A DNA stretch of 58,675 bases. Source: Planctomycetes bacterium HGW-Planctomycetes-1 (GTDB lineage Bacteria; Planctomycetota; Phycisphaerae; Sedimentisphaerales; UBA12454). Of the stretch, positions 1 through 58,675 are shown piece by piece (positions within the stretch are counted from its first letter, which is position 1; each line of letters starts with the position of its first letter). The notes below the pieces were generated by a model that worked only from the letters and a program-made list of their open reading frames with translations, did not search any database and was not told the origin of the DNA. The DNA lies in contig PGYD01000003.1 of assembly GCA_002839495.1 (NCBI GenBank), positions 1-58,675 on the forward strand, given 5' to 3'. A program made the position numbers and the translations under genes.

Positions 1-1
1 G

Positions 2-598
2 GTCTCTGTGAGCTCTGTGGCTAATACGTACCTGTTTACTGGTCGTGAATACGATACTGAGACTGGAAACTATTACTATCGAGCCAGATATTATAAACCG
101 AGTATCGGCAGGTTTTTGCAGACTGACCCAATCGGCTACGCCGATTCGCTCAATCTGTATCAGTATTGCTTGAATAATCCGGTAAATTACATAGATCCGT
201 ATGGATTGTGTAAAAAAGACGGCGGTAGCATCGATTATGGCAATATGACTCCTGCAGAAAAAGCATTAGAGTTTGCAAAAGCAGCCGCCAAAGGAGCTGC
301 CGATGGAGCGGTAATTACAGCTAACGAATACACATTCGGATTGATTAAGCCGTTAAACAAAGCTGCTTCTAAGAAGGTTAATGAATATGGGGCAATAGGT
401 CTGGCTTCGCAGAAAGCCGCACGTGTGTCGCGAAATGCAGCGATGGCAGCAGCAGCGTTGAAAGCAAGTGGATGGAATGTCAAAGGAGGGATACATGGCC
501 CGCACCATGGCCAAGGTACGCATGCCCAACTGAATTGGTGGAAATCTGGCGTTAAAGATAGTGGTGGACGATGTTCCTTTCCCATTCCAATTGATTGA
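2..598 (+). CDS. RHS repeat-associated core protein with variable C-terminal toxin-like domain (5'-truncated at window edge)
   Basis: YLFTGREYDxETGxYYYRARYYxPxIGRFLQxDPIG...NNPVNYIDPYGL is the RHS core with its DPxGL cleavage motif. The frame is open back to position 2. Confidence 0.9.
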   Translation, partial: VSVSSVANTYLFTGREYDTETGNYYYRARYYKPSIGRFLQTDPIGYADSLNLYQYCLNNPVNYIDPYGLCKKDGGSIDYGNMTPAEKALEFAKAAAKGAADGAVITANEYTFGLIKPLNKAASKKVNEYGAIGLASQKAARVSRNAAMAAAALKASGWNVKGGIHGPHHGQGTHAQLNWWKSGVKDSGGRCSFPIPID

Positions 599-646
599 GT
601 TTGGCGGGTTGCGGAGTGAGAAAACAAAAATAGGCAGATTTTGCTG

Positions 647-676
647 TTGCGTTTAATAGCAGGGGGCGAGTATAAT
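647..676 (+). promoter_or_regulatory. sigma70-like promoter for the RRM gene
   Basis: TTGCGT-N18-TATAAT. Confidence 0.5.
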
Positions 677-723
677 CCCGATATATTTTGTATGAAATTT
701 CTCAAAAGAAAGGAAGTAACAGG

Positions 724-1125
724 ATGAATCTTTATGTAGGTAATTTATTGTTTGACGTGACCGAAGCAGAGTTAAAAGGGCTTTTTTCGCCATACGGCGA
801 GGTTACGGAAGTCCGTCTGATAATGGATAAGTTCAGCGGTAAAACCAAGGGATTCGGTTTTGTAGAAATGCCCTCGAAAGAGGAAGCAGAAAAAGCTATC
901 GCAGAGTTGAACGGCAAAGATTTAAGGGGCCGGGCAATGACAGTCAATGAGGCAAAGCCCAAGACTGATCGCGGCGGCAGAGGCGGCGGCGGTGGTCGCG
1001 GCGGTTACGGCGGCGGCGGCAGAAGCGGCGGCGGACGCGGCGGTTATGGCGGTGGCGGCGGCGGCAGAGATAGCAGAGGCGGCGGCGGTTATGGTGGTGG
1101 TGGCGGCGGCAGAAGAAGCTACTAA
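724..1125 (+). CDS. RRM (RNP-1) RNA-binding protein with Gly/Arg-rich tail
   Basis: RNP2 LYVGNL and RNP1 KGFGFVEM. The ATG at 724 follows GAAAGGAAG and is preferred over 688. Confidence 0.95.
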   Translation: MNLYVGNLLFDVTEAELKGLFSPYGEVTEVRLIMDKFSGKTKGFGFVEMPSKEEAEKAIAELNGKDLRGRAMTVNEAKPKTDRGGRGGGGGRGGYGGGGRSGGGRGGYGGGGGGRDSRGGGGYGGGGGGRRSY

Positions 1126-1216
1126 GAGCCAGTGTCGCTGAAAAAGTAAATACTCGACAAGCAGAGCAGCAGTGCTGCAGATGTGATTAGTCGTTCTGCG
1201 TAGAAAGGAAACTGAT

Positions 1217-1324
1217 ATGGGTGACAAGGGAAAAAAAGATAAAGGCGGAAGAGAACAAAGGAAAAAGGCCTTGCTTAGTCCGGAAGAAAAGCGAAGGCTA
1301 AAAAGAGAAAAGAGAAATGGTTAA
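1217..1324 (+). CDS. 35-aa highly basic small protein MGDKGKKDKGGREQRKKALLSPEEKRRLKREKRNG (below the ORF-track size range)
   Basis: SD GAAAGGAA at 1203-1210, ATG at 1217, TAA at 1322-1324, with a terminator hairpin directly after. Confidence 0.7.
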   Translation: MGDKGKKDKGGREQRKKALLSPEEKRRLKREKRNG

Positions 1325-1328
1325 TTAC

Positions 1329-1363
1329 TGACCCCGCCAAAGTTTTGGCGGGGTCAATTTTTT
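1329..1363 (+). terminator. Rho-independent terminator
   Basis: 13-bp stem TGACCCCGCCAAA/TTTGGCGGGGTCA followed by ATTTTTT. Confidence 0.8.
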
Positions 1364-1414
1364 GATGGGCAAATAATCCGTGAAGTTTGCCGTATTCCCG
1401 ATTAAAATAGGAGT

Positions 1415-3400
1415 ATGGCGAAGTTTCAATTAATCAGCAATTTTAAGCCGAAAGGCGACCAGCCCCAGGCGATAAAGGCCCTTGCCGATAACCTCAAATC
1501 AGGCAGGCAGTATCAAACCCTCTACGGTGTAACGGGCAGCGGAAAAACATTCACGATGGCCAACGTCATCGCCAAGTATCAGAGGCCTGCTCTCGTAATC
1601 AGCCATAATAAAACGCTGGCGGCACAGCTTTACGAGGAATTTAAAGGGCTTTTTCCCAATAACGCGGTCGAATACTTCGTCAGCTATTACGATTATTACC
1701 AGCCTGAGGCGTATATACCGCAGCGGGATATTTATATCGAAAAAGACGCATCGCGAAACGACGAGTTGGACAGGCTTCGGCTTGCGGCGACGGCGAGTCT
1801 GACGAGCAGGGACGATGTGATAATCGTCGCATCGGTATCGTGTATTTTCGGATTGGGTTCGCCGCAGGATTATAAGGCCAGCGTAATCACGGTGAAAATC
1901 GGTGAGGCTGTCGAGCGGAACGAACTGCTTGGCAGGCTGTCAGATTTGCAGTACGCAAGAAACGATATTGATTTTAAACGCGGGACGTTCCGGGTTCGCG
2001 GCGATGTTGTGGAATTGTGGCCCAGCTATGAATCGTTCGCGGTGAGACTGGAATTTTTCGGCGACGAAATCGAAAAAATCAATTATATCAATCCGACAAG
2101 CGGAGAAATACTTGCCAAAGAAGAGCAATTATTCGTATATCCTGCCGGACATTATGTAATGCCTGCCGATAGGATTGAGGCCGCGACGGAGAGTATAAAG
2201 GCTGAACTCGAACAGCAGCTTATGAAACTTCGGCAGGATGGCAAGCTGCTGGAGGCGCAAAGATTGCAGGCAAGAACTCTTTACGATATCGAGATGCTGA
2301 AAGAAGTCGGGTTTTGCAGCGGGATTGAGAATTATTCGAGGCATTTGAGCGGTCTGCCTGCGGGGGCAAGGCCTTATACGCTGATAGATTATTTCGGAGA
2401 CGATTTTCTTTTGTTTATCGACGAGTCGCACGCGACAGTGCCGCAGATTCGGGCGATGCACGCCGGCGATAAGAGCAGGAAAGAGGTTCTGGTTGAGCAC
2501 GGATTCAGACTGCCCAGCGCGATGGATAATCGGCCTTTGCGGTTCGAGGAATTTCAGGAGAACTGGAAGCACGTTGTATTTGTTTCCGCGACGCCTGCGG
2601 AGTTCGAATTAAACCTGAGTAAAGGCGCGGTTGTCGAGCAGGTTGTAAGGCCGACGGGGCTGCTCGACCCGGAAATTTTTGTTCATCCTGCGGCCAATCA
2701 GGTGCCGCATTTGCTTGACCAGATTGAAAAACACGTGCAGGCAAAACAGCGGGTACTGGTTACGACGCTGACGAAAAGGCTTGCGGAGGATTTGTCGGCG
2801 TACATAGCGAAAAAGGGATATAAGTGCAGGTATCTGCATAGTGAAATAAAGACGCTGGAGAGGGTTCAGATTTTGCGGGATTTGCGGAGCGGGGCGTTCG
2901 ATGTTTTAGTCGGGATTAACCTGTTGCGTGAAGGCCTGGATTTGCCGGAGGTTTCGCTGGTGGCGATTCTTGACGCGGACAAGGAAGGATTTTTGCGAAG
3001 CCAGACGTCTCTTGTCCAGACTATCGGCAGGACGGCGAGAAATGTCGATGCGAAGGTGTTTTTGTACGCGGACAGGGTAACAGAGTCGATGCAAAAAGCA
3101 ATTGACGAAACGAATCGGCGGCGTAAAATACAGACACAATATAATAAGGAAAACGGGATTACGCCTGAGACGATAAAGAAGCAGATTTACAGCGGCTTGC
3201 AGGACAAATTGAAGGCAAGACAGGCGGCGCAGCAGGCGGTGAACCTTGGCGACGATGAATATGATGCCGCCGAGATTGCGGTGCAGATTGAAAAGGAAAT
3301 GCTCGAAGCGGCAGAAAAACTTGATTTTGAAAAGGCGGCGTTTTTGCGGGACCAGTTGAAGGAACTGAAAGAGCTGCCGCAGATAGGAAAAAAGAAGTAA
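1415..3400 (+). CDS. uvrB: excinuclease ABC subunit B
   Basis: GVTGSGKTFT, HNKTLAAQLY, YYDYYQPEAY, DESH and a C-terminal UVR domain. Confidence 0.98.
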   Translation: MAKFQLISNFKPKGDQPQAIKALADNLKSGRQYQTLYGVTGSGKTFTMANVIAKYQRPALVISHNKTLAAQLYEEFKGLFPNNAVEYFVSYYDYYQPEAYIPQRDIYIEKDASRNDELDRLRLAATASLTSRDDVIIVASVSCIFGLGSPQDYKASVITVKIGEAVERNELLGRLSDLQYARNDIDFKRGTFRVRGDVVELWPSYESFAVRLEFFGDEIEKINYINPTSGEILAKEEQLFVYPAGHYVMPADRIEAATESIKAELEQQLMKLRQDGKLLEAQRLQARTLYDIEMLKEVGFCSGIENYSRHLSGLPAGARPYTLIDYFGDDFLLFIDESHATVPQIRAMHAGDKSRKEVLVEHGFRLPSAMDNRPLRFEEFQENWKHVVFVSATPAEFELNLSKGAVVEQVVRPTGLLDPEIFVHPAANQVPHLLDQIEKHVQAKQRVLVTTLTKRLAEDLSAYIAKKGYKCRYLHSEIKTLERVQILRDLRSGAFDVLVGINLLREGLDLPEVSLVAILDADKEGFLRSQTSLVQTIGRTARNVDAKVFLYADRVTESMQKAIDETNRRRKIQTQYNKENGITPETIKKQIYSGLQDKLKARQAAQQAVNLGDDEYDAAEIAVQIEKEMLEAAEKLDFEKAAFLRDQLKELKELPQIGKKK

Positions 3401-3422
3401 GGAAATAGAGAAATAAGGATTA
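3391..3422 (+). repeat. 4 imperfect tandem octamers (AARGAWRT type)
   Basis: aaagaagt aaggaaat agagaaat aaggatta; same unit as the arrays at 41392 and 50421. Confidence 0.6.
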
Positions 3423-3424
3423 AG

Positions 3425-4303
3425 ATGAAAACTTTGGATTTTAAAAGAATCGATAAATTAATTGATATGGCAATCGAGGAAGATTACGGCGGGCGAGACC
3501 CTTCGAGCGAACTGATGATACCTGCGAAGGCGACCGGCAAGGCTTATATCATAAGCCGAGAGGAAATTGTCGTCAGCGGTATGAATATCGCCAAAGAGGT
3601 ACTGAGGCGATACGACCCGAAGCTGAAGCTGCGGATACTCAAGCGCGACGGACAAAGGGCGAATGTTGCCGACAGGCTCGGCGTAATCGAAGGGCCTATA
3701 CGAACAATGCTGAGCGCAGAAAGAGTGGTATTGAATTTTCTTCAGAGGATGTGCGGAATAGCGACGATGACTTATAAATACGTTCACGCGACTCGCGGAA
3801 CAAGGGCGAAGATATACGATACACGAAAGACGATACCGGGCTGGCGGGAACTTGAAAAATACGCCGTGCGGTGCGGCAAGGGACACAATCACCGGTTTAG
3901 TTTGAAAGAAGCGGTGATGTTCAAGGATAATCACGTTGCCCAGCTCGGAAAGAATTTCGAGCCCAGACTTAGAAAACTCGTCGAAAAAGCAAGGGCAATC
4001 GAAGGTGTGAAATTCGTATGTGTTGAAGTTGACCACGTTGACGACCAGTTGAATCACGTTTTAAAAGTGCCGGGCGTTGATGTCGTGCTTTTGGATAATA
4101 TGGGTCAGTGGCAATATACGCACGCCGTCGAGATGCGGAACAAGATGTGCAAAGGCAAACACAAGCCGCAACTCGAGGCGAGCGGCGGAATTACGCTTAA
4201 TAACGTCAGACAAATTGCGCTTTGCGGCGTTGACAGGATTTCAATCGGAGCGATAACGCACAGCGCGGTGTCGGTCGATATCGGCATGGATAGAGAATTT
4301 TAA
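3425..4303 (+). CDS. nadC: nicotinate-nucleotide pyrophosphorylase (carboxylating)
   Basis: ERVVLNFLQR, DTRKTIPG, KDNH, LLDNM, EASGGI, ISIGAITHS. Confidence 0.96.
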   Translation: MKTLDFKRIDKLIDMAIEEDYGGRDPSSELMIPAKATGKAYIISREEIVVSGMNIAKEVLRRYDPKLKLRILKRDGQRANVADRLGVIEGPIRTMLSAERVVLNFLQRMCGIATMTYKYVHATRGTRAKIYDTRKTIPGWRELEKYAVRCGKGHNHRFSLKEAVMFKDNHVAQLGKNFEPRLRKLVEKARAIEGVKFVCVEVDHVDDQLNHVLKVPGVDVVLLDNMGQWQYTHAVEMRNKMCKGKHKPQLEASGGITLNNVRQIALCGVDRISIGAITHSAVSVDIGMDREF

Positions 4304-4307
4304 AAAG

Positions 4308-5102
4308 ATGTCCGAATATAACGCTTTAGACGCAGAATTTATAAGAGCAAATCTGGATACGAGCCGAATCGGCAGAGAAATACTCGTATATAAAAGCACA
4401 TCGAGCACGAATGATATCGCGGCTGAATACGCAAAAGCGGGCGATAAAAATGATGGGCTTGCGGTTTTTGCCGAACACCAGACGGCAGGCAGAGGCAGAC
4501 GGGGCAATCAATGGCTGAGCGGCAAAGGCAAGAGCGTCCTCTGCTCGGTCGTGTTCTTCGAACCGAAAATCGAAGCGGATATGATAACAATCACGGCCGC
4601 TGTCGCCGTTGTTGAGACGATTGATAAAAACGCTAAAATCAAATGGCCGAACGATATTCTGCTCGGCGGCAAAAAGACCGCGGGTATTCTGGTCGAGGCG
4701 TTTACCAAAAATAAGAAAAAATATTTTATAATCGGTATCGGGATAAACTGCCATCAGTCAAAGAAAGACTTTGACGGCGAACTGGCTTCGATAGCGACGA
4801 GTATTGATATCGAAAGCGGGACGGTTTGCGACAGGAACAGAATCGCAAAAAGGCTGCTCGTGAATCTGGAGCATTTTCTGGATATCGCGGTCAAAGACCC
4901 TGACGAGATTGTGGAAAGATGGCGGGCGGCGAGTATGCTGTTCGGAAAACGAATTACCGTCGAGCATAACGGGGCGCAATTTACGGGCAACTGTATCGGC
5001 GTAGAGCCTGCCGAGGGCTTGATAATCCAGCTCGAACGCGGCGGAGTGAGAATGTTTCACGCGGTTTCGACGACAATCGTTAAAAACGGAACGGAGATGT
5101 GA
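4308..5102 (+). CDS. birA: biotin--protein ligase (no N-terminal HTH)
   Basis: STN, QTAGRGRRG, KWPND, KTAGILVE, GIGIN. Confidence 0.94.
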   Translation: MSEYNALDAEFIRANLDTSRIGREILVYKSTSSTNDIAAEYAKAGDKNDGLAVFAEHQTAGRGRRGNQWLSGKGKSVLCSVVFFEPKIEADMITITAAVAVVETIDKNAKIKWPNDILLGGKKTAGILVEAFTKNKKKYFIIGIGINCHQSKKDFDGELASIATSIDIESGTVCDRNRIAKRLLVNLEHFLDIAVKDPDEIVERWRAASMLFGKRITVEHNGAQFTGNCIGVEPAEGLIIQLERGGVRMFHAVSTTIVKNGTEM

Positions 5103-5103
5103 G

Positions 5104-6486
5104 ATGGCCGAAAAATTCGATGTTGCAGTAATAGGGTCGGGGCCGGGCGGATACGCAGTGGCAATCAGATGTGCACAAAAAGGAGGCAAAATTGCGATTA
5201 TCGAAAAAGGAGATATCGGCGGAGTGTGTCTTAACTGCGGGTGCATACCGTCGAAAACCTTGCTGGCGTCGGCGCATATTTTTAACCTTGCAAAAAACGC
5301 AGGGGCAATGGGAATCGATATTGAGAATCCGAGAGTGAACTGGCCGAAAGTGCAGAGCAGAAAAGAAGCGGTCGTGGCGGGGTTCAGGAAAGGGCTGGCA
5401 GGTCTGCTGGCGGGTAATAAAATAAAAATCTTTCAGGGTGCGGGAATCGTTACGGCTAAAAATAAAATCGCTGTGCAGGGTGATACAACTGCTGAAATTG
5501 AAGCGGCAAAAATAATAATTGCAACGGGGTCGGCACCGATTGAAATTCCATTTATGCCGTTTGATGGTGAAAAAATCATAAGCAGTACGGAGGCTTTGTC
5601 ATTAAACGAGATACCAAAATCTATGGTTGTAATCGGCGGGGGAGTTATAGGTTGCGAAATGGCGTGTATTTACGCAAGTATCGGGACGAAAGTTACGATT
5701 GTCGAGGCTTTGGATAGGATTTTGCCTTTCGAGGACGAATGGGTCGGGCAATTGCTGGCGAGGGAATTTAAAAAAGCAGGGATAGATGTAATTGTGGGCA
5801 AAAAGGTAACGGGCTGTGAAAAAACAGGTTCGCAGATAAAGCTAACTCTCGAAGACGGAACGGCAATCGAGGTGGAAAAGGCGCTCGTATCCGTCGGCAG
5901 GAAGGCGTCTTGCGACAGTCAGACCGTCAAAGCCTTATCGCTTGAGATGAACGCCTCGGCGATAAAGGTTAATGATAAGATGGAAACGAGTGCGGCGGGG
6001 GTTTACGCAATCGGCGATGTAGTCGGGACAACGTACCTTGCGCACGGGGCGTTTTTCGAGGCGGAAATTGCTGCTGCCAATGCGATGGGCGAAGAAGCCC
6101 GCATAGGAGATTATTCGCTTGTGCCGCGGGCGGTTTACACATTTCCCGAAGTCGCATCGGTCGGACAAAACGAAGCCAAATGCAAAGAAGCAGCGATTGA
6201 TTACACAATCGGCAGGGCATTTTTCAGGGCGAATGGCAGGAGCATTGCGCATAATGAAACTGCCGGCGAGATAAGAGTTATAAAAGATAAAAAGACGAAT
6301 CAAATTCTGGGGGTAACGATAATTGGGGCAGGCGCTGCGGAAATGATAGCGGCGGCGAGGGCACTCATCGGCAGCAGAGAAAAAATGGGCGAAATTTCGT
6401 TCGCGCATCCGACTGTTTCCGAGGTGCTCAAAGAAGCGTGGGAAGATGCTTTCGGATTGAGCCTGCATACGCCGCCAAAAGGCTGA
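5104..6486 (+). CDS. lpdA: dihydrolipoyl dehydrogenase
   Basis: GSGPGGY, GGVCLNCGCIPSK redox disulfide, GGGVIGCE, HPTVSE. Confidence 0.96.
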   Translation: MAEKFDVAVIGSGPGGYAVAIRCAQKGGKIAIIEKGDIGGVCLNCGCIPSKTLLASAHIFNLAKNAGAMGIDIENPRVNWPKVQSRKEAVVAGFRKGLAGLLAGNKIKIFQGAGIVTAKNKIAVQGDTTAEIEAAKIIIATGSAPIEIPFMPFDGEKIISSTEALSLNEIPKSMVVIGGGVIGCEMACIYASIGTKVTIVEALDRILPFEDEWVGQLLAREFKKAGIDVIVGKKVTGCEKTGSQIKLTLEDGTAIEVEKALVSVGRKASCDSQTVKALSLEMNASAIKVNDKMETSAAGVYAIGDVVGTTYLAHGAFFEAEIAAANAMGEEARIGDYSLVPRAVYTFPEVASVGQNEAKCKEAAIDYTIGRAFFRANGRSIAHNETAGEIRVIKDKKTNQILGVTIIGAGAAEMIAAARALIGSREKMGEISFAHPTVSEVLKEAWEDAFGLSLHTPPKG

Positions 6487-6527
6487 TTAATCCGTTGCCG
6501 TACAATAGATTAAGTCTTAATTTTTTG

Positions 6528-6556
6528 TTGACGGCAAAAGGTCTGTAAAGTACAGT
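6528..6556 (+). promoter_or_regulatory. sigma70-like promoter of the DUF502-hpf-PTS operon
   Basis: TTGACG-N17-TACAGT. Confidence 0.55.
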
Positions 6557-6663
6557 GGGTTATAGATTTGACGCAGTTTTTTGTCCGTTTTTAAGGTGTT
6601 TTAAAGCTAACGGCTTGACGTAAGCCGAAGAAAAAATAATAAAAGGATTGTAAGTTAGGGGAA

Positions 6664-7485
6664 ATGCAGGCGTTGCATAATTTTAAAACCTACTTTTTAA
6701 GAGGTTTGGCGACACTTCTGCCGACCATTTTGACGGTCTGGATTTTTGTTCAACTTTACCTATTTATCCAAAAAAATGTAAGTGCCCATATTAACCGCGG
6801 TATGGTTAGGGTTCTGGTGTACAGCTCTCCATATTATCCTCATATAAGCGAAGATGATTTACTGGTTTATGTAAAAAATACTTATCCTGCCGCGGCTGAT
6901 AACCAGCAGATATTAGAAGAGAAGCTGAATGACCCTGCGGTAAAACGGGCGGCGCGTATCGGCGAAGCCGAGAGATTCTGGGTTTACGGCGGAGGACAGA
7001 TAACCGGTTTTTTACTGGCCTTTATCGGTGTGGTTTTTGTCGGGGCCTTTCTGGCAAGCTTTATCGGCAAGGCTCTGTGGCGAATGTTTGAAAAAGCCTT
7101 TGTAAAAACGCCTTTCATTCGAACGGTATATCCTCATATCAAACAGGTTACAGATTTTTTCCTTACGAAGGAAAAAATGAGTTTCAGCCGAGTAGTCGCT
7201 ATCGAATATCCGCGTAAAGGCACCTGGTCGGTAGCAATGGTAACGGGAGCAGGTCTTCAAAAGATTAACGAGAAGGAACAAAAAGAGTTTCTGACGGTAT
7301 TTCTTCCGACATCTCCGACGCCATTTACCGGTTATGTTATTATAGTTCCCAAAGAAGAAGTTATAGAGTTGAAGATGTCGGTGGAAGAGGCGTTGAGATT
7401 TACCATAAGCGGCGGCGTTATCAGTCCTACGATTTTTGAGTCTTATTCACAAGAGACGAAACCTGTAAAGCCAAAGAAAGAATAG
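6664..7485 (+). CDS. DUF502 membrane protein
   Basis: FLRGLATLLP, IEYPRKG, VFLPTSPTPFTGY. Confidence 0.85.
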   Translation: MQALHNFKTYFLRGLATLLPTILTVWIFVQLYLFIQKNVSAHINRGMVRVLVYSSPYYPHISEDDLLVYVKNTYPAAADNQQILEEKLNDPAVKRAARIGEAERFWVYGGGQITGFLLAFIGVVFVGAFLASFIGKALWRMFEKAFVKTPFIRTVYPHIKQVTDFFLTKEKMSFSRVVAIEYPRKGTWSVAMVTGAGLQKINEKEQKEFLTVFLPTSPTPFTGYVIIVPKEEVIELKMSVEEALRFTISGGVISPTIFESYSQETKPVKPKKE

Positions 7486-7508
7486 ACATTTGTTAAGGAG
7501 TAATAGAT

Positions 7509-7838
7509 TTGGATATTAGAATAACAGGCAAGCATACGGAGATGACGGAAGATATCAAGGCAAGGATTGAAGAGAAAGTTTCGGGATTTCCGCGATTTTA
7601 CAGCAGCGTGCTCGATGCGGAAGTAATCATCGAGGGCGGCAAGACCGGGGCAGCGAACATCGCGGAAATAATTGTAAGGGCAAAACACAATCGTGTCTTT
7701 ATCGGCAAGCATAGTGACCCCGATGTGTACGTATGCATAGACCAAGCGGCAGAGAAAGTTGAACGCCAGCTTACCAAACAAAAGCAAAAAGAACGCGACA
7801 ATAAACATTCAGGCGGTGAAGTGAAAACACAGGAGTAA
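7509..7838 (+). CDS. hpf: ribosome hibernation promoting factor (HPF/RaiA)
   Basis: MDIRITGKHTEMT...DVYVCIDQAAEKVERQL, TTG start, adjacent to EIIA. Confidence 0.9.
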   Translation: MDIRITGKHTEMTEDIKARIEEKVSGFPRFYSSVLDAEVIIEGGKTGAANIAEIIVRAKHNRVFIGKHSDPDVYVCIDQAAEKVERQLTKQKQKERDNKHSGGEVKTQE

Positions 7839-7840
7839 AT

Positions 7841-8311
7841 ATGAAGATAGCTGATGTTATTTGCGCCAAGGCTATAGTACCACGGCTCAAAGCGGCAAAA
7901 CGGGACGAAGCGATAAAAGAACTTGTCGATATTCTCGACAAGGCGGGCAAAATCGGCAAGGACAACGCGGCTGATATTTCAAAGTCTGTTATCAAAAGAG
8001 AAAACGAGGCCAGTACCGGTATAGGCAAAGGAGTAGCAGTTCCGCATATCAAGCACAAGGCCGTGAAAAAAGTTGTTGCGGCAATTGGAGTAAGCGCTAC
8101 AGGCATCGATTTTTCGGCTTTGGATAAACAGCCGGTTTATACGGTAATTTTGCTGATTAGTCCGCTCGAAGGCGACCAGCACCTTCAGGCGATGGAAGCG
8201 ATATTCGGACAGCTTCAAAACGACAATTTCAGGAAGTTTCTCAAGCAGTCCGAGACAGTAGAACAGATAAAAGAGCTATTGGCCGAAGCAGGTCAGAATC
8301 CATCGTGGTAG
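7841..8311 (+). CDS. PTS EIIA component (fructose/Ntr family)
   Basis: RENEASTGIGKGVAVPH phospho-His motif. Confidence 0.9.
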   Translation: MKIADVICAKAIVPRLKAAKRDEAIKELVDILDKAGKIGKDNAADISKSVIKRENEASTGIGKGVAVPHIKHKAVKKVVAAIGVSATGIDFSALDKQPVYTVILLISPLEGDQHLQAMEAIFGQLQNDNFRKFLKQSETVEQIKELLAEAGQNPSW

Positions 8312-8361
8312 CCTGACCGGAATATTTTTACAGGATTCCTGCTGAATGCACGGGAGAGTAA

Positions 8362-8676
8362 GTGTTGGCAGAAACAGTCAATAAGATAGAAGTTGAGATA
8401 AAGAACGCCAACGGGCTTCATATGCGGCCTGCGATGCAGTTCGTCGATACTGCGAGCAAATTTTCCAGCAGTGTCAAGGTGGGCAACGGAGATATAGAAG
8501 TGGACGGCAAAAGCATAATGCATATGGCGATGCTTGCGGCGGCGGCAGGGACGAAACTGACGATAACAGCCGAGGGAGCGGACGCTCAAAAGGCGTTAGA
8601 GGCACTGAAAGACCTTGTGGAAAACAAGCTTTTCGACGAGTCTGCCTGGCAGGGTAAAAACGAAGCTGATAAATAA
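8362..8676 (+). CDS. ptsH: HPr phosphocarrier protein
   Basis: GLHMRPA (His15) and DGKSIM (Ser46). Confidence 0.92.
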   Translation: MLAETVNKIEVEIKNANGLHMRPAMQFVDTASKFSSSVKVGNGDIEVDGKSIMHMAMLAAAAGTKLTITAEGADAQKALEALKDLVENKLFDESAWQGKNEADK

Positions 8677-8689
8677 GTGAAAATATAAG

Positions 8690-10426
8690 ATGGAAATAAA
8701 AAAAGGAATCGCTGTTTCGCCCGGTATCGCAATTGCCCGGTCGCTTGTTATCGATTCCGAAGATTATCGCATACCAAGACGGTCGATATTGCCGTCGGTA
8801 AAAGTTATGGAGGTTAAGCGGGTCAGGGACGCATTCAAGAAAGCTGTCGCTGAACTTGAAAAGCCCGACTCCGATGAGATAATCGCGGAAGGAAATATAA
8901 AGGATATATTCGCGGTTCATCTGCGTTTCCTGAAAGATAAGAATCTCAGGAAGAAAATTACCGACCTTGTTTATAACGACCTTTTGACGGCGGAATACGC
9001 TGTTTCGACGACACTTCGCGATATAGCCAATCATTTTGCGAGCGTGCAGAACAAGTATATCAGCGAACGGGCGACGGATATTTACGATATTGAGAAGCGT
9101 TTGCTGCGACATCTGCTCGGCAAGAAGCGCGAAGACGTAGGGCACATAAATCGTGAGGTAGTGGTCGTAGCACATGAGTTAAGTCCTACACAAACGGCCG
9201 GTTTCGACAGGAAATTCATAAAAGGATTTGCGACCGATGCAGGCGGCAGGACAAGCCATACGGCTATAGTTGCCCGTTCTTTGGGTATTCCTGCGGTTGT
9301 GGGCCTCGAAGATGTTACGAGAAATGTCGCTCCTGCCGCGACGGTGATAATAGACGGTAATCGCGGCGTGGTAATAATCGAGCCGGACGAGCCGACACTA
9401 AAGGAATATCAGCAGCACGCGATAGAATTTGAAAGGCTCGAAAGAGAGCTTGACGCTCTGCGGGACCTTGACGCGGTTACGCGCGACGGAGTTAAGGTGG
9501 AGCTTTACGGAAATATCGAGTTTCCGCACGAGGCGGAAATAGTAATAGACAAAGGCGGGCAGGGGATAGGCCTTTACCGTACTGAGTTTTTGTATCTTTA
9601 CAGTCAAACCGAACCGACGGAAGAAGACCATTACAGGGCGTACAGCGAAGTCATCAGGGTTTTCGGGAATATGCCGATAGTGATAAGAACGATGGATTTG
9701 GGGGCGGACAAATTTACACAAAGCCGGCGGTTTGTGCGTGAGCCCAACCCGTTTCTCGGTCTTCGTTCGATAAGGTTTTGTCTGCAGAATATCGTGCTGT
9801 TCAAGACTCAACTGCGTGCGATTCTGCGTGCATCGGTTCACGGCGATGTACGGATAATGTTCCCGCTGATAAGCAGTCTTCACGAACTTCGGCAGGCGAA
9901 GATGATATTGCGTGATGTTATGGAAGACCTTGACGAAGACGGGATAAAATATAATTCGAGCGTGCCGGTAGGGATAATGGTTGAAACGCCGTCGGCGGCG
10001 CTTACAGCGTCGATTCTTGCCGGCGAATCGGATTTCTTCAGTATCGGAACAAACGACCTTATTCAATATACTCTGGCGGTTGACCGCGGAAACGAGCGTG
10101 TTTCGACTTTATATTCCGGAGCCGACCCTGCGGTGGTAAGTCTTCTTCGCAGTATTATACACGATGCGAACAAGGCGAAGATAAACGTCAGTATCTGCGG
10201 CGAAATGGCGTCGGAGCCGGAGTTTATTATGCTGCTTTTAGGGCTCGGGTTCAGGACATTTTCGCTTGCTCCGCCGATGATACCGGAAATTAAAAAGCTC
10301 GTCCGCTCGGTTACGGTTGAGTCGTGCAACGTTATCGCTCGGAAAGTTCTTATGATGAATTCGGAACGGGAAGTTATAAATTACCTTCGGAGTGCGGCGA
10401 TGAAGGTTCTTCCCGAAGTGTTCTAA
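8690..10426 (+). CDS. ptsI: PEP-protein phosphotransferase (PTS enzyme I)
   Basis: TSHTAIVARSLGIPAV, GIGLYRTEF, NPFLGLR, FFSIGTNDL, ICGEMA. Confidence 0.96.
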   Translation: MEIKKGIAVSPGIAIARSLVIDSEDYRIPRRSILPSVKVMEVKRVRDAFKKAVAELEKPDSDEIIAEGNIKDIFAVHLRFLKDKNLRKKITDLVYNDLLTAEYAVSTTLRDIANHFASVQNKYISERATDIYDIEKRLLRHLLGKKREDVGHINREVVVVAHELSPTQTAGFDRKFIKGFATDAGGRTSHTAIVARSLGIPAVVGLEDVTRNVAPAATVIIDGNRGVVIIEPDEPTLKEYQQHAIEFERLERELDALRDLDAVTRDGVKVELYGNIEFPHEAEIVIDKGGQGIGLYRTEFLYLYSQTEPTEEDHYRAYSEVIRVFGNMPIVIRTMDLGADKFTQSRRFVREPNPFLGLRSIRFCLQNIVLFKTQLRAILRASVHGDVRIMFPLISSLHELRQAKMILRDVMEDLDEDGIKYNSSVPVGIMVETPSAALTASILAGESDFFSIGTNDLIQYTLAVDRGNERVSTLYSGADPAVVSLLRSIIHDANKAKINVSICGEMASEPEFIMLLLGLGFRTFSLAPPMIPEIKKLVRSVTVESCNVIARKVLMMNSEREVINYLRSAAMKVLPEVF

Positions 10427-10460
10427 ATAAAATTGATTTTTACGGATTAGGAGACAGCAG

Positions 10461-11135
10461 ATAAAATCGAGTGTACAGACACTGGTTGGAAGATATAAGA
10501 TACGAGACAGTGTCAGATTTTTATCACATCAGGAATCGTTCAGAGCGGTTCAGAGGGCTCTTGTGCGCAGTGAGATAAATCTGATTTACAGTCAGGGTTA
10601 TAATCCGCATCCGAGGCTGTCGCTGCCGCTGCCCAAAAGTGTGGGGCTCGCATCGGAAGACGAACTTTTCTGTGTGCAAATCTCCGGGGCCGCCGGTACA
10701 ACGGCTGAGCAAAATAAGGAACTTTATAAAAGGATTTCGGCTCAACTTCCGGAAGGTTTTGTTCTGACCGAACTGATAATTCACGATGAAAGAATCGCGT
10801 ATAGGCCGCTCGAAGCGGAATATCTTATCAGGTTCGAAGACGAAAAGGAGCTCGAAGAAATCTGGGCGCAGGCGGATAAACTTAACAGCCTTGTCCGAGC
10901 GGGCGAAAAAATAACGATTGAAAGAAGACTCGACGAAAAAGGCTCAGTAAAAACCGCCGATGTAGGGGGATTTATTAAATCGGTCGAGCAGACAGGCGAA
11001 GGCGTCAGAGTCGTATGTAAAATTACAGATAAAGGAACAATAAGGCCGGATGAAACTGCAAGACTTTTGGGATTGAAGCCGGAAAGCGTCGGCGTCTCAA
11101 TGAGCAGAAAAAAAGTCGTCTGGCAGACAAATTAA
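10461..11135 (+). CDS. radical SAM-linked protein (DUF2344 family), probable non-canonical ATA start
   Basis: YSQGYNPHPRLS motif. The family N-terminus RFLSHQESFRAVQRAL lies upstream of the GTG at 10563 in the same frame. AGGAG at 10449-10453 sits 7 nt before an in-frame ATA at 10461. Confidence 0.8.
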   Translation: MKSSVQTLVGRYKIRDSVRFLSHQESFRAVQRALVRSEINLIYSQGYNPHPRLSLPLPKSVGLASEDELFCVQISGAAGTTAEQNKELYKRISAQLPEGFVLTELIIHDERIAYRPLEAEYLIRFEDEKELEEIWAQADKLNSLVRAGEKITIERRLDEKGSVKTADVGGFIKSVEQTGEGVRVVCKITDKGTIRPDETARLLGLKPESVGVSMSRKKVVWQTN

Positions 11136-11148
11136 GGACAATAAATAT

Positions 11149-12675
11149 ATGGCAATAGAAATGTTAATCAATTTTGCCGAGGCGGCTGAATGCCGGATAG
11201 CTGTTGTCGAAAACAACAGTCTTGAGGAGCTTTATATCGAGAGGCCTTCGGTGGCGAGCCATGTCGGCAATATTTACAAGGGGAAAGTGGTAAACATCGA
11301 GCCTGCGATACAGGCGGCGTTTATCGATTTCGGTATGGGCAAGAACGGGTTTCTGCATATAAGTGACCTGCACCCGCGATACTTTATGCGCAAGGGACAG
11401 GACTATACCGAACATATCGGAAAGCGCAAATCGCTGCGGGAAAGGCCGCCCATTCAGCAGTGTATAAAAAGGGGTCAGGATATTATCGTACAGGTTACCA
11501 AGGAAGGCATAAATACCAAAGGGCCTACGCTTTCGACGTATCTGTCGCTGCCGGGCAAATATCTTGTGATGATGCCGTGGATGCATAATCTCGGCGTTTC
11601 GCAGAAAATCGAAGACGAGCAGGAAAGAGCGAGACTTAGGACGATTCTTGACGAGGTTCATCCTCCGGAAAAGGCCGGTTTTATACTGCGTACCGCAAGT
11701 CAGGGTTGTTCGAGAAGAGACATCCAAAAGGATATGGATTATATAGACAGATTGTGGAAGGCGATTCAAAAGCGAATCGATACAGTGCAGTCGCCGGCGG
11801 AGCTGTACCGGGAGTCGGACCTTGTGATTCGCACGATGCGGGATATTTTCAACAATAATATAAGCAAGATTATATGCGATAGTGAAAACGTCTGCCACAA
11901 AATCAGAGATTTCTTCCGGATAGTTCAGCCGAGGATGATAAAGCGTGTAACGTATCACGACGGCAAAGTGCCGCTGTTTCACAAATATAAAATCGAAGAT
12001 GAAATCCGGAAGATTCATTCACGAAAAGTGGATTTGAAAAGCGGCGGGTCGGTCATTATCGAGCAGACCGAAGCGCTTGTAGCGATAGACGTCAACAGCG
12101 GCAAATATACCAAGCATGAAAACGCCGAACAGACCGCTTTAAGGATAAATCTCGAGGCCGCAAAGGAAATCTCGCGGCAGTTGAAGCTTCGCGATATGGG
12201 CGGCCTGATTATCTGCGATTTTATAGATATGCGGGACAGTAAAAACAGAAGAGAAGTCGAAAAGATGTTTAGGTCGGCTTTGGCAAGCGACCGGGCCCGA
12301 AGCAGGATATTGCGAATCAGCGCATTCGGAATTATCGAGATGACAAGGCAGCGAATGCGGCCGAGCCTGCAGTCGAGCAATTATTTGGAATGTCCGTTCT
12401 GCGCGGGAAGCGGAATGATAAAAAGTCCCGAATCGGCCGCGATAGAATCGCTGAGGGCTTTGGGAATGGCGGCATCGAAAAAAGAGGTTAAAAGGATAGA
12501 ACTGGGAGTAGCGCCGTCAGTCGCGGATTTTCTGCTTAATAAACGCAGGGCGGCGATTGCTAAAATAGAGGCGAACGAGCAAAAGCAGATAATAATCCGT
12601 CCCGATGAAACTTGTCCTGCGGACAGATATAATGTAATATGTTTCGACGAACGTGAAGGGATTGTGAAGATTTAG
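11149..12675 (+). CDS. rng: ribonuclease E/G family endoribonuclease
   Basis: GNIYKGKV, QAAFID, GFLH, IDVNSG, LRDMGGLIICDFIDM, CPFC Zn link. Confidence 0.9.
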   Translation: MAIEMLINFAEAAECRIAVVENNSLEELYIERPSVASHVGNIYKGKVVNIEPAIQAAFIDFGMGKNGFLHISDLHPRYFMRKGQDYTEHIGKRKSLRERPPIQQCIKRGQDIIVQVTKEGINTKGPTLSTYLSLPGKYLVMMPWMHNLGVSQKIEDEQERARLRTILDEVHPPEKAGFILRTASQGCSRRDIQKDMDYIDRLWKAIQKRIDTVQSPAELYRESDLVIRTMRDIFNNNISKIICDSENVCHKIRDFFRIVQPRMIKRVTYHDGKVPLFHKYKIEDEIRKIHSRKVDLKSGGSVIIEQTEALVAIDVNSGKYTKHENAEQTALRINLEAAKEISRQLKLRDMGGLIICDFIDMRDSKNRREVEKMFRSALASDRARSRILRISAFGIIEMTRQRMRPSLQSSNYLECPFCAGSGMIKSPESAAIESLRALGMAASKKEVKRIELGVAPSVADFLLNKRRAAIAKIEANEQKQIIIRPDETCPADRYNVICFDEREGIVKI

Positions 12676-12706
12676 AATGTTTATCCGGTATTAACGGAGC
12701 TGTTAA

Positions 12707-13684
12707 ATGGCATTTGACCTTGAATACGCAAGGCAGGTAATAAACGCCGAGGCCAAAGGCGTGGCGAAAATGGCCGAGCTTGTCGATAAGACCTTTGCCG
12801 ATGCGGCGGAGCTTATTTATAACTGCAAAGGCGCGGTTATCGTTACGGGCATCGGAAAGGCGGGCATTGTCGGCAGAAAAATCAGCGCTACGCTCGCATC
12901 GACGGGAACGCCGAGCCATTTTCTGCATCCTGCCGAAGCGGTTCACGGCGATTTAGGCAGACTGCGAAAAGGCGATATCGTACTTGCGCTGAGCTATGGC
13001 GGAGAAACGGACGAAATTATCCGCCTGATAAATATAGTCAAACAGCTCGAGGTCAAGCTGATAGCGATTACCGCCAGCAGTGATTCGCGTCTCGCCGCAC
13101 ACAGCGATATTGTTTTGTGTATGGGCCAGCTCGACGAGGCTTGTCCGTTCGGCGTCGCGCCGAGCGTTTCGACTACCTGTATGCTTGCGATTGGCGATGC
13201 ACTGGCGCTTACGGTAATGAAGGTCAGAAAATTCAGCATCGAGGATTACGCCAGATTTCACCCGGCTGGTTCGCTGGGGCCGAAACTTATCACGGTCGAA
13301 CAATCGATGTTGTTTAAAGCGGGAGAAAAACTGCCTCTTGCGAAAATTACAGATACGGTCAAGCAGCTTCTCGAAAAAAACAGTGAAATAAAAAGACACG
13401 GAGCCGTGATGATTGTCGATGCAGGCGGAAAACTGGCGGGAATTATCACGGACGCGGATTTGAGAAGACTTATGGCGAAAGACGGAGCTAAATTTTTCGA
13501 TTATGCGGTAAAAGATATAATGACGCCCAATTGCAAGAGAATCAGGGCCAGCGCCCTTGCCGCCGAGGCGATGGCGATATTCCATAAGCATAGAATCGAC
13601 GATTTGCCTGTTGTCGATGAGCAGGACAAACCCATCGGCCTAATCGATGTACAGGATATTGTCGCGATAAAGATTGTAGGATAA
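12707..13684 (+). CDS. kdsD: arabinose-5-phosphate isomerase (KpsF/GutQ, SIS + CBS)
   Basis: GIGKAG, STGTPS, EAVHGDLG, FHPAGSLG and a CBS pair. Confidence 0.93.
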   Translation: MAFDLEYARQVINAEAKGVAKMAELVDKTFADAAELIYNCKGAVIVTGIGKAGIVGRKISATLASTGTPSHFLHPAEAVHGDLGRLRKGDIVLALSYGGETDEIIRLINIVKQLEVKLIAITASSDSRLAAHSDIVLCMGQLDEACPFGVAPSVSTTCMLAIGDALALTVMKVRKFSIEDYARFHPAGSLGPKLITVEQSMLFKAGEKLPLAKITDTVKQLLEKNSEIKRHGAVMIVDAGGKLAGIITDADLRRLMAKDGAKFFDYAVKDIMTPNCKRIRASALAAEAMAIFHKHRIDDLPVVDEQDKPIGLIDVQDIVAIKIVG

Positions 13685-13691
13685 CCGGTAA

Positions 13692-14219
13692 ATGACGCAG
13701 ATAAGCAAGATAGAACTTAATCAGATAAAGCTGCTGGCGATGGATGTTGACGGCGTTTTGACCGATGGGACGATAACGATAGGCTCCGACGGTTCGGAAC
13801 ATAAGACCTTTAATCTGCTCGACGGTCACGGTATAAGGATGTGGCGAAGAGCGGGTTTAAAAGCGGCATTGATAAGCGGCAGGGAAAGTGCTGTAACCGC
13901 GCAAAGGGCCAAAGAAATGGAAATCGATTTTGTATATCAGCCCTGTCAGCGAAAACTGGACTGCTTCGAGAAACTTCTTGCGGACTCGAAACTTGAGCCG
14001 AAAAACATCGCATATATCGGCGATGATGTGCTTGATATTCCGATTGTAAAACGCGTCGGCTTCGGCATCGCCGTGGCAAATTCGGTGGAAGAGCTTAAAA
14101 GCGCGGCTCTCTATGTAACTTCGAGAACCGGCGGCAGCGGCGCTGTAAGGGAGGTTGTCGAGTATATCCTCAAGAACACCGGCCAATGGGCGGCCCTTAT
14201 GGAACGTTATCTCGTTTGA
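13692..14219 (+). CDS. kdsC: KDO-8-phosphate phosphatase
   Basis: DVDGVLTDG, YIGDDVLD, GGSGAVREV. Confidence 0.93.
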   Translation: MTQISKIELNQIKLLAMDVDGVLTDGTITIGSDGSEHKTFNLLDGHGIRMWRRAGLKAALISGRESAVTAQRAKEMEIDFVYQPCQRKLDCFEKLLADSKLEPKNIAYIGDDVLDIPIVKRVGFGIAVANSVEELKSAALYVTSRTGGSGAVREVVEYILKNTGQWAALMERYLV

Positions 14220-14237
14220 AATTAGACCGGCTGTATT

Positions 14238-16388
14238 ATGATTCATAGCAGAAAATTTAAAATCTGGCTCACCTCGTTTCTTATCGTGCTGGTTGTCTTT
14301 CTGTTTTACAGAATATTCGGCAGCGTCGGCGTTATAAGGATATCGAGGCCGGATTATGGAATCGGCGATACGAATGCACTGCCGGGCGGCTCGCAGGCGG
14401 GACAGGTAGGACAAGCGAAACTTGAGTATGTTGAACGCGCACGTTTCGAAACAGTTGACCCAAAAACACGCAAACTCAGGCGCGTTGTAGGTTTCGAGAA
14501 AGTGCTGCACAAAAGCGGCAACGAATGGGACCTCGACAAGCCCTATATGAACGTTTTTCAGGATAACTTCCGCTGCAATATCACCGCAAATACCGGTACA
14601 GTCGAACTCGAAAATGTCGAAGGCGGAGACCCTGCTCCGAAAACAGCTATTTTAAAAGGCGATGTTCTGGTTCACGTTATTCCGGATGGAGAAAACCGTT
14701 CGGAAAGTTTCATCTATCTTAAAGATGTGGCTTTTGACAGCGACCGTTCGATGCTTTGGTCGAATAACGATGTTAATTTTGTCTCGGCCGACGCCGACCT
14801 GATGGGAAAAGGACTGGAAATTGTTTATAACAACGCCACCAACAAGCTCGAATATCTCAAAATAAAGAAAGTCGAATACCTGAATATAAAAAGACTGGCA
14901 GAGACGGCCGGCGATACAAAAAAACCTGCGCCGCAATCACCAAAAGCAGAAAAACCTGCCGAAGTTCGCAGCGTACCGGATAAACCTGCGGCCGTGAAAG
15001 AATCGGCGCAGCAGGATCAGGATAAAGAAGAATATCAATGTTTGTTTAGAGATAATGTAATCATAGAATATAAAAACGAAGTGGTTCTTTCCGAAGAAAT
15101 CGCCATAAAAAATCTTTTATGGTCGCAAAGCAGCCGACCGAGTCAGGAGCCTCAATCTCAGCAATTCGAGCAAAGCCCGCAGCAGCCCCAAACAGAGCCG
15201 CAGCCGTCATCACCGCCCCAGCCGCAAGATACCGAAAGGCCTCAGGAAAAACCCCAGCCGCCAAAGGCCTGGCGAGAAATACCTGTTATAGCTACGGTAC
15301 AATGCGACGGGCCTATGATAGTAAAGCCTTTGGTGACAAATCTTTACGACGATTTCAAGCCTGACAAATTCAGGGGGTTTTATCAGTTGAGCAGCAAGCT
15401 CTTTTATAAGCTTGGCCAGCGAAATGTGCTTATCGGCCAAAAGGTTGATTATGACGTCGCCAGCCAGACCGCAAGCGCTATCGGAGATGTAGAGCTTGTC
15501 TTTTATCCGCAGATAGAGACATCGAAGGGAAAACAGAAAGTGCCTTTTATCATAAGCGCAAAAGAAGGCGCACAATTTGTCGTGCCGGACAAGGTGGCGA
15601 CTTTTAACGGCGATGTGAAAGGCAAGTTCGTCAAGCAGACAGAATATTATGACGAAGAAAATGTCTTTTACGGCAGCAAGCTTATCGCGAACCTTTCCGA
15701 AAAGCAGGGCAGCGGGGATATTATGCCCGCAGGCGATATATCGCATATAACGGTTCTCGGGCCGAGTGTTCGGCTCGAATCGGTAAGGACGTTCGAGAAG
15801 ACAAAACTGAGCCATGTAAGGCTAAAATCCGAACGAATCGATTACGACCGTGCTACGGATGATATAGTCGCTTCCGGCAGGGGCAAAATCGAGTACGGCA
15901 ATACCGTTAAACACCCCGGCAGACCTACCGGCCAAAGAGCGCTGGACAAACCCTGCTATGCGCTGGTCGAAGGATTTACCAGACTTGTCTGGAATACAAA
16001 AACAATGCATGTTCAGGCGACCAGCGAAGAGAGCGGAGGAATCCATATCGGCTATGTTCCTATTTTAGATAAAGGTTACGGACAAAGAGTTACAATCGAT
16101 ACCCGCCGGATTGATATAGATTATCACGAGCCGATAAAGGGCAGGGCCCAGCTTAAACAACTAAAAGCGACGGGCGGAATAGTTTACTACGAACAGGGCA
16201 GGTACGAATTTGCCGGCAAGGAACTTGCCTATAACGCCACGGAAGATTTTATGACCGTCTCCGGCAGTCCGGAAATGCCCTGTATGCTCAACGGCGTCTT
16301 TACTGAGGGAATCGAATACAATCTAAAAACAGGTGCGGCCAGCGCGGTTCTCAGCGGCGGGGTCGGAATTATGCCCGTCAGAGAATAA
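14238..16388 (+). CDS. large membrane-anchored LptC/LptA(OstA)-like beta-jellyroll protein
   Basis: N-terminal TM helix, beta-strand-rich segments (LKGDVLV, ATFNGDVKG, ATGGIVY...GKELAY), Pro/Gln linkers, and the lptC-lptA position downstream of kdsDC. Confidence 0.55.
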   Translation: MIHSRKFKIWLTSFLIVLVVFLFYRIFGSVGVIRISRPDYGIGDTNALPGGSQAGQVGQAKLEYVERARFETVDPKTRKLRRVVGFEKVLHKSGNEWDLDKPYMNVFQDNFRCNITANTGTVELENVEGGDPAPKTAILKGDVLVHVIPDGENRSESFIYLKDVAFDSDRSMLWSNNDVNFVSADADLMGKGLEIVYNNATNKLEYLKIKKVEYLNIKRLAETAGDTKKPAPQSPKAEKPAEVRSVPDKPAAVKESAQQDQDKEEYQCLFRDNVIIEYKNEVVLSEEIAIKNLLWSQSSRPSQEPQSQQFEQSPQQPQTEPQPSSPPQPQDTERPQEKPQPPKAWREIPVIATVQCDGPMIVKPLVTNLYDDFKPDKFRGFYQLSSKLFYKLGQRNVLIGQKVDYDVASQTASAIGDVELVFYPQIETSKGKQKVPFIISAKEGAQFVVPDKVATFNGDVKGKFVKQTEYYDEENVFYGSKLIANLSEKQGSGDIMPAGDISHITVLGPSVRLESVRTFEKTKLSHVRLKSERIDYDRATDDIVASGRGKIEYGNTVKHPGRPTGQRALDKPCYALVEGFTRLVWNTKTMHVQATSEESGGIHIGYVPILDKGYGQRVTIDTRRIDIDYHEPIKGRAQLKQLKATGGIVYYEQGRYEFAGKELAYNATEDFMTVSGSPEMPCMLNGVFTEGIEYNLKTGAASAVLSGGVGIMPVRE

Positions 16389-16493
16389 TCTCTGTCTTGT
16401 TTATCTACAATGTGTTTTTGAGTTGACTTGTGTTTTAATTTAGCTAAACTACCCCTCTTCAAACCATTGGATTTCTGATATAAGGAGGTCAGA

Positions 16494-17405
16494 TTGGCTT
16501 ATAATTGCGTAGTATCGATAAAACAGGTGCCTGATACCAAGAGAATTACAGGCGAAGCGATGAACGACGACGGCACGGTTAATAGAGGTTCTCTGCCGGC
16601 GATTTTCAATCCGGAAGACCTTAACGCTCTCGAATTGGCGCTGGATATAAAGGACAAATATGGCGGCAAAGTAACCGTTATCACTATGGGACTGCCTGCG
16701 GCAAGCGCGATTCTGCGCGAGTCCTTATATCGCGGAGCGGACGAGGCGATTTTGATTACCGACAGACGATGCGCAGCAAGCGATACACTGGCGACAAGCT
16801 ATATATTAAGCTGTGCGGTTAAAAAACTGGATTGCGATATCGTACTTTGCGGAAGACAGGCAATCGACGGCGACACCGCACAGGTAGGGCCGCAACTTGC
16901 CGAAAAACTCGGCATCTCTCAGATTACTTATGTCGAAGAACTTATAAGTCTTGAAAAAAAGACAATCACCGCAAGACGCAATATCGGCAACGGCTGGCAG
17001 GAAGTAAAATGCAATCTTCCGGTACTGCTTACCGTTGTTGACGAGGCGAACGAGCCGAGAGTCTCGGTCGCGAAAAGACTGATGAAATATAAAAAGGCCA
17101 GAACACCTGTTGAAATTCAAATGCAGCTCAAGCAGGATAATCCTCACGCAAGCGACGAGGAACTGAAACAGCTTGCCAAGGCCAAGGCAGAGGAGCTTCA
17201 GGAAAAAGGTCTTTTAATAAAACAGTGGGACATTGATTATCTGGGCGCCGATTTGCAGTGGTGCGGCAGAGACGGCTCGCCGACGAAGGTACACCGCATT
17301 CAAAGCGTTATTCTGACCGCCCGCGAGAGCAAGACAGTCGAGCCGAGCGAGCAGTGCATCGCGGATATGGTTCACGAATTAATAAGCGACAAGACAATAA
17401 GTTAG
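16494..17405 (+). CDS. etfB: electron transfer flavoprotein beta subunit
   Basis: KQVPDT, NPEDLNALE, DTLATS, GRQAIDGDTAQVGP. Confidence 0.95.
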   Translation: MAYNCVVSIKQVPDTKRITGEAMNDDGTVNRGSLPAIFNPEDLNALELALDIKDKYGGKVTVITMGLPAASAILRESLYRGADEAILITDRRCAASDTLATSYILSCAVKKLDCDIVLCGRQAIDGDTAQVGPQLAEKLGISQITYVEELISLEKKTITARRNIGNGWQEVKCNLPVLLTVVDEANEPRVSVAKRLMKYKKARTPVEIQMQLKQDNPHASDEELKQLAKAKAEELQEKGLLIKQWDIDYLGADLQWCGRDGSPTKVHRIQSVILTARESKTVEPSEQCIADMVHELISDKTIS

Positions 17406-17419
17406 TTTCAGGATAATCT

Positions 17420-18442
17420 ATGATTTCAGTCAACAGAAAAGGTGAAGTATGGGTGTTCGCCGAACAGCACAGCGGCAAACTCGAAGATATCGGCCTTGAA
17501 CTTTTAGGCAGGGCGAGGACGCTCGGCGATACGCTCGGCGTTAAGGTCGGAGCGGTCCTTATCGGCGACGAGATTAAGGGCCTTGCGGAAAAGCTCTGCC
17601 ATTACAGGGCGGACAAGGTTTATGTGCTCGAACATCCGCTGCTGGAGCATTACCAGGCCAACAGCTATGCCAAGGTGATATACGACCTTATTCACAAATA
17701 CGAGCCTCAGATAATGATTTACGGCGCAAGCGCGTGCGGCAGAGACCTTGCCCCGCGTGTAGCAAGTGCGGCCAAGGCCGGTCTTACCGCTGACTGCACC
17801 GATTTGCGAATCGGCGACCATGAGAACAAAGACGTAGTTCATAAGAATCTGCTCTTGCAGATAAGGCCCGCGTTCGGCGGAAATATTATCGCGACGATTA
17901 TAAATTACGACCGCTGGCCGCAGATGGCGACTGTCCGCGAAGGCGTTATGCCGATGCCGGAAGCGAACGGCACAAGGAAAGGCGAAATTATTGTCGAGAA
18001 AGTACACCTGACGCCTGACGAGCTGCCGATAGAAATTCTTAATGAACATAAACGCGAAAAAAAGGTTAATCTCAAGGCATCGAGGATAGTCGTATCCGGC
18101 GGTGCGGGTGTCGGCAGCAAGGAAAACTTCCGGCTAATCTGGGACCTCGCCAACGCACTGGGCGCGGCGCCGGGAGCAACGAGAGCGGCGGTCGATTTGG
18201 GATTTATCGACAGAGACCATCAGGTAGGACAGACCGGCACGACGGTAAGGCCGAGTTTGTATATCGCGGTCGGAATAAGCGGAGCTATTCAGCATCAGGC
18301 GGGTATGGGCGACAGTCAGAAGATTATCGCAATCAACAACGACCCGCAGGCCCCGATTTTCGATATTGCTCATTATAAAGTTATCGGCGACCTTAATGAA
18401 ATCGTTCCGAAGATGATAAAAGCTATAAAGGCGAGAGTTTAA
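17420..18442 (+). CDS. etfA: electron transfer flavoprotein alpha subunit
   Basis: GLTADCT, RPAFGGN, QVGQTGTTVRP, GISGAIQH. Confidence 0.95.
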   Translation: MISVNRKGEVWVFAEQHSGKLEDIGLELLGRARTLGDTLGVKVGAVLIGDEIKGLAEKLCHYRADKVYVLEHPLLEHYQANSYAKVIYDLIHKYEPQIMIYGASACGRDLAPRVASAAKAGLTADCTDLRIGDHENKDVVHKNLLLQIRPAFGGNIIATIINYDRWPQMATVREGVMPMPEANGTRKGEIIVEKVHLTPDELPIEILNEHKREKKVNLKASRIVVSGGAGVGSKENFRLIWDLANALGAAPGATRAAVDLGFIDRDHQVGQTGTTVRPSLYIAVGISGAIQHQAGMGDSQKIIAINNDPQAPIFDIAHYKVIGDLNEIVPKMIKAIKARV

Positions 18443-18446
18443 AAAA

Positions 18447-20255
18447 ATGGCAAATTTCTACAAAGATAACGACGATATTCAGTTTTTATTCAGGCATATG
18501 GATATGGCGGGCGCTGCCAATCTTATAGAAGAGGGCTTCAAGTTCGCGAAGGACTTCGATTACGCCCCCGCGGATGCCGCAGAGGCAATCGAAAATTATG
18601 ACCTTGTGCTCGATTCGATAGGCAAACTCAGCGGCGACTTTATTGCTCCGCGCAGCGAAGATATCGACAGACAGGGAAGCACTCTTAATGAAGACGGCAC
18701 TGTCAGCTATGCCGACGGCATAAAGGAATCGCTCGATATGCTCGCCAAGGCACACGTTATGGGCTCCACTTTGCCGCATAGATTCGGCGGACTGAATTTT
18801 CCAAACCTTGCCCACTCAATCTCCATCGAAATAGTTTCTCGTGCTGATGCTTCGTTAATGAATCTTTTCGGTCTTCAGGGTATAGCCGAGACGATTAACG
18901 CGTTCGCATCGGAAGAAATAAAACAGAAATACCTGCACGATTTTGCGGCAGGAAAAATAACCGGCGCAATGGTTCTGACCGAACCGGACGCAGGAAGCGA
19001 CCTGCAAAGCTGTAAATTAAGGGCTTTTCAGGATGACAGCGGCAACTGGTACCTGCACGGCGTAAAACGCTTTATAACCAACGGCTGCGGCGAAGTGCTG
19101 CTGGTTCTTTCCAGAAGCGAGCCGGACAGAAGCGGCGGACTCGGCTTGAGTTTGTTTGTCTGCGACAGAGGCCCAACGGTTCATGTTCGCAGAATTGAAG
19201 ACAAACTCGGTATTCACGGTTCGCCCACCTGCGAATTGTTCTTCGATAATACGCCCTGCGAACTGATTGGCGAAAGAAAACGCGGACTTGCTCCTTATGT
19301 TATGACTCTTATGAATGGAGCGAGGCTTGGCATATCGGCTCAAGGACTCGGAATCGGAGAGGCCGCTTTCAGGGTTGCCAGAGATTACGCCGCCAGCAGG
19401 AAGCAGTTCGGCGGGCCGATTGAAAAACTGCCCGCGGTTCGCGATATGGTTATAGATATGAAAATCGACGTCGAAGCCTCTCGTGCGCTTCTTTACGAAA
19501 CAAACAGAGTGGTCGATTACGATGTCGGATATACGAAAAAGCTCGAATTCGACCCGCCTGCGGACAAAGAAGAGCTTAAAAAACTCAAAGAGGTTTCCAG
19601 ACGATACGGACGATACGCGGGAATGCTTACGCCGATGACGAAGTATTTGAGCTCGGAGATGTGCAATAGGGTCGCGTATAATTCGATACAGGTTCTCGGC
19701 GGCAGCGGATTTATGCGGGATTATCCGTGCGAAAGATACGCCAGAGACGCAAGAATTACGACGATATACGAAGGTACGAGCCAACTGCAGGTTGTTGCTG
19801 CCGTCAGGGGCGTTTGCAGCGGAACGGCAGAAAAATATTTTGAAGAACTCGCGGCAGGACACTACGAGCCGCAGGTTAAAGACCTGCTGGATATTCTTAA
19901 ACAAAACACAGAGATTCTGCTCAAGGCGGCGGCTTTCGTAAAGGAAACAGGCGCAGATTATATGGACCTTTGCGGCAGGGCGCTTGTGGATTCGGCGATT
20001 TATATTATTTGCGGCTATTTATTCTGCGGACAGGCGAGCAGTAAATTCGATATGGAAGTTGACACTGCCGACGGCAAGAACAATGGTAAGCCGCAGAAAG
20101 TAAGTATGAAAAAACGCAAGGGAATGCTTGCCAGAAGATATATAACGAAAAATTCGCCGCTGATAAAGTCGCTTGTCGATATGATACACAGCGGCGATAA
20201 ATCGACGTTCGAACAATACGAGACTCTTGCAGGACCGGTACCACAGGAGAAATAA
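18447..20255 (+). CDS. acyl-CoA dehydrogenase
   Basis: LTEPDAGSD, KRFITNG, KLGIHGSPT, RKQFG, IYEGTSQLQ. Confidence 0.94.
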   Translation: MANFYKDNDDIQFLFRHMDMAGAANLIEEGFKFAKDFDYAPADAAEAIENYDLVLDSIGKLSGDFIAPRSEDIDRQGSTLNEDGTVSYADGIKESLDMLAKAHVMGSTLPHRFGGLNFPNLAHSISIEIVSRADASLMNLFGLQGIAETINAFASEEIKQKYLHDFAAGKITGAMVLTEPDAGSDLQSCKLRAFQDDSGNWYLHGVKRFITNGCGEVLLVLSRSEPDRSGGLGLSLFVCDRGPTVHVRRIEDKLGIHGSPTCELFFDNTPCELIGERKRGLAPYVMTLMNGARLGISAQGLGIGEAAFRVARDYAASRKQFGGPIEKLPAVRDMVIDMKIDVEASRALLYETNRVVDYDVGYTKKLEFDPPADKEELKKLKEVSRRYGRYAGMLTPMTKYLSSEMCNRVAYNSIQVLGGSGFMRDYPCERYARDARITTIYEGTSQLQVVAAVRGVCSGTAEKYFEELAAGHYEPQVKDLLDILKQNTEILLKAAAFVKETGADYMDLCGRALVDSAIYIICGYLFCGQASSKFDMEVDTADGKNNGKPQKVSMKKRKGMLARRYITKNSPLIKSLVDMIHSGDKSTFEQYETLAGPVPQEK

Positions 20256-20260
20256 CAAGG

Positions 20261-20944
20261 GTGTTAAAGGCCGTAATATTCGACTTTGACGGAGTGATTT
20301 CGGATTCCGAACCGTGTCATTTCGCGGCCGCAAACGAAGTGCTTAAGGATTTTGGCGCTCAAATCAGCAAAGAGGAGTATTACGCCGAGTATCTGGGTTT
20401 TACGGATTACGAACTTTTCGAAGCCGTCAGAGACAAAAGCAAAGCGGATTACAAAGACGTTTCCATCGACCGGCTCGTCGAAAAAAAAGCAGCCGCTTTT
20501 GAAAAACTTATCAAACAAATCGACCATCTGATTGACGGTGTTCCGGAACTGATTGAACAGCTTAAAAATAACAAGATAAAAGTCGCTATTAATTCCGGCG
20601 CCTGTCTTGCTGATATAAAAATTATGCTCGCCGGCTCATCTATTGAGAAATCTTTCGATGTTATTGTTTCCGCCGATGATGTTGAGCGAGGCAAACCCGA
20701 CCCCCAGGGCTATCTTATGGCCATTGAAAAACTTAATGTAGTTTTTGATTCGATGATTCAGGCCGGCCAATGTGTGGTTATCGAGGATTCACGATGGGGG
20801 ATTATTTCCGCCAAAAAAGCGGGGATGAAGGTAATTGCCGTAACCAACAGCTATCCTGCCGATGAATTAAACGAAGCGGATTTGGTGGTAGATTCCGTCA
20901 GGCAGCTTAAAATCGGCGATTTGCAAAAGTTGTGTTCGGCTTAA
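20261..20944 (+). CDS. HAD family phosphatase (beta-PGM-like)
   Basis: FDFDGV, KPDP, IEDS. Confidence 0.9.
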   Translation: MLKAVIFDFDGVISDSEPCHFAAANEVLKDFGAQISKEEYYAEYLGFTDYELFEAVRDKSKADYKDVSIDRLVEKKAAAFEKLIKQIDHLIDGVPELIEQLKNNKIKVAINSGACLADIKIMLAGSSIEKSFDVIVSADDVERGKPDPQGYLMAIEKLNVVFDSMIQAGQCVVIEDSRWGIISAKKAGMKVIAVTNSYPADELNEADLVVDSVRQLKIGDLQKLCSA

Positions 20945-21522
20945 AAAACCCGCAATTTTTCGATGATATAATCGATGATTTCGTTATCCGCATTAGTGTC
21001 AAAAACCGTCTTTGTCCAGATATTTCCAATCAATATGCTGACGACTAAATCGGTCTGCTGCTGGGCGGAAAACTTATTGCCTATCAGTTTCAAATCCCTG
21101 CACTGGATTATCAACTGGCGGTATTGGTCTATATACCATTGCCAGAAGCCGTCTAATTTTTGTTTTATCGGGGATTTTAAAAGATGCCCCTGCGTGCTGA
21201 TATGTAATATAAGTTTGCAGTTTACCCACTGGCCGGAACAGTTTAATTCGAGAATTTGTCCGATTACGTTTTTCAGCTTTTCGAGAGGGTCGGCATCTTT
21301 CGGCAGGGACTCGAATATATTTTGATAATCTTTTTGTATATCGTCTATTATTTCGGTACAGATAGCCTCTTTGCTTTTGAAGTAATGATAAAACGCTCCT
21401 TTCGTTATCCCAACCGCAGTGATTATGTCGTCGATGGTCGCTTCGCTGTAGCCGTGGGTGCTGAACAGGTTTTTCGCCGCGTCGATGATTTTCTGTCTCG
21501 TAGTTATTTTTTCAGCGGTCAT
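20941..21522 (-). CDS. TetR/AcrR family transcriptional regulator
   Basis: IIDAAKNLF...GY...TIDDI...GITKGAFYHYFKSKE HTH. Confidence 0.92.
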   Translation of the reverse strand: MTAEKITTRQKIIDAAKNLFSTHGYSEATIDDIITAVGITKGAFYHYFKSKEAICTEIIDDIQKDYQNIFESLPKDADPLEKLKNVIGQILELNCSGQWVNCKLILHISTQGHLLKSPIKQKLDGFWQWYIDQYRQLIIQCRDLKLIGNKFSAQQQTDLVVSILIGNIWTKTVFDTNADNEIIDYIIEKLRVF

Positions 21523-22568
21523 TTCGGCAAATCCTGCAGAGAATGCTTGATAGCTTCTAAAAGCGTATCTTTATTTTTATCAATCCAGGAGCATTTTCGC
21601 TGAATCATTTTCAGGAAGTCGCCGCCGGAGAGATTTATAAAAAAACCTGTTGCCGCTATCGGCAGAACCGCCTCTGCTATAAGAGTTTCAATCATCAAAT
21701 CCGGCAGGGTTTCGAGCAGCTTTTCTTCGGGCATATTTACTTCGCAGTAGCCGCAGATAAAGTGGACCAGTTTTGACTGGTCGAGATAATCAGGCCAATC
21801 AGCAGGGTTGGGTCTTCCGCCTACGATTGAAAACTGCAAAGCTCCATTGGCGATGTCCGTTATGGCCGGCGCGATTTTGAGCGAATCGTAATCGAGAACG
21901 GCGACGATTTTCCCGCCGCTAAAGAGCATATTGCCGGGATGCCAGTCTCCGTGAATAATCTGGCTCGGCCAGTTGTCGAAGCCGTACTGGTTTATATTTA
22001 CACTTGAGTTATTATACATTGTCATCAGCAGTTCCACGGTTTTGCGGAAGCCCTGTTTGGTTTCGCCGTTTTTCTCGGCGCTGATTTTCTTCAGATGGCT
22101 TCTTACAGAACGGCAATCGTGAAAGCTGCCTTTAAGCGGCACGGATTGATACGAAAAATTTTGCAAAAAGCTGTGGAATTTCGCCAGCTTGGCGCCGGCG
22201 TCCACGACAGCTTCCATTTTGCCTTCAAAACGCGCCCCGTTCGTAAATTCGAAAAGCTCGTAAATATGACCTTCGAGTTCGAGAAAAGTATTTTTTTCGT
22301 CCTTGGCGGGGATAAGACGCGGAACCGGAAAATTTTTATCTTTAAGGTAGTTCTGTACCGCGTGGGCGAATGCGACACGGTAGTGGTCGTCTTTGCCTTT
22401 TGCCCGTCTTTTGAGCAGATATTTGCCGGTGTCGGAAACGACAATCTGTTTCGGCGCGCGTCTATTGCCCGATACGAGCGGCTTTATGTGCTGGATAATG
22501 CCGATATCGTAATGGCTCAGGACAAGAGCAAGCTCCTGCGATGTAAAATGTGCGCCTCCTTTTGACAT
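21519..22568 (-). CDS. aminoglycoside phosphotransferase / type II homoserine kinase-like protein
   Basis: IIHGDWHPGN and VLDYD motifs. Start moved to MSKGG at 22568, which has a GGAG SD. Confidence 0.82.
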   Translation of the reverse strand: MSKGGAHFTSQELALVLSHYDIGIIQHIKPLVSGNRRAPKQIVVSDTGKYLLKRRAKGKDDHYRVAFAHAVQNYLKDKNFPVPRLIPAKDEKNTFLELEGHIYELFEFTNGARFEGKMEAVVDAGAKLAKFHSFLQNFSYQSVPLKGSFHDCRSVRSHLKKISAEKNGETKQGFRKTVELLMTMYNNSSVNINQYGFDNWPSQIIHGDWHPGNMLFSGGKIVAVLDYDSLKIAPAITDIANGALQFSIVGGRPNPADWPDYLDQSKLVHFICGYCEVNMPEEKLLETLPDLMIETLIAEAVLPIAATGFFINLSGGDFLKMIQRKCSWIDKNKDTLLEAIKHSLQDLPK

Positions 22569-22649
22569 AATAACTCCGCAAAAGACCAAAAACAGTAATA
22601 TAATGGGCAAAAACGGCTAATTAGTCAATGCAAAATACGGGAAAGGGGG

Positions 22650-23888
22650 TTATTTTGAGGCGAAAAGAAAGACAACCAGCAGCACAAGAACCGCTATTAC
22701 CGAGCTGAGAATAACGACCAGTACCTTGTACCTGCTTATCAGGGCCTCATCGTGGTAAACATTTACCTGTGTATCGATGAATTGGCCGTCCTGAAGGTCC
22801 TGCAGGTCGTCGAGATTGAATTTTCTTCTTGCCCTTAAAGGAGGCTCTCCCCTGCGAACAGCGTTAAGGTCTGCCAGCAGTTCTTCAGCGGACGGATACC
22901 TGTCTTCTTTCTTTTTTGCCATCATCATTTCGATGACTTCCGATATTCCCGCCGAGAGCGATGTGTTGATATGGTCCGGCGGGATAAGCGGCTCTCTTAA
23001 ATGTTTTTTCATTACTTCCGAAGGAGTCGAGGCCTCGAACGGTACCCTTCCGGTAACCATATTATAAAAAGTGGCTCCGAGTGAATAAATATCGCCTCGG
23101 GCATCAAGGTCCATTTCACCCCTGATTTGTTCGGGAGAAATATAATAAGGCGTGCCGAAAGCCTTTCCGGCTTCGCTCTTAGCCATCTCTATATCAGATG
23201 CGTCGCGGGCAAGACCGAGGTCTGCGAGCTTTACGATGCCGGCGGGATTAATCATTATGTTCTTCGGCTTAACATCTCTGTGAATCAGTCCTCGTGCGTG
23301 GGCGTGGGCAAGGGCGTTGGCGACCTGTGTTATGACATCTATCGCTTCCTGTTCGGAAAAGATTTTGCCTTTGGAAATGTCCTCATAAAGAGTTTTGCCC
23401 TCGACATATTCCATTACAAAGTAATGATAACCGCCCGCTTCGCCTACGTCATAAGCCCCCACGATATTATTATGATTTAATTTGGCCGCCGCTTTACCTT
23501 CCTTATAGAACCTTTTGACATAATCCTGATTTTCGCTGAATCTGCGGGGCAGAATCTTTATCGCTACGATACGGTCGAGGCTGAGCTGTCTTGCCTTGTA
23601 AACGATAGCCATCGCGCCGGCGCCGAGTTTACCGAGGATTTTATAGCCGGGGATTTGTTCCGCTACGTCCTTGGTTTCTCTCGTACTTTCCTTACTGACC
23701 TGCTTTAATCTTTTTGCTTGGTTAGGAGTGATGAAACGGTTGGATATTAAAAGCTGTTCGAGTGTAATCGGCTCGTCCTTGGGACGGTCCTTGATTTGTT
23801 TTTTGCAATATGCCAGTTCCTCTTCGGTGCAGTATCCCTGGTCGATAACCATCTTGCCAAAAATCGAATCGTAATTCGTTTCGCTCAT
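22650..23888 (-). CDS. Hanks-type Ser/Thr protein kinase with C-terminal TM anchor
   Basis: GAGAMA, VAIK, HRDVKPKN, DLGLA, GTPYYISPEQ and a hydrophobic C-terminus. Confidence 0.95.
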   Translation of the reverse strand: MSETNYDSIFGKMVIDQGYCTEEELAYCKKQIKDRPKDEPITLEQLLISNRFITPNQAKRLKQVSKESTRETKDVAEQIPGYKILGKLGAGAMAIVYKARQLSLDRIVAIKILPRRFSENQDYVKRFYKEGKAAAKLNHNNIVGAYDVGEAGGYHYFVMEYVEGKTLYEDISKGKIFSEQEAIDVITQVANALAHAHARGLIHRDVKPKNIMINPAGIVKLADLGLARDASDIEMAKSEAGKAFGTPYYISPEQIRGEMDLDARGDIYSLGATFYNMVTGRVPFEASTPSEVMKKHLREPLIPPDHINTSLSAGISEVIEMMMAKKKEDRYPSAEELLADLNAVRRGEPPLRARRKFNLDDLQDLQDGQFIDTQVNVYHDEALISRYKVLVVILSSVIAVLVLLVVFLFASK

Positions 23889-23905
23889 TACACTTCCATT
23901 TGCTC

Positions 23906-24922
23906 TTATGTATAGCAGTCTTCTGGACCAATTATCTTAAGACATTGGCCTTTGTCAAAGAAAAATTGCCGTAAATCCGTACATAAATGACACTTACCAG
24001 AATATAATCGGCTTTTTTCGTATCCTTGTTTAACAGCTTTTTCGAGCAGGCCGGCAGGGCCCTCATTAAATAATACGCTCAAAAACTCTTCTTTGGCCGG
24101 GTCAAAATCAAGCCATACCTGCTCCAGAGGCTTTTCGTTGATATTTCCAATGATTATTCCGCTGCATACCCCGCTGAAAATATTGCCGTAAGGGTCAATA
24201 TGAATGCCCTTAGAGCCCAGAAAGGAGTTTTTGCAGTTTTTTGGGGCTATTTCTTCAAATTCTTTGTTTGCAAGCGCTTGCGCAAGTTTTCCCGCCGCCC
24301 GGCCGGTAAATCGGCAGGGATGTTCTTTAATAGAATTTATGAAAAATTCGGTCTTTTCTTCTTCACAAAGGTCTTTGACCGACAGGTCTTTTTGGAGGTA
24401 TTCCTGCCAGCGGACAAGCACCCTTTCGGGGCCGAGGATTTGACGGGCGGTTTCCGCCAGAAGTTTAACCCTGCCGTACTCGACAAATTCAGCGTGGAAA
24501 GGGTCATAGCTTATCTTCAGCTTTTTGACGTTATGAGTATCAAGAAATTTAAGCTTGTCGATAATGTCGGATTTATTGTCTGCCCATGAGCCGTTGGTTT
24601 CCACCATATCGACAGTGCCGAGGTTAAGATTCGCGGCTTTTTCGAGCAGTTCGGCAAGGTGCTGCCAGTATAAAAACGGCTCGCCGCCGGTAATGTGTAT
24701 TTTGGCGGATTCACCTGCGATGGCTTTTAAGCCCTTCCATGCGGCTATAGCGTTTTCGATGCTTATAAGGCCCGCCTTTTGAGGTTCGCATTTATAATAG
24801 CAAAAGCCGCAGGCGGCGGAGCATTTGTAGGTTAGCAATAGACCCAACGATGTCCAGAGTTTGAACTTGGGCATTTCGGGGCTCAAAGACCGGTTGTACG
24901 CATTGTCATTAAGGTCAAACAT
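23906..24922 (-). CDS. radical SAM protein with C-terminal SPASM/twitch-like cysteines
   Basis: CSAACGFC, TGGEPF, IDPYGNIFSGVC, CHLC. Confidence 0.88.
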   Translation of the reverse strand: MFDLNDNAYNRSLSPEMPKFKLWTSLGLLLTYKCSAACGFCYYKCEPQKAGLISIENAIAAWKGLKAIAGESAKIHITGGEPFLYWQHLAELLEKAANLNLGTVDMVETNGSWADNKSDIIDKLKFLDTHNVKKLKISYDPFHAEFVEYGRVKLLAETARQILGPERVLVRWQEYLQKDLSVKDLCEEEKTEFFINSIKEHPCRFTGRAAGKLAQALANKEFEEIAPKNCKNSFLGSKGIHIDPYGNIFSGVCSGIIIGNINEKPLEQVWLDFDPAKEEFLSVLFNEGPAGLLEKAVKQGYEKSRLYSGKCHLCTDLRQFFFDKGQCLKIIGPEDCYT

Positions 24923-25232
24923 AAAACACTTGCGACAAATATAAGTCCCGGTGTCCGGTGGGCGGATGAAAATAAAGTGAAATATAAAATAATTGCAAAT
25001 TTTTTATGAAGCCCTGCTGCCCGCCGACGCCGTTTTTATAGGACACGCATAAATGGTACAAATCGGGCAGGAAAGTGCAACTATATAATGTAAAAATTTT
25101 ATCGGCCTGCCGATATATAGTATCCCGTGTTATGGGGCGTTAAAAACCGCCATTTTGGGGCTTAAAGAAAAATTACCCTTTGTTCCGATATTTAAATAGC
25201 GGAAAGATGATATAACATTTGGAGATGAAAAA

Positions 25233-25385
25233 ATGAGTAAGCGGGAAGTAATCGACTTTATCTGTCAAATCAACAAGAGCGCAAAACCTGAATTTCTTGC
25301 TCGTTTTTCGATTTCCGATTTAAGCAGCTATCTCGATAAACTGATGGAAATTGACACGCGGGAACTGCAGCTTGTAGAAACCTAA
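25233..25385 (+). CDS. 50-aa small protein MSKREVIDFICQINKSAKPEFLARFSISDLSSYLDKLMEIDTRELQLVET
   Basis: GGAG at 25221-25224, ATG at 25233, TAA at 25383-25385; fills an otherwise empty ~530-bp gap; amphipathic helical pattern. Confidence 0.7.
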   Translation: MSKREVIDFICQINKSAKPEFLARFSISDLSSYLDKLMEIDTRELQLVET

Positions 25386-25451
25386 AATCATCGACAAAAA
25401 GCCGATTTTCTCTCTTCTAATTCAAGTCTTGTGCCTGAATCCACGCAAAGT

Positions 25452-26534
25452 TTATAACGAAACGGGTATTTTGTCTCCGCTGACCAGCTTTCCAATTTGA
25501 GCGGCAGAATTCAGCTTAAATTGTATCATTACCGGAACGCTATCGGCGGAAATGTAAAATACAAAGTCATACCATTTTTTGCCGCCGGAGAAATCTTTTG
25601 AGGTAAGATTAATCTCGTTGGTAAGATTTTGAATTTCGACAACATTTCCTTTCCTGATAAAACCGATAGGAAACGCCAATTCAGCGCTGCCTGTAAGGTC
25701 GTTTGCAGATTCATTGGCTTTACAGGACAGCCTTATCTGAGATGTTGTAAATGACATTGTTCCGCTTTCCGGCATTGCTCCACCGTCTTTTATGTTTCTG
25801 TTGCTTATTCCGGTTCGGACGATAACAATCTTTTTACCCGAAGGAGGACTCAACGGCTGATTATCCGAGGCGGATACGAGTTCAGCGGGGGCGAGCCATG
25901 CGGCCTTGACTTCAACAGCCTGATTTCCTGTGATAATCGTGTTGTTTTTATTTATTCCGATACGATTCAGATGTATTTCATTAATAAAATCAGGATGAAA
26001 TACCGCAAGACTCTTTTTCCCGCTAATCGAACCGCGGCTGAACCACGAAGCGAGAGAGGCAGTAAAGCCGTCGGCATTTAAAATCAGCCCTTTATCGGGT
26101 TGGGTCGGACGAAGATTCTTATTTTGCGGATTGAAGCGTCCATAAGGCAATTTTGTTCCTATCGGCATCAGTGCGGCGGCTATTAAAACGGCTCCCGCAA
26201 TGACAAGGCCGGTAAATATAGAGATAAAGGACCTTACAGCTATATCGGGGAAATCGCCGAAATGCACATTTTCCGGTGCCAGCTTTTCTGCCAGGACGTT
26301 TAGCAATAAGAAAACAAGAACAAAAATAACTATAAAAGTGCCGCCGAAGACCCATTCGCCGCCGTAGCCGTAACCGAGTATCAATCGTCCCGCCGTCTCG
26401 AAAAAGGACAAAGCTGCGGTCGAGCCGATAAGTGCGTTCATCAGGAGCGTAAATGATTTTATTGTCGAGCCTTTGACATAAATAAAGCCGACGGTTGCGA
26501 GTATTACCACTATTACGATAAGTTCTGCGAGCAT
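25452..26534 (-). CDS. CvpA-like membrane protein with large soluble C-terminal domain
   Basis: About 4 N-terminal TM helices in a CvpA-like pattern followed by a beta-rich domain; last gene of the pilus-ATPase operon. Confidence 0.55.
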   Translation of the reverse strand: MLAELIVIVVILATVGFIYVKGSTIKSFTLLMNALIGSTAALSFFETAGRLILGYGYGGEWVFGGTFIVIFVLVFLLLNVLAEKLAPENVHFGDFPDIAVRSFISIFTGLVIAGAVLIAAALMPIGTKLPYGRFNPQNKNLRPTQPDKGLILNADGFTASLASWFSRGSISGKKSLAVFHPDFINEIHLNRIGINKNNTIITGNQAVEVKAAWLAPAELVSASDNQPLSPPSGKKIVIVRTGISNRNIKDGGAMPESGTMSFTTSQIRLSCKANESANDLTGSAELAFPIGFIRKGNVVEIQNLTNEINLTSKDFSGGKKWYDFVFYISADSVPVMIQFKLNSAAQIGKLVSGDKIPVSL

Positions 26535-26547
26535 ATTTTATAAACCT

Positions 26548-28206
26548 TTAACTTTTTGCCTGTGTTTTTTTAGCGCCTTCACGAGATGCCGAGAGGGTCT
26601 GGATGACTTCGTTCACGGAAGTTATGCCCTCAGCGACTTTTCTTATAGCCTGTTCCTGCAGATAAAGCATTCTTGCCCGTCTGAAGATACCTGCGATATC
26701 GTTCATACTTTTCGCCTGTTTTAGAAGTTGCTTTATCTGGTCGTCGAATATAATTGTTTCGAATACAGCCGTTCTGCCGTAAAAACCCGTACCCTGACAA
26801 TGCGGACAAAGAACGGGTTTGCCCCGCTTGTAGTGGGGCTCTCCGGGTTTGTAAAACGCGGTGATTTTGTCTGCCGGAATGTTATGTTTGCGAAGCAGTT
26901 CTTTGTTGGGCTCATAAGGCTGACGGCACTGTGCACATAGTTTTCTTACTAATCTTTGATTGCTTATGCCTATAACGCAATCGATAGCCGCATTCCTGTC
27001 TGCGACGAAGTTTATCCATTTGCTAATCGCTTCTACTGTACTTGTTGTCTCGAAAGTGGCGTAAACTATTTTGCCGTCTCTTGCGGCGGCGCAGGCAAGT
27101 TTTGCGACATTTTTTTCTTCACAATGCTCGACGCCCACAATATCCGGGCCGACCCGCAGTATCGACTGAAATTTTTTGGAGTAGGTTGTCGTCCCTGTAT
27201 CGCTGAGCGAAAAGGCGTTTTGCGTTATATTCGGCACTTCTCCGGCCGGGCGTTTTTCAAGGGTGTTGATATTATTCAAAAACGGGTCGTGATTTCGAAT
27301 AAGTGCATAAAACGTAGTGGTTACGCCGCTTTTTTTGGGGCCTGTTACAAGGAATACTCCGGTTGGGCCTTTGGCGACTGCTTTGAGTTTTTCAAGCTGG
27401 TCCGGCATTAGTCCCAAATCCGGCAGCATCTTAAAGCTGTATTCGGCCATAGATTTAAGTTTTACCTGCTCGCCGGCGGTTGTTCCTGCCGTCGTTACTT
27501 CCCAGACGAAGGTATTGCCGTCTTTTTGCACCGTGAATTTGCCCACTTGCGGTTTGCGGTGCTCTTCGATGTCGAGGTCGGCAAGGTTTTTCAGGTAACG
27601 AATAAAGTATTCGATTTCCTCCCTGCCTCTGGGCTGTTGTTTTGCCATAACGCCGTCGATTACATATTGAACGCTGTACTGCTGGTCGGCAGGCGTAAGC
27701 AGGACGTATTCCGCTCGTCGCCATATAGCATCATCGAAAAATTCCTGTGAAGTTTTATAGCCGAAAAATTCAGGGGTTTGGGTGTTCGGTACAGGAGCCT
27801 TGTTTTTGTTGGCAGTGATAAAAACAAGACCTTTTGTGATTTTTTTGACCTGTTTCTGCTCATTCACAAAGAGACTTTTAATATGACCTACCGTAAGTAT
27901 TTTATGATATACGTCAACGATGCTGTTTCTGTGTATGATATATACTATTGCGGTTGTGCCCACGGCGATTACGTACATCAGCAGGCCTATTATGAAAAGC
28001 GGTATGATAAGCCAGACAAGCAGACCTGCCGCACCTGCGGCAAAGACAGTAATAGTCCATTTTTGCACCATTGTTCTGACTTTAACTGCGTCCTTATTTA
28101 CCCATTTCAGCAGGGGCAGCCAGGCGAGAAATCCCAATACAAAAACGGCCAGTTTGACAGGTGAGACATAAAAGCCCATCTCAATCGTCGCTGTAATTGT
28201 CGGCAT
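26548..28206 (-). CDS. membrane-anchored GspE/PilB-like protein with degenerate ATPase motifs
   Basis: DIEEHRKPQVG, QRLVRKLC, CPHCQGTGFYGRTAVFE; Walker A reads GPKKSGVTTT; N-terminal TM helices. Confidence 0.82.
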   Translation of the reverse strand: MPTITATIEMGFYVSPVKLAVFVLGFLAWLPLLKWVNKDAVKVRTMVQKWTITVFAAGAAGLLVWLIIPLFIIGLLMYVIAVGTTAIVYIIHRNSIVDVYHKILTVGHIKSLFVNEQKQVKKITKGLVFITANKNKAPVPNTQTPEFFGYKTSQEFFDDAIWRRAEYVLLTPADQQYSVQYVIDGVMAKQQPRGREEIEYFIRYLKNLADLDIEEHRKPQVGKFTVQKDGNTFVWEVTTAGTTAGEQVKLKSMAEYSFKMLPDLGLMPDQLEKLKAVAKGPTGVFLVTGPKKSGVTTTFYALIRNHDPFLNNINTLEKRPAGEVPNITQNAFSLSDTGTTTYSKKFQSILRVGPDIVGVEHCEEKNVAKLACAAARDGKIVYATFETTSTVEAISKWINFVADRNAAIDCVIGISNQRLVRKLCAQCRQPYEPNKELLRKHNIPADKITAFYKPGEPHYKRGKPVLCPHCQGTGFYGRTAVFETIIFDDQIKQLLKQAKSMNDIAGIFRRARMLYLQEQAIRKVAEGITSVNEVIQTLSASREGAKKTQAKS

Positions 28207-28238
28207 CAGTTACTCCGATATTTTCCTTAAATATTATT

Positions 28239-29366
28239 CTAACCCCTTGACCTTATTCCCTTAAGGGCCATTTTTAGTTCTTCGACATTAGGAGCATACT
28301 GCAAAGCTGTCTTGAGGTCAATCCAATCGCCCTCGACAAGACTCCGCAGGCTTTCGATAAAGTCGAGCATTCCGTCGCTTTCACCTGTTTTTATGATGCT
28401 GATGACCTCGGTTTCATGGCCGTCCGCTATGAGATTTCTGACGACAGGCGTGGCAATCATGATTTCAACGGCCGGGATTCTTGGTGTCGTCTTTTTCAAG
28501 CCTGCTAAAAGCATCTGGGTTATGACGGCTCTGAGCACATTGGCGAGGGTCTGTCTTGCAAGACCCCTTTCCTCCGGCGGAAACAGGTCAACAAGTCTCT
28601 GTATAGCCTGTATTCCATTTGCGGCGTTGACGGTGCCGAATACGAGTTTGCCGGTTTCGGCGGCTCTTATCGCGGCCGTAATGGTTTCCTTTTCCTGCAG
28701 CTCGCCGATTAGAACCACATCGGGATCCTGCCTTTTCAATGACTTAAGAGCATCTTCATAATCTCTGACGTCAAGGCCGATTTCCCGCTGCGAAACAATC
28801 GCTTTTTGGTCTACATAAATAAACTCAAGCGGGTCTTCTATAGTGATTATATGACAGGGACGGGTACTATTGATGTGGTTAATCATCGAGGCTATTGTGG
28901 TACTTTTTCCGCATCCGCCCGGACCGCCAACGAGAATGAGCCCCTCGTGGGATTTATCGGCAATAGCTTTAATTGAAGGGGGCAGATGGAGCGATTCGAA
29001 AGGAGGAATCGCCGACACTATTCTTCTTGCCGAAAGACTGATTTTGGACCGCTGTCTGAAGACATTCACTCTGAATCTGTCGGCCTGGCCGACTTCGTAG
29101 GCGAAGTCGAGCGAGCCGTTTTCGAGCAGGAACTGTTTTTGTTTGTCGTTTAGAATCTGAAAAACGAGCTTTTCGATTTTTTCTTCGGTCATCACTTCCG
29201 CGGTGGTGTCTTTTATGTCCTTATTTACCCGCAATTTAAGAGAATGGCCGACCTTCAAATGCAGGTCGCTGGCCTGTGCCTTTATGGCGGCTTTGAAATA
29301 CCTGTTAATCTCCGGTTCTACTTCTAAATGTATCTGGCTGTCAATCGGTTGTGTCTTCTCAGACAT
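28239..29366 (-). CDS. PilT/PilU-family ATPase
   Basis: ASDLHL, RFRVNVFRQR, GPGGCGKSTT, TIEDPLE, QREIG, RQDPDVVLIGE. Start at MSEKT (29366) with a GGAG SD. Confidence 0.88.
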   Translation of the reverse strand: MSEKTQPIDSQIHLEVEPEINRYFKAAIKAQASDLHLKVGHSLKLRVNKDIKDTTAEVMTEEKIEKLVFQILNDKQKQFLLENGSLDFAYEVGQADRFRVNVFRQRSKISLSARRIVSAIPPFESLHLPPSIKAIADKSHEGLILVGGPGGCGKSTTIASMINHINSTRPCHIITIEDPLEFIYVDQKAIVSQREIGLDVRDYEDALKSLKRQDPDVVLIGELQEKETITAAIRAAETGKLVFGTVNAANGIQAIQRLVDLFPPEERGLARQTLANVLRAVITQMLLAGLKKTTPRIPAVEIMIATPVVRNLIADGHETEVISIIKTGESDGMLDFIESLRSLVEGDWIDLKTALQYAPNVEELKMALKGIRSRG

Positions 29367-29468
29367 TGTACGCTCCAACTTATAACTATTTGTCAAAAAA
29401 ATAGTTATGATAATCACTAACTGCGGTCTAAGGCCCGCCGCACAGGCTCAGGCTGATTTGAATACTAT

Positions 29469-29497
29469 ATTGTACAATGAATATAAGTTATTGTCAA
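29469..29497 (-). promoter_or_regulatory. near-consensus sigma70 promoter of the pilT-like operon
   Basis: Minus strand TTGACA-N17-TACAAT. Confidence 0.7.
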
Positions 29498-29533
29498 TAA
29501 GGAGGCAAGGAAATATGGCATAAGGATAGTTTG

Positions 29534-29562
29534 TTGACGTTCCTGCCGCATTACCCTATAAT
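29534..29562 (+). promoter_or_regulatory. near-consensus sigma70 promoter of the hisS operon
   Basis: TTGACG-N17-TATAAT. Confidence 0.7.
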
Positions 29563-29585
29563 CCGGTTGTTTTTCAGGTGTTATT

Positions 29586-30872
29586 ATGGAAATTCAATCG
29601 GTAAAAGGGACAAGAGATTTTTATCCGGAGGATATGGCTAAACGCAATTTTATAGCCGACCTCTGGAAGCAGGTATCGTTGCGCAACGGCTTTTCCGAAT
29701 ATGACGGGCCGATATTCGAGTACCTTGCAATGTACCAACTCAAAAGCGGCGATGAAATCGCGACGCAGCTTTTCGCGTTCGAGGACCGAGGCGAAAGAAA
29801 GCTCGCTATCCGTCCTGAAATTACACCGACTCTTGCCCGTATGGTCAACCAGAGAATCAATACTCTGCCAAGACCTATAAAGTGGTTCTCAGTGCCGAGA
29901 TTGTGCAGGGCGGAGCGTCCGCAAAAAGGCAGACTTAGAGAATTTTTTCAGTGGAATATCGACATCATCGGCGTTGACGATTGCCTTGCGGATGCGGAGG
30001 TTATTTTCTGCTCGGTCGATTACCTGATGCAAACAGGCCTTACGAGCGATGATGTAGTCGTCAGGATTTCGAGCAGAAGGCTTATAGCGGCGATGCTCGA
30101 ATATTTCGGCATAGAAGAAAAGCATCTCGAAAAAGTTTATGGCATTCTTGATAAGAAAAGCAAAATGCCGCAGGAAACCTTCGAAAAAATGCTCGAAGAG
30201 GCAATTTCCGATTCGAATAAGCGTCAAAAAGTGCTGAACCTTATGGCGGTTGAGTCTCTGGTAGAGTTTGAGAGTTTCGCAGGGGCCGACAAAAATGCAA
30301 ACGAGGCGATCGAAGAGCTTAAAAAGCTGTTTAATTATCTTAATATAATGGGTATTTCTGAATTTTGCAGATTCGACATAGGTATTGTCAGGGGGCTTGC
30401 CTATTATACGGGCATAGTTTTCGAGATTTATGACAAATCCGAGCAACTGCGGGCGATTTGCGGCGGCGGCAGGTACGACAACCTGCTTGCGGATTTCGGC
30501 GGACAGAAAATCAGCGCAACCGGTATGGGTATGGGCGATTGTGTTCTCGGGATTGTGCTTGAAGAAAAAGGACTGTTTAAAAATCTTTCGCAAAAAAGCG
30601 GTATAGAATATTTTGTCGCCTTTGCCGAAGAGTCTTTACAGAACGAATCGTTAAAAATTATCGCCAGACTCCGCAGGGCCGGACGCAAGGCAGACTTCAG
30701 TTATAAAGGCGGCTCATTGGGCAAGCAGCTCAAGCAGGCTTCCGCGGTCAATGCGGCGATATGTGTAATAGTCGGCGAGGAATTTACACAGAAAAAACAG
30801 CTTGTAATTAAGGATATGAACAGCGGCAAACAGGATATTATCGCGGTGGAAGATTTCTTCAGCCGACTTTAG
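29586..30872 (+). CDS. hisS: histidine--tRNA ligase
   Basis: KGTRDF, RPEITP, ERPQKGRLREF, VRGLAYYTG, GGGRYD. Confidence 0.97.
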   Translation: MEIQSVKGTRDFYPEDMAKRNFIADLWKQVSLRNGFSEYDGPIFEYLAMYQLKSGDEIATQLFAFEDRGERKLAIRPEITPTLARMVNQRINTLPRPIKWFSVPRLCRAERPQKGRLREFFQWNIDIIGVDDCLADAEVIFCSVDYLMQTGLTSDDVVVRISSRRLIAAMLEYFGIEEKHLEKVYGILDKKSKMPQETFEKMLEEAISDSNKRQKVLNLMAVESLVEFESFAGADKNANEAIEELKKLFNYLNIMGISEFCRFDIGIVRGLAYYTGIVFEIYDKSEQLRAICGGGRYDNLLADFGGQKISATGMGMGDCVLGIVLEEKGLFKNLSQKSGIEYFVAFAEESLQNESLKIIARLRRAGRKADFSYKGGSLGKQLKQASAVNAAICVIVGEEFTQKKQLVIKDMNSGKQDIIAVEDFFSRL

Positions 30873-30881
30873 GAAAAATGG

Positions 30882-31427
30882 ATGGCGCAAATTGCCGGTA
30901 ATCATTATGAAAAGGCATTTGAAAGCTGGCTGAAGGATAACGGGATTCAATATCTCCTTGTTGACCAGCGGAAACGGACGGCGTTTTCGAGGAGCAAAAT
31001 CAAAAGTTTCGACTTCCTTTTTTATCCGCCGAAGGCGGACTCGCCCGATTCGAACGCTTATATAGCGGAGATAAAAGGGCGTAAATTTTCGGGTAAAACT
31101 TTTACCGCTTTTGGAAGTCTGCCGAACTGGGTAACTCTTGACGATGTTAAAGGGCTTGAGAACTGGGTCGAAATATTCGGCGGCCGATATCAGGGGTTAT
31201 TCGTCTTTGCCTACGAGCTTGAGAATATCGATGTAGATACCGACGGCAGAGAAATTTACGAATACCTTGGCAGACGATATGTATTTGCCGCTATTAGGCT
31301 TAGCGATTACAAGAAAGGGGCGGCCAGACGGAGTGAAAAATGGCAAACCGTGCATTTGTCTGCGGAATTTTATAAAAATTGTATTATCGATGCGGACGAA
31401 TTGATTTGCAGAAAGGTTAGATTGTGA
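30882..31427 (+). CDS. HYExAFE family protein (PD-(D/E)xK-like)
   Basis: NHYEKAFE, KSFDF and AEIKGRK motifs. Confidence 0.85.
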   Translation: MAQIAGNHYEKAFESWLKDNGIQYLLVDQRKRTAFSRSKIKSFDFLFYPPKADSPDSNAYIAEIKGRKFSGKTFTAFGSLPNWVTLDDVKGLENWVEIFGGRYQGLFVFAYELENIDVDTDGREIYEYLGRRYVFAAIRLSDYKKGAARRSEKWQTVHLSAEFYKNCIIDADELICRKVRL

Positions 31428-31540
31428 ATCCCGCACCTTCTAAATATTTCAGTGAATAAAACAAGGCACTTAAGGACTTAAAGATTTATATATGGGATAT
31501 AGCGAAGTTAAAAACGAAATTAAAGAAGGTGCGGGATGAA
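31425..31540. mobile_element. 108-bp MITE-like element with 13-bp TIRs and TGAA duplication
   Basis: TGAA-TCCCGCACCTTCT (31429-31441) ... AGAAGGTGCGGGA (31524-31536)-TGAA. Confidence 0.75.
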
Positions 31541-32522
31541 CGACAAGGTCGCACAAATTGCACAAGAAATATTAGACGGCAAAATCATCGACAGGGCCGA
31601 GATAAAATATCTTTTTTCACTTGGCGATGAAGATTTTGATGACCTGCTGTATTGGGCGAATCGAATACGCGAAAAGTTTTTCGGCAAAAAAGTGAAAGTC
31701 TGTTCAATAGTCCCCGGCAGGCTCGGCGGATGCAGTCAGGACTGTAAGTTCTGCGCGCAATCTTCAAGATATGAAACATCGTTTAAGAAAACCGAAACGC
31801 TCAGCGATGAGGAAATTTTAAGAGCCGCAAAAAAGGCCAAAGAAAAAGGCGTGCCGAACTTCGGCATAGTTTACAGCGGCAAAACCATCAGCGAAGAAGA
31901 GCTGGCAAGACTTGAAAAGCTGATTGCGAAAATCAAGAACGAAATCGGTATCGGCGTTTGCGGAGGGTTCGGAATAATCAGTTATGAACAAGCTGCCAGA
32001 TTAAAAAAAGCGGGAATGTCGAGATATAACCATAATCTTGAGACTTCACGGAATCATTTTAAGGATATTGTAACGACACACGATTACGATTCGCGCATCG
32101 AGACGGTAAAAGCGGCCAAAAAGGCCGGACTTGGGTTGTGTACAGGAGGTTTATTTGGTATCGGTGAAGAAGATTGCGATAGAATCGATATGGCGATGGA
32201 ATTGCGAGAACTTGACGTTGATATGGTGCCGATGAATTTTCTGCATCCGATAGCAGGCACACCATTGGGCGAATTGCCGACTATGCAGCCGCGGCAAATT
32301 CTGCAATTGCTCGCTTTATACCGTTTTATTTTGCCGAAGGTTCATATAAAAGCGGCCGGCGGCAGGGCATTAAATCTGCGAGATATGCAAAGCTGGATTT
32401 TTTACGCCGGTGCTACGGCAATAATCAGCGGCGATTATCTTACAACAGCAGGCAGGGCGGTTGAAGATGATTTGCGAATGATAAAAGATTTAGGTCTTGA
32501 GGCGGATGTGGTATGCGGATAA
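31536..32522 (+). CDS. bioB: biotin synthase
   Basis: CSQDCKFCAQS, YNHNLET, GLCTGGLFG, VPMNFL, GDYLTT. Confidence 0.95.
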   Translation: MNDKVAQIAQEILDGKIIDRAEIKYLFSLGDEDFDDLLYWANRIREKFFGKKVKVCSIVPGRLGGCSQDCKFCAQSSRYETSFKKTETLSDEEILRAAKKAKEKGVPNFGIVYSGKTISEEELARLEKLIAKIKNEIGIGVCGGFGIISYEQAARLKKAGMSRYNHNLETSRNHFKDIVTTHDYDSRIETVKAAKKAGLGLCTGGLFGIGEEDCDRIDMAMELRELDVDMVPMNFLHPIAGTPLGELPTMQPRQILQLLALYRFILPKVHIKAAGGRALNLRDMQSWIFYAGATAIISGDYLTTAGRAVEDDLRMIKDLGLEADVVCG

Positions 32523-33199
32523 TTGCCGGCACAAAACGGGGAATGACAATTCTGCCGCCGAAAGGCGATAAGACCCGGCCGATAACCGACCGTATCAAAG
32601 AATCCATATTCGATGTGCTGTATAAGTATAATCTTATAGAAGACCGAATCGTTGCGGATTTGTTTTGCGGCACAGGCTCGTTCGGACTTGAGGCTTTGAG
32701 CAGGGGAGCCAAAGAAGCGATTTTCATTGATACCGACAGAAAAGCGATAGAAATTCTCAGAAAAAACATTGCCAAAACGGGTTTTACAGCTCAATCAAAA
32801 GTTGTTTGCGCAAATGCGTTTAAGGTTGGAGCTCCAGCAGGTGCGGGACAAAAATGTTCGCTTGTTTTTGTTGACCCGCCTTATGTAATGAGCAGGGAAA
32901 CCGACGCCAATTCCCGTCTGGCAGGGCTTTTGGAACTTTTGGCCGTTCAGCTTGCCGATGATGGATTGGTTGTAGTTAGAACGGAAAAAAAGATAAACCC
33001 CGTTAGAGACAAGGTGTCAAAGATACCTGACAGCCGTCATAAACGGCCTGTCTCTAACGGGGTAAATCTTCTCGACAGTTACGGCTCTTTGAGGATAATT
33101 GATAAGAGAATATGGAGTACAATGACAGTAACTTTTCTGGTGTTGAGGAAAAATGACCGGCAAACAGGCGGCAATACAGATAATTCGCAAACTGCGTAA
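32513..33199 (+). CDS. rsmD: 16S rRNA m2G966 methyltransferase RsmD, carrying a 23-aa in-frame insertion
   Basis: MRIIAG, TRPITDRIKESIF, DLFCGTGSFGLEALSRGA, DPPY. Confidence 0.93.
   Translation: MRIIAGTKRGMTILPPKGDKTRPITDRIKESIFDVLYKYNLIEDRIVADLFCGTGSFGLEALSRGAKEAIFIDTDRKAIEILRKNIAKTGFTAQSKVVCANAFKVGAPAGAGQKCSLVFVDPPYVMSRETDANSRLAGLLELLAVQLADDGLVVVRTEKKINPVRDKVSKIPDSRHKRPVSNGVNLLDSYGSLRIIDKRIWSTMTVTFLVLRKNDRQTGGNTDNSQTA
32994..33066. mobile_element. 65-bp MITE-like palindromic element with 14-bp TIRs and TAAA duplication, in frame in rsmD
   Basis: TAAA-CCCCGTTAGAGACA (32998-33011) ... TGTCTCTAACGGGG (33049-33062)-TAAA, with two internal hairpins. Confidence 0.85.
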
Positions 33200-34364
33200 A
33201 GCGGGTTTTGAGGCTTTATTGGCAGGCGGCTGCGTGCGCGATATGCTCTGCGGCAAAAAGCCCAAGGACTACGATGTCGTTACCGGCGCAAAACCTGCCG
33301 AGGTTTGCAGATTGTTTCGCAGGACGATTAAGGTCGGCGCAAAATTCGGCGTAATTATCGTGCTTGCGGATAAGCATCAGATTGAAGTCGCCACATTCAG
33401 AGCCGAGACGGGATACAGCGACGGCAGACGGCCGGACAATGTCAGTTTTACCTGTGCCAAAGAAGATGCCCTGCGGAGAGACTTTACAATAAATGGTATG
33501 TTTTACGACCCGCTGAAAAAAGATGTTATCGATTATGTCGGCGGCAGGAGAGATTTGAAGAAAAAAACAATAAGGACCATCGGCAAACCCGCTGAAAGGT
33601 TCAGCGAAGATTATTTGAGAATGCTCAGAGCTGTTCGTTTTTCCGCCCAGCTTGATTTTAAGGTCGAAAAGAATACTTTAAACGCGGTAAGAAAATACTC
33701 CACGAATATCGTAAAAATCAGCGGCGAGAGAATCGCTATGGAGCTTGAGTCGCTTTTCGCCGCTGCGAAACGACAAAAAGGCGTAAAACTGCTTATTGAA
33801 ACAGGTCTTGCGAAGAAAATCTTTCCGATTTTTAAAAGCAAATCGAAAGCTCAATTCGCAGTAAAGGTTTTCGAGTTTTTGCCGAGGCAGATAACGTTTG
33901 AACTTGCCGTTGCGGCCTTTTTTGCGGGCTGCGATAGCGGCGAGGCAATGAAAAATCTGGAGATTTTAAAGCTCAGCAGAACTCAGTTGAAGTATATAAA
34001 ATTCCTGCTCGAAAAAAGGGATTATCTGCTGGGCGATTTATCTCTTGCCCAGCTTAAAATGATTGTTTCAGAACCTTATTTTGAGGATTTATATCTGCTG
34101 CAAAAGGCGATTCGAAAGGCTGAAAAAAAGGGCCTTTCGGCACTTTCGGCGGTTCGCAGAAGGGCAAAGGCTTTGGCCGGTAAGGAATTAAGACCTAAGC
34201 CGATGCTTAACGGTTATGAAATTATTCGGCTCGGCGCAAAACCCGGCCCGCAGGTAGGGCTTGTCGCGAAAGAGCTTTATATTGAGCAGCTTTCCGAAAG
34301 AATTACCGATAAACAAAGGGCTGTAAGTTGGGTAAAAGACTGGCTGAAAAAACACAAGAGCTGA
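33153..34364 (+). CDS. cca: CCA tRNA nucleotidyltransferase
   Basis: GGCVRD, DYD, RRDFTIN and EDYLRMLRAVRF template motif. None of the four tRNA genes here encodes CCA. Confidence 0.85.
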   Translation: MTGKQAAIQIIRKLRKAGFEALLAGGCVRDMLCGKKPKDYDVVTGAKPAEVCRLFRRTIKVGAKFGVIIVLADKHQIEVATFRAETGYSDGRRPDNVSFTCAKEDALRRDFTINGMFYDPLKKDVIDYVGGRRDLKKKTIRTIGKPAERFSEDYLRMLRAVRFSAQLDFKVEKNTLNAVRKYSTNIVKISGERIAMELESLFAAAKRQKGVKLLIETGLAKKIFPIFKSKSKAQFAVKVFEFLPRQITFELAVAAFFAGCDSGEAMKNLEILKLSRTQLKYIKFLLEKRDYLLGDLSLAQLKMIVSEPYFEDLYLLQKAIRKAEKKGLSALSAVRRRAKALAGKELRPKPMLNGYEIIRLGAKPGPQVGLVAKELYIEQLSERITDKQRAVSWVKDWLKKHKS

Positions 34365-34407
34365 CCTTGCAAAGGTGGTCTTTTTGTGTTATTATAGTTT
34401 TTGATAC

Positions 34408-34480
<73 letters not shown>

Positions 34481-34864
34481 TTTTATATCCAATTGAAATC
34501 AAATAGTTTATAATAGCTTCTTTCAATCTCAATCAGATGTTAAACTACACTTTTGGTGCTTATCTATTCCAAAATATATCACAGTTTTTTTGTTTTTGAC
34601 AAAAACGAAAATAATGCGATAAATTATGTATTTGTCAGATAGTTATGTTTAGGATTCTAATGACTGATTCCGATTATTCACCTGTTAATCCTTTGCCAGG
34701 TTTAGTACAAGAATACATCTTACAGCGAATTATATGATTAAGCATATTCAAGACAATCAGTTAAATCTTGCGGTATCTGCGATTAACGTTGATTCACAAT
34801 ATTCATCTCAAGTACTTGCGCTATGTAACAAAAAATATGCGGATATATTACCGGGGGAACGAAT

Positions 34865-35803
34865 ATGCTAAGAGTGATTTCCAAGCAACGCAAAACGAAT
34901 TTTCTTACGCCATCTGGTTTGCGCTGTTTGGCGAATTTGCCTACTGTGAATATTTCAGCAGGTTGCGTTCACAATTGCGTTTACTGTTACACTAAAGGGT
35001 ATTCGATTTATCCCGGCGACAATTCAATCGAAGTTTACGAGAACATGGCAGAGGAGATTGCTAACGAGATCAAACGAAAACGAAAAAAACCTACAGCGGT
35101 TTATTTTTGTCCTTCCTGCGACCCATTTCAACTGGTTCCAGAAGTTCAGCAGATTACTTTTGAGGTAATGAAGATTCTTTTAGAAAATGATATAGGCGTT
35201 CAATTTGTGACTAAAGGAAGTATGCCAGAAGAAATCTTTGATTTATTTGAAAAACATAGTTCGAAAATAGCCGGCCAAATCGGATTGATATCTGTAGATG
35301 AAAAAATCTTGAATATATTCGAACCTAACGCTGCAAATGTATATCAGAGACTTAAACAGCTTGGAAAGCTTGTAAAAATCGGAGTTAAAATGTCCGCGCG
35401 TTGCGACCCAATGATATATGGCCTTACTGATACAAATGAACAATTACAGAATTTATTTTCAGCGGTTGCCAAAACGGGGTGCAGGAAAACCGCGGTTAGC
35501 TTTCTTTTTTTACGACCCGCAATTACTGCCAGTCTCAAAAAGAATATTGTCGATAAAAATATTCTTAATGAAATTTTGAAACCTTTTTCAAAAAGTGTTT
35601 GTTTGCCGATTGGTATTAAAAATTCCACAGGGGCTGTTTTGCCTGTAGAAATCAGGAAAACAACTTTTGGAAAAATCAGGAAAACAGCGAATGATTTTGG
35701 TATCAAAACACACATATGTGGCTGCAAGAACTGTGATATCACAAGAGATAGCTGTTATATTACCCGTGAGCTTAATTCCCAAGAATGTTTATTTCCAAAA
35801 TAA
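34865..35803 (+). CDS. SPL-like (spore photoproduct lyase / DNA-repair type) radical SAM protein
   Basis: GCVHNCVYCY, CDPFQ, FVTKG, FEPNAA...RL; AT-rich. Confidence 0.8.
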   Translation: MLRVISKQRKTNFLTPSGLRCLANLPTVNISAGCVHNCVYCYTKGYSIYPGDNSIEVYENMAEEIANEIKRKRKKPTAVYFCPSCDPFQLVPEVQQITFEVMKILLENDIGVQFVTKGSMPEEIFDLFEKHSSKIAGQIGLISVDEKILNIFEPNAANVYQRLKQLGKLVKIGVKMSARCDPMIYGLTDTNEQLQNLFSAVAKTGCRKTAVSFLFLRPAITASLKKNIVDKNILNEILKPFSKSVCLPIGIKNSTGAVLPVEIRKTTFGKIRKTANDFGIKTHICGCKNCDITRDSCYITRELNSQECLFPK

Positions 35804-35855
35804 ATTGCCGCCGTGGTGTCAGACTCATAAGTGCCATTCCTGAAAGAGCGAAGAA

Positions 35856-35921
<66 letters not shown>

Positions 35922-35943
<22 letters not shown>

Positions 35944-36731
35944 GAAATACCAATATTATGCCAAAGAATTACTTTTATGCCTTCCTGTCTTAAATAACTT
36001 TTAAGTTCAGGAATTTTAATAATATTAAAATGAAAGACCGATGCCGCCAGCAGTACCGTAGCGCCTGCCTTTGCGGCATCTGCAAAATGTTTCATTTCGC
36101 CTGCTCCGCCTGAAGCGACGATTTCGGCGCTTGTAGCATCTGCGATTGCCTTTATCAGCGGCAAATCATAGCCTGTCTTTGCACCGTCGGTTGCCTTGCT
36201 TGTCGGCAGAATGACTTTTACGCCGAATGAGTCGATTTTTTTCGCCCATTCGACGGCATCTGTGCCGGTAGCGGTTCTGCCGCCGTCGATATAGACTTCG
36301 TAGCCGCTGGGCAGTTTGGGATTTTTATCGACGTCAATGGCGACGGTTACTTTTTCTGCGCCGAACTGTTTTACCATTTCGGCAATCATATCAGGTTTTC
36401 GAAAGGCTGCGCTGCTCGTAGAAATTTTGTCTGCGCCGGCATCAAGAACGGCCTCGGCAGTTTTGAGGTCGCTGATTCCGCCGCCTACGGTGAACGGAAT
36501 AGTGGTAACAAACGCTACTTTTTTGACGACGTCGAGCATAGTGGCCCTGTTTTCGACGGTGGCGGTGATGTCGAGCATAGCCAGCTCATCGGCGCCGGCT
36601 TCGCAGTAGGCTTTTGCGCATTCGGCGGGGTCGCCGGCATCTTTTATATTGACAAAATGAACGCCTTTTACGACTCTGCCGTTCTGCATATCGAGGCAGG
36701 GCATAATTTTTACTTTTTTGTCATCTTGCAT
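35922..36731 (-). CDS. hisF: imidazole glycerol phosphate synthase cyclase subunit
   Basis: PCLD...GRVVKG, FTVGGGI, GADKIS, ASGGAG, LAASVFH. Confidence 0.93.
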
Positions 36732-36742
36732 TGTTCACCTTT

Positions 36743-37219
36743 TCAAAATCCGTTGTCTTTGCGCTGCCTTTTTACACTGAAAAAGTCCTGCAGCAATTTC
36801 GAGCAGTCATCCGCAAGGACGCCTTTGGTTATTTCGAGCCTATGATTAAGGCGATTGTCCTGAACGATATTGTACAGGCTGCCGCAGGCGCCTGTTTTCG
36901 GGTCGTCGCAGCCGAAGACCAATCTATTGATTCTGGCCAGTACCAAAGCGCCGGCACACATAGGGCAGGGCTCTAATGTAACATAAATTGTGCAGTTAAG
37001 CAATCGCCAGTGTCCGATATGCTCGGCGGCGGCGGTTAATGCGATTATTTCAGCGTGAGCGGTCGGGTCGTTGAGCTGCTGACGCTGATTATAGCCCTTG
37101 GCGATTATTTTATTTTCGCAGACTATTACGGCGCCGACGGGCACATCGTCGTTTTCAAGAGCGATGTTTGCCTGGTCGATAGCGGCCCGCATAAAATGCT
37201 GGTCTTGTTTTTCGTCCAT
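36743..37219 (-). CDS. tadA: tRNA adenosine(34) deaminase
   Basis: [33 protein letters not shown]. Confidence 0.94.
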
Positions 37220-37265
37220 TATCTAAAAGGGGAAAATAGGATTATCTATCTGCACAGTTTAAAAA

Positions 37266-37338
37266 TACCCCCAAGGGGAATCGAACCCCTGTTACCGGGA
37301 TGAGAACCCGGCGTCCTGGGCCGCTAGACGATGGGGGC
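37266..37338 (-). tRNA. tRNA-Glu(CTC)
   Basis: Minus strand GCCCCCATCGTCTAGCGG...CCGGG-TTCTCAT-CCCGG...GGTTCGATTCC. Confidence 0.95.
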
Positions 37339-37375
37339 CAAAACACATCGAAAATCGAAATCTAAAAATTAAAAA

Positions 37376-37449
37376 TGGCGGCGGGTGGATTCGAACCGCC
37401 GACCCTGGGCTTATGAATCCCATGCTCTAACCAACTGAGCTACGCCGCC
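37376..37449 (-). tRNA. tRNA-Met(CAT), non-initiator (elongator Met; Ile2 not excluded)
   Basis: Minus strand GGCGGCGTAGCTCAG...TGGGA-TTCATAA-GCCCA...GGTTCGAATCC; G1:C72 is paired. Confidence 0.9.
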
Positions 37450-37604
37450 ATAACACCTTGTTTTGAAAGTGGTTATATATCAAAAACCGTTATTTGTGTC
37501 CAGATAATTATCGCCCGAACACAAAAAAATCATAAGCCTTTACAGGCCAAGCCAATAGCTAATTTACCTTCAAAAAAGCGATTTTGCAAGAAGAAGATTG
37601 CGCA

Positions 37605-40073
37605 CTAATTCGATTTAAAGATTGAAACTTTGATTTTTCCGGCTGGATTAATCGAAACGGCTACCGCACCGTCCCTGCTGGTAAAATAATTATGGTCGAA
37701 ATCGCGGATTCGAGGACTTGTCCTGCCAGATTGACTGTATGAAGAGCTTGTTATCAGAAATTCCGGCTTGAAATAATCCAAAAAGGCGGGGTCGATAGTC
37801 CTTGCCGAGCCGTGATGAGGAACAACCATTATATTAGTATCAAGGTCGGGATAGAGTTCCATAAGGCGGTTCTGAATATTTTTTGGAATGTCGGAACAAA
37901 ACAGTATTTTCCTGCTGGCATATTCGAGCAAAAACACAAGAGAAGATTCATTGTCCGACAAATCTTCAGATACATCTTTCGGCCAGAGCTGCGTAATGAC
38001 GACCTTATTTAACGAAAATTTTTCAGGCGAGATTTTAAGTGAAAGATTTTGCGATTTTAGAAACTCGATAAGTATCGAAGCGGCATTCGAATTATTACGG
38101 ATAAATTGCGGATTTGTATAAATATTTTTGCATTTATATCTGCTTAAGATTTCAGGCAGGCCGTTGTAATGGTCGATATCGTCGTGGCTTATGAAGGCCG
38201 AGTCGATTTTGCCGGCGGCGGTATAAGCGAGAAAAGGATTTACTATTCTGCCGCCGATATCGCTTTTCGAGATTGAGCCTGCATCGAAGATTAGATTTTT
38301 ATTGTCCGGCGTTTTGACGCAGATTGCCTGGCCATGCCCGACAGATAATACGGTTAGCCGCAGATTATTTAAGTTTTTAAAGTATCTGACGGATAAAGCG
38401 GAGATGAGCATCAGTATAATTGCCGCAGGATAAATATAATTTTTGCGAAGCGGGAAAAACTTCCACAAAAAAATCAGTAGGTAAAAGAGCAGGACAATAT
38501 AAATAGCAGGCTTGCCGATTATTATTTGCGAAAACGGAACTTTGGCAAACAGAATAACTAAAAGTGAAAGTATGTCGGCGCATAAATCGAGCAGAATTCC
38601 TAAAAAGGCGGCAACGCTCGGCAGCAAAGAAGCAAAAATAATTTTGAGCGGGCCGAGAATTACAATTGCTGTTACCGGAAAGGAAGCCGGAACTGTCCAA
38701 AGTGCTGTAAATAACTGAAATTGATAAAAATGCCAGGCGATTATAGGGGCGACGGCAAGCCAGGCGGCAAGACCTACGGCAAAAATATCAAGCGGCAGTC
38801 GAATAGGCGAATAAAAAGAAGTTTGTTTCAACGGCTCAATAGGCAATAAAAGAATTCTCCTGATAGGCTCATTAAACAGCAGTATGCCGAGCGTTGCCGC
38901 GAAGGACAGTTGGAAGCCGGGACTTAAAAAATCCATCGGCCTTATGAGCAAAAGCAGGATTGCCGAAATAGCCAGACCGTTTAACGCCATCGAACGGCGA
39001 TTGAATAATCGACCCAGACATAACACTGTGAACATTATGCCAGCGCGGAGTGTCGGCGAGGCGGGCGGGACGATGAGAAGAAAAATAATTATCGCTGAAA
39101 TAGCGGTAATCGAACGGCCCCGATGCAAAAGACCGCTTCTTTTGGCAAGCCACCACGCAAAGGCGGCAAAAATGCCGACATGCAGGCCGGAAAGGCAAAC
39201 AAGATGCACAAGTCCGGTCTTCATAAAAGCATTATAAAGGTTTTTGTCGATTTTAGAACGGCTGCCTAATACGAGGGCTTCAACAAGACGGCTATTATTA
39301 TCTTCATCGGCATCGCTGAGCGAAGCAACGGCAAGCTGACGCAGTTTTGCTCTTATGCTGAAAGGTTTTTGCATTGGTTCGGCATTTAATACCGTTATAG
39401 CGGCGGCGGATTTGACAGAAGCCGACAGGTAAACGCCGTTGCGGTGCATATAACGGGCGATATCGAATTGGCCGGGGTTGTCAGGAGGAGAAAATCCTTT
39501 TAATCTGCAAAAGGCCTGAAACTCATTGCCGAGTTTCAGATGGCCGGCGTCTTCGGAAATATAAAATTTTATTTTACCTGCTGCCGGCCTCCAGCCTTCG
39601 ACAGTTTTTACATCGGAAACCTTTGCGTAAAAATGGGTATAAGGATACGAACGGGAAAACTTCGAAAAGAGCCAATCGCCTTGTCTGACGACGAGCGGTT
39701 CGATAATGATTTTGGCCCGGATATGCGCGAAAGTAATATCCTGTATCGGGATTTTGCGGATATCGTTCGGAGTGGGTAGATTTCTGTTTATCAATCTGAA
39801 TGAGCCGAGGCAGATAAAGCATAACGAAACGGAAATAAAGATAAGATACTGATTTCGGATTAAAAACCTGTGAGACAAAAACAAGACCAGAGAGAAAATT
39901 AAAACGATGAACCAGATAACCGCCGGAAAGTTGAAATAAAACTGTGTAACAAGACCGACAGTTAATCCGACAGCGGGCAAAACGGCAGGGCAGGATAGCA
40001 AAATCTCCTTTAAAGGGGATTGAGATTCAAGAGTTCGTTTAAACTCCTCGATTTTTTGCTGTATTTCATCCAT
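37605..40073 (-). CDS. comEC: DNA uptake channel ComEC/Rec2
   Basis: NPGQFD, GLVHLVCLSGLH, GFQLSF, VGHGQ, SHDDIDH, PHHGS. Confidence 0.93.
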   Translation of the reverse strand: MDEIQQKIEEFKRTLESQSPLKEILLSCPAVLPAVGLTVGLVTQFYFNFPAVIWFIVLIFSLVLFLSHRFLIRNQYLIFISVSLCFICLGSFRLINRNLPTPNDIRKIPIQDITFAHIRAKIIIEPLVVRQGDWLFSKFSRSYPYTHFYAKVSDVKTVEGWRPAAGKIKFYISEDAGHLKLGNEFQAFCRLKGFSPPDNPGQFDIARYMHRNGVYLSASVKSAAAITVLNAEPMQKPFSIRAKLRQLAVASLSDADEDNNSRLVEALVLGSRSKIDKNLYNAFMKTGLVHLVCLSGLHVGIFAAFAWWLAKRSGLLHRGRSITAISAIIIFLLIVPPASPTLRAGIMFTVLCLGRLFNRRSMALNGLAISAILLLLIRPMDFLSPGFQLSFAATLGILLFNEPIRRILLLPIEPLKQTSFYSPIRLPLDIFAVGLAAWLAVAPIIAWHFYQFQLFTALWTVPASFPVTAIVILGPLKIIFASLLPSVAAFLGILLDLCADILSLLVILFAKVPFSQIIIGKPAIYIVLLFYLLIFLWKFFPLRKNYIYPAAIILMLISALSVRYFKNLNNLRLTVLSVGHGQAICVKTPDNKNLIFDAGSISKSDIGGRIVNPFLAYTAAGKIDSAFISHDDIDHYNGLPEILSRYKCKNIYTNPQFIRNNSNAASILIEFLKSQNLSLKISPEKFSLNKVVITQLWPKDVSEDLSDNESSLVFLLEYASRKILFCSDIPKNIQNRLMELYPDLDTNIMVVPHHGSARTIDPAFLDYFKPEFLITSSSYSQSGRTSPRIRDFDHNYFTSRDGAVAVSINPAGKIKVSIFKSN

Positions 40074-40112
40074 TAAGGAGATAAGCCCTCAGCAAATCAG
40101 GGGATTAAAAAT

Positions 40113-41384
40113 TTATTTGGCGATTTTTTCCATACCGTTCATATACGGCCTGAGAACTTCCGGTATATTTATTGAGCCGTCGGCGTTCTGGTTAAGTTCG
40201 AGAACCGGTATCAGGATTCTCGGCGAAGCGATAACGGTATTATTCAGTGTATGGCAGAAGAAATTTTTCTTCTGTTTATTGTCCTTATAGCGAAGGTTCA
40301 ATCGCCTCGACTGGAAGTCATAGAATTTACTTGCGCTGTGCGTTTCGCCGTAACTTTTGCGAGACGGCATCCAGGCTTCGATATCGTATTTTTTGGCCTG
40401 ACCTCTGCCGAGGTCGCCTGTGCAGACTTTTACCACACGGTAAGGAATGCCGATTGCCTGCATCACGCCTTCTGAGTTGGCCCTGATTTCTTCGTGATAT
40501 TTTGCGCTTTCTGCGGGGTCGTTTTCACAAATGACAACCTGCTCGACTTTGTCGAACTGATGGATTCGATAAAGGCCGTAAGTGTCCTTGCCCGCGGCGC
40601 CGGCTTCTCTTCTATAACAAGTACTGAGACCGACGAATTTTTTCGGAAGTTTTTCCTGCGGCAGAATTTCACCTGTGTAATAGGCGGTAAGCGGAACTTC
40701 AGCGGTGCCTGCGAGATTTAATTCATCCCGTTCCATCCTGTAGGTCTGCTCTTCTGCGCCGGGATAGTAGCCTGTGCCGGCCATCGCCTCGTTTTTCATC
40801 AGCATCGGCACTGAAAAAGGCACATAGCCTTTTTTAATCATAAAATCCATCGCAAATCGAAGGATTGCCCAATGCAGAACCGCGCCTGTACCTTTTAGAA
40901 AATAATTTCTCGTTCCCGCCAGCCTTACAGCCCTTTCAATATCTATTATGTCAAGAGCCGTACCGAGATGGATATGGTCTTTGGGCTCGAAATCGAATTT
41001 CCGGATTTCGCCCCATTTTGCAATCTCAATATTTTCCGTGTCATCCTTACCGAAAGGCACATCATCGTCGGCAGGCTGAGGCACGGCAAGCATAAGCTCG
41101 TCGAATTCCGGCTGGAGATTTTTAATCTGCTCGGCGAGGGCGGCTTCCTCATTTTTGTATTCAGCGAGCTTGTTGATAAGTTTCTGTTTTTCGTCGCCGG
41201 CGAGTTTCGGAATGGATTTGCCGACGGTGTTCTTTTCAGTTGTTATTTCCTGCAGACGGGTTTTTACCTTTCGCAAATCATTGTCAAGCCCAAGCAGGCG
41301 GTCGATATCGACATAAAAATTCTTCGCTTTGCAGGCTGTTTTAAACGGCTCAGGATTATCGCGAATAAGTTTTATATCAATCAT
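40113..41384 (-). CDS. serS: serine--tRNA ligase
   Basis: GTAEVP, CYRREAG, GLYRIHQFDKVEQ, YDIEAW, HTLNNT. Confidence 0.97.
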   Translation of the reverse strand: MIDIKLIRDNPEPFKTACKAKNFYVDIDRLLGLDNDLRKVKTRLQEITTEKNTVGKSIPKLAGDEKQKLINKLAEYKNEEAALAEQIKNLQPEFDELMLAVPQPADDDVPFGKDDTENIEIAKWGEIRKFDFEPKDHIHLGTALDIIDIERAVRLAGTRNYFLKGTGAVLHWAILRFAMDFMIKKGYVPFSVPMLMKNEAMAGTGYYPGAEEQTYRMERDELNLAGTAEVPLTAYYTGEILPQEKLPKKFVGLSTCYRREAGAAGKDTYGLYRIHQFDKVEQVVICENDPAESAKYHEEIRANSEGVMQAIGIPYRVVKVCTGDLGRGQAKKYDIEAWMPSRKSYGETHSASKFYDFQSRRLNLRYKDNKQKKNFFCHTLNNTVIASPRILIPVLELNQNADGSINIPEVLRPYMNGMEKIAK

Positions 41385-41391
41385 AGTTTAG

Positions 41392-41497
41392 ACAGAAATA
41401 AGGATGTAAGGACATAAAGATGTAAGGATACAACAGCCAACAAATCGGCTATGATAGTTTTCCTTACTTCCTTGCATCTTTGTTTCCTTACTTCTTT
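41392..41497. repeat. inverted pair of 5x imperfect octamer arrays
   Basis: acagaaat aaggatgt aaggacat aaagatgt aaggatat ... ttttcctt acttcctt gcatcttt gtttcctt acttcttt. Confidence 0.8.
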
Positions 41498-41519
41498 TTT
41501 TATTCGTATTCATTCGTGG

Positions 41520-42839
41520 TTAATTTTTATATCGCTTTATTATAACAACATTATTCTGACCGCCAAAGCCAAAAGATTCCTTCAATACGATATTAACCTC
41601 TGCTTTTCGCGGCTTGTTCGGCACATAATCCAAATCGAGATTTGGGTCCGGGTCGTTAAGATTTGCCGTCGGCGGCAGCACATTATCACGAATCGCGAGG
41701 ATACAGGTAATCATCTCTGCCACACCGGCTGCGCCGATTAAATGCCCCATCATACTTTTGACACTGCTGACGGGGGTATTCTTCGCTTCTTCCTTAAAAA
41801 CCTTTTTTATGGCCAGAGTCTCAATCGAATCGTTCTCGGAAGTGCTTGTGCCGTGTGTACTTACATAATCTATATCCTTATAGGATACTTTTGCGTCTTT
41901 CAGGGCCGCTTCCAACGCCGCGACGGCTCCGCGGGCATCTTCGTGCATATCGGTTACACGAAAAGCGTCGCTGCTGCTGCCGTAGCCGAGAACCTCGGCG
42001 AGAATTTCAACGCCTCGTTTCTTTGCCGATTCGAGCGTTTCGAGTATGACGATTGCCGCTCCTTCGCCGATGACAAATCCGTCTCTGCTTGCGGTGAACG
42101 GACGCGAAGCGGTTTCGATACTATCGTTTCTGGTCGATAGGGCGGTCAGGCGGTTAAAGCCCATAACGCCCAAAGGATGAATCATCGAATGCGCGCCGCC
42201 GGCGAGCATTACATCGGCTTGGCCGGACTGCAAAATCTTAAATGCTTCGCCGATTGCCTGGGTGCTTGCCGCACAAGCCGTAAGGCAGCTTCTAATCACC
42301 CCGCGAGCGCCGGTCAGCATCGAGACGTGAGCGGCAGGCATATTCGGTTCCTGCTCAAGCTCGCGATAAGGCTGCATTTTGCCGAAGGCAACGGCTGCCC
42401 ATTTGTTCCAGTCCATCGTTCCGGCAGCGTCGTCCCAGCCCTGGACAATAGCGTTAAAGAAATTCTCGTTATCGACAGAGCCTTCGCCGGCGCCCAGATA
42501 TATGCCGATTCTTCTGCGGTCAATGCCGTCTTTGGGATTTTCTGTTTCTACATCTATTTTTGCCTGTTTGCAGGCCTGGGATGCCGCTCCGACAACGAAT
42601 TTACTGTGGCGGTTGCCATCTTTGTGCAGGTCGGGGTTCTTTGTGAATTTTGTAATGTCGTAATTTTTGACCTCGCAGCAGAATTTTGTCGGATATGTCG
42701 AGGCGTCGAAAATCGTGGTCTTATTCATACCGCTGCGGCAGTTGAGAATATTGTCCCACATTGTCGGAATATCGTTGCCGAGCGGACAAACGATGCCCAT
42801 TCCTGTTATCACAACACGATTTTTTGTTTTCTCATTCAT
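41520..42839 (-). CDS. fabF: beta-ketoacyl-ACP synthase (FabF-like, catalytic Cys-His-His intact)
   Basis: TACAAS, STHGTST, KSMMGHLIGAAG, SFGFGG. Confidence 0.9.
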   Translation of the reverse strand: MNEKTKNRVVITGMGIVCPLGNDIPTMWDNILNCRSGMNKTTIFDASTYPTKFCCEVKNYDITKFTKNPDLHKDGNRHSKFVVGAASQACKQAKIDVETENPKDGIDRRRIGIYLGAGEGSVDNENFFNAIVQGWDDAAGTMDWNKWAAVAFGKMQPYRELEQEPNMPAAHVSMLTGARGVIRSCLTACAASTQAIGEAFKILQSGQADVMLAGGAHSMIHPLGVMGFNRLTALSTRNDSIETASRPFTASRDGFVIGEGAAIVILETLESAKKRGVEILAEVLGYGSSSDAFRVTDMHEDARGAVAALEAALKDAKVSYKDIDYVSTHGTSTSENDSIETLAIKKVFKEEAKNTPVSSVKSMMGHLIGAAGVAEMITCILAIRDNVLPPTANLNDPDPNLDLDYVPNKPRKAEVNIVLKESFGFGGQNNVVIIKRYKN

Positions 42840-44145
42840 ATTTTTTCAGAATAATCGCGGCAGTCTGGCCGCCGTAAGTATAACTTGTGCAAAGAACATA
42901 ATTGTTCTTTTTCTTAATCTGTTCTTTGGCGATATTTAATTTGCAATCTTTATTGATGTTTTCGCAATTTTTAGCCGCCGGAATAATTCCGTCTTTAATC
43001 GCACAGCAGGCGGCGATAATATCGACCGCACCAGCCGCTGCTCCAGTGTTACTCGTCATACTCTTTGTCGGAAATACAGGTATCGAATCGGTTGCATTAC
43101 CGAGAGCCTGCCTGATTCCCTTTGCCTCGGCTGTATCGTCGGCTAAAATGCCAGTTCCGTGCGGAATAATCAAATCGAGCTGCTGGGGTTTTATCCCCGC
43201 ATCTGCAAGGGCGGCTTCGATTGCGTATTGAACGCCTTTGCCGTCCGGCTCGAGAGATTCATATTTTGCGTTTATACTGCAGCTTTGACCCAAACCTGCG
43301 ATTTGAGCGTAGATTTTCGCGTTGCGTTTTTTCGCGTTTTCTGGATTTTCAAGGATTACATTCGCCGCCGCTTCGCCGAAAACCGAACCTTTCGCGTCTG
43401 CATCGAAAGGCCGACAGGCCTTTTCGGGTTTATCGTTATAGTCCGCAGTTGCGCGATTGAGAAGACACTGCCTCAAATGTACGATAGCGTTTACTTTTGC
43501 TTCACCGCCGCCTGCAAGGGCGAGGTTCGCATCGCCGCGAGCGATTATCTGGGCGGCTTCGGCGATTGCCAAAAGCCCCGCGGACTCGGCACAGGTAATC
43601 GTATTGCTCATCCCCTGTATGTCGTGAATGATGCCGATGTGGCAGGCGAGCATATTGGGCAAATATTTAAGCAGCCACAGAGGCGTAACCGCTTCAATGC
43701 TGTATGTGCCCCATTTTTTTATATCGAATTTTCCGTCCGTGATGCCTTTCGCGACCGCAGGAGCAAGCTCGACAAGGTCGCAGCTTATAAGCCCTGCGCC
43801 GAGAATAATTGCCGTTCTTTCCGGATTGATATTTATATTCTGCTCATCGAAAGCCTTGGTTATTAGTCCTGCATCCTTGAATGCCTCGTTAGCGGCGATA
43901 ACGGCAAGCTCGATATCTCGCGACATCAGCTTTGTAGTTTTGCGAATCGCTTTGGGAACGTGGTCGCGGATACTAAATTCCGGCGCCTGACCTGCAATCT
44001 GACAGGTAAAACCCGCCGGGTCAAAAGCGGTAATTCTGCCTATTCCGCATTTACCCTGGCAAAGACCAGACCATAAATCCTGATAGCTTAAGCCGAGCGG
44101 AGTAACCGCTCCCAATCCTGTTATTACCGGCTTATGAGAGGTCAT
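42832..44145 (-). CDS. non-catalytic ketosynthase paralogue (chain-length-factor-like)
   Basis: KS fold (VITGLG, CRPFD, HGTG) but Glu at the catalytic Cys position (TCAESAG) and Asn at the second His (KSMTSNTG). Confidence 0.8.
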   Translation of the reverse strand: MTSHKPVITGLGAVTPLGLSYQDLWSGLCQGKCGIGRITAFDPAGFTCQIAGQAPEFSIRDHVPKAIRKTTKLMSRDIELAVIAANEAFKDAGLITKAFDEQNININPERTAIILGAGLISCDLVELAPAVAKGITDGKFDIKKWGTYSIEAVTPLWLLKYLPNMLACHIGIIHDIQGMSNTITCAESAGLLAIAEAAQIIARGDANLALAGGGEAKVNAIVHLRQCLLNRATADYNDKPEKACRPFDADAKGSVFGEAAANVILENPENAKKRNAKIYAQIAGLGQSCSINAKYESLEPDGKGVQYAIEAALADAGIKPQQLDLIIPHGTGILADDTAEAKGIRQALGNATDSIPVFPTKSMTSNTGAAAGAVDIIAACCAIKDGIIPAAKNCENINKDCKLNIAKEQIKKKNNYVLCTSYTYGGQTAAIILKKYE

Positions 44146-44633
44146 TTATCGCTCCCAAAGGCAGGTGCAGCAATGCCTGACGCCCTTAAGACAACGCCGA
44201 ACAGGTCGGTAAATACGAAGTTTTCTTTTGGAAATTGTTTGCCCGCGAGATTTTGGTCGATGTGGCTGAACATCAAATCAATTTCAGCGATTGTTTCGTC
44301 GCCGCAGGTGATTTTGCCTGTTGTCGAGGCGGCCTCGTCGGCAATCGATTCGATTTTGGCGTGAATTTTTATCGTATCTCCCGGCCGGACGTAGTTGAAA
44401 AACACAGCCTTATTGATTTTCGCAAGGATTACCTTTTCTTTGAACTGCCGCGCTTCGCCGACAAGAATGCCCGCAGTTTGCGCCATCGACTCAATCATCA
44501 GACATTCCGGCATAATCGGAAAGCCGGGAAAATTATCGTGCAGATACTCCTCAGCCATAGTTACATTCTTTATGGCGACGGCATTTGAGCCGCTGTTGAA
44601 CTCAATGAATTTATCTATCCAAATCCAACGCAA
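44142..44633 (-). CDS. FabZ-like dehydratase subunit (Glu kept, His->Asn)
   Basis: IKNVT..E, DNFPGFPIMPECLMIESMAQ, VRPGD. Confidence 0.85.
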   Translation of the reverse strand: MRWIWIDKFIEFNSGSNAVAIKNVTMAEEYLHDNFPGFPIMPECLMIESMAQTAGILVGEARQFKEKVILAKINKAVFFNYVRPGDTIKIHAKIESIADEAASTTGKITCGDETIAEIDLMFSHIDQNLAGKQFPKENFVFTDLFGVVLRASGIAAPAFGSDK

Positions 44634-44689
44634 ATTTATTACCTACAGTGTTAATCCGTGTCTAATAAAGAACCGCATTAATCCGCGTC

Positions 44690-45088
44690 TTAAGCGGCCG
44701 CATTAAGTTTGCCGTCAACGAAATTAACAAGTGCATCGACGGTAAACAAATCACCGATTTTATTGACGCTCGGGTCTTCGATAAATGCTGAAAGGTCGCT
44801 GTGCGGCATACGCTTCTTCAGCTCGTCCAGGCCCTTTTGGGTGAGCTTGCCGTTGCTGACGTATTCGGCAGTGCTTAAAAGGCTTTCAGCAGGAAAGAGC
44901 TCTTCTCTTGGTATTTTTATTCCGAACGCTTTTTCCATACGAAAAACGATATCGAGAAAATCGATGCTTTCAGCGCCGAGGTCCGCCATCAAAGTGGCGT
45001 CCGGCTTAACTTCTTCTTCATCAACTCCGAGAGCATCGACAAGTACGTCCTGAATTTCCTTTAAAATCTCATCCCGCGTCATAGCCAT
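44690..45088 (-). CDS. extended acyl carrier protein (132 aa)
   Basis: DLGAESIDFLDIVFRMEKAFGIKIP phosphopantetheine motif, with a long insert before the final TVxxLVxFV helix. Confidence 0.88.
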   Translation of the reverse strand: MAMTRDEILKEIQDVLVDALGVDEEEVKPDATLMADLGAESIDFLDIVFRMEKAFGIKIPREELFPAESLLSTAEYVSNGKLTQKGLDELKKRMPHSDLSAFIEDPSVNKIGDLFTVDALVNFVDGKLNAAA

Positions 45089-45131
45089 AACTTAAATCTC
45101 CGATAATAAAACATTAATCCTTTAATTACAT

Positions 45132-45180
45132 TGTCATTTCGAGCGAAGTCCCGATTTATCGGGACGAAGTCGAGAAATCT
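45132..45180. repeat. REP-like palindrome with nested mini-palindrome
   Basis: TGTCATTTCGAGCGAA-GTCCCGAT-TT-ATCGGGAC-GAAGTCGAGAAATCT. Confidence 0.7.
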
Positions 45181-45241
45181 TTTGAGAACTCCGTGCCGAA
45201 GGCACTCCAAAAATTTTCAATTTTCAATCTTCAATATTAAA

Positions 45242-45724
45242 TTATGCAGCTCCGCTTCCGGCTGCTAATAATTTGTATCTTTCTTTTAATTTATTTATAA
45301 CATAGGCATCTTCGACAGCGAGTTTCGAATCTTTCTCGGCAAGGTTAAAATGTCTCAAACTGAACCTTGCCTCGACGATAGGTTCTCCGTTGCAGGTGCC
45401 TGTTCCCGAAAACGAACTTATATTTTCTTCTATATCCTTTGCCGTAACGGTGTACTGAATAGTCGCACCGGGAGCGGCAAAGCTTTTGTATTTTACATTT
45501 TTTGCCTGCCCAAGCAACACCATACTATGGGCAAAATTTTCGCTGTCCCTGACGAGCCAGCAGGCCGATTCGACCAACCCCTGCAGCAGAAAAACGCCCG
45601 GAAGTACCGGAAAAACGGGGAAATGGTCCCCCAGATATTCCTCAGAAAGGGATACATTCTTGATAGAGGTTATCTTTTTACCGGGCACTATTTTAACTAT
45701 TTTATCAATCAGTATGAACTTCAT
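45242..45724 (-). CDS. FabZ-like dehydratase subunit (His kept, Glu->Gln)
   Basis: FILIDKI, KNVSLSEEYLGDHFPVFPVLPGVFLLQGLVE. Confidence 0.85.
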   Translation of the reverse strand: MKFILIDKIVKIVPGKKITSIKNVSLSEEYLGDHFPVFPVLPGVFLLQGLVESACWLVRDSENFAHSMVLLGQAKNVKYKSFAAPGATIQYTVTAKDIEENISSFSGTGTCNGEPIVEARFSLRHFNLAEKDSKLAVEDAYVINKLKERYKLLAAGSGAA

Positions 45725-45883
45725 AAGTGTTGGTCATTTTAGTGATTTAATTCCCTTTTACCAGCTTTTTTTAAAATTATAAGGGGGGCATTCCTATCGC
45801 AATTAGAGAGCCTATTTAAACTTTCAAAGGCAATTCGATTTTCTACAGTTTGTTTTATCTACTGCTATTTGTTATCTTTTTTC

Positions 45884-45912
45884 TTGACTTTGAAAGAACT
45901 CATTGCGATAAT
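45884..45912 (+). promoter_or_regulatory. sigma70-like promoter of the secreted-protein islet
   Basis: TTGACT-N17-GATAAT. Confidence 0.55.
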
Positions 45913-45989
45913 CAGCAAGGACAAAAACACAGTGGAGAAAATCAAGAGATAATTTATTTGGAGAGAACTTGCGCTGTGAGAGGAATACA

Positions 45990-46703
45990 ATGGAGCATAA
46001 AATTTTTCCGGTCGTTTTTGTTTTTCTAACCATCACAGCAATCTCATCGGCTCAGTATGATTATCCCGATTTGGCGGGCGACGCCGATATAATCAATTTC
46101 GCCGATTTCGCCGTCTTTGCCGAAAACTGGCAGAAGTCAGGCACCGGATTAGCGGGCGATTTCGACGACAGCGGCAAAGTCGATTTTAACGATTTAGCCT
46201 ATCTTTCCTATTACTGGCTTACCGCACAATGGGAATGCAGGAAAATCGACCTCGATTACAGCGGCCTGATTGATTTTTCCGATTTTGTAATTTTCGCCGA
46301 CTGCTGGCTCAGCAGTGACGGTAGTCCGAACTATAAGACAAATTGCGATTTTGACGACGATGATATAGTTGATATTTACGATTTAAAGGCCTTTTGCAAT
46401 TGCTGGCTCAAAGGCACAAGACCGCAGGGTATCTGGGAACAGTTCAAGGCTGCACTGGCGGCAGGCGATATAGACCGAGCCGTCAGTTTCTTTGCTGTTT
46501 TCGTGGCGGACGATTATAGAGACATATTTAATGAACACAGCGATAAATTGCAGAGTTTAGCGGCCGATATGGGCCAATTAACTCTTGAATACAGGGATAG
46601 AGATATTGCCGTTTATGAGTTAAGCAACGCCGCAGGCAATCTCTTCTTTCCGGTCGTTTTTACTATGGACGACGAAAGCAAATGGAAAATCGCGGTCTTC
46701 TAA
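45990..46703 (+). CDS. secreted protein with four dockerin/EF-hand-like repeats and an NTF2-like C-terminal domain
   Basis: Signal peptide; Asp-rich repeats ending in FADFAVFAENW / FNDLAYLSYYW / FSDFVIFADCW / YDLKAFCNCW; C-terminus WEQFKAALAAGDIDRAVSFF...WKIAVF. Start at 45990 after GAGGA. Confidence 0.7.
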   Translation: MEHKIFPVVFVFLTITAISSAQYDYPDLAGDADIINFADFAVFAENWQKSGTGLAGDFDDSGKVDFNDLAYLSYYWLTAQWECRKIDLDYSGLIDFSDFVIFADCWLSSDGSPNYKTNCDFDDDDIVDIYDLKAFCNCWLKGTRPQGIWEQFKAALAAGDIDRAVSFFAVFVADDYRDIFNEHSDKLQSLAADMGQLTLEYRDRDIAVYELSNAAGNLFFPVVFTMDDESKWKIAVF

Positions 46704-46734
46704 CAGCCGGGCAAAAAATTCTGGAGAAAAACCT

Positions 46735-47052
46735 ATGACTGAAAAAACAAGAAAAGTGTTATTTGTTACGGGTGAAATTTTTGTTTTATGTGTCGCTACA
46801 GGTTTATTGATATTTAAATTCAATTTGTTGCTGCAACCAATTTTTAATTTGATATTTTTACTCCCCCTCGATGGAATCCCTATATTAACCAGTGTTGTAG
46901 TGCTAGTATTCGATATCATTTGGCTTGTATTAATGAAATTGTGGCCGCTAAAAAATATATATATCAAGTTGTTTTTAACGTATTTGGTACTTTTTTTATC
47001 AGGATGTGTTTTATTTGCTGTGATTATATTACCCAACCTTATGGTTCCCTAG
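46735..47052 (+). CDS. small AT-rich membrane protein (~3 TM helices)
   Basis: GGAG SD; hydrophobic throughout. Confidence 0.65.
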   Translation: MTEKTRKVLFVTGEIFVLCVATGLLIFKFNLLLQPIFNLIFLLPLDGIPILTSVVVLVFDIIWLVLMKLWPLKNIYIKLFLTYLVLFLSGCVLFAVIILPNLMVP

Positions 47053-47089
47053 CGAGATTAAAAAATGTTTTATGTTTCTGGAGTATAAT

Positions 47090-49121
47090 ATGCGTATAAA
47101 AAATTCAATAATAATTTTCTCTTTATTTTTTGGATTATGCAGTAGCTTGTATGCCTTTGAAAACAAATATACCCATCCGGCATTAACCCAGAGAGCCATC
47201 GGAGACTCTGTGTGTGTTTTAGATGATTATCTAAAAACTCAACTGGGGATGACCGGAGGGCTGACAGCCGAATTATATTGGGATTTTCCTGCATCGATAA
47301 AGGCAAGAATGGACAAAGCCGAGCCGGACAAAACTACCAGAAGTATATCGGATTGGCTCAAAGCAGGCAGTATAATTGAGGATGAGCGCAAAATAGATTT
47401 AAGGTTTAATAATCACTTTTATGACCCAACCAGAAATAGCGGATTAGATAACACAGAAGCAAAGTATTGGTTGAGTGGCCGATTTAAAGGTGCATCCGCT
47501 AAGGATTGGGCAATAGATTATAGTTTAAATGAATTCGATTGGCAGGCAGCAAGAGAAGATTTCTATTTTGCCCTCACAAAGCCAACTCAATCCGAGCGTG
47601 ACGCATCGTTGGCGCAATCTATGCTGAATTTAGGCAGTGTTCTGCATCTTCTTGAAGATATGGGCGTTCCTGCCCATGCAAGAAACGATTCACTTTTCGC
47701 TCATGTTAGATCGTTGGTATTCGAAGAAGATAGAGTTGAACCGCTTGAAAGATGGATTGAAAAGAAGATTTCGAGCGACGGCTCATTGGCAAGATGGATT
47801 TCGCCGAGCTGGACTCCTACGCCACAAATTTATTCTAAAGTTTCGAGTTATTTCGATGCTGAGGAATACACCGGCAATTATCTCGGCGATGGCGTACCAA
47901 CTCCCGGCAACTGGGGGCTGGCGGAAAAGACTAATTATCAGTTTTTGTCATGGACAACGATTTTCAACGAAGATTTTTTGACCAGCCGGTATTATTTCCC
48001 TCATCCGGCAAAGATACATACTATCGATGTGAACGAATCGGGGCGCATTTATTTATCCGGCTATGGCGTGAACCATTTAGCCAGAAAAACAATGTCGTTT
48101 CATCGCTTGCAGCACGACCATTTGGATAAAGCGTGGTGTGTGCTCGGAATCGTTGTTTTTGATGATTATGCGGCGATAACTTTGCCTCGGACGATTAACT
48201 ATGCTGCCGGGCTGGTTAATTAATTTCTTCCGCGGCAGATTAAGCGTTGAGGCCGAGTGTATAGAATGTGATGTCTTTGAGCTTACTATTACCAATAAGT
48301 CGGACAATTCAGGGTTTCCGCAAACCTTAAAAGGCGGCGATTTTGAGTTGTACTGGGAAGATGCGGCGGGCAATAGGGCAGAAGTGCCGGATTTCGGTAT
48401 CGACAGCGGCTGGACGTCAAGCAGTACTTTAGTTTACGATGGAACTGTAACGGCGACATTTATTAAGCCGACGGCAGGAGAGCCAGTTAAGTATATTTTG
48501 GTTTATAGGGGCAATATTTGTGAGAATCCGAACCAGCCGGATGCTGACGATGAAAATGCCATAGCCGTAACCGTCTTTACCCCTCCATCGGACAATTGCT
48601 GTGGTGTTTGTTCTTATTGTGGTGCAGACCCGACTCCAAGCCCTATAAGAATATCAAGTTTGGGCATAACAGGAAACGATTTAACTTGTTGTTATAGTTG
48701 GACTGTTTCAGGGTACAAATATACGACAGTATTCGAGATGCTATATCCTTTGCACTTGCCATTTGAAATATATATACCTTATGGCTATTATTATGGAGGA
48801 TATTGCAGATGGGAGAAAGTTTTTGCCGCCCAAATACGTTGTACAATATATCGCGGCAACGACTATCCAGAATGTGATGGAACTGGCGCAATAAGTTCAT
48901 CTGTCAATTACTACGATTTACTTTTTCAAATTAGGAGGTATAGTTCTTATGTTGCAGTATCAATAAGGTCTTTGCAGAGCTTTGATTTGGATTTTTTTTG
49001 GACAGGCTATGGCGCAATACCGGAAAGCGGCTGTGTCTATGGGGATTATTATGGCTATACTGCCAAAGGTTGTGGCTTTGCGGGATGGCAATGGGGTGGA
49101 GGTTTGATACATATTGATTGA
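47090..49121 (+). pseudogene. secreted Zn-dependent phospholipase C / S1-P1-like protein split by a +1 frameshift at 48221-48223
   Basis: Signal peptide, mature FENKYTH, then NHFYDP and LHLLEDMGVPAH. Deleting one A in AAT TAA TTT gives ...YAAGLVNYFFRGRL and fuses ORFs 47072-48223 and 48201-49121 into 676 aa. Confidence 0.7.
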
Positions 49122-49248
49122 TATAAATGCCTTGTACTAAAATAATAAAACCTGAAATGACAAAATATTTAGATTGCAAAATGCCAAGAGTGAGTATACA
49201 ATTTTGGACATAATGGTTATAAGTATTGAATTTAATCGGTTTTTGATA

Positions 49249-49857
49249 ATGAGGAAAAAACAAAAAATACAAGGCCTGACAATCGTTGAGATTTTGGTCG
49301 CTATTGCAATCGTAGCACTGCTGGCGGCAGGACTGTATTCTGTCAGCAGCTATGTTGGTAGGCAGGCAAAAATAAAACTCACCGAATCGACAATCGCAAT
49401 CCTCACCGCCGCCATCGACGAATATCATGACTTCTACGGCAAATTCCCTTTTGAAGCCGATGAAAGTTACAATAAGTCAAACCTTGAGTCAGGTGTTAAT
49501 GGCGTTAACGGGACTGTCAGGGCATTCGTTAATGATGTTGACCAAGGTACCGCTGGCAGCCATAAAGACGAATATTCATCAATTGAAGCGTTGTATTATT
49601 TTTTGAATCGCGCTCCGGATGCCAAAAAAATTGTCGGCTCTATAAATTCTTCATTATTTACCAATAAAAGCGAAAATAAGAGCGAGGAATTTCGAGTTAT
49701 TATCGGTTCGACACAGTATCCTTTGGTAAGAATCGTTGATGCCTGGGGTATGGCGTTAAGGTATACCTACGCGACAGGCAACAATTTTCCCGCGATTACT
49801 TCCGCCGGCCCCGATAAGGATTTTACTAAGACCGATGATAATATCACCAGCCGTTAG
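49249..49857 (+). CDS. type II secretion / type IV pilin-like pseudopilin (GspG-like)
   Basis: Prepilin site QG|LTIVEILVAIAI, DAWG, SAGPD. TTGCAA-N17-TACAAT at 49174-49202 supports the later start. Confidence 0.85.
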   Translation: MRKKQKIQGLTIVEILVAIAIVALLAAGLYSVSSYVGRQAKIKLTESTIAILTAAIDEYHDFYGKFPFEADESYNKSNLESGVNGVNGTVRAFVNDVDQGTAGSHKDEYSSIEALYYFLNRAPDAKKIVGSINSSLFTNKSENKSEEFRVIIGSTQYPLVRIVDAWGMALRYTYATGNNFPAITSAGPDKDFTKTDDNITSR

Positions 49858-49979
49858 TATTTAATTGAAAACACCTTTTCTCTATGGCTAAAAAATCCGT
49901 CTCGGTTCGTGTTCATTTGTGGTTAATTATCCCTTAAAATTTGTTGCAAAATTATGCGGCATGGGTATATTTCACAGCT

Positions 49980-50438
49980 ATGATAGTTAGAAACGCCGCA
50001 GTTAAAGATGTTGAAGCTATATATTTGCTCATCAGCCATTATGCGCAGTTCGACAAAATGCTGTTTAGGTCAAAAGCGTATATATTCGATAATCTGCAGA
50101 TGTACAATGTTGCGGAGGATGGCGGCAAGGTTGTCGGCTGCTGTGCTTTACAGGTAATATGGGCCGATTTGGCGGAGATAAAGTCATTGGCCGTGGATGA
50201 GAAATACCAGGATAAGGGAGTCGGCAAGGCACTGGTTGAAAAGGCCGTCGAACAGGCCAAAAATCTCGGCGTTAAAAAGGTTTTTGTCTTAACCCTTGTT
50301 CCGAAATTCTTCGAGCAGTATGGCTTTAAAATCGTGGAGAAAAAGACGCTTCCGATGAAGGTCTGGAGCGATTGTGCCAAATGTACCAAACAGGATAACT
50401 GTGACGAAACAGCGGTGGAGAAAGAAATAAAGAATTAA
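49980..50438 (+). CDS. argA: GNAT N-acetyltransferase, short ArgA-type
   Basis: LAEIKSLAV, YQDKGVG, FVLT, LPMKVWSDCAKC. Confidence 0.75.
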   Translation: MIVRNAAVKDVEAIYLLISHYAQFDKMLFRSKAYIFDNLQMYNVAEDGGKVVGCCALQVIWADLAEIKSLAVDEKYQDKGVGKALVEKAVEQAKNLGVKKVFVLTLVPKFFEQYGFKIVEKKTLPMKVWSDCAKCTKQDNCDETAVEKEIKN

Positions 50439-50512
50439 GGAAGTAAAGATATAAGGAAATATCTTGAAGCAATAATCCTTATCTCCTTACTTCTTTGCAT
50501 CCTTACTTCCTT
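50421..50512. repeat. inverted pair of 5x imperfect octamer arrays between convergent genes
   Basis: aaagaaat aaagaatt aaggaagt aaagatat aaggaaat ... taatcctt atctcctt acttcttt gcatcctt acttcctt. Confidence 0.8.
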
Positions 50513-50518
50513 TCAATT

Positions 50519-51487
50519 TTACCCGACCTGTTTTCTTTCAAACATAGCGATGCCGAGCAGGATAAAGGCCGCAGTATAAATCAGTCCGTAAATGCCGCAG
50601 GAGATAATATAGCTGAAAGTGATTTTTGCGGACTCCTCATATATGGCATCGGTTATCCAAAACGCCTGAAAGCTGGGAATGATTATTTTGCCTATTTTAG
50701 CCCATAAATGGGTATCAGCCAGTCTGCCGAAAACGTAATCGCTCACAAGCCCAAGCAGAAACAGGCCTATGCAGCAGCTTAATGTAACAATCACATTAAA
50801 ACGGGTCGAAAACATAATCGCAGCGGCTGAAATAACAAAAAGAGCTATCAAAAGCAGTATTGAGGCATAAACATCGAGCATATTAAATCCGTTATTGGCA
50901 GGGTAAAACCTCCATTCTCTATCTATAAAGAACAAAAAGACTATAGAAATTGTAGCGAAAATAGAAGTAAATATTATAGCGGTTGATGTAAATTTAAAAT
51001 CGTAAGAGTAGTTAAGGAAAGAAGTTATAATAATAGAAAGGCCTAAGGTTGCCCCTGCACAAGTCAATACGGTCATATCATGATAATCAGAGGCAGTTGT
51101 GAGTACGCCATGCCTGATGGACATAAGAAGGGCTATTGTAAGGATGTAATGAGCGAGGATTACGGCGAAAATAACACCTAAAAACTTGCCTAAAATGAAA
51201 ATAAAGCGGGGAATAGGCTTTGAGAGGGTAGTAATAATGGTTTTTGTTTCAATTTCTTCGGTGATTGCCGCTGATGCGGAGAAAATTGAAATGAACAACC
51301 CGGCAATGAAAAGCGTAGATAAGCCTATCTCGCGTAAAAACTTATTGTCGTCGTCCAAAGAGTACATTGTGAGCGACGGACTTATAATAAACAGAAACAC
51401 AGCCGCGGCGATAATAATCGCGTAAATCGGCTGTCTGATTATTTCTACGAAGGTGTTTTTTACGATTGAAAAAAGTTTATAGAACAT
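50519..51487 (-). CDS. ABC-2 type transporter permease
   Basis: KNTFVEIIRQP, EEIETKT...LSKPIPR..FILGKFLG; multiple TM helices. Confidence 0.85.
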   Translation of the reverse strand: MFYKLFSIVKNTFVEIIRQPIYAIIIAAAVFLFIISPSLTMYSLDDDNKFLREIGLSTLFIAGLFISIFSASAAITEEIETKTIITTLSKPIPRFIFILGKFLGVIFAVILAHYILTIALLMSIRHGVLTTASDYHDMTVLTCAGATLGLSIIITSFLNYSYDFKFTSTAIIFTSIFATISIVFLFFIDREWRFYPANNGFNMLDVYASILLLIALFVISAAAIMFSTRFNVIVTLSCCIGLFLLGLVSDYVFGRLADTHLWAKIGKIIIPSFQAFWITDAIYEESAKITFSYIISCGIYGLIYTAAFILLGIAMFERKQVG

Positions 51488-51630
51488 ATTATTCTTTCAT
51501 TAACGGTTTACGGCGCAGAACTTATCTATTATATTAACGCCTTTTATACTTGTAGTAAAGCAACTTTATTGTATACTTTGGTCGCGAATATGGGTTCAGA
51601 AAATTTTGATTTAAGGATAAGCAATAGATA

Positions 51631-53676
51631 ATGATACAGACAGAGTACAAAAAGGCGGCGAATGTTTCTCTGGCAGCTCTTATATTAAGCGTTATATTCT
51701 TTCCGGCCTGTTTTATTCTGAGCAAAGTTACGGGAGTTTATGCGTTGTTTGCCCTGAGCTGGCAAGTACTCGGGGCGGTCCTGATATGGGCGGTTCTGGC
51801 AATCCAGTTTTATCAGAAAGCACTGGCGGAGCAGGAAAGACTTGACCTGGCACAGCTTGCCCAAAGCAGCGGCAGCGATACCATCTTTGAAGCGCAAAAG
51901 ACAAGTTCGGAACTTTTCGCGGTCGCTCAAAACAGGTTAAGAATCTTCGAGAAATGGTTTCTCCCGATTTTTTCGGTTTTTATTGCTGTATATCAGCTCG
52001 CTATCGGGTCGCATCTTTTAAGATTAACCATCAGAGGCGATATATATGACAGGGAAATGAGATTCTTGCTGCTCGGAGCGGTTCTTGCATCGGCAATAGC
52101 ATTTGTCAGCTTTCTGTTTTCGCTTTACGCTACCGGGCTGGCGAGCCAGGAAAAATGGCGGCCATTGAAAGCAGGCGGAAGCTATTTTCTGGCGACTGCG
52201 ATTTTCGCTTTTGTCTGTGCGGCGGGAATGGCATTTGCGCAGTTTAAGGTACAGATAGTTCTTACTGTGCTTAACTGGGCGGTGCCGACTGTTATTATTC
52301 TTGTCGGATGTGAAACGGCGTTAAACTTTATATTCGACATATATAGACCCAGAGTAAAGGGACAATACAGCAGTACCGCTTTTGACAGCAGGCTTTTGGG
52401 GATTATCGCCGCACCGCATAATATCCTTAAAACGGTCGCAAGCGTTATAGACTACCAGTTCGGCTTTAAGGTCTCTCAAACGTGGTTCTACAAAATAGTC
52501 GAACAGGCGGTAGTGCCTTTGGTCCTTGTTTCGGCGGTCATTCTTTATCTTTTAAGTTGTATTGTGATTGTCGAACCTGATTCAGAGGCGATAATCGAAA
52601 GGTTCGGTTCGCCGACAGATTCGCAGGGTAATGTGCGGCTCGTCGAAGCGGGAATAAGTTTTAAGCTGCCATGGCCTTTCGGAATAGCGAGAGAATTTCC
52701 GGCAAAACAGATTCAGGAAATATCTGTCGGATATATCCCGCTCGAAGACGAGACAAAACAAAGACAGCCGCTGTTATGGAACAGGGAGCATTATAAGGAA
52801 GAATATAACCTTTTGACCGCGACGGAGAGCATAAGCTCGCAGGAAGAAGGCGCTGTTCCGGTAAGTATTATAAGGGGCGCCATTCCCGTGCAGTACAGGG
52901 TCGTTGACCTTTACAAATATCTTTACAATCACGCCGACAGCAGGGAAGTCCTTACAGCGATTTGTTATCGTGAGGTGGTCAAATTCGTAGCCAGTGCGAG
53001 AATTGAGCCTGAATCCGAAACCGACAGCACCGAAGAGAGTCTGCTCGGGGCCGGCAGGGCAAGGGCCGCTTTGGAGGTCGCCAGGAATATTCAGCAGCGG
53101 GCCGACGAGATCGGACTTGGTGTTGAGATAGTATTTATGGGATTCGAGGGTTTTCATCCGCCTCCGCAGGTTGCCGAGGATTTTCAGGCTGTAACAGGGG
53201 CCGTACAGAAAAAACAGGCCGCGATACTTGAAGCAATCGCGATGCGAGACAGAATTTTTACCGGAAATGTCGGCTCTGTGAAACAGGCTGAATCGCTGCA
53301 CGAACTGGCAGGCAGATATCTGCAGTCGCAGCAAAAAGGCAAAGAGCACGAAGAGTTAAAACTGCAGCTTGATAAGGCGTTTACGGAGGCAAGCGGTGAG
53401 CTTTTCGCCAAACTTAGAGAGGCGCAGGCCTATGCTTATGAAAAATCGACGCTCGCAAAGGCCGCCGGCGAGAGGTTCAGCCAGCAATTACAGGCATATC
53501 GGGCGTCTCCAAGGATTTATAAGCATGAGCTTAAAATGAATATGCTCGAAGAGACGCTGGAGAAAATAAGAAAATACGTCATTATTTCGGACGGCGATTC
53601 GGAAGTAACAATTATAGATTTGCAGGAAAAACTCACGCCGAGTCTTTATGACATCGAGCCGGTACAGGGGCAATAA
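51631..53676 (+). CDS. HflK-like SPFH protein with N-terminal multi-TM domain
   Basis: Multi-TM N-terminal half, then ERFG, FKLPWPF, VQYRV, HPPPQVAEDF and a coiled-coil tail. Confidence 0.8.
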   Translation: MIQTEYKKAANVSLAALILSVIFFPACFILSKVTGVYALFALSWQVLGAVLIWAVLAIQFYQKALAEQERLDLAQLAQSSGSDTIFEAQKTSSELFAVAQNRLRIFEKWFLPIFSVFIAVYQLAIGSHLLRLTIRGDIYDREMRFLLLGAVLASAIAFVSFLFSLYATGLASQEKWRPLKAGGSYFLATAIFAFVCAAGMAFAQFKVQIVLTVLNWAVPTVIILVGCETALNFIFDIYRPRVKGQYSSTAFDSRLLGIIAAPHNILKTVASVIDYQFGFKVSQTWFYKIVEQAVVPLVLVSAVILYLLSCIVIVEPDSEAIIERFGSPTDSQGNVRLVEAGISFKLPWPFGIAREFPAKQIQEISVGYIPLEDETKQRQPLLWNREHYKEEYNLLTATESISSQEEGAVPVSIIRGAIPVQYRVVDLYKYLYNHADSREVLTAICYREVVKFVASARIEPESETDSTEESLLGAGRARAALEVARNIQQRADEIGLGVEIVFMGFEGFHPPPQVAEDFQAVTGAVQKKQAAILEAIAMRDRIFTGNVGSVKQAESLHELAGRYLQSQQKGKEHEELKLQLDKAFTEASGELFAKLREAQAYAYEKSTLAKAAGERFSQQLQAYRASPRIYKHELKMNMLEETLEKIRKYVIISDGDSEVTIIDLQEKLTPSLYDIEPVQGQ

Positions 53677-53718
53677 TAAAGTTATAGAATAGCTGATAAA
53701 ATTTAAGGGTAAGCAAAA

Positions 53719-54609
53719 ATGAAGAATTTTGCGGTAATGTTTTTGGTGATATTAATCGTCGCGGTGATGGCACTCTATCTCGTATCGTTTCAGGTGCGGC
53801 AGACGGAAACTGCTCTGATTCTTACTTTCGGCAAGCCTACACGTTCGATAATCGAACCGGGCTGGAAATGGAAATGGCCTGCCCCGATTCAGACGCTGAT
53901 TAAATATGACTCGAGACAGATGCTTTTTGAGGGCGTTGAGGAAGAAACGGTTACAAAGGGCGGAGAACCGATAATTGTCCAGACGTATATCGTATGGCGA
54001 ATCGACGAGCCGATAAAATTTCGTGAAGCCGTTAGAGATGTGCAGGGAGCCGAAAGACTGCTCAAAGGCAGGCTTCGCGACGTGCAGAATCAAGTTATCG
54101 GCCAGCATTATTTCAGCGAATTTGTGAACACGGACAGAGAGCAGATAAAATTCGGCGAAATTGAAAAAGAAATGGAGCGGCTGCTCGACGAGCCTGTAAA
54201 AGAAGCGTACGGCGTAAAAGTGGAAACAGTCGGAATAAAAATGCTCAAGGTGAGCGAAAAAGTAACGGAAGATGTTTTTGCTCGAATGAGGGCTGACAGG
54301 AGACGCAAGGCCGAGGCGACATTGGCGCAGGGCAGCGCAGAGGCGACCAAGATAAGGAGCGACGCCGATTCGAAAATTACCGAGCTTATGGCGGCGACCG
54401 AAGCAAGGGCGAAAGCCATCCGCGGCTCGGGCGATGCCGAGGCGGCTCAATATTACAAAATGCTCGAGGCCGACCCTGAATTTGCGATGTTCCTGCGTGA
54501 AATAGAGACCCTCAAAAAAACCCTTAAGGAAAGAACGACCGTGGTTTTGCCTGCCGATGCCGAACCGTTTAAATTGCTTAAGGAAATGCCTAAAATCGAG
54601 CCTAAATAA
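53719..54609 (+). CDS. hflC: HflC-like SPFH protein
   Basis: FGKP..EPG..KWP.PIQ, WRI, VFARMRADR, RGSGDAEAA, DPEFAMFLR. Confidence 0.85.
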   Translation: MKNFAVMFLVILIVAVMALYLVSFQVRQTETALILTFGKPTRSIIEPGWKWKWPAPIQTLIKYDSRQMLFEGVEEETVTKGGEPIIVQTYIVWRIDEPIKFREAVRDVQGAERLLKGRLRDVQNQVIGQHYFSEFVNTDREQIKFGEIEKEMERLLDEPVKEAYGVKVETVGIKMLKVSEKVTEDVFARMRADRRRKAEATLAQGSAEATKIRSDADSKITELMAATEARAKAIRGSGDAEAAQYYKMLEADPEFAMFLREIETLKKTLKERTTVVLPADAEPFKLLKEMPKIEPK

Positions 54610-54626
54610 AGGAATTAGAATATCAA

Positions 54627-55874
54627 ATGAGTAACGAACATAACAATAACCATCATCATATAGCCGGTGAAACGAACGAGCCGTTGGATTTCGGCAGCGA
54701 ATTCGATGCCGGTACCAAGAGCCTTGCCGATGCCCTGAGAATCAGCTTCGCGGTACTGAAGATTATAATGGTTGTACTGGTTATACTGTTTTTCAGCTCC
54801 GGAGTCTTTACAGTCGCGCCTGACGAACGGGCGATGGTGCTTCGGTTCGGGAAAATCCGCGGAGAAACGACGGAGCAGAGAATACTCGGCCCGGGACTGC
54901 ACTGGGCGATACCGTATCCTATTGAAGAGGTCGTAAAACTGCCTGCCAGAAATACCATTCTGCGAACAGCGATAGATTCGTTCTGGTATGACGAGAAGAA
55001 TACATATCCGTCACGTTCGCTGGATCCGATACTCGAAGGATACTCCATAACCCGCAACGATACTATTGCTGATTTGAAAGAGGGAGACAGCGATTATAAT
55101 ATTGTGCATTCGAGATGGCTTTTGACGTATAGAATTTCCGATTGTGAAATGTTTTATAAAAACGTTTCTGTCAAAACGCCCGATGCGGGGCAGACTTTGA
55201 TTGATGTAATACCGAAAAGTGTCGAGCCGTTTTTAAAGGCGGTTGCTTCGGAAGCCATTGTCATAACTATGGTAAATTTCAGCATCGATGAAGCGATAAA
55301 AAGTGATTCGAGGATAAGCAAAGAAGCTGAAAAACTTCTGCAGCAGAAACTTGACGCTATGAACTGTGGAATAGAGGTCGATTCGATGCAGCTAACCGCC
55401 GTTATATGGCCAAAGCAGCTTAACGATTCGTTTGTTGCGTCTATAAAGGCCAGCAACGAAGCCGACAGAATGATACGCGAAACGAGAGGCTACACCGAGA
55501 GCAGAATCAACGAGGCCGGCGGCAGAGCACTTATTAACGCAATTCTTTCGCCGGAAATTGAAGACGAGCAAAAGGAATATTACTGGAACAACGCTTCGGG
55601 AACGGTGCAGCAGATAATCGCCGAGTCAAAGGCGTATAGGACGAAAGTTGTCGAATCGGCCAAAGCCAACGCCGATTATCTGCAAAAGCTGCTGCCGGAA
55701 TACCGGAAAAGACCGAAACTGGTTCTGCAGAGAATCTATCAGGACGCTATCGAAGAAGTCCTGAGCAATACGCAGGAAACGATAATAGCCCAGCCGAGCA
55801 GCGGCGCTAAGAACCGTGAATTCAGAGTTATGATAAACAGGGACCCTGCGGCGGTTAAGAAAAAACAGCAATAG
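54627..55874 (+). CDS. HflK-like SPFH protein with His/Asn-rich N-terminus
   Basis: MSNEHNNNHHH, VLRFGK, PGLHWAIPYPI, DYNIVH, EYRKRP. Confidence 0.8.
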   Translation: MSNEHNNNHHHIAGETNEPLDFGSEFDAGTKSLADALRISFAVLKIIMVVLVILFFSSGVFTVAPDERAMVLRFGKIRGETTEQRILGPGLHWAIPYPIEEVVKLPARNTILRTAIDSFWYDEKNTYPSRSLDPILEGYSITRNDTIADLKEGDSDYNIVHSRWLLTYRISDCEMFYKNVSVKTPDAGQTLIDVIPKSVEPFLKAVASEAIVITMVNFSIDEAIKSDSRISKEAEKLLQQKLDAMNCGIEVDSMQLTAVIWPKQLNDSFVASIKASNEADRMIRETRGYTESRINEAGGRALINAILSPEIEDEQKEYYWNNASGTVQQIIAESKAYRTKVVESAKANADYLQKLLPEYRKRPKLVLQRIYQDAIEEVLSNTQETIIAQPSSGAKNREFRVMINRDPAAVKKKQQ

Positions 55875-55892
55875 CAAAAGTAAAAGGGAAAA

Positions 55893-57842
55893 ATGACACA
55901 TAGAGTATTGCAATTAGCGGAACACGAAGTTGATGCATCCAAAACGCGTCAGAAACAGGTTCGGGTAAGTCTCGCTCTGGCAGGAACGCTGCTGGGCGGA
56001 ACGCTGCTTTTGAACAGCATTATCAGTCCGATTTTCTACGGCAAAGATTCGCAAATCAAGGAATTGCTCGCTATGTTCGCGGCGGTATTGCTCGGAACGC
56101 CTGTTATTATTCATTCGATTAAAGGCGTTATCAGGGGCGAAATGCATATGGATGAGCTGGTGGCGCTGGCGATAGTAGCCGCATTTGCCACCGGAGATTA
56201 TGTCGCGGCAAGCGTTGTGGCATTCTTTTTGCTTTTGAGTGAACTTGTTGAAACAAGAACTGCGCTCGGGGCAAGGGCTGCGATTGAATTGCTTATCAAA
56301 CTTACCCCCACAAAGGCTTCGCTGCTCGACTCAGGCGGCGGCGAAAAAGAGGTCGATGTCAGCAGGTTGAAATGCGATGATATTATAAGGGTAAGGCCCG
56401 GCGACAACATCGCCGCCGACGGCGAAGTCGTGAAAGGGTTAAGCTCTATTAATGAAGCGACAATAACTGGAGAATCACTGCCTGTCGATAAAGTCCCCGG
56501 AATGCAGGTCTTTGCAGGAACGAACAATCTTACAGGTGTTCTTGATATTAAGGTTACAAGGGCCGGTAAAGATACGACGCTCGGAAAAGTGCAATCGCTT
56601 ATCCTGCAGGCCGAACATACGAAAATACCGATTATGCGTATAATCGACAGGTACGTAAAATGGTACATACCTTTGATATTGATGATTTCAGCGATAATAT
56701 GGTTCTTTACGCGGGATGTTAACCGCGCGATAGGTGCTTTGGTTGTTTCCTGTCCGTGCGCACTGATACTTGCGACGCCGACAGCAATGGTAGCGGCATT
56801 GTCCGCCTCGGCGAGGCTGGGCATCCTTATAAAGAAGGTCGCAGACCTCGAACTTGCCGGCAGAATTACCGCAATGGTATTCGATAAGACCGGAACCCTG
56901 ACGACAGGGCAGCTTTATGTTACCAAACTTACCCCTGCACAGGGAGTTGAGCCTGCGGAACTTTTGAAATTCGCCGCCTCGGCGGAACAAATGAGTAAAC
57001 ATCCTGCCGCAAGGGCACTGCAAATCGTAGCAAAAGAAGCGAACTTGTCGCTGGATACGCATAGCGAGTTTGCCGAAACGCCCGGAAAAGGTGTAAGAGC
57101 TTTAGTGAATGAAACGGAGGTATTTGTCGGACGGGATACTTTTCTTAAGGAAAATGGTATAGATACATCTGCTGTTCCGGACCCGGCATTGCACGAAGAG
57201 CAGGGATTCAGCACTTTATATGTCGGCAGGGACAAGAAATGTATCGGCTGGATAGGCTTGCAGGACAAGACCCGGCCGGAAGCAAGATATGCGGTCGAAC
57301 AGTTGTTGGAAACAGGTGTACGACGAGTAACGATGCTGACCGGAGACAGGGAAGAAGTAGCTAAAAGGGTTGCGACAGAACTCGGATGTACGGATGTAAA
57401 GGCAAAATGTCTGCCGCACGACAAACTCGCTATTGTCGAAAGAATGAAAGATGAAGGATTCGTTGTCGCGGTGGTCGGCGACGGAATAAATGACGCTCCG
57501 GCTCTTGCCAGCGGAGACCTCGGTATAGCGATGGGCGCCGCCGGTAGCGATGTCGCGATAAACTCGGCGTCGATAGCTCTTATGAGCAATGACCTTAAGA
57601 GGCTCCCGTTCCTCGTAAAACTTTCACGTAAAACCACGTCGATTATTAACCAGAATCTTTTGTTCGGAATTTTATTTATAATCCTCGGCGTTTCGGCCTC
57701 TGCAGCAGGCTGGCTGCCGCTGATTTACGCGGCTCTGCTGCACTTTGCCGGTTCGCTGGTTGTAGTATTCAATAGCGCAAGGCTTGTGCGGTATGGCGAA
57801 GAACTCGAACCGCATAGCTATACGCCGGCGGTAAATGTTTAG
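55893..57842 (+). CDS. P1B-type heavy-metal-translocating ATPase
   Basis: TGES, SCPCAL, DKTGTLT, HP, GDGINDAP. Confidence 0.93.
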   Translation: MTHRVLQLAEHEVDASKTRQKQVRVSLALAGTLLGGTLLLNSIISPIFYGKDSQIKELLAMFAAVLLGTPVIIHSIKGVIRGEMHMDELVALAIVAAFATGDYVAASVVAFFLLLSELVETRTALGARAAIELLIKLTPTKASLLDSGGGEKEVDVSRLKCDDIIRVRPGDNIAADGEVVKGLSSINEATITGESLPVDKVPGMQVFAGTNNLTGVLDIKVTRAGKDTTLGKVQSLILQAEHTKIPIMRIIDRYVKWYIPLILMISAIIWFFTRDVNRAIGALVVSCPCALILATPTAMVAALSASARLGILIKKVADLELAGRITAMVFDKTGTLTTGQLYVTKLTPAQGVEPAELLKFAASAEQMSKHPAARALQIVAKEANLSLDTHSEFAETPGKGVRALVNETEVFVGRDTFLKENGIDTSAVPDPALHEEQGFSTLYVGRDKKCIGWIGLQDKTRPEARYAVEQLLETGVRRVTMLTGDREEVAKRVATELGCTDVKAKCLPHDKLAIVERMKDEGFVVAVVGDGINDAPALASGDLGIAMGAAGSDVAINSASIALMSNDLKRLPFLVKLSRKTTSIINQNLLFGILFIILGVSASAAGWLPLIYAALLHFAGSLVVVFNSARLVRYGEELEPHSYTPAVNV

Positions 57843-57891
57843 TAAAGGATTACATCTCAAAATTTAATCTTGTTGATTTTAAGAGGGTCTA

Positions 57892-58675
57892 TTGGCAGCG
57901 GGAAATGGACAATTTGTAATAGAAACGTTTTCACTTACCAAAATTTTTGCGGACTGGTGGGGACGAAACAGAGTCGTTGCGGTCGATAATCTAAACCTCA
58001 AGGTCAGAAATAATCAGGTATTCGGACTTTTAGGGCCTAATGGGTCGGGAAAAACGACTATCCTGAAAATGCTGCTTGGACTCCTGCATCCTACAAAAGG
58101 AAGAGCGGTTGTGCTGGGCGGAGACGGCAGGGACCCAAAAATAACCTCGCAAATAGGATTCCTGCCGGAAGAGTCATATTTATATTCGTACCTGAATGCC
58201 AGAGAAACGCTGGATTTTTACGGCAGGCTGTTTGGCCTTAACAGCAGAATCAGAAAAGCAAGAGTCGATGCGCTTCTCGATATGGTCGGCCTGGCCGGAA
58301 TGGCAAACAGGCCTGTCGGGACATTCTCGAAAGGTATGGCAAGAAGAATAGGTCTGGCTCAGGCGCTTATAAACGACCCGAAACTGCTTATTCTCGACGA
58401 GCCGACGAGCGGACTGGACCCCATCGGCACAAGACAGATTAAAGACTTAATCGTCGAACTTGCAAGACGCGGCAAGACGGTTCTGCTGAGCAGTCATTTG
58501 CTGGCCGATGCCGAAGAGGTCTGCGACCGTGTCGTGATTCTTTATGGCGGACTGGTGCAGAGGGAAGGCAGTATCGAAGAACTTCTCGAAAGAAAAGACA
58601 AGACCCAGATTACCACGAATATTCTAACCGAAAGAGCGGTAGAGCAAATAAAACGGATAATTGAAAAAGACGGCG
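57892..58675 (+). CDS. ABC transporter ATP-binding protein (3'-truncated at window edge, absent from the ORF track)
   Basis: TTG start after GAGGG; GPNGSGKTT, FSKGMARR and LLILDEP read in frame. Confidence 0.9.
   Translation, partial: MAAGNGQFVIETFSLTKIFADWWGRNRVVAVDNLNLKVRNNQVFGLLGPNGSGKTTILKMLLGLLHPTKGRAVVLGGDGRDPKITSQIGFLPEESYLYSYLNARETLDFYGRLFGLNSRIRKARVDALLDMVGLAGMANRPVGTFSKGMARRIGLAQALINDPKLLILDEPTSGLDPIGTRQIKDLIVELARRGKTVLLSSHLLADAEEVCDRVVILYGGLVQREGSIEELLERKDKTQITTNILTERAVEQIKRIIEKDG

What the first reader, a model, noticed from the sequence alone, without database searches (positions are those of the whole stretch)
31411..31540. Mini-element inserted into a stop/start overlap rebuilds the bioB RBS and start codon, and can sequester them
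Seen: a 108-bp element with perfect 13-bp TIRs is flanked by TGAA on both sides. Removing it plus one TGAA gives GAAAGG-N7-GTG AAC GAC AAG, a classic GTGA overlap of the HYExAFE stop with a GTG start of bioB. In the present state the right TIR supplies a new SD (GAAGG), and its last A plus the duplicated TG makes the ATG. The left arm can pair over 14 bp with that SD and the start. Inference: the insertion preserves expression, and ribosomes terminating at the upstream TGA could melt the helix, keeping translational coupling at a distance. BirA here has no HTH, so this could affect bioB control.
Basis: partly seen in the sequence, partly recalled or inferred. Interest (0 to 1): 0.75.

Follow-up and report, generated by a model that had tools for sequence, protein, structure and literature searches.

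The report
Start-codon-rebuilding mini mobile element before bioB
A 108-base gene-less jumping element sits exactly on the start codon of the biotin synthase gene and carries its own replacement ribosome-binding site and start, and it is one of dozens of copies that do the same at unrelated housekeeping genes, so it looks like selfish DNA rather than a biotin control device.

Summary
Window 31429-31536 is a 108-bp element with perfect 13-bp terminal inverted repeats, flanked by TGAA on both sides. Relatives carry the predicted empty GTGA stop/start overlap between the HYExAFE gene and bioB.

In this 1.83-Mb genome 34 right ends of the family directly abut an (A/G)TG that opens an ORF of at least 80 codons (FtsW, MurG, HemL, TsaD, IspH, RuvC, EF-P and others). 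Left flanks keep the old Shine-Dalgarno and (A/G)TGAA. The same holds in MAGs labelled Planctomycetota and Omnitrophota, with a few matches under other phylum labels.

Longer relatives with the same or similar ends encode only a ~90-aa GIY-YIG nuclease. Its ORF starts on the host's old ATG and stops at a TGA overlapping the rebuilt ATG. The bioB copy is therefore a deletion derivative (MITE), and its 11-codon leader is the remnant of that ORF.

The 14-bp stem that masks the SD and AUG is real, but I found no sign of selection at the RNA level. A role in biotin control is unsupported.

Orthologous copies are far more conserved than synonymous sites, which I cannot explain. I found no published description. 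Earlier reports of this scan noted the family in other genomes.

The parts
30882..31427 (+). HYExAFE-family gene. Its TGA stop (31425-31427) is kept by the left copy of the duplication.
   Evidence: ORF. NF038001, E 7.6e-56.
31412..31417 (+). Old Shine-Dalgarno-like GAAAGG, 6 nt (31418-31423) before the old GTG start.
   Evidence: The same motif stands before the GTG start in relatives with the empty site.
31424..31459 (+). Old bioB start GTG, now opening an 11-codon leader ORF (VNPAPSKYFSE, stop TAA) that reads across the left arm. It is the remnant of the N-terminus of the parent element's nuclease ORF.
   Evidence: leader ORFs of 79 copies; the same MNPAPSKYS start runs in frame into a GIY-YIG domain in L152 and P0122.
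31425..31428 (+). Left copy of the 4-bp target duplication, TGAA.
   Evidence: 76 of 79 copies with matching TG-type flanks have TGAA, 2 TGAG, 1 TGTA.
31429..31536 (+). 108-bp gene-less mini-element (MITE).
   Evidence: Absent from the orthologous site in G002 and others. Present with a nested ~40-bp mini copy in G009.
31429..31441 (+). Left terminal inverted repeat, TCCCGCACCTTCT.
   Evidence: Family consensus.
31524..31536 (+). Right terminal inverted repeat, AGAAGGTGCGGGA. It holds the SD-like GAAGGTG (31525-31531) and the A of the rebuilt ATG.
31537..31540 (+). Right copy of the duplication, TGAA. It supplies the TG of the ATG and the first bases of codon 2.
31536..32522 (+). bioB (biotin synthase, 328 aa), starting at the rebuilt ATG.
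   Evidence: TIGR00433, E 2.9e-113. The N-terminus aligns with relatives from codon 1.
4308..5102 (+). Biotin-protein ligase homologue without an HTH domain.

Best explanation
Window 31429-31536 is a non-autonomous deletion derivative (MITE) of a family of very small mobile elements. The full form of these elements, about 265 bp between inverted ends, encodes only a ~90-aa GIY-YIG nuclease.

Shown:
- The family is found with a 4-bp duplication, nearly always TGAA, whose preceding base is A or G. It therefore sits on (A/G)TGAA start codons.
- It is always oriented so that its right arm, with an SD-like GAAGGTG, and its last A rebuild an SD plus ATG for the host gene.
- The left copy of the duplication keeps the old SD and start. 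Here it also keeps the upstream gene's overlapping TGA stop.
- In full-length relatives the nuclease ORF uses the host's old start codon and ends at a TGA overlapping the rebuilt ATG.
- The bioB copy inserted into the ancestral GTGA overlap. Both genes keep intact reading frames.

Inferred:
- The element is selfish DNA that is tolerated because it repairs the start it splits.
- In mRNA its arms form a 14-bp stem over the new SD and AUG.
- That stem is opened by ribosomes that terminate at the HYExAFE TGA or that start at the old GTG and read the 11-codon leader across the left arm. bioB translation would then stay coupled to upstream translation.
- The mobilising enzyme is the GIY-YIG nuclease acting in trans.

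Rough odds: identity as a MITE of this family 0.9; unmasking of the stem by ribosomes 0.4.
For: Anatomy.

Empty site:
- G002 and 7 further relatives have the stop/start overlap with no insert.
- A contig of run X2 joins 31427 to 31548 with 8 letters between them.

Same insert in G009, with a nested mini copy.

Multi-copy:
- 149 core hits and 46 pairs.
- 55 elements in a looser census.

At start codons in this genome:
- 33 of the 38 right cores followed by ATG or GTG open ORFs of at least 80 aa.
- 34 such ORFs with a slightly looser arm.
- 26 of 33 have named, unrelated housekeeping families.

Other genomes (the scan pattern demanded ATGA at the right end):
- 59 of 81 matches from a scan of named MAGs have identical 4-nt flanks.
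- 65 of 81 are open through the whole 400-nt flank.

Target:
- Position -1 is A in 96% and G in 4% of 79 copies, with purine-rich -14 to -9 and no other motif.
- 23 of 24 duplication-bearing copies in this genome abut an ORF of at least 80 aa.
- The expected share is 12.6% (TGAA sites) or 26.4% (RTGAA sites) if insertion were random among tolerable sites. P = 4.6e-20 and 8.7e-13.

Further empty sites: tsaD, hemL, an apgM-like gene, ispH and ruvC.

Parent element:
- G000:C163 961-1233 has TGAA, inverted ends, and a 90-aa GIY-YIG ORF that runs from the host ATG to a TGA overlapping the nusA ATG (Pfam E 3.7e-13).
- That ORF has 1293 homologues. Of the best 120, 89 start MNP and 102 end LTG, which are residues encoded by the ends.
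- The window's own arm type is joined in frame to a GIY-YIG domain in L152 and P0122.

Fold: the terminal stem is in the MFE structure, -37.5 kcal/mol, z -3.68.
Against: - No transposition, nuclease activity or expression was measured.
- No intact full-length copy with exactly the window's arm sequence was found. There were 2 of 301 genomes of the order with long copies, both decayed or nested, and 0 hits in the metagenome scan. P0122 comes from a 506-bp contig and may be cut.
- A GIY-YIG hydrolase has no known strand-transfer chemistry, so how a 4-bp duplication arises is unknown.
- Arm mismatches give no RNA-specific signal (G-U 77, A-C 58), so the stem may have no role in expression.
- Orthologous copies are much more conserved than synonymous sites: 100/108 against 65/114, 101/107 against 80/136, and 110/112 against 82/119. 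Pure junk should not be, so some host-level function or recent horizontal spread is not excluded.
- The closest relative G002 has no copy by the exact pattern, although more distant G009 shares at least five sites with G000. Simple vertical descent does not fit easily.
- The null model for start-codon preference rests on my crude ORF calling.
Confidence: 0.8

Rival explanations
1. Exapted leader: the insert began as a mobile element but is now kept by the host as a translational control leader. Stem masking would be relieved by upstream translation, or by some other signal, at bioB and the other genes.
For: - Orthologous copies are 89-98% identical in their interiors, while four-fold sites of the adjacent genes are 53-69% identical.
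- 46 of 79 copies have a length that keeps the leader in frame, against one third expected. 25 of 78 keep it open to the TGA overlapping the new ATG.
- The stem covers the SD and AUG.
Against: - The host genes are unrelated housekeeping genes, with no common logic.
- The window copy has lost the in-frame leader: it is 108 nt and stops after 11 codons.
- There is no G-U excess in the arms.
- Close relatives do well without the insert.
- The conservation could equally reflect recent spread.
Confidence: 0.12
2. Homing-type spread: copies at the same site in different species are young and moved horizontally into the cognate empty start site. The nuclease would cut the empty site and repair would copy from an occupied allele. 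The copies would then not be inherited from a common ancestor.
For: - Occupancy is patchy against relatedness at five sites (bioB, tsaD, the apgM-like gene, ispH and ruvC). G000 and the more distant G009 are occupied at all five. G004 (tsaD, ispH) and G010 (ispH) are also occupied. The closest relative G002 is empty at all five, and it has 0 copies by the exact pattern.
- The copies are much more alike than synonymous sites.
- GIY-YIG enzymes include homing endonucleases (recalled).
Against: - There is no gradient of raised identity in the flanks. G000's flanks next to the element resemble G002, not G009.
- This does not explain arrival at new sites, or the nested copies.
- Only 6 sites were examined.
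Confidence: 0.25
3. Ordinary IS-derived MITE, mobilised by a DDE transposase. The GIY-YIG ORFs would be passengers or a coincidence.
For: It has terminal inverted repeats, a short fixed-length duplication, a size near 100 bp and many copies, which is the classical MITE picture.
Against: - Where a gene lies between ends of this kind, it is a ~90-aa GIY-YIG ORF whose first and last residues are encoded by the ends themselves.
- No longer element with these ends was seen among pairs up to 600 nt apart in G000, nor with a 235-265-nt gap in 301 genomes. I did not search for pairs 0.6-3 kb apart.
Confidence: 0.05
4. A conserved cis-regulatory RNA of bioB (riboswitch or attenuator), not mobile DNA.
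For: It is a structured 5' leader directly before a vitamin-synthesis gene.
Against: - There is no Rfam match; the best is a plant microRNA family at E 0.35.
- It is absent from most relatives' bioB.
- The same ends stand before 34 ORFs of unrelated function.
- It has a target duplication.
Confidence: 0.01

Closest known systems
Ssn nucleases with NTS/SRM repeats (Chenal et al. 2025, PMC11893778; I read the outline and 12 passages)
   Same: Both involve a single-domain GIY-YIG protein of about 90-95 aa flanked by repeats that can form a hairpin, with hundreds of gene-less repeat copies per genome. The authors note that the repeat-gene-repeat layout looks like an insertion sequence. They also show that the loop of the hairpin can be replaced, which fits a stem formed by two distant ends. 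The nuclease of the full-length element in this genome is 32-38% identical to two GIY-YIG proteins of the same genome. One of these (C132) has flanks that match the SRM motif.
   Different: Here each end is one arm of a single long-range inverted repeat, not a hairpin of its own. The SRM search motif gives 0 hits on the window element and on the C163 element. The element sits on start codons with a TGAA duplication, its ORF borrows the host start, and its end rebuilds the SD and ATG. The paper does not contain the words 'start codon' (0 occurrences).
Bacterial MITEs such as Correia/NEMIS, ERIC and Rickettsia RPE (review PMC10969869; passages only)
   Same: It is short and gene-less, with terminal inverted repeats, a target duplication, many copies, and effects on neighbouring genes. 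RPEs also insert in frame with host ORFs.
   Different: Those families derive from DDE insertion sequences or have no known parent. None is described as landing on start codons and rebuilding them; the review has 0 occurrences of 'start codon', 'ribosome', 'Shine' and 'GIY'.
IS200/IS605 elements, their PATE derivatives, and REP/RAYT (recalled; cited in PMC11893778)
   Same: These are very small elements with a fixed 4-5-nt target, hairpin recognition and gene-less derivatives. A single-strand mechanism would suit ends that pair with each other.
   Different: Those use an HUH tyrosine transposase, have subterminal hairpins rather than terminal inverted repeats, and make no duplication. Here the flanks co-vary (TGAG/TGAG, TGTA/TGTA), as a true duplication would.
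Free-standing GIY-YIG homing endonuclease genes of phages
   Same: Both have a small GIY-YIG nuclease as the only gene of a selfish element, and possibly spread into cognate empty sites.
   Different: Homing genes have no inverted ends or target duplication, and they do not leave gene-less derivatives scattered over dozens of unrelated sites.

Membership tests
MITE (non-autonomous inverted-repeat element) | Terminal inverted repeats | tested here: met
   13-bp perfect repeats, 14 with the flanking pair. The family consensus extends to about 22 nt with a 3x3 mismatch.
MITE (non-autonomous inverted-repeat element) | Direct duplication of the target | tested here: met
   TGAA stands on both sides. 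Variant flanks co-vary: TGAG twice and TGTA once among 79 copies.
MITE (non-autonomous inverted-repeat element) | Many copies, and empty sites in relatives | tested here: met
   46-55 elements in the genome. Empty sites were seen at bioB and five other genes.
MITE (non-autonomous inverted-repeat element) | An autonomous partner with the same ends | tested here: inconclusive
   The same arm is joined in frame to a GIY-YIG domain in L152 (decayed, nested) and in P0122 (506-bp contig). The intact full-length element in this genome has related but different ends. No intact copy with identical ends was found.
Start-codon-landing GIY-YIG mini-elements (known only from earlier notes of this scan, not from print) | Right end plus duplication forms SD and ATG of a host gene, and the left flank keeps the old SD and start | tested here: met
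Start-codon-landing GIY-YIG mini-elements (known only from earlier notes of this scan, not from print) | The full form encodes only a small GIY-YIG nuclease between the ends | tested here: met
   G000:C163 961-1233. 1293 homologues, most with termini encoded by the ends.
Ssn / SRM system (PMC11893778) | Repeat matches the SRM hairpin motif given in the paper | tested here: not met
   The paper's degenerate motif gives 0 hits in window 31380-31580 and 0 around the C163 element. It gives 3 hits beside another GIY-YIG gene (C132) of the same genome.
Ssn / SRM system (PMC11893778) | Single-domain GIY-YIG protein of about 94 aa of CDD family cd10448 | not testable with these tools
   Pfam GIY-YIG is met and the size fits. 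No CDD library is on hand. The nearest solved structures are UPF0213 proteins 1zg2 and 1ywl.
Ssn / SRM system (PMC11893778) | Site-specific cleavage of single-stranded DNA next to the hairpin | not testable with these tools
   This needs a nuclease assay.
Riboswitch or other described RNA family | Match to a curated covariance model | tested here: not met
   An Rfam scan of 31000-32000 at E up to 1 found only a plant microRNA family, at 20.7 bits against a gathering score of 85.
IS200/IS605-type or REP/RAYT elements | HUH tyrosine transposase, subterminal hairpins, no duplication | tested here: not met
   The ends are terminal inverted repeats with a co-varying duplication. The only ORF seen between such ends is GIY-YIG. 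I made no separate search for HUH genes.

The most novel reading that the evidence does not exclude
The family may be a new class of minimal DNA transposon of about 265 bp, smaller than any listed insertion sequence. Its only gene would be a ~90-aa GIY-YIG nuclease with no start signals of its own.

It would live by landing on (A/G)TGAA start codons, taking over the host's SD and ATG for its own ORF. It would hand translation back through an ATGA overlap plus a built-in SD.

Movement might be a restriction-like cut with 4-nt TGAA overhangs at both ends and at the target, sealed by host ligase. That would also allow scar-free excision and would explain a sister lineage with no copies.

A sister subfamily, with C...G ends and TTGA flanks, would do the same at promoter -35 boxes. 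Old copies may since have been taken over by the host as translational leaders, given their conservation.
Probability: 0.3. Interest if true: 0.9.

Novelty: new variant of a known kind. Interest (0 to 1): 0.78.

Why it matters
If this is right, it shows a way for mobile DNA to sit inside tightly packed operons and in front of essential genes without harm. The element carries a spare ribosome-binding site and half a start codon, and it borrows the host's own start for its nuclease.

This matters in four ways:
- It would add a GIY-YIG-based element to the known kinds of bacterial transposable elements, and give the recently described Ssn-type nucleases a possible selfish origin.
- It explains a class of puzzling hairpins over start sites in genomes of uncultured Planctomycetota and Omnitrophota. 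Those could otherwise be mistaken for riboswitches or attenuators.
- It affects annotation. Gene callers will often pick the old start and report a short false ORF, or extend the host protein.
- For bioB itself the practical message is modest. The gene is intact, and its odd leader is not evidence of biotin regulation.

Tried and rejected
- Rfam scan of the region: nothing usable.
- Sigma-70-type promoter inside the element: 0 sites in 30700-31700, against 1.5 expected. I dropped the idea that the insert brings a promoter.
- Test for RNA-level selection on the stem (G-U against A-C mismatches): 77 against 58, no signal. Positions 2-11 were fixed by my search pattern and say nothing.
- Co-conversion gradient around the insert between G000, G009 and G002: none seen in 60-nt windows.
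- Genome-wide avoidance of ATGAA starts in the copy-free relative G002. SD+ATGAA over SD+ATGAG is 105/52, against 114/56 in G000, 118/62 in G009, 266/102 in G011 and 205/84 in G004. There is no avoidance.
- Intact full-length copy with the window's exact arms: 2 of 301 genomes of the order, both decayed, and 0 stretches in the metagenome scan.
- Sequencing runs: only one run holds the stretch whole, and it may be the source. The other 13 listed holders have shares of 0.10 or less. An RNA-library contig of 230 nt carries both arms of some family copy, but that does not show transcription of this locus. The laid contigs showed no presence/absence polymorphism in the source run.
- Literature searches found no paper on MITEs or GIY-YIG elements at start codons. 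The library holds open-access PMC papers and bioRxiv only, so subscription journals were not covered. I opened no supplements.
- One search used a bad reference and one search had a coordinate slip. Neither gave a result, and one search was corrected.

Full report
**1. The observation**

The repeat finder reports arms at 31428-31441 and 31524-31537. They are 14 nt long, fully complementary, and 82 nt apart. This is the 13-bp terminal repeat TCCCGCACCTTCT/AGAAGGTGCGGGA plus one flanking A/T pair.

TGAA stands at 31425-31428 and again at 31537-31540. The upstream ORF (30882..31427) ends with the TGA inside the left TGAA. The bioB ORF (31536..32522) begins at an ATG made of the last A of the element and the TG of the right TGAA. 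The neighbours are an HYExAFE-family protein (NF038001, E 7.6e-56) and BioB (TIGR00433, E 2.9e-113).

**2. The empty site**

I fetched the bioB locus from 28 of 31 related genomes, own genome included, and located both genes in each. Across the family the two genes are adjacent.

- In L014-L018, L020 and L021 the junction reads GTGAA(C/T), with the TGA stop overlapping the GTG start. That is exactly the allele obtained by removing the element and one TGAA.
- The closest relative, G002 (BioB 93% identical), also has no insert (GTGAGT).
- A contig of an unrelated metagenome run joins 31427 to 31548 with the same 8 letters between.
- G009 (BioB 89%) carries the same insert at the same place. It is 100 of 108 positions identical and is itself interrupted by a nested ~40-bp mini copy flanked by TTCG/TTCA.

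**3. It is one of a family, and the family sits on start codons**

The 8-nt core occurs 149 times in this 1.83-Mb genome, against about 31 expected. It forms 46 left-right pairs. A looser census gives 55 elements. Only the arms are shared with the window copy; its interior is unique in the genome.

Evidence that the copies sit on start codons in this genome:
- Of the 38 right cores followed directly by ATG or GTG, 33 open ORFs of at least 80 codons. With a slightly looser arm the figure is 34.
- 26 of 33 of these proteins match named families at E up to 1e-20. They include FtsW, MurG, HemL, dTDP-glucose dehydratase, YchF, PgsA, HldE, RuvC, GpsA, RecR, EF-P, HemC, HypB, IspH, TrpB, GcvPB, TsaD, RsmE and LptG.
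- The left flanks show an SD-like purine run followed by (A/G)TGAA.

Evidence from other genomes:
Most were in MAGs labelled Planctomycetota, Phycisphaerae or Sedimentisphaerales, and many in Omnitrophota. A few were in bins labelled Patescibacteria, WOR-3 or Deltaproteobacteria.
- Of 81 matches in the 80 loci fetched, 59 have identical 4-nt flanks and 65 are open through the whole 400-nt flank. The scan pattern itself demanded ATGA at the right end, so only the left flank and the ORF length are independent observations.

The target:
- Over 79 copies with a TG-type duplication, the base before it is A in 96% and G in 4%. No motif beyond the SD-like enrichment appears.
- With a crude ORF map there are 18,860 TGAA sites, of which 2,135 lie in ORF-free DNA and 309 at predicted starts.
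- If insertion were random and only harmless sites survived, 12.6% of copies should be at starts, or 26.4% if RTGAA is taken as the target.
- Observed: 23 of 24 (P = 4.6e-20 and 8.7e-13).

Empty orthologous sites were also seen for tsaD, hemL, an apgM-like gene, ispH and ruvC.

**4. The parent**

Earlier notes of this scan on other genomes suggested a small GIY-YIG nuclease as the full form, and I tested this here.

The genome has seven small GIY-YIG ORFs. One of them, G000:C163 961-1233, has the predicted layout: TGAA, inverted ends TCCCGTTAGACC...GGTCTAACGGGA, then TGAA. Its 90-aa ORF begins on the ATG of the left flank and ends at a TGA overlapping the ATG of nusA (Pfam GIY-YIG E 3.7e-13). 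It has 1293 homologues at E up to 1e-5. Of the best 120, 89 begin MNP and 102 end LTG, which are residues encoded by the ends themselves.

For the window's own arm type:
- A decayed copy in G068 (L152) reads MNPAPSKYS in frame into the start of a GIY-YIG domain, with two nested mini copies.
- A metagenome protein, P0122, has the same start followed by a whole GIY-YIG domain.
- Shorter proteins, P0123 and P0124, are internally deleted forms that still end in KEGAG, the residues encoded by the right arm.

The window's 11-codon leader (VNPAPSKYFSE) is thus the stump of the nuclease ORF. Among 78 copies, 25 keep the leader open right up to the TGA overlapping the rebuilt ATG. Lengths of 103, 106, 109 and 112 nt, which keep that frame, make up 46 of 79. 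The window copy is 108 nt and has lost the frame.

**5. How it most likely works**

Shown: the insertion leaves the upstream stop, the old SD and the old start in the left flank. It also gives bioB a new SD-like GAAGGTG four bases before a new ATG.

Shown by folding only: the arms form the terminal stem of the minimum-free-energy structure (-37.5 kcal/mol; shuffles -24.0 ± 3.7; z -3.68). That stem buries the new SD and the first two bases of the AUG.

Inferred: a ribosome stopping at the HYExAFE TGA, or starting at the old GTG and reading the leader, covers the left arm and frees the right one. bioB translation would then remain tied to upstream translation.

I found nothing that shows selection for this. 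Arm mismatches are G-U 77 times and A-C 58 times, and equal arms are already required of a mobile element's ends.

The ligase homologue does lack an HTH, but the same element stands before dozens of unrelated genes.

How the DNA moves is unknown. A hydrolytic GIY-YIG enzyme could work by staggered cuts with TGAA overhangs sealed by ligase, or on single strands in which the ends pair. These are conjectures.

**6. What does not fit**

Orthologous copies are too alike.

| Site and pair | Element identity | Four-fold sites of adjacent gene |
|---|---|---|
| bioB, G000 vs G009 | 100/108 | 65/114 |
| tsaD, G000 vs G009 | 101/107 | 80/136 |
| tsaD, G009 vs G004 | 104/108 | 75/135 |
| apgM-like, G000 vs G009 | 110/112 | 82/119 |

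Occupancy is also patchy against relatedness:
- G002, consistently the closest genome at the genes compared, has 0 copies by the exact pattern. The counts elsewhere are 21 in G000, 16 in G009, 10 in G004 and 8 in G010.
- G002 is empty at all six sites examined.
- ispH is occupied in G000, G009, G010 and G004.

The cause could be host-level constraint, horizontal spread into cognate sites, or efficient scar-free loss. The flanks show no co-conversion gradient.

At four of the six G002 sites the TGAA has become TGAG or TGGA through changes found only in G002. G002 shows no genome-wide avoidance of ATGAA starts.

**7. Comparison with what is known**

The closest published system I could find is the Ssn family. 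These are ~94-aa GIY-YIG single-strand nucleases flanked by hairpin repeats, with a layout the authors liken to an insertion sequence (PMC11893778; outline and passages read).

The window element fails that paper's repeat motif (0 hits), although another GIY-YIG gene of this genome passes it. The paper never mentions start codons.

A 2024 review of prokaryotic MITEs has no occurrence of 'start codon', 'ribosome', 'Shine' or 'GIY' (PMC10969869; passages only).

Four literature searches found nothing closer. They cover open-access PMC papers and bioRxiv only.

The scan itself has met this family before on other DNA.

**8. Verdict**

The melting mechanism is plausible but unproven. The link to biotin is wrong.

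What is really there is a member of an apparently undescribed family of start-codon-rebuilding mini-elements derived from a GIY-YIG nuclease gene.

Noticed in passing
G000 contigs C3:2679-2723, C25:1302-1349, C53 near 4600, C56:3597-3641, C88 near 3294, C127 near 293 (- strand), C144:2914-2961: A sister subfamily, mostly 45-50-bp hairpins with C...G ends, is flanked by TTGA rather than TGAA. Its right end reads G+TTGAC(A/C/G/T), like a promoter -35 box. In about 5 of 7 cases a TA-rich -10-like hexamer follows at 16-17 nt, by my reading and a recalled consensus, with no shuffle control. It may land on -35 boxes the way the main subfamily lands on start codons.
   Followed up: partly
L010, L159, L164, L169, L203, L208 (G002 orthologues of bioB, tsaD, hemL, the apgM-like gene, ispH, ruvC): The closest relative G002 has no copy of the family by the exact pattern. 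At 5 of 6 sites examined its start region lacks TGAA. Four of these are A-to-G changes found only in G002: GTGAG, ATGGA, and ATGAG twice. Its tsaD starts ATGAATCCC, which looks like the left junction of an element. These could be footprints of loss, resistance to re-insertion, or chance. There is no genome-wide avoidance of ATGAA starts.
   Followed up: partly
L009/L011 (bioB), L154/L160/L163 (tsaD), L156/L170 (apgM-like gene): Orthologous element copies are 91-98% identical, while four-fold degenerate sites of the adjacent genes are 53-69% identical. This is unexplained. Constraint or recent horizontal spread are the candidates.
   Followed up: partly
G000:C125:25694-25962 (- strand): This 269-bp copy sits before an RsmE-like gene with a TGAG/TGAG duplication. 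Its ORF stays open from the old ATG to the TGA overlapping the new ATG. Its interior is not GIY-YIG-like and holds repeats of another kind, resembling the flanks of the GIY-YIG gene on C141.
   Followed up: partly
G000:C132:3548-3772, C141:895-1110, C133:7243-7455, C123:2656-2865, C112:5313-5513: There are five more small GIY-YIG genes of 89-100 aa. The C132 gene is flanked by hairpins that match the published SRM motif. Those on C133 and C123 lie directly after tRNA-like sequence. They do not have the window element's ends.
   Followed up: partly
L165 and L168 (hemL upstream in G011 and G009): A different inverted-repeat element (ends CCCCGCACCAATATT...AATATTGGTGTGGGG, about 120 bp) sits in the 5' untranslated region of hemL, not at the start codon.
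   Followed up: no
L152:1495-1761 (G068): Two mini copies are nested inside a decayed longer element. One has a TGTA duplication exactly on the internal ATG that begins the GIY-YIG domain. The other has a TGAA duplication. The whole still reads as one open frame of 88 codons.
   Followed up: yes
G000 contig ends (C113:2, C43:128, C100:122, C106:113, C114, C67, C99, C133:82): Several contigs of this 167-contig assembly begin or end within or next to a family copy. The repeats probably break the assembly, and the copy count is therefore a lower bound.
   Followed up: no

Follow-up and report, generated by a model that had tools for sequence, protein, structure and literature searches.

The 65-bp palindromic insert lying in frame in the rsmD gene of Planctomycetes bacterium HGW-Planctomycetes-1 is probably a gene-less miniature of a family of 265-300 bp elements that encode only a small GIY-YIG nuclease, with this nuclease probably moving the miniature in trans. 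We observe a defined anatomy, orthologous sites that are empty in some genomes and filled in others, YNNR duplications derived from the target, preservation of the reading frame, ends common to the miniatures and the nuclease-coding elements, and intact catalytic residues in the nuclease. The insert was found in a window of 58,675 nucleotides, i.e., the whole stretch of DNA that was analyzed. Genomes are referred to by G-codes where they need to be told apart, with G000 being this genome and the others being related genomes, and individual loci are referred to by L-codes.

The insert proper (32998-33062) is flanked by TAAA on both sides, so that the whole unit occupies 32994-33066, and it adds 23 codons to rsmD (Table 1). 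This arrangement had been proposed in an initial, sequence-only reading of the region and was borne out, as was the proposed three-way junction with a 14-bp outer stem and two hairpins. Refolding gave 14-bp arms of perfect complementarity enclosing the hairpins AGGTGTC/GATACCT, in which one pair is G.T, and GCCGT/ACGGC. The insert folds strongly both as RNA (z = -10.05) and as DNA (z = -9.5 and -8.5 for the two strands), and 0 of 200 shuffled sequences fold as well. The arms may bear some likeness to integron attC core sites, with the order reversed. Neither a GTAG nor a CGTC tag is present at the ends of the rsmD element.

Table 1. Features of the rsmD gene and its insert (positions are those of the window)
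Feature	Position	Strand	Remarks
rsmD, 16S rRNA m2G966 methyltransferase	32513..33199	+	228 aa including insert N162-V184; profile matches, orthologue alignment
TAAA, left copy of target duplication	32994..32997	+	fits YNNR
Left terminal arm, 14 bp	32998..33011	+	first 10 bases are those of the arms of GIY-YIG-coding elements
Internal hairpin 1, 7 bp with 3-nt loop	33012..33028	+	differs among subfamilies, with compensatory changes
Internal hairpin 2	33032..33048	+	abuts right arm
Right terminal arm, 14 bp	33049..33062	+	reverse complement of left arm
TAAA, right copy of target duplication	33063..33066	+	

The host open reading frame is identified as RsmD by Pfam PF03602 (132.7 bits, cut-off 24), with a score against TIGR00095 of 112.3 bits that falls slightly below the cut-off of 117.5. 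Its SAM-binding motif DLFCGTGS and its DPPY motif are intact, and comparison of 205 codons with the close relative G002 shows 40 silent and 17 residue-changing differences; judged on these motifs and codon differences, rsmD with its insert looks to be a living gene. In an AlphaFold2 model the core of the protein is confident, and pLDDT falls below 50 at residues 161-182, a loop connecting two strands, and at the C-terminal tail. The 23-residue loop is thus predicted by this model to be disordered, and it is probably tolerated rather than useful. The earlier suggestion that such an element generates new protein loops stands insofar as a 23-residue loop has been added; usefulness does not follow, with the loop predicted to be disordered and absent from 20 of the 24 alleles in the family.

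Alignment of RsmD orthologues shows a clean 23-residue gap opposite the insert, so a gapless alignment, which would have spoken against an insertion, is not what we find. Among the 24 family genomes with a match to rsmD (26 were searched), 4 alleles are filled and 20 are empty. For example, G002, whose RsmD protein is 92% identical, has the same flanks with a single TAAA, i.e., an exact empty site, and removal of the insert therefore restores EKKINLLDSYG, as had been predicted. A 283-bp contig from a separate study crosses the filled rsmD site and differs from it in 2 places, and in a contig from another study the 69 bp are skipped at this site. These independent contigs demonstrate that the insert is not an assembly artefact.

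This genome contains 27 arm pairs, one of them nested, so the rsmD copy is far from the only one, and a strict end-to-end pattern for the element identified copies in 19 of 41 related genomes, with up to 30 copies apiece and 0 matches in the control. Conservation of the arms among these copies is inflated in part by the search filters, which build it in. Copies that form the junction seen in rsmD number ten in this genome, nine of 65 bp and one of 80 bp. All ten add whole codons and lie within open frames of at least 113 codons, with eight in genes named by Pfam (RsmD, PanC, RnpA, PurQ, TyrS, a thermonuclease, and DUF1376 twice) and the remaining two in frames without a name, possibly spurious in one case. 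The other 16 short copies in this genome are AT-rich, with 4 keeping the frame and 1 lying inside a long frame, and belong to a second class that is mostly intergenic. When copies were pooled and divided at a GC cut-off chosen for this analysis, in a non-random set in which kin are not independent, 59 of 65 GC-rich copies keep the frame and 46 of 65 lie within frames of at least 100 codons, against 25 of 68 and 9 of 68 AT-rich copies, respectively. A length of 3n+2 preserves the frame and brings the stop codons of both arms into one frame. The proposal of a mobile element compatible with coding thus gains from many copies, from empty and filled sites, from target-derived duplications, and from frame-preserving insertions in housekeeping genes.

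Several individual sites deserve description. At L249 (G000:C108:2847-2944), a 98-bp copy interrupts the N-terminal methylation motif of a gene resembling those of pseudopilins; the motif is rebuilt downstream, in frame. Immediately upstream of the purQ element (L247, G000:C90) is a second, unrelated in-frame insertion of 33 bp, which is absent from 23 of 23 other purQ alleles and whose 14-base core occurs once in the genome. A 24-bp hairpin insert adjoins the panC element of G024 (L257), and a short GC-rich hairpin, with a core that has 11 matches in G000, adjoins the element in the thermonuclease gene of G000 (L250). The window also contains a 108-bp AT-rich element of a sister family at 31429-31536, on the start codon of bioB; the arms of this family diverge after the first five bases, and the duplication here is the same TGAA. 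The sister family has 26 copies in this genome and 0 in a shuffled control, and one of its copies (G000:C58:2234) occupies the site of a main-family element in G009. No coding partner was found for it; a single 271-bp copy lacks such an open reading frame. Further downstream in the window, a PA0069/Rv2578c-like radical SAM gene (34865-35803), scoring below the family cut-offs, is flanked by tRNA genes at 34408-34480 and 35856-35943, together a possible small island.

Comparison of target sites showed that YNNR is present on both sides of all 65 GC-rich copies, with 48 of the 65 exactly duplicated, and that the element plus 4 bp is the exact difference at 12 of 20 empty orthologous sites. Near-identical copies at separate loci carry different duplications and share no flanks. 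The outermost pair of the element is variable and tracks the neighboring base beyond the duplication (Fisher test, p 3e-10, with half-sites that are not independent): in 78 of 87 short copies, the terminal pair matches the target flank base on one or both sides, where permutation gives a mean of 55 and 0 of 5000 permutations did as well. A pyrimidine before the 4-mer is never combined with a purine after it. Exceptions to this rule are the rsmD copies of G000, G009 and G024, the ends of which fit the common G-TAAA-T allele. We infer that the target is purine-YNNR, with 5 bases duplicated on one side and the element gaining a complementary base at its opposite end; such a pattern of terminal bases would follow if a folded hairpin were joined and then completed by fill-in, and it could instead stem from later correction of the hairpin. 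Three simpler schemes were considered and rejected: a carried 4-bp core, as in site-specific recombination, as the rule (near-identical copies have different 4-mers), a 2-bp duplication (exact duplicates with non-complementary ends exist), and flank-guided insertion at new sites (near-identical copies elsewhere share no flanks).

The same sites have been filled in a pattern that does not follow the genomes. Filled rsmD alleles require 4 changes on the tree, and their grouping as a clade is rejected (p-AU 2.6e-80); panC (6 of 26 alleles filled, of which the tree count covered 4), rnpA (6 of 24) and purQ (2 of 24) are patchy like rsmD. The rsmD elements of G000 and G009 are identical (0/65) in genes that are ~15% different, and the 80-bp panC elements differ at 2/80 positions both between G000 and G024 and between G010 and G020, which belong to different genera. 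Set against flanks that differ by 15, 20 and 25%, these values (0/65, 2/80 and 2/80) give binomial p of 2e-5, 3e-6 and 4e-8, respectively. In the G000/G024 panC pair the identical flank tract is just 7 bp per side. Sharing of the same site is patchy and incongruent with the tree, a pattern that homing-like spread to cognate empty alleles or ancestral presence with losses could each give; recent transfer from allele to allele with almost no flank, together with precise loss, is the reading we favor.

A serious rival to this account of spread, which leaves the origin of the element untouched, is that the rsmD, panC and rnpA copies were inserted in the ancestor of the family, were for the most part precisely deleted, and were rewritten by conversion between copies, so that no spread among alleles is needed. 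We consider this unlikely on balance, and it must be taken seriously because the variants are specific to their sites: in panC, the 6 filled alleles are all of a rare form of 80 bp; in rnpA, one arm variant is common to all 6 copies, in spite of interiors of 65 and 59 bp; and in rsmD, the ends of all 4 copies are C/G, fitting a G-TAAA-T target. Hairpins between short direct repeats are subject to precise deletion by slippage, which offers a route to the losses. However, the panC elements of G010 and G020 differ at only 2/80 positions across genera, whereas those of the close pair G010 and G005 differ at 7/80, and those of G000 and G024 differ at 2/80 even though the sisters of these two genomes are empty. 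The elements are not intrinsically slow to change, since at another site shared by G000 and G009 they differ at 22/65 positions, and a single origin demands many independent precise losses on each tree.

There are also three longer copies, of 265-301 bp, in which a single open reading frame, running from flank to flank, encodes a GIY-YIG nuclease (PF01541) of 90 aa, Slx1-like and consisting of a single domain. The full copy in this genome (G000:C163:966-1230, 265 bp) sits on the start codon of nusA; the ATG and the stop codon of the nuclease are supplied by the flanks, the nusA ATG is rebuilt, and all 5 relatives that were searched have an empty site here, two of them on base-by-base alignment. 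Among the best 80 of 390 related loci in the genome collection, 76 nuclease genes have both arms, 45 of the 76 with an exact 4-bp duplication, and both arms are present at 0 of 23 more distant GIY-YIG loci in relatives. The arm-bearing genes come from Patescibacteria, Omnitrophota, Planctomycetota, Nitrospirota, Thermodesulfobacteriota and others. An exact duplication is missing in 28 of 78 full-length copies. All 68 proteins compared have Y12, Y23, G25, R33, H37 and E69 without variation, and the nuclease has the minimal prokaryotic Slx1-like/UPF0213 fold with the Tyr, Gly, Arg, His and Glu catalytic residues (roles as in PMC1564403). The nearest structures are UPF0213, Slx1 and HIGLE, and the latter two are branch-cutting nucleases.

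The miniatures and the full-length elements also resemble each other in their interior. A second stem that encloses most of the nuclease gene and abuts the right arm, i.e., the place of hairpin 2 in the miniature, is present in 38 of 75 full copies, a count from which 4 rows with a double-counted terminal stem were dropped. Two miniatures from metagenomes (L394 and L396) retain this full-length second stem with a loop of 3-6 nt. A three-way junction universal to full copies is not supported, given this count of 38 of 75 and its absence from the copy in this genome. The only full copy here is of an arm subtype in which the second stem is missing (found in 0 of 14 copies of the subtype), and its match to the rsmD copy is confined to 10 bases at the start of the arm; it may therefore not be the helper of the rsmD subfamily.

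Individual nuclease loci show further variation. A full copy in G022 (C22, L050:652-952) lies between CAAG (left) and TGAA (right), and five empty relatives have CAAA; the TGAA provides the nuclease with its stop codon and the following gene with a new start, and may have arrived with the element. No clean empty allele was found for L216, a second site with mismatched flanks. At L087 and L169, nuclease genes without a left arm are followed, after the stop codon, by ATGAA and then a fresh left arm, as if a second copy had inserted at the right end. In G000:C112 (L251:1280-1786), ~150 bp separate a GIY-YIG gene that is more distant (48% identical) from several clustered hairpins whose arms are degenerate arms of this family, and the clade to which the gene belongs (L170-L174) is without flanking arms.

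It would be a more conventional explanation that the insert is an ordinary MITE moved in trans by a DDE-type transposase that leaves a 4-bp duplication, with the GIY-YIG gene being captured cargo. Terminal inverted repeats together with a short duplication, both of which the element has, are the classic DDE signature, and some genomes contain many miniatures where no full copy was detected: among drafts in a set 94-97% complete, in G020, with 10 copies of the strict pattern, nothing matched the nuclease query, and in G009 (8 copies) and G015 (6 copies) the nuclease matches are all distant. We nevertheless regard this explanation as improbable. Apart from one double across a scaffold gap, no arm pair of transposase size (400-6000 bp) was found in this genome and the collected loci. 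A scan of metagenomes that started from the arms, covering 80 of the 120 matches listed, found a partner arm within 2.5 kb in 33 of the 80; 31 of these pairs are short, one contains a GIY-YIG gene and one is of 216 bp, and none of the 33 is longer, transposase-sized pairs included. In these limited samples, the ends are common to GIY-YIG-only elements, and no insertion sequence with a transposase of a known family was found to share them. The nuclease gene is also unlike casual cargo: it overlaps the arms, takes its stop codon from the right flank in 61 of 75 full copies, and encodes proteins that cluster on the tree when they bear arms (5 changes versus 23 when shuffled). The right junction starts a downstream frame of at least 80 codons in 42 of 75 full copies.

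Two further alternatives concern what becomes of the insert in rsmD. Its strong RNA fold would suit removal or bypass at the RNA level, by splicing or ribosome hopping, giving a protein without the loop. This is very improbable, as no Rfam family matches the insert, selection for whole-codon length, apparent in the 59 of 65 GC-rich copies above, would be needless, and the core of RsmD is predicted to be intact with the loop present. The internal hairpins argue in the same direction. Both partners of a pair changed together in 55 cells (27 expected), with 44 of the 55 restoring pairing, and mismatches are G.T in 47 cases and A.C in 47; neither strand is therefore favored, which fits a structure formed in DNA over one formed in RNA. 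Domestication, in which the loop or hairpin would be selected for a function in RsmD or its mRNA, could draw on the identity of the G000 and G009 elements in otherwise divergent genes, and is just as hard to credit given that the closest relative is among the 20 empty alleles, that the versions in G022 and G024 encode different peptides, and that the loop is predicted to be disordered.

Mobilization of the insert by the nuclease, which we continue to prefer, can be put as a series of inferred steps comprising cleavage, joining and homing. The arms would extrude from the DNA as a hairpin or three-way junction; nicks by the Slx1-like nuclease would follow, both at the base of the junction and at a purine-YNNR target; and the joint would be finished by host polymerase and ligase, with the outermost base pair of the element being copied from the target flank. 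Selection would then keep the frame-preserving copies in surface loops, since copies of 3n+2 length add whole codons and hold both arm stops in one frame. The copy at a filled site would likely be lost precisely by slippage between the duplications, and would likely spread to alleles of related species that are still empty, taking hardly any flanking DNA along. Taken as a whole, such a scheme might amount to a new class of ~270-bp transposable element whose sole mobilizing enzyme is a branch-cutting GIY-YIG nuclease of 90 residues, which inserts as a hairpin into purine-YNNR, has its outer pair completed by the target, rebuilds start codons, and gives rise to frame-preserving miniatures that add loops to essential proteins and home between species with <10 bp of flank; we advance this broader proposal tentatively, as something close to an even possibility that still leans short of it. 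No strand-transfer activity is known for a hydrolytic nuclease of 90 aa, which counts against the scheme. In addition, characterized GIY-YIG enzymes leave 2-nt overhangs (PMC2761285), versus the 4-5 nt seen here.

How coding palindromes enter genes has been a long-standing question since the Rickettsia palindromic elements (RPEs) were described, and there is now a concrete candidate for the enzyme. Since the 90-aa protein and its 65-bp substrate are both easy to make, the question is directly testable, and the target-templated terminal pair and flank-free sharing between alleles are specific predictions. If the nuclease moves the element, the chemistry involved would belong to none of the DDE, HUH, serine and tyrosine classes of transposition, and the unit would rank among the smallest mobile ones that are self-contained. 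Part of the many stand-alone GIY-YIG genes of uncultured bacteria, and of the odd loops in their proteins, would also be accounted for. The behavior of the coding palindrome is of a known kind, and the nuclease-only parent element appears to be undescribed in print: we found no description of GIY-YIG-only inverted-repeat elements in a literature search that covered few subscription journals (sequences of this kind may be listed in the supplements to PMC11893778 and PMC11602168), and a term search of the main text of a large MITE survey (PMC11602168) gave no mention of GIY-YIG.

RPEs, cited as a precedent in the sequence-only reading, are palindromic repeats that insert in frame in unrelated conserved genes and are tolerated in the protein (Ogata et al.; PMC10969869, PMC2229807), and the rsmD-type element likewise inserts in frame in conserved genes. 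The precedent thus holds as behavior and fails as family membership. The RPEs treated in PMC2229807 are 105-150 bp long and confined to Rickettsia, with their duplication listed as unknown, and the passages on RPEs in PMC10969869 and PMC2229807 name no mobilizing enzyme. The element described here is set apart from them by its description, being 65 bp long, present in Planctomycetota, and having a YNNR duplication and a candidate gene-bearing partner.

GIY-YIG homing endonucleases and Slx1-like proteins have the same catalytic fold, and the patchy filling of cognate alleles resembles homing; the study of Dunin-Horkawicz et al. (2006, PMC1564403) describes one recent Slx1-like insertion in an HsdR and raises the question of whether proteins of this kind are parasitic. 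Unlike homing endonucleases, the elements here have no intron, intein or DNA-binding extension, have inverted ends and duplications at many unrelated loci, and show almost no co-transfer of flanks, with identical tracts of 7 bp in panC. The rsmD copy is itself gene-less and full copies lie at many unrelated loci, which distinguishes them from a homing unit.

TIRtrons and REPtrons, as presented by Di Nocera et al. (2013, PMC3733652), involve tyrosine transposases, and a small enzyme gene flanked by inverted repeats seeds gene-less repeats, some of them intragenic. A small enzyme gene within inverted repeats that probably seeds gene-less families is also what we describe, with the differences that there is no HUH/Y1 enzyme and no GTAG/CGTC tag and that a target duplication is present. 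The rsmD copy is like MITEs such as RUP, Correia and ERIC (PMC2229807) in being short and gene-less, with inverted ends, a target duplication and ends common to a larger coding element, to which empty orthologous sites can be added. It differs from them in that the larger element codes for a GIY-YIG nuclease and not a DDE transposase, that the outermost pair follows the target, and that many copies are coding.

A comparable enzyme is that of the Ssn system (cd10448), a single-domain GIY-YIG protein of ~90 aa whose gene adjoins a hairpin repeat of dispersed type (Chenal et al. 2025, PMC11893778), and the partner described here is likewise a single-domain GIY-YIG protein, of about 90-100 aa. In that work, SsnA nicks single-stranded DNA beside its own hairpin, SRMs are separate hairpins of 28-30 nt near the gene, and the authors liken NTS-ssnA-NTS to an insertion sequence (PMC11893778). 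In contrast, the two arms in our elements overlap the ends of the gene and pair with each other, and they occur with a target duplication and empty sites. Two loci in relatives (L190 and L191) contain GIY-YIG genes with NTS-like flanks that branch apart from the arm-bearing proteins, on a fast tree from a short alignment, and are probably Ssn elements in Planctomycetota. With these two loci as the NTS-like-flanked representatives, both the ends and the tree set the element described here apart from Ssn.

Follow-up and report, generated by a model that had tools for sequence, protein, structure and literature searches.

The window analysed here, a stretch of 58,675 nt, contains five co-oriented open reading frames on the minus strand at 41520-45724, at exactly the positions and in the order (DH-ACP-DH-CLF-KS) given by an earlier, sequence-only reading. 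The first (DH1, 45242-45724, 160 aa) encodes a FabZ-like hot-dog dehydratase subunit (Pfam FabA-like, 2.1e-14, 53.7 bits) and is followed by genes encoding an acyl carrier protein (ACP) with an insert (44690-45088, 132 aa; Pfam PP-binding, 1.1e-13, 51.6 bits) and a second FabZ-like dehydratase subunit with a TTG start (DH2, 44142-44633, 163 aa; Pfam FabA-like, 9.9e-15, 54.8 bits). The last two genes encode FabF-type ketosynthases, a dead, CLF-like partner (dead KS, 42832-44145, 437 aa; Pfam ketoacyl-synt N/C, 2.3e-33/4.7e-22) and an active enzyme (KS, 41520-42839, 439 aa; Pfam ketoacyl-synt N/C, 2.9e-39/6.1e-37). The stop of DH2 overlaps the ATG of the dead KS by 4 nt (ATGA) and the stop of the dead KS overlaps the ATG of the KS by 8 nt; the three genes are translationally coupled. 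Pfam annotation of the neighbourhood agreed that the cluster holds no KR, ER, AT or tailoring gene: serS and comEC lie downstream, and the divergent genes upstream encode a dockerin-like protein, two products that match no family and a prepilin-like protein. Scans for promoters (12 found, 8.6 +/- 3.1 expected) and terminators (13 found, 9.5 +/- 2.9 expected) stayed at chance level. No description of the five-gene module turned up in a search of open-access literature and bioRxiv.

The source genome (1.83 Mb, 94% completeness) has canonical fatty-acid genes elsewhere. A canonical fabF (595.6 bits with NCBIfam, cut-off 493.75) is grouped with acpP (112 bits, cut-off 106), a FabG-like SDR adjoins fabH (417.6 bits) and fabD (327.6 bits), an lpxC/fabZ fusion lies with lpxA, and an NMO/FabK-like gene scored 170.5 bits. 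Since this set is present, the five genes are not the only fabF, fabZ and acpP genes of the genome but additional to them, as expected for the dedicated, non-housekeeping pathway proposed earlier, and no match was found among the characterised pathways tested.

Of 80 related loci, 60 carry all five genes in the same order and on the same strand, so the grouping is not a matter of chance; the 20 others comprise 11 truncated by a contig end and 9 with parts at other places. The insert-bearing ACP was detected in 63 of 401 sampled Planctomycetota, in one copy per genome, including every genome of the source genome's class (24/24) and 39 of 377 elsewhere, and in none of the 21 genomes of two putative anammox families (f39 and f91). 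The module has been retained despite a genome size of only 1.83 Mb. No acyltransferase or thioesterase is conserved beside it across the class (80 loci), and none of the cluster versions examined has an enoyl reductase. One relative has a FabG-like SDR gene inserted between DH1 and ACP, and another has such a gene upstream of the module.

The active KS possesses Cys189-His329-Lys361-His366, and this C-H-K-H set is kept in 65/65 orthologues. Alignment of its partner to solved FabF placed Glu187 at the nucleophile Cys and Asn366 at the second His, with the first His and the Lys kept, which bears out the earlier call of a paired active and inactive KS. At the nucleophile position, 79 orthologues of the dead KS have Glu (61), Asp (17) or Ala (1); the dead-partner state is not universal, because one relative (G083) has Cys-His-Lys-His in both partners. 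Identity among the best 120 matches of the dead KS was 67-94%, a conservation equal to that of an enzyme. With NCBIfam fabF, the KS scored 460.4 bits and the dead KS 305 bits, both below the equivalog cut-off of 493.75, and the KS passed the PRK07314 subfamily model (446.9 over 387). In the tree, the two form sister clades (96 and 97; joint 94).

The combination of a KS, a dead counterpart and a dehydratase made of two proteins is described as the signature of highly reducing type II polyketide synthases (PKSs) in the available text of two reports (PMC8358021, PMC8041823). Like ApeO:ApeC with ApeI:ApeP of the aryl polyene (APE) systems and Iga11:Iga12 of ishigamide, the cluster has a KS/CLF pair, a two-part hot-dog dehydratase and a stand-alone ACP, the pairing here being predicted, and the lack of an enoyl reductase in every version examined would also suit a polyene-type acyl chain. 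However, the KS matched FabF at 348.7 bits, with the actinorhodin KS at 266.7 and chain 6kxd_A at 191.4 well behind (6kxe, an entry of the same set, is named an ishigamide-cluster ketosynthase in the accessible part of bioRxiv 10.64898/2026.05.19.726425). The dead KS likewise reached 211 bits to FabF versus 121.8 to the actinorhodin CLF. The two sister paralogues are thus closer to FabF than to enzymes of the PKS type, and the Glu/Asp of the dead KS at the nucleophile position is unlike the highly reducing type II PKSs. APE clusters carry a second ACP, a KR, an initiating KS, an exporter and acyl/glycosyltransferases, none of which is in the cluster, and no methyltransferase, exporter, LolA-like, glycosyl- or acyltransferase gene adjoins it. 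Together with the distance of both ketosynthases from the solved PKS KS/CLF, this left the aryl-polyene analogy drawn earlier unsupported. Universal presence in a class whose members are mostly uncultured, and retention in a genome of 1.83 Mb, fit a core lipid better than a pigment, and we regard a polyene-forming PKS as quite improbable.

The 132-aa ACP, singled out in the earlier reading, has a conserved insert of ~45 residues (about residues 66-115) that separates helix III from the last helix, helix IV. The phosphopantetheine site is Ser41 in the motif ESID; this Ser is conserved in 71/71 sequences, and mean column identity is 69% (44 sequences). The AF2 model (pLDDT 85) has additional helices at 67-114, and Foldseek matched it only to ACPs of 75-80 aa, with the core covered. 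All NCBIfam ACP models scored the protein under their cut-offs. Among them, NF005079, which we take to be the AcpXL model, gave 51.2 bits (cut-off 83), a result that counts against supply of a very-long-chain or long 3-hydroxy fatty acid for lipid A by a set such as the rhizobial acpXL-fabZXL-fabF2XL-fabF1XL. By its parts list alone the module resembles this rhizobial set, in which a compact elongation unit is made up of a private ACP, a FabZ and two FabF paralogues side by side, with FabG, FabI and FabD borrowed (PMC11901934, available text). As described there, the full cluster (with adhA2XL and lpxXL) makes the very-long-chain fatty acid of lipid A, a product that goes to an envelope lipid and not to bulk phospholipid; the envelope destination would be shared here. 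The source genome does produce lipid A, having lpxC/fabZ and lpxA as well as KpsF-like and KdsC-like genes, the latter two within the window. Nevertheless, the rhizobial set has one dehydratase and no insert-ACP and belongs to another phylum, and none of the 80 loci has a conserved lpxXL-type acyltransferase or adh gene next to the module, which makes lipid A supply a rather doubtful role.

DH1 has the catalytic His34 and, in FabZ alignments, Gln48 at the position of the catalytic Glu, and carries a C-terminal tail of ~35 aa beyond the hot-dog fold. DH2 is its complement, with catalytic Glu48 and Asn34 at the His position, and begins with a conserved MRWIWIDKF. Both scored below the NCBIfam fabZ cut-off of 113 (81.6 bits for DH1, 92 for DH2). 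The two half-dehydratases seen earlier are thus real in the source genome (His/Gln and Asn/Glu), but the description does not extend to most orthologues: where both genes could be read, 47 of 65 loci have HE/HE, 10 HE/LE, 7 HQ/HE and 1 HQ/NE. As both subunits keep His and Glu in 47 of these 65 loci, the 'half-enzyme' state is lineage-specific. DH1 orthologues have the His in 67/67, with Glu in 58 and Gln in 9, and DH2 orthologues have the Glu in 77/77, with His kept in 61 and replaced in 16 (Leu 12, Asn 3, Lys 1), which leaves DH1-His plus DH2-Glu as the only dehydratase site invariant across orthologues. Mapped on the trees, the decaying site needs a minimum of 6 + 3 changes and the kept one 0 + 0. 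The reciprocal site has therefore been altered at least 9 times, and this asymmetric decay speaks for a heterodimer of DH1 and DH2 in which a single site works. A complex model of DH1 and DH2 scored 0.92, and the best of three controls 0.00, although the controls were unrelated proteins and so do not separate hetero- from homodimer; in calibration, the mark for this score was reached by 116/157 solved complexes and 2/215 mismatched pairs. Contact agreement between runs was at least 98%, partner pLDDT at least 85, and the interface includes residues 34 and 47-48 of both chains. Since FabZ dimers are already solved, the pass may reflect likeness to them only.

An extra FabZ plus FabF paralogue pair is also the basis of several known anaerobic routes to unsaturated fatty acids. 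The DH pair could in principle serve as dehydratase/isomerase, with the KS pair elongating the cis-3 intermediate, in the manner of FabA/FabB or of FabN/FabO of Enterococcus, and the source genome has no detected fatty-acid desaturase and no FabA/FabB-type genes, its matches being FabZ-like ones and a single canonical FabF. Known branches of this kind use the housekeeping ACP, however, and leave an insert-ACP that is private and highly conserved without a role; the 401 sampled Planctomycetota include 338 in which the module was not found, and isomerase ability is not readable from sequence. An oxygen-independent unsaturated-fatty-acid branch is accordingly an unlikely function.

Within the phylum, the closest comparison is the anammox Cluster I, in which, as far as the accessible texts describe it, an amxFabF2/amxFabFmut heterodimer acts with amxFabZ and amxACP (bioRxiv 10.64898/2026.05.19.726425, Granatino et al.; PMC10139942, Dietl et al.). 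The logic is shared: an active FabF-derived KS beside a dead FabF paralogue, a dedicated ACP and a FabZ variant, with the other fatty-acid steps outside the cluster. Moreover, the five best solved matches of DH2 were amxFabZ entries (53.0-60.5 bits, entry identities from PMC10139942), ahead of the next FabZ at 52.3, and an AU test did not reject the dead KS and amxFabFmut as one clade (p 0.32). Yet the free tree sets both anammox clades apart from the sister pair of KS and dead KS. The order is DH-KS-mut in a putative anammox genome and DH2-dead KS-KS here, and the residues of the dead partner read Val/Phe-Asn-Lys-Glu in the anammox case versus Glu-His-Lys-Asn in this cluster. A single FabZ, homo-hexameric in the available text, takes the place of the two complementary FabZ-like subunits. 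The insert-ACP was not detected in anammox loci (E 1e-3) or in the 21 genomes of f39 and f91, and no radical-SAM, desaturase or phytoene-desaturase-like genes adjoin the module. The ladderane analogy of the sequence-only reading was consequently not upheld, and orthology to Cluster I with ladderane-type chemistry is highly improbable.

Relatives give some indication of where the chain may go. Directly downstream of the module, 6 of 51 loci with at least 2.5 kb past the KS have an alpha/beta-hydrolase gene, with or without GH3 and methyltransferase genes; GH3 lies about 0.1-1.3 kb from the KS pair in other sampled genomes, G120 (annotated) and G097, G046 and G209 (by coordinates only). These Pfam families, by which alone orthology is judged, are those of OlsH, OlsI and OlsG, the GH3-dependent ornithine-lipid operon of Singulisphaera acidiphila (PMC12493201), a paper whose available text makes no mention (0 occurrences) of genes for an ACP, a ketoacyl synthase or a dehydratase. 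The chain probably supplies an ornithine-type aminolipid, made by these downstream genes, in some relatives. Such genes are absent from the window, and the source genome (94% completeness) has no GH3 and no OlsB/OlsF-type domain. GH3 is present in 34 of 63 genomes with the module and in 99 of 338 without it, so the aminolipid link is facultative at best.

On balance, we consider it probable that the five genes make up a second, self-contained unit that builds chains of the fatty-acid type on an unusual carrier protein of its own. The growing chain would be carried by the insert-bearing ACP and elongated by a heterodimer of the active KS and its dead, CLF-like sister, with Glu/Asp in place of the nucleophile Cys; the 3-hydroxyacyl intermediate would be dehydrated by the FabZ-type DH1:DH2 heterodimer, of whose two interface sites only one (DH1-His plus DH2-Glu) would be required. 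Malonyl loading, keto-reduction and enoyl-reduction would be left to the housekeeping FabD, FabG-like SDR and FabK-like enzymes encoded elsewhere. Borrowing of FabG and FabD in trans, as suggested earlier, is plausible and gains indirect support from the FabG-like SDR genes within or beside the module in relatives. The private ACP would separate this acyl pool from bulk phospholipid synthesis, and we infer that the chain ends up in an envelope lipid that is conserved.

Five co-oriented genes on the minus strand at 41520–45724 make up the module, and their reading frames coincide exactly with those assigned by the sequence-only reading. Along that strand they encode DH1 (45242–45724, 160 aa), after 153 nt an acyl carrier protein (ACP; 44690–45088, 132 aa), after a further 56 nt DH2 (44142–44633, 163 aa, TTG start), a dead ketosynthase (dead KS; 42832–44145, 437 aa) and an active one (KS; 41520–42839, 439 aa). 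Pfam assigns a FabA-like domain to both DH proteins, which are FabZ-like dehydratase subunits, PP-binding to the ACP, and the ketoacyl-synthase N and C domains to both KS proteins. The DH2 stop and the dead-KS start overlap as ATGA, and the dead-KS stop and the KS start overlap by 8 nt. serS and comEC (Pfam) follow 3′ of the module in the window, with no evident terminator in the KS–serS interval; scans of 40000–46200 returned 12 promoter-like sites (8.6 ± 3.1 expected) and 13 terminator-like sites (9.5 ± 2.9 expected), both at chance level. The Pfam families of the module flanks bear out the claim that no KR, ER, AT or tailoring gene adjoins the cluster. The divergent upstream genes (45969–49857) may represent a pseudopilin or surface set: one product, of 244 aa, is dockerin-like, two (383 and 306 aa) match no Pfam family, and another bears a prepilin N-methylation motif. 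Elsewhere in the window, KpsF-like (SIS+CBS) and KdsC-like HAD genes, both of Kdo synthesis, come before the gene for a 716-aa protein that matches no Pfam family (12707–16388); EtfB, EtfA and a 602-aa acyl-CoA dehydrogenase are consecutive (16494–20255) as a Bcd/Etf-like set, here in a genome of small size, beyond which lie a HAD hydrolase and a TetR regulator of divergent orientation; and three SPFH/Band-7 proteins in series (681, 296 and 415 aa) precede a P-type ATPase (51631–55874).

Every component had been said to deviate from housekeeping FAS, and all five proteins indeed fell below the NCBIfam equivalog cut-offs: DH1 (81.6) and DH2 (92.0) for fabZ (cut-off 113), the ACP (54.7) for the ACP model (70.45), and the dead KS (305) and KS (460.4) for fabF (493.75). 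The looser PRK07314 subfamily model was passed by the KS only (446.9, threshold 387). Nor are these the genome's only fabF/fabZ/acpP genes, an alternative that the sequence-only reading had allowed for, because a second, canonical set lies apart from the module on contigs C85, C102 and C146 of the assembly (1.83 Mb, 94% complete; the window is contig C33). A canonical FabF (595.6 bits) there adjoins an AcpP (112 bits), both passing equivalog scores; an lpxC/fabZ fusion with lpxA lies elsewhere in the genome; and fabH, fabD, a FabG-like SDR and an NMO/FabK-like gene are encoded outside the module. Since the fabH is full-score, we rejected the module as a necessary FabH substitute for initiation. 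In the fusion (locus L011:31-1200, contig C146), which scores 347 bits in the bifunctional lpxC/fabZ model, FabZ is joined to LpxC and lpxA comes next; this ties the sole full-score FabZ of the genome to lipid A synthesis. A third, stand-alone FabZ-like gene of 157 aa (L012:1499-1972, contig C11) keeps His and Glu, scores 89.5 bits against the fabZ cut-off of 113, and is unlinked to lipid genes on its short contig.

The FabZ active site is composed of a His from one subunit and a Glu from the other. DH1 keeps the catalytic His34 and has Gln48 at the catalytic Glu position, and DH2 has Asn34 at the His position and keeps Glu48, so that a FabZ-type interface site is complete solely across the heterodimer (DH1 His34 with DH2 Glu48), the reciprocal pair being Asn/Gln. 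Among orthologues the DH1 His (67/67) and the DH2 Glu (77/77) are invariant, while the DH1 Glu position is Gln in 9 of 67 and the DH2 His position is Leu in 12, Asn in 3 and Lys in 1 of 77. Scored per locus as DH1/DH2, the patterns were HE/HE (47), HE/LE (10), HQ/HE (7) and HQ/NE (1), the window also being HQ/NE, and FastTree trees required a minimum of 6 + 3 changes at the decaying site and none at the kept site. All losses thus fall at one composite site, as expected if DH1 and DH2 form a heterodimer that needs a single site, and contrary to expectation for two independent homodimers. The two half-dehydratases originally described are real in the window; they represent, however, a state derived in its lineage (the window and loci L013 and L014) rather than one of the module at large, 47 loci being HE/HE. 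Complex prediction for DH1 with DH2 scored 0.92 (best of three controls, 0.00), a mark that 116 of 157 solved complexes attained in calibration, against 2 of 215 mismatched pairs; at least 98% of contacts agreed between runs, partner pLDDT was at least 85, and the predicted interface includes residues 34 and 47–48 and both C-terminal tails. What the model shows is that the pair resembles a FabZ dimer; it does not speak for the heterodimer over homodimers, as FabZ homodimers have been solved and the controls were unrelated proteins.

Alignment to solved FabF showed the KS tetrad intact (Cys189-His329-Lys361-His366); in the dead KS the first His and the Lys are unchanged, but Glu187 takes the place of the nucleophile Cys and Asn366 that of the second His. 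The tetrad is kept in 65/65 KS orthologues, and the Cys position of 79 dead-KS orthologues is Glu in 61, Asp in 17 and Ala in 1. The proposed pairing of an active with an inactive KS therefore stands, a C-H-K-H enzyme being encoded beside a paralogue without the nucleophile Cys. Support here for the predicted KS/dead-KS heterodimer comes from the 8-nt gene overlap and from how strongly the dead KS is conserved. In a KS tree of 56 rows (quick IQ-TREE search, SH-aLRT support only, rhizobial, APE and ishigamide sequences not included), with a composition flag on the dead KS from the window, canonical FabF formed a clade (99), the KS (96) and dead-KS (97) clades were sisters (94), and both types rooted within FabF-like sequences of the phylum. 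This sister relationship leads us to favour the view that a FabF-like gene was duplicated inside the lineage to give the pair. A divergent module in genome G083 (L124:8071-12132) keeps Cys-His-Lys-His in both KS partners and may represent the pre-degenerate state of the heterodimer. The large planctomycete genome G344 carries a second dead-KS paralogue (Glu-His-Lys-Asn) right after a canonical FabF that lies downstream of plsX and fabD (L127:7252-10215), in addition to the dispersed dead KS of its module. Searching the Protein Atlas with the dead KS gave generic KS clusters only.

The ACP carries its serine in an ESID motif, and 44 orthologues showed 69% mean column identity, with the motifs PREELFP, GK.T..G, MPH.D and LFTV conserved in the extra segment. 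In the AF2 model (pLDDT 85) a sub-domain (~66–115) made up of short helices plus a hairpin lies between helices I–III and helix IV, and Foldseek found only ordinary ACPs of 75–80 aa, matching the core; the additional residues are thus inserted ahead of the last helix and do not form a tail. The best three of 30 Protein Atlas matches were clusters of 128–130-aa ACPs in which Planctomycetota was the commonest phylum.

From 8000 candidates, a word-indexed search with the dead KS retrieved 6549 proteins, of which the top 120 were 67–94% identical; their named sources were Phycisphaerae, Sedimentisphaerales or unclassified Planctomycetes MAGs. More distant representatives of the dead-KS family showed 40–47% identity. 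Scanning one genome per species for the gene pattern gave at least 600 stretches (598 confirmed), and the best 80, analysed as loci, all bore record titles of Planctomycetota lineages. Synteny was upheld among these relatives: the five genes are complete in 60 of these 80 loci, invariably on a single strand in the order DH1-ACP-DH2-dead KS-KS, with 11 of the others ending at a contig edge and 9 having parts elsewhere. No other gene family is conserved alongside the module across the 80 loci, and among the 51 loci whose downstream sequence extends for at least 2.5 kb, 27 have serS next. Dead-KS E-values across the phylum do not separate dead-KS from KS orthologues, and the ACP with its insert (insert-ACP), the cleanest module marker, was chosen for genome counts. 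It occurred, one copy each, in 63 of 401 sampled Planctomycetota genomes, comprising the window's genome, the rest of its order (8/8), the rest of its class (15/15) and 39 of 377 outside the class, where carriers are concentrated in few families (e.g. f10, 20/20). In some class members the ACP and dead KS are far apart or on separate contigs, and one large genome groups DH1-ACP-DH2-KS with the dead KS elsewhere; the module thus survives dispersal.

We then compared the module with known systems. With type II PKS KS/CLF pairs it shares an active KS and a Cys-less partner, whereas its sequence kinship is with FabF: the best solved matches of both proteins were FabF (dead KS 211 bits, KS 349 bits), the actinorhodin KS scored 266.7 against the module KS and 145.8 against its dead partner, and the actinorhodin CLF scored 121.8 against the dead partner. 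PKS chain-length factors have Gln at the nucleophile position, unlike the conserved acidic residue here. APE clusters carry as accessories a second ACP, KR, an initiating KS, a methyltransferase, an exporter, a LolA-like protein and acyl/glycosyltransferases; none of these genes was found at the module flanks, and no such family is conserved across the 80 loci. Both KS proteins were also much nearer FabF by score than chain 6kxd_A, from the same set as entry 6kxe, which passages of a preprint identify as an ishigamide-cluster ketosynthase (bioRxiv 10.64898/2026.05.19.726425). The suggested aryl-polyene analogy is therefore not sustained, and a polyene PKS, for which the active/Cys-less pairing is a point of likeness, appears improbable.

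Parts of the same preprint describe anammox Cluster I as anammox-restricted, with radical-SAM and phytoene-desaturase-like genes adjacent. As putative anammox genomes we took families f39 and f91, inferred from hydrazine-synthase-like frames and FabF2/FabFmut-like pairs (the active KS and dead FabF paralogue of Cluster I); HZS_alpha (PF18582) matched 71 of 401 genomes and was unspecific, and only f39/f91, with single or double frames of ~810–845 aa, were used. Orthology with this cluster would agree with amxFabZ entries being the five best solved matches of DH2 (entry identities from PMC10139942) and with an AU test that did not reject the dead KS and amxFabFmut as one clade (p 0.32). Against it, clades of FabF2-like and FabFmut-like sequences from the putative anammox genomes stand apart from the module pair, the KS/dead-KS gene order is reversed, the anammox cluster has one dehydratase and the module two, no insert-ACP was found in anammox loci or in the 21 genomes of f39 and f91, and no radical-SAM or desaturase gene lies among the window neighbours of the module. 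We rate the module as an anammox orthologue very improbable overall and, given that AU result, no more than favour an independent origin of its KS pair; the ladderane analogy first drawn is likewise not borne out. The KS/CLF phylogeny proposed as a check was informative in part: it separated the anammox clades, subject to that AU result; actinorhodin chains and 6kxd_A were compared by pairwise score, and APE clusters by gene content.

A role in providing a long chain for lipid A, like the rhizobial acpXL cluster as outlined in portions of PMC11901934, would suit a private ACP set; neither an lpxXL acyltransferase nor an adhA2XL dehydrogenase is linked in the window or the 80 loci. The module ACP scored 51.2 against a cut-off of 83 for NF005079, which we take to stand for AcpXL, and we consider this role doubtful. 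The module belonged to none of the characterised families tested, in line with the original expectation, and a full-text search (open-access papers, bioRxiv) found no paper describing it outside anammox bacteria: 'planctomycet' is absent from the text of the Granatino preprint (bioRxiv 10.64898/2026.05.19.726425), and the relevant passages of Rattray 2009 give five fabB/F paralogues in Rhodopirellula and nothing further on point. The module nevertheless falls within a known kind, that of dedicated type II elongation sets in which the KS has a dead partner.

Clues to the product came from relatives. An alpha/beta-hydrolase follows the KS in 6 of the 51 loci with sufficient downstream DNA; four of these add a GH3 ligase, and two of the four a methyltransferase. 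GH3 is annotated directly after the KS in genome G120, which also has a FabG-like SDR between DH1 and ACP, and lies ~1.1–1.3 kb from the KS pair, by coordinates alone, in G097, G046 and G209. The same Pfam families form the GH3-dependent OlsI/OlsH/OlsG ornithine-lipid route, demonstrated in Singulisphaera (PMC12493201, a paper that makes no mention of the FAS-like genes); the likeness is by Pfam family alone. GH3 was present in 34 of 63 module genomes and 99 of 338 module-less ones, counts that are descriptive only as the genomes are related, and the window's genome (94% complete) has no GH3 and no OlsB/F-type domain, so the link between the module and aminolipid genes is facultative. GH3 as an obligatory partner was rejected, being absent also from 7 of the 8 other sampled genomes of the order. 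The window's genome further has no fatty-acid desaturase and no FabA/FabB, which keeps an anaerobic role in unsaturated acids possible; we rate such an oxygen-independent branch as unlikely.

Taken together, the module is probably a private-ACP elongation unit. The insert-ACP would be the private carrier of its chain, which the predicted KS/dead-KS heterodimer would elongate and the DH1:DH2 heterodimer would dehydrate through one site, with FabD, FabG and FabK functions borrowed in trans from the genome's other copies and the acyl product delivered to a conserved envelope lipid; this destination is the weakest part of the reading. More tentatively, the insert-ACP pool may supply an acyl (possibly 3-hydroxyacyl) chain to a phylum-native envelope lipid, with ornithine-type aminolipids as product where OlsI/OlsH/OlsG-like genes follow and another acceptor in Sedimentisphaerales-like genomes, the same ancestral design perhaps being the source of the anammox ladderane cluster.

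Planctomycetota have unusual envelopes and lipids, most of the underlying genes are without assignment, and the module is a compact candidate: a five-gene unit in every sampled member of one class, retained in a 1.83-Mb genome. It offers an ACP whose cargo is readable by mass spectrometry and a DH pair whose evolution marks the working site, and allows the FabF2/FabFmut heterodimer of the putative ladderane cluster to be compared with a pair from outside anammox bacteria. Where both gene sets are fused, the module may explain the fatty-acid source of the GH3-dependent ornithine-lipid route.

Follow-up and report, generated by a model that had tools for sequence, protein, structure and literature searches.

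The active sites of FabZ lie at a dimer interface, where the His is contributed by one chain and the Glu by the other, and the canonical enzyme is a homo-hexamer arranged as a trimer of homodimers. Heterocomplexes of the FabZ-like proteins ApeI and ApeP were reportedly studied by Grammbitter et al. in 2019, as cited in PMC8253772. That two dehydratase chains can form a heterodimer with one active site is already in print through ApeI/ApeP, as given in the excerpted text of PMC8041823. The pair belongs to type II polyketide synthases (PKS) for aryl polyenes (E. coli CFT073, Acinetobacter baumannii and Xenorhabdus), the clusters of which encode two small FabZ-like hotdog proteins together with a dedicated acyl carrier protein (ACP) and a ketosynthase (KS)/chain-length-factor pair. 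In our alignment with the E. coli CFT073 proteins (alignment A4), ApeI has the His and an Asp, while ApeP has no His and keeps the Glu.

Three other described systems are comparable. The mycobacterial hotdog dehydratases HadAB, HadBC and HadBD are heteromers; each pair has one catalytic site, and the partner chain shapes the substrate pocket (PMC10949391, excerpt). The double-hotdog dehydratase (DH) domains of type I fatty acid synthases (FAS) and PKS also have one site per pseudo-dimer. The anammox ladderane 'Cluster I', which is likewise hosted by Planctomycetota, contains a dedicated ACP (amxACP), a FabZ variant (amxFabZ) and a FabF pair (the amxFabF2/amxFabFmut heterodimer) with the altered FabF upstream, according to the partial text of the preprint (bioRxiv 10.64898/2026.05.19.726425). 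The partial text of PMC10139942 describes amxFabZ as a single protein that carries both catalytic residues and forms a homohexamer.

The DH-A/DH-B locus and its catalytic columns

The window, the whole stretch of 58,675 nucleotides that was analysed, comes from a bacterium of the Phycisphaerae and encodes two FabZ-like hotdog proteins (DH-A and DH-B) in a conserved operon with the gene order DH-A, insertion-bearing ACP, DH-B, KS1 and KS2, with serS after it:

45242-45724, minus strand: DH-A, FabZ-like hotdog protein and proposed His donor (160 aa, ATG start)
44690-45088, minus strand: dedicated acyl carrier protein between both dehydratase genes (132 aa; PF00550, 51.6 bits)
44142-44633, minus strand: DH-B, FabZ-like hotdog protein and proposed Glu donor (163 aa, TTG start)
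42832-44145, minus strand: KS1, FabF-like ketosynthase (437 aa, Cys185-His329-Asn366 triad)
41520-42839, minus strand: KS2, FabF-like ketosynthase (439 aa, intact Cys-His-His triad)

The start of KS1 overlaps the stop of DH-B by 4 bases, and KS2 overlaps KS1 by 8 bases. With its TTG start, DH-B has the N-terminus MRWIWIDKF, in agreement with the orthologues. DH-A ends in a C-terminal tail of approximately 35 residues, and the C-terminal tail of DH-B is conserved. The FabA-like hotdog domain of Pfam (PF07977) is recognised in both proteins (53.7 bits for DH-A and 54.8 bits for DH-B; cut-off 23). Neither protein reaches a canonical-FabZ equivalog score, either with NF000582 (81.6 bits for DH-A and 92 bits for DH-B; cut-off 113) or with TIGR01750 (75.4 and 90.5 bits; cut-off 155.15), and the canonical trait of a His and a Glu in the same chain is absent from both. 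The nearest solved relatives of DH-B are the anammox amxFabZ structures 8ayi and 7qv0 (E = 2.3e-15 to 4.4e-13). The catalytic columns were set by alignment to solved FabZs and to the LpxC-FabZ of the same genome (alignment A4), which places the following residues:

45623-45625, minus strand: DH-A His34 (CAT), catalytic-His column
45581-45583, minus strand: DH-A Gln48 (CAG), catalytic-Glu column
45569-45571, minus strand: DH-A Glu52, one helical turn past position 48
44538-44540, minus strand: DH-B His32, two residues ahead of position 34
44532-44534, minus strand: DH-B Asn34 (AAT), catalytic-His column
44490-44492, minus strand: DH-B Glu48 (GAG), catalytic-Glu column

The open reading frames, codons and alignment all bear out the original prediction, which had read these columns as His/Gln in DH-A and Asn/Glu in DH-B, and each of the motifs that it quoted (DHFP, LLQGLVE, MIESMAQ, DNFPG and YLHDN) was found. 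Because FabZ sites are composite, an A:B dimer would have two different sites. The complete site would combine His34 of DH-A with Glu48 of DH-B, and the degenerate site would combine Asn34 of DH-B with Gln48 of DH-A. We consider it likely that DH-A and DH-B together make up one FabZ-type 3-hydroxyacyl-ACP dehydratase as its two subunits. The pair is probably an obligate heteromeric dehydratase with a single active site, in which the two chains would associate, the complete site would be active and the second site would be inactive.

Compared with ApeI/ApeP, the locus exhibits several differences. The window proteins are 17-20% identical to ApeI/ApeP, a six-frame search of the genome returned no PF22818 (ApeI-like) or PF22817 (ApeP-like) match at the window genes with E <= 0.01, and the NCBIfam Ape models are not matched by the window proteins. 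Elsewhere, a FabZ-like gene of C11 scores 21.6 bits on PF22818, below the cut-off of 28.5, and precomputed listings include weak PF22818 matches. The window operon (ACP, two KS genes, then serS) is without the adenylating ApeH, the thioesterase, the glycosyl/acyltransferases and the LolA/MMPL export proteins. In addition, the His donor DH-A has lost its own Glu too, and two complete sites persist in most DH-A/DH-B orthologues. The Had proteins are members of the hydratase-2 (MaoC) subfamily, and HadB alone carries both catalytic residues, whereas DH-A and DH-B are of the FabZ/FabA type and the dyad is divided between the chains; on the MaoC model PF01575, DH-B scores 15.9 bits (cut-off 27) and DH-A has no match. 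In contrast to the double-hotdog domains, the halves in the window are two genes parted by an ACP gene, and the single-chain form is found only in fused orthologues. In the partial texts on anammox Cluster I, no second dehydratase is described and amxFabFmut lacks the Cys, whereas KS1 keeps the Cys and the His, with Asn in place of the second His. No description of the Planctomycetota DH-A/DH-B pair was found in the literature that can be read without subscription, PMC2649909 included.

Residue states across the orthologues

DH-A His34 and DH-B Glu48 are unchanged across 121 paired orthologous loci. The same two residues are invariant in the aligned orthologues (94/94 for each protein), in the best 120 database homologues plus the query (121/121 each) and in metagenome rows (78/78 for DH-A His34 and 60/60 for DH-B Glu48). 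On a tree of the 121 paired loci, the residue at DH-A position 48 switches between Glu and Gln at least 10 times and the His at DH-B position 34 changes at least 4 times, counts that are only approximate because 45 of the 117 FastTree forks are unresolved. Among the best 120 homologues plus the query, Gln48 is present in 67/121 DH-A rows and Asn34 in 34/121 DH-B rows. Position 48 of DH-A alternates between Glu and Gln only, plus one Gly in 121, and separate lineages have N, F, Y, R or Q at the His position of DH-B. Residue decay is limited to two positions, and the two that vary, DH-B His34 and DH-A Glu48, would come together in a single composite site of an A:B dimer. Asn34 of DH-B is common to 14 of the 80 closest species-level loci (L005-L018), nine of which have a readable DH-A, with Gln48 in all nine; as this state is common to related loci, it is not a sequencing accident.

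Pair states are written A/B, with the His-position residue before the Glu-position residue. The 68 readable pairs of the closest-loci sample comprise 47 HE/HE, 12 HQ/HE and 9 HQ/NE pairs, with the window as a further HQ/NE pair and no HE/NE pair. A second sample of 52 readable pairs comprises 46 HE/HE, 4 HQ/HE, 1 HE/FE and 1 HE/NE; the two genome samples partly overlap, and one identical pair was noticed. The H/N and E/Q covariation to which the original prediction pointed was examined in these pairs, and the loss is confined to one composite site. The prediction had also counted orthologues with both residues against a heteromer. Such orthologues form the majority (47/68 and 46/52 pairs), and the heteromer is not thereby refuted. 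Since all four residues are kept by most orthologues, the double loss must, as judged from the alignments, have been derived within the window's clade, and the complementary loss is late and clade-specific.

Sequence conservation indicates that DH-B remains strongly constrained even after the loss of its His; among the closest loci, DH-B is the most conserved of the five operon proteins (83-97% identity). An alternative explanation is that DH-A is the sole catalyst as a homo-oligomer, while DH-B has a non-catalytic function such as ACP docking, chain-length gating or acyl-thioester handling. The catalytic His of DH-B is gone in several lineages, and non-catalytic hotdog partners exist, namely HadA, HadC and HadD (PMC10949391, excerpt). 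However, Glu48 of DH-B is kept in every row examined, which is hard to explain for a non-catalytic protein, and the DH-A of the window is without Glu48. Because FabZ-type sites are composite, the catalytic chain needs the Glu of its partner chain, which also argues against DH-A as the sole catalyst. This explanation appears very unlikely to us.

Position 52 of DH-A and position 32 of DH-B raise the alternative of two independent homo-oligomeric dehydratases, in which DH-A would use His34 with Glu52' and DH-B would use His32 with Glu48'. Wherever DH-A has Gln48, its position 52 is acidic, either Glu or Asp (L185 combines Q48 with D52); this pattern points to an acid that is constrained or displaced more than to a dead site in free drift. 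DH-B has His32 in 120/121 rows (best 120 homologues plus the query), and this residue could replace His34. Furthermore, complete dyads are present in both proteins of most orthologues, so that either protein could work alone there. Conversely, Gly32 accompanies Asn34 in L017 and the window DH-B is without His30, and thus no one substitute His extends across the Asn34 clade. The DH-B half of fused orthologues has no His at 30, 32 or 34 and keeps the Glu in 120/120 listed proteins, and both His32 and Glu52, as traits of the family or clade, are older than the losses and did not arise in compensation for them. Two independent enzymes of this kind are unlikely.

The same residues could have another role in the heteromer. 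The 'silent' site may be remodelled instead of dead, with the conserved DH-B His32 and DH-A Glu52 as a second dyad that differs in geometry from the canonical one. Such a heteromer would have two functions, for instance those of a dehydratase and a double-bond isomerase. FabA combines dehydratase and isomerase activities within one site. For DH-A/DH-B, we regard a second dyad as quite unlikely.

Co-folding of the pair and fused orthologues

The heterodimer of the original prediction was modelled by co-folding, which gave an ipSAE of 0.92 (runs 0.92, 0.93 and 0.91) compared with 0.00 for the best of three controls, a score that may echo the known FabZ homodimers and does not discriminate A:B from A:A or B:B. 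The ipSAE mark used is reached by 116/157 solved complexes and by 2/215 mismatched pairs. The A:B runs have at least 93% of their contacts in common, with a partner pLDDT of at least 86. The modelled interface consists of residues 29-38, 42-48 and 70-79 of each chain, together with both C-terminal tails.

DH-A and DH-B are also found joined in one chain. In the fused proteins P0241, P0242, P0244 and P0319 (345-406 aa), the N-terminal half has its best match in DH-A and the C-terminal half in DH-B, and eight metagenome loci (L152-L159) encode both halves in one open frame. The source label of P0241 is 'Planctomycetia bacterium'. A search of 401 sampled Planctomycetota genomes revealed no fused form, and all 10 matching genomes have separate halves. 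At least 175 fused proteins were found, and residues were read from 120 of the 175 as listed. Across these 120, the DH-B half has Tyr at the His position and the Glu in every case, and the DH-A half has both the His and the Glu in all 103 that were readable. Because the DH-B half of fused orthologues has no His at positions 30, 32 and 34, the His of the DH-A half is the only available partner. One fused locus (L154) has no adjacent ACP or KS gene, and the pathway of the fused forms may therefore differ.

When folded with a 66-row alignment, the fused form is predicted to contain two hotdog units (pLDDT 92.3, pTM 0.91); a fused protein of the same type folded from a single sequence has a pLDDT of 35.3. 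Over the whole fused length, Foldseek matches double-hotdog chains (2cf2_C with E = 1.8e-14 and TM 0.63) and the DH domains of AlnB and CurK, with an rmsd of at least 10 A for these whole-length matches and 0.9-2.4 A for the individual halves against FabZ. The modelled fold is that of the type I FAS and PKS double-hotdog dehydratases.

One-site decay, the fusions and the co-fold, as far as sequences and models indicate, support the proposal that the heteromer has a single His/Glu site. The companion proposal of the original prediction, that each homodimer is inactive, may not hold in view of the residual activity of amxFabZ and the acid at position 52 of DH-A. The His-to-Asn substitution in amxFabZ leaves approximately 1% of the activity, at 100-fold more enzyme (PMC10139942, excerpt).

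All steps of a series appear to survive in living lineages of one orthologous family: first a heterodimer with two sites, then a heterodimer with one, and finally a fused double hotdog. At its start, most Planctomycetota have two intact sites; in the middle, one composite site has decayed in repeated, independent events (the window's clade, L136, L140, L181 and L229); at its end, the halves are joined in one chain in at least 175 proteins.

Operon partners and the second FAS-like module

A complete canonical FAS II is encoded elsewhere in the genome, which makes the operon a second module:

Contig C102: fabH-fabD-fabG-plsX
Contig C85: acpP-fabF, where acpP is the canonical ACP, separate from the operon ACP
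Contig C146: LpxC-FabZ, intact, with both catalytic residues present

The operon ACP bears an insertion of approximately 45 residues ahead of its last helix, scores below every NCBIfam ACP cut-off and is alignable to solved ACPs over residues 4-82 only. KS1 scores 305 bits on the fabF model TIGR03150, below the cut-off of 493.75, and its type of C-H-N triad is found in 64/79 aligned rows, with the window counted. KS2 scores 446.9 bits on NF005589, above the cut-off of 387, and has its best solved relative in B. subtilis FabF (4ls5/4ls6, E ~4e-103); its C-H-H triad is found in 68/73 rows, and the remaining rows are truncated. KS1 is probably the partner of KS2. The heteromer would serve a second FAS-like elongation module with its own insertion-bearing ACP and KS1/KS2 pair. 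A ketoreductase (KR) gene lies within the operon in other Planctomycetota, and none was found in this window. A promoter and terminator scan of 41300-46000 gave no excess over the shuffled expectation (9 vs 6.0 and 11 vs 6.3, respectively).

The operon composition also bears on a further alternative, a heteromer with other or additional chemistry, such as FabA-like isomerisation or an AmcE-like cyclising reaction. DH-A and DH-B both fall below the FabZ equivalog cut-offs and match the AmcE model weakly (46.3 and 37.5 bits), and the silent site keeps the conserved polar residues His32 and Asn34 of DH-B and Gln48 and Glu52 of DH-A. The AmcE scores are nevertheless far below the cut-off of 140 and are attributable to general FabZ likeness, and the kept His/Glu dyad with the KR of related operons fits an ordinary KS-KR-DH cycle. 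We find such chemistry highly improbable.

Two other assignments of the operon were considered. A function as an initiation module that replaces a missing FabH was dropped because fabH is present in the genome. The GH3-dependent ornithine-lipid route (OlsH/OlsI) was not adopted as a reading for the window. Behind the operon, L136 has genes for a GH3 protein and an alpha/beta-hydrolase, and L107 has a hydrolase gene; a search of the window's genome (93.8% complete) yielded no GH3 domain, and the excerpted text of the OlsH paper (PMC12493201) makes no mention of dehydratase, ACP or ketoacyl genes.

The module is present in 59 of the 401 Planctomycetota genomes sampled, including all sampled genomes of the window's class. 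It is retained here despite a genome of just 1.83 Mb. The DH pair is a marker of this second FAS-like module. If the heteromer is real, the family would provide a natural series for the origin of double-hotdog dehydratases within one orthologous group.

Catalytic residues of DH-A and DH-B

DH-A and DH-B are two FabZ-like hotdog proteins encoded with an acyl carrier protein (ACP) and two FabF-like ketosynthases (KS1 and KS2) in a compact minus-strand operon, which is followed by serS. Overlaps of 4 bases between DH-B and KS1 and of 8 bases between KS1 and KS2 were observed.

45724-45242, minus strand: DH-A, 160 aa
45581-45583, minus strand: codon for DH-A Gln48
45569-45571, minus strand: codon for DH-A Glu52
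45088-44690, minus strand: ACP, 132 aa
44633-44142, minus strand: DH-B, 163 aa, TTG start
44145-42832, minus strand: KS1, 437 aa
42839-41520, minus strand: KS2, 439 aa

Upstream of the operon, on the opposite strand, a dockerin-like repeat protein is encoded (45969-46703, plus strand; PF00404, 26.9 bits). Further along, the product of 49174-49857 (plus strand) has an N-terminus that, judged by eye, resembles a type II secretion pseudopilin signal.

DH-A and DH-B share 33% identity, and both match the FabA-like hotdog family PF07977 (53.7 and 54.8 bits; cut-off 23). Neither reaches the curated FabZ cut-off of 113 bits (81.6 for DH-A and 92 for DH-B). Residue columns were set by alignment to solved FabZs and the LpxC-FabZ of the same genome. 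The catalytic-His column holds His34 in DH-A and Asn34 in DH-B, and the catalytic-Glu column holds Gln48 and Glu48, respectively. The codons confirm all four residues; the complementary loss described in the original prediction is therefore correct in every detail.

Residue decay among orthologous pairs

Homologues bear the source names of Phycisphaerae and Sedimentisphaerales metagenome-assembled genomes (MAGs). For each protein, the top 120 database homologues were aligned with the query to give 121 rows. His34 of DH-A and Glu48 of DH-B are each present in 121/121 rows. Conversely, position 48 of DH-A varies (Gln 67, Glu 53, Gly 1), as does position 34 of DH-B (His 87, Asn 34).

Pair states at related loci, written as DH-A/DH-B, each with the residue at the His position and then at the Glu position
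80 closest loci, 68 readable pairs: HE/HE 47; HQ/HE 12; HQ/NE 9 plus the window; HE/NE 0; HE/FE 0
58 phylum-wide loci, 52 readable pairs: HE/HE 46; HQ/HE 4; HQ/NE 0; HE/NE 1 (L140); HE/FE 1 (L136)

L130, also from the phylum-wide set, is a fragment without DH-A and carries Tyr at DH-B position 34. Among 80 metagenome loci, DH-A His34 is present in 78/78 and DH-B Glu48 in 60/60; Gln occupies DH-A position 48 in six, and DH-B position 34 is Tyr in ten, Arg in one and Gln in one. A FastTree phylogeny of 121 paired loci, built with the trait columns masked, places at least 10 changes at DH-A position 48 and at least 4 at DH-B position 34, counts that are approximate because 45 of 117 forks are unresolved and the two genome samples partly overlap. 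Variation at DH-A His34 and DH-B Glu48 is zero in this tree.

In a FabZ-type dimer, each active site combines the His of one chain with the Glu of the other. In an A:B dimer, the decaying residues (DH-A Glu and DH-B His) would thus share one site, and the invariant residues (DH-A His and DH-B Glu) would build the other. Judged from the alignments, this pattern of decay is exactly what an obligate heteromer would predict and not what two independent homodimers would predict. Loss is confined to these two residues, but most orthologues keep both dyads. On this comparison, the complementary loss is therefore derived within the clade that includes the window and is no family trait. In amxFabZ, a His-to-Asn change left about 1% activity (PMC10139942), so Asn at the catalytic-His position does not equate to complete inactivity. 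Naturally, DH-B position 34 can also hold Phe or Gln, the classical substitutions for killing a dehydratase catalytic His (PMC10949391).

Position 48 of DH-A switches almost exclusively between Glu and Gln, and Gln48 occurs only with an acidic residue at position 52. This residue is Glu in L131, L132, L138 and the wider clade of the window, and Asp in L185. In every DH-A with Gln52, position 48 is Glu. The canonical ExxxQ motif thus appears to have been swapped to QxxxE/D, and since Gln48 is found only beside an acidic position 52, the acid of DH-A may have shifted by one helical turn instead of being lost.

Predicted complex and fused orthologues

DH-A and DH-B were co-folded with a 94-row alignment for each in three runs and three controls. 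The A:B model has an ipSAE of 0.92 (runs 0.92, 0.93 and 0.91; best control 0.00), a mark that 116 of 157 solved complexes attained, compared with 2 of 215 mismatched pairs. At least 93% of contacts are shared between the runs, with a partner pLDDT of at least 86. In the model, the chains meet as in the canonical FabZ dimer, through residues 29-38, 42-48 and 70-79 of both chains, and both C-terminal tails cross onto the partner. Because FabZ homodimers have already been solved, this score may reflect those known structures. It does not distinguish A:B from A:A or B:B.

When 1.84 billion representatives were searched with a profile of the DH-B alignment, proteins of 345-406 aa were matched over two separate stretches. 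In four of them (P0241, P0242, P0244 and P0319), the N-half best matches DH-A and the C-half DH-B; in P0241, the N-half scores 119 bits against DH-A versus 78 against DH-B, and the C-half 116 against DH-B versus 64 against DH-A. Eight metagenome loci (L152-L159) contain both halves within one open frame, and a further search yielded 175 fused proteins (E <= 1e-30). Among the 120 listed of these 175, the C-half has Tyr at the His position together with Glu in 120/120, and the N-half has His and Glu in all 103 readable cases. A fused form is predicted as two hotdog units (pLDDT 92.3, pTM 0.91; 66-row alignment), each of which fits FabZ with 0.9-2.4 Å deviation. Taken over its full length, the model matches double-hotdog chains less well (2cf2_C, E = 1.8e-14, TM 0.63; also the AlnB and CurK DH domains). 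One fused protein is named at NCBI as a Planctomycetia MAG; the fused form was not found among 401 sampled Planctomycetota genomes. At L154, the neighbour of the fused gene is a divergently transcribed SDR, with neither an ACP nor a KS nearby.

Other tandem hotdog fusions were also returned. P0345 (586 aa, with ~250 further residues C-terminal to the FabZ units) and P0329 (329 aa) have His and Glu in both units. P0269 and P0313 (306-309 aa) have the reversed order, with Ile for His in the first unit and an intact second unit.

A nearby His might substitute for the missing one in DH-B, and His32 is kept in 120/121 rows. Evidence against this is given by L017, which has Gly32 with Asn34, by Tyr30 in the window, and by the DH-B halves of the fused forms, which lack His at 30 and 32 as well as at 34. 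Of the indirect evidence that DH-A and DH-B act as one pseudo-dimer, with a working site formed by the His of the A-half and the Glu of the B-half, the fusions are the strongest. Together with the decay pattern, they make an obligate heteromer of FabZ type, with a single canonical site, the best reading and a probable one. This partly supports the original prediction, in which a heterodimer likened to a polyketide synthase double-hotdog DH has one active site and each homodimer would be inactive.

A second FAS-like module

The assembly (167 contigs, 1.83 Mb, completeness 93.8%) contains a full canonical FAS II elsewhere, with plsX-fabH-fabD-fabG on C102 and acpP-fabF on C85; the operon is therefore a second, parallel module, distinct from the housekeeping pathway. 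A contig end cuts an LpxC-FabZ fusion in which His and Glu are both intact (C146:793-1161), and a third FabZ-like ORF has both residues (C11:1583-1945; 87.3 bits against the FabZ cut-off of 113).

The gene order DH-A/ACP/DH-B/KS1/KS2 is kept across the 80 best species-level loci; KS1 follows DH-B in 78, and the remaining two stop at the locus edge. In L027, L038, L043, L046 and L047, the ACP and DH-B genes are ~3 kb apart, in contrast to the short gap of other loci. DH-B without its His is the most conserved operon protein among the closest loci (83-97% identity), and its gene is thus not in decay. Of 401 evenly sampled Planctomycetota genomes, a DH-B match (E <= 1e-20) was found in 59, the window's own included, covering 8/8 of the same order, 15/15 others of the same class and 20/20 of one further family.

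In more distant genomes of this sample, the DH-A/ACP/DH-B core persists. An SDR ketoreductase gene often lies between DH-A and the ACP, as in L107, L131 and L136, and KS1 is sometimes missing. These operons may continue with an alpha/beta-hydrolase (downstream of the KS in L107), GH3-family or B12 radical-SAM gene; L136 has all three and an aminotransferase, and L131 has a DUF362/ferredoxin gene downstream of the KS pair. GH3 had no match in the window's 93.8% complete genome.

The ACP, kept phylum-wide at 48-89% identity, carries an insertion of ~45 residues, which precedes the last helix and comes after the helix that follows the Ser motif, and solved ACPs align with it only over residues 4-82. 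KS1, although FabF-like, lacks Cys-His-His and has a Cys185-His329-Asn366 triad of the FabH/chalcone-synthase type, kept in 64/79 aligned rows; KS2 has Cys-His-His in 68/73 rows. KS1 and KS2 probably form a heterodimer resembling the anammox amxFabF pair, with KS1 retaining its Cys. A 2026 preprint showed that pair to be a KS/CLF-like heterodimer (bioRxiv 10.64898/2026.05.19.726425). Among solved proteins, DH-B is most closely related to anammox amxFabZ, a homohexamer with both catalytic residues (PMC10139942).

HadAB-type dehydratases are also heteromeric, but they belong to the hydratase-2 type, and a single chain carries both of their catalytic residues (PMC10949391). The literature search, which covered papers outside subscription, returned no description of this Planctomycetota pair. 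In the APE cluster of E. coli CFT073, ApeI has His and Asp, and ApeP has lost the His motif and kept Glu, the same division of labour as in DH-A and DH-B; this principle is already in print, with ApeI/ApeP described as a heterodimer that has a single active site (PMC8041823). However, DH-A and DH-B fall outside the ApeI-like and ApeP-like Pfam families, and the operon is without other APE genes. The pair is a variant of the ApeI/ApeP principle within a widely conserved second FAS-like module. If the heteromer is real, its relatives appear to document every step of a series that begins with a pair having two sites, passes through a pair having one and ends in a fused double hotdog.
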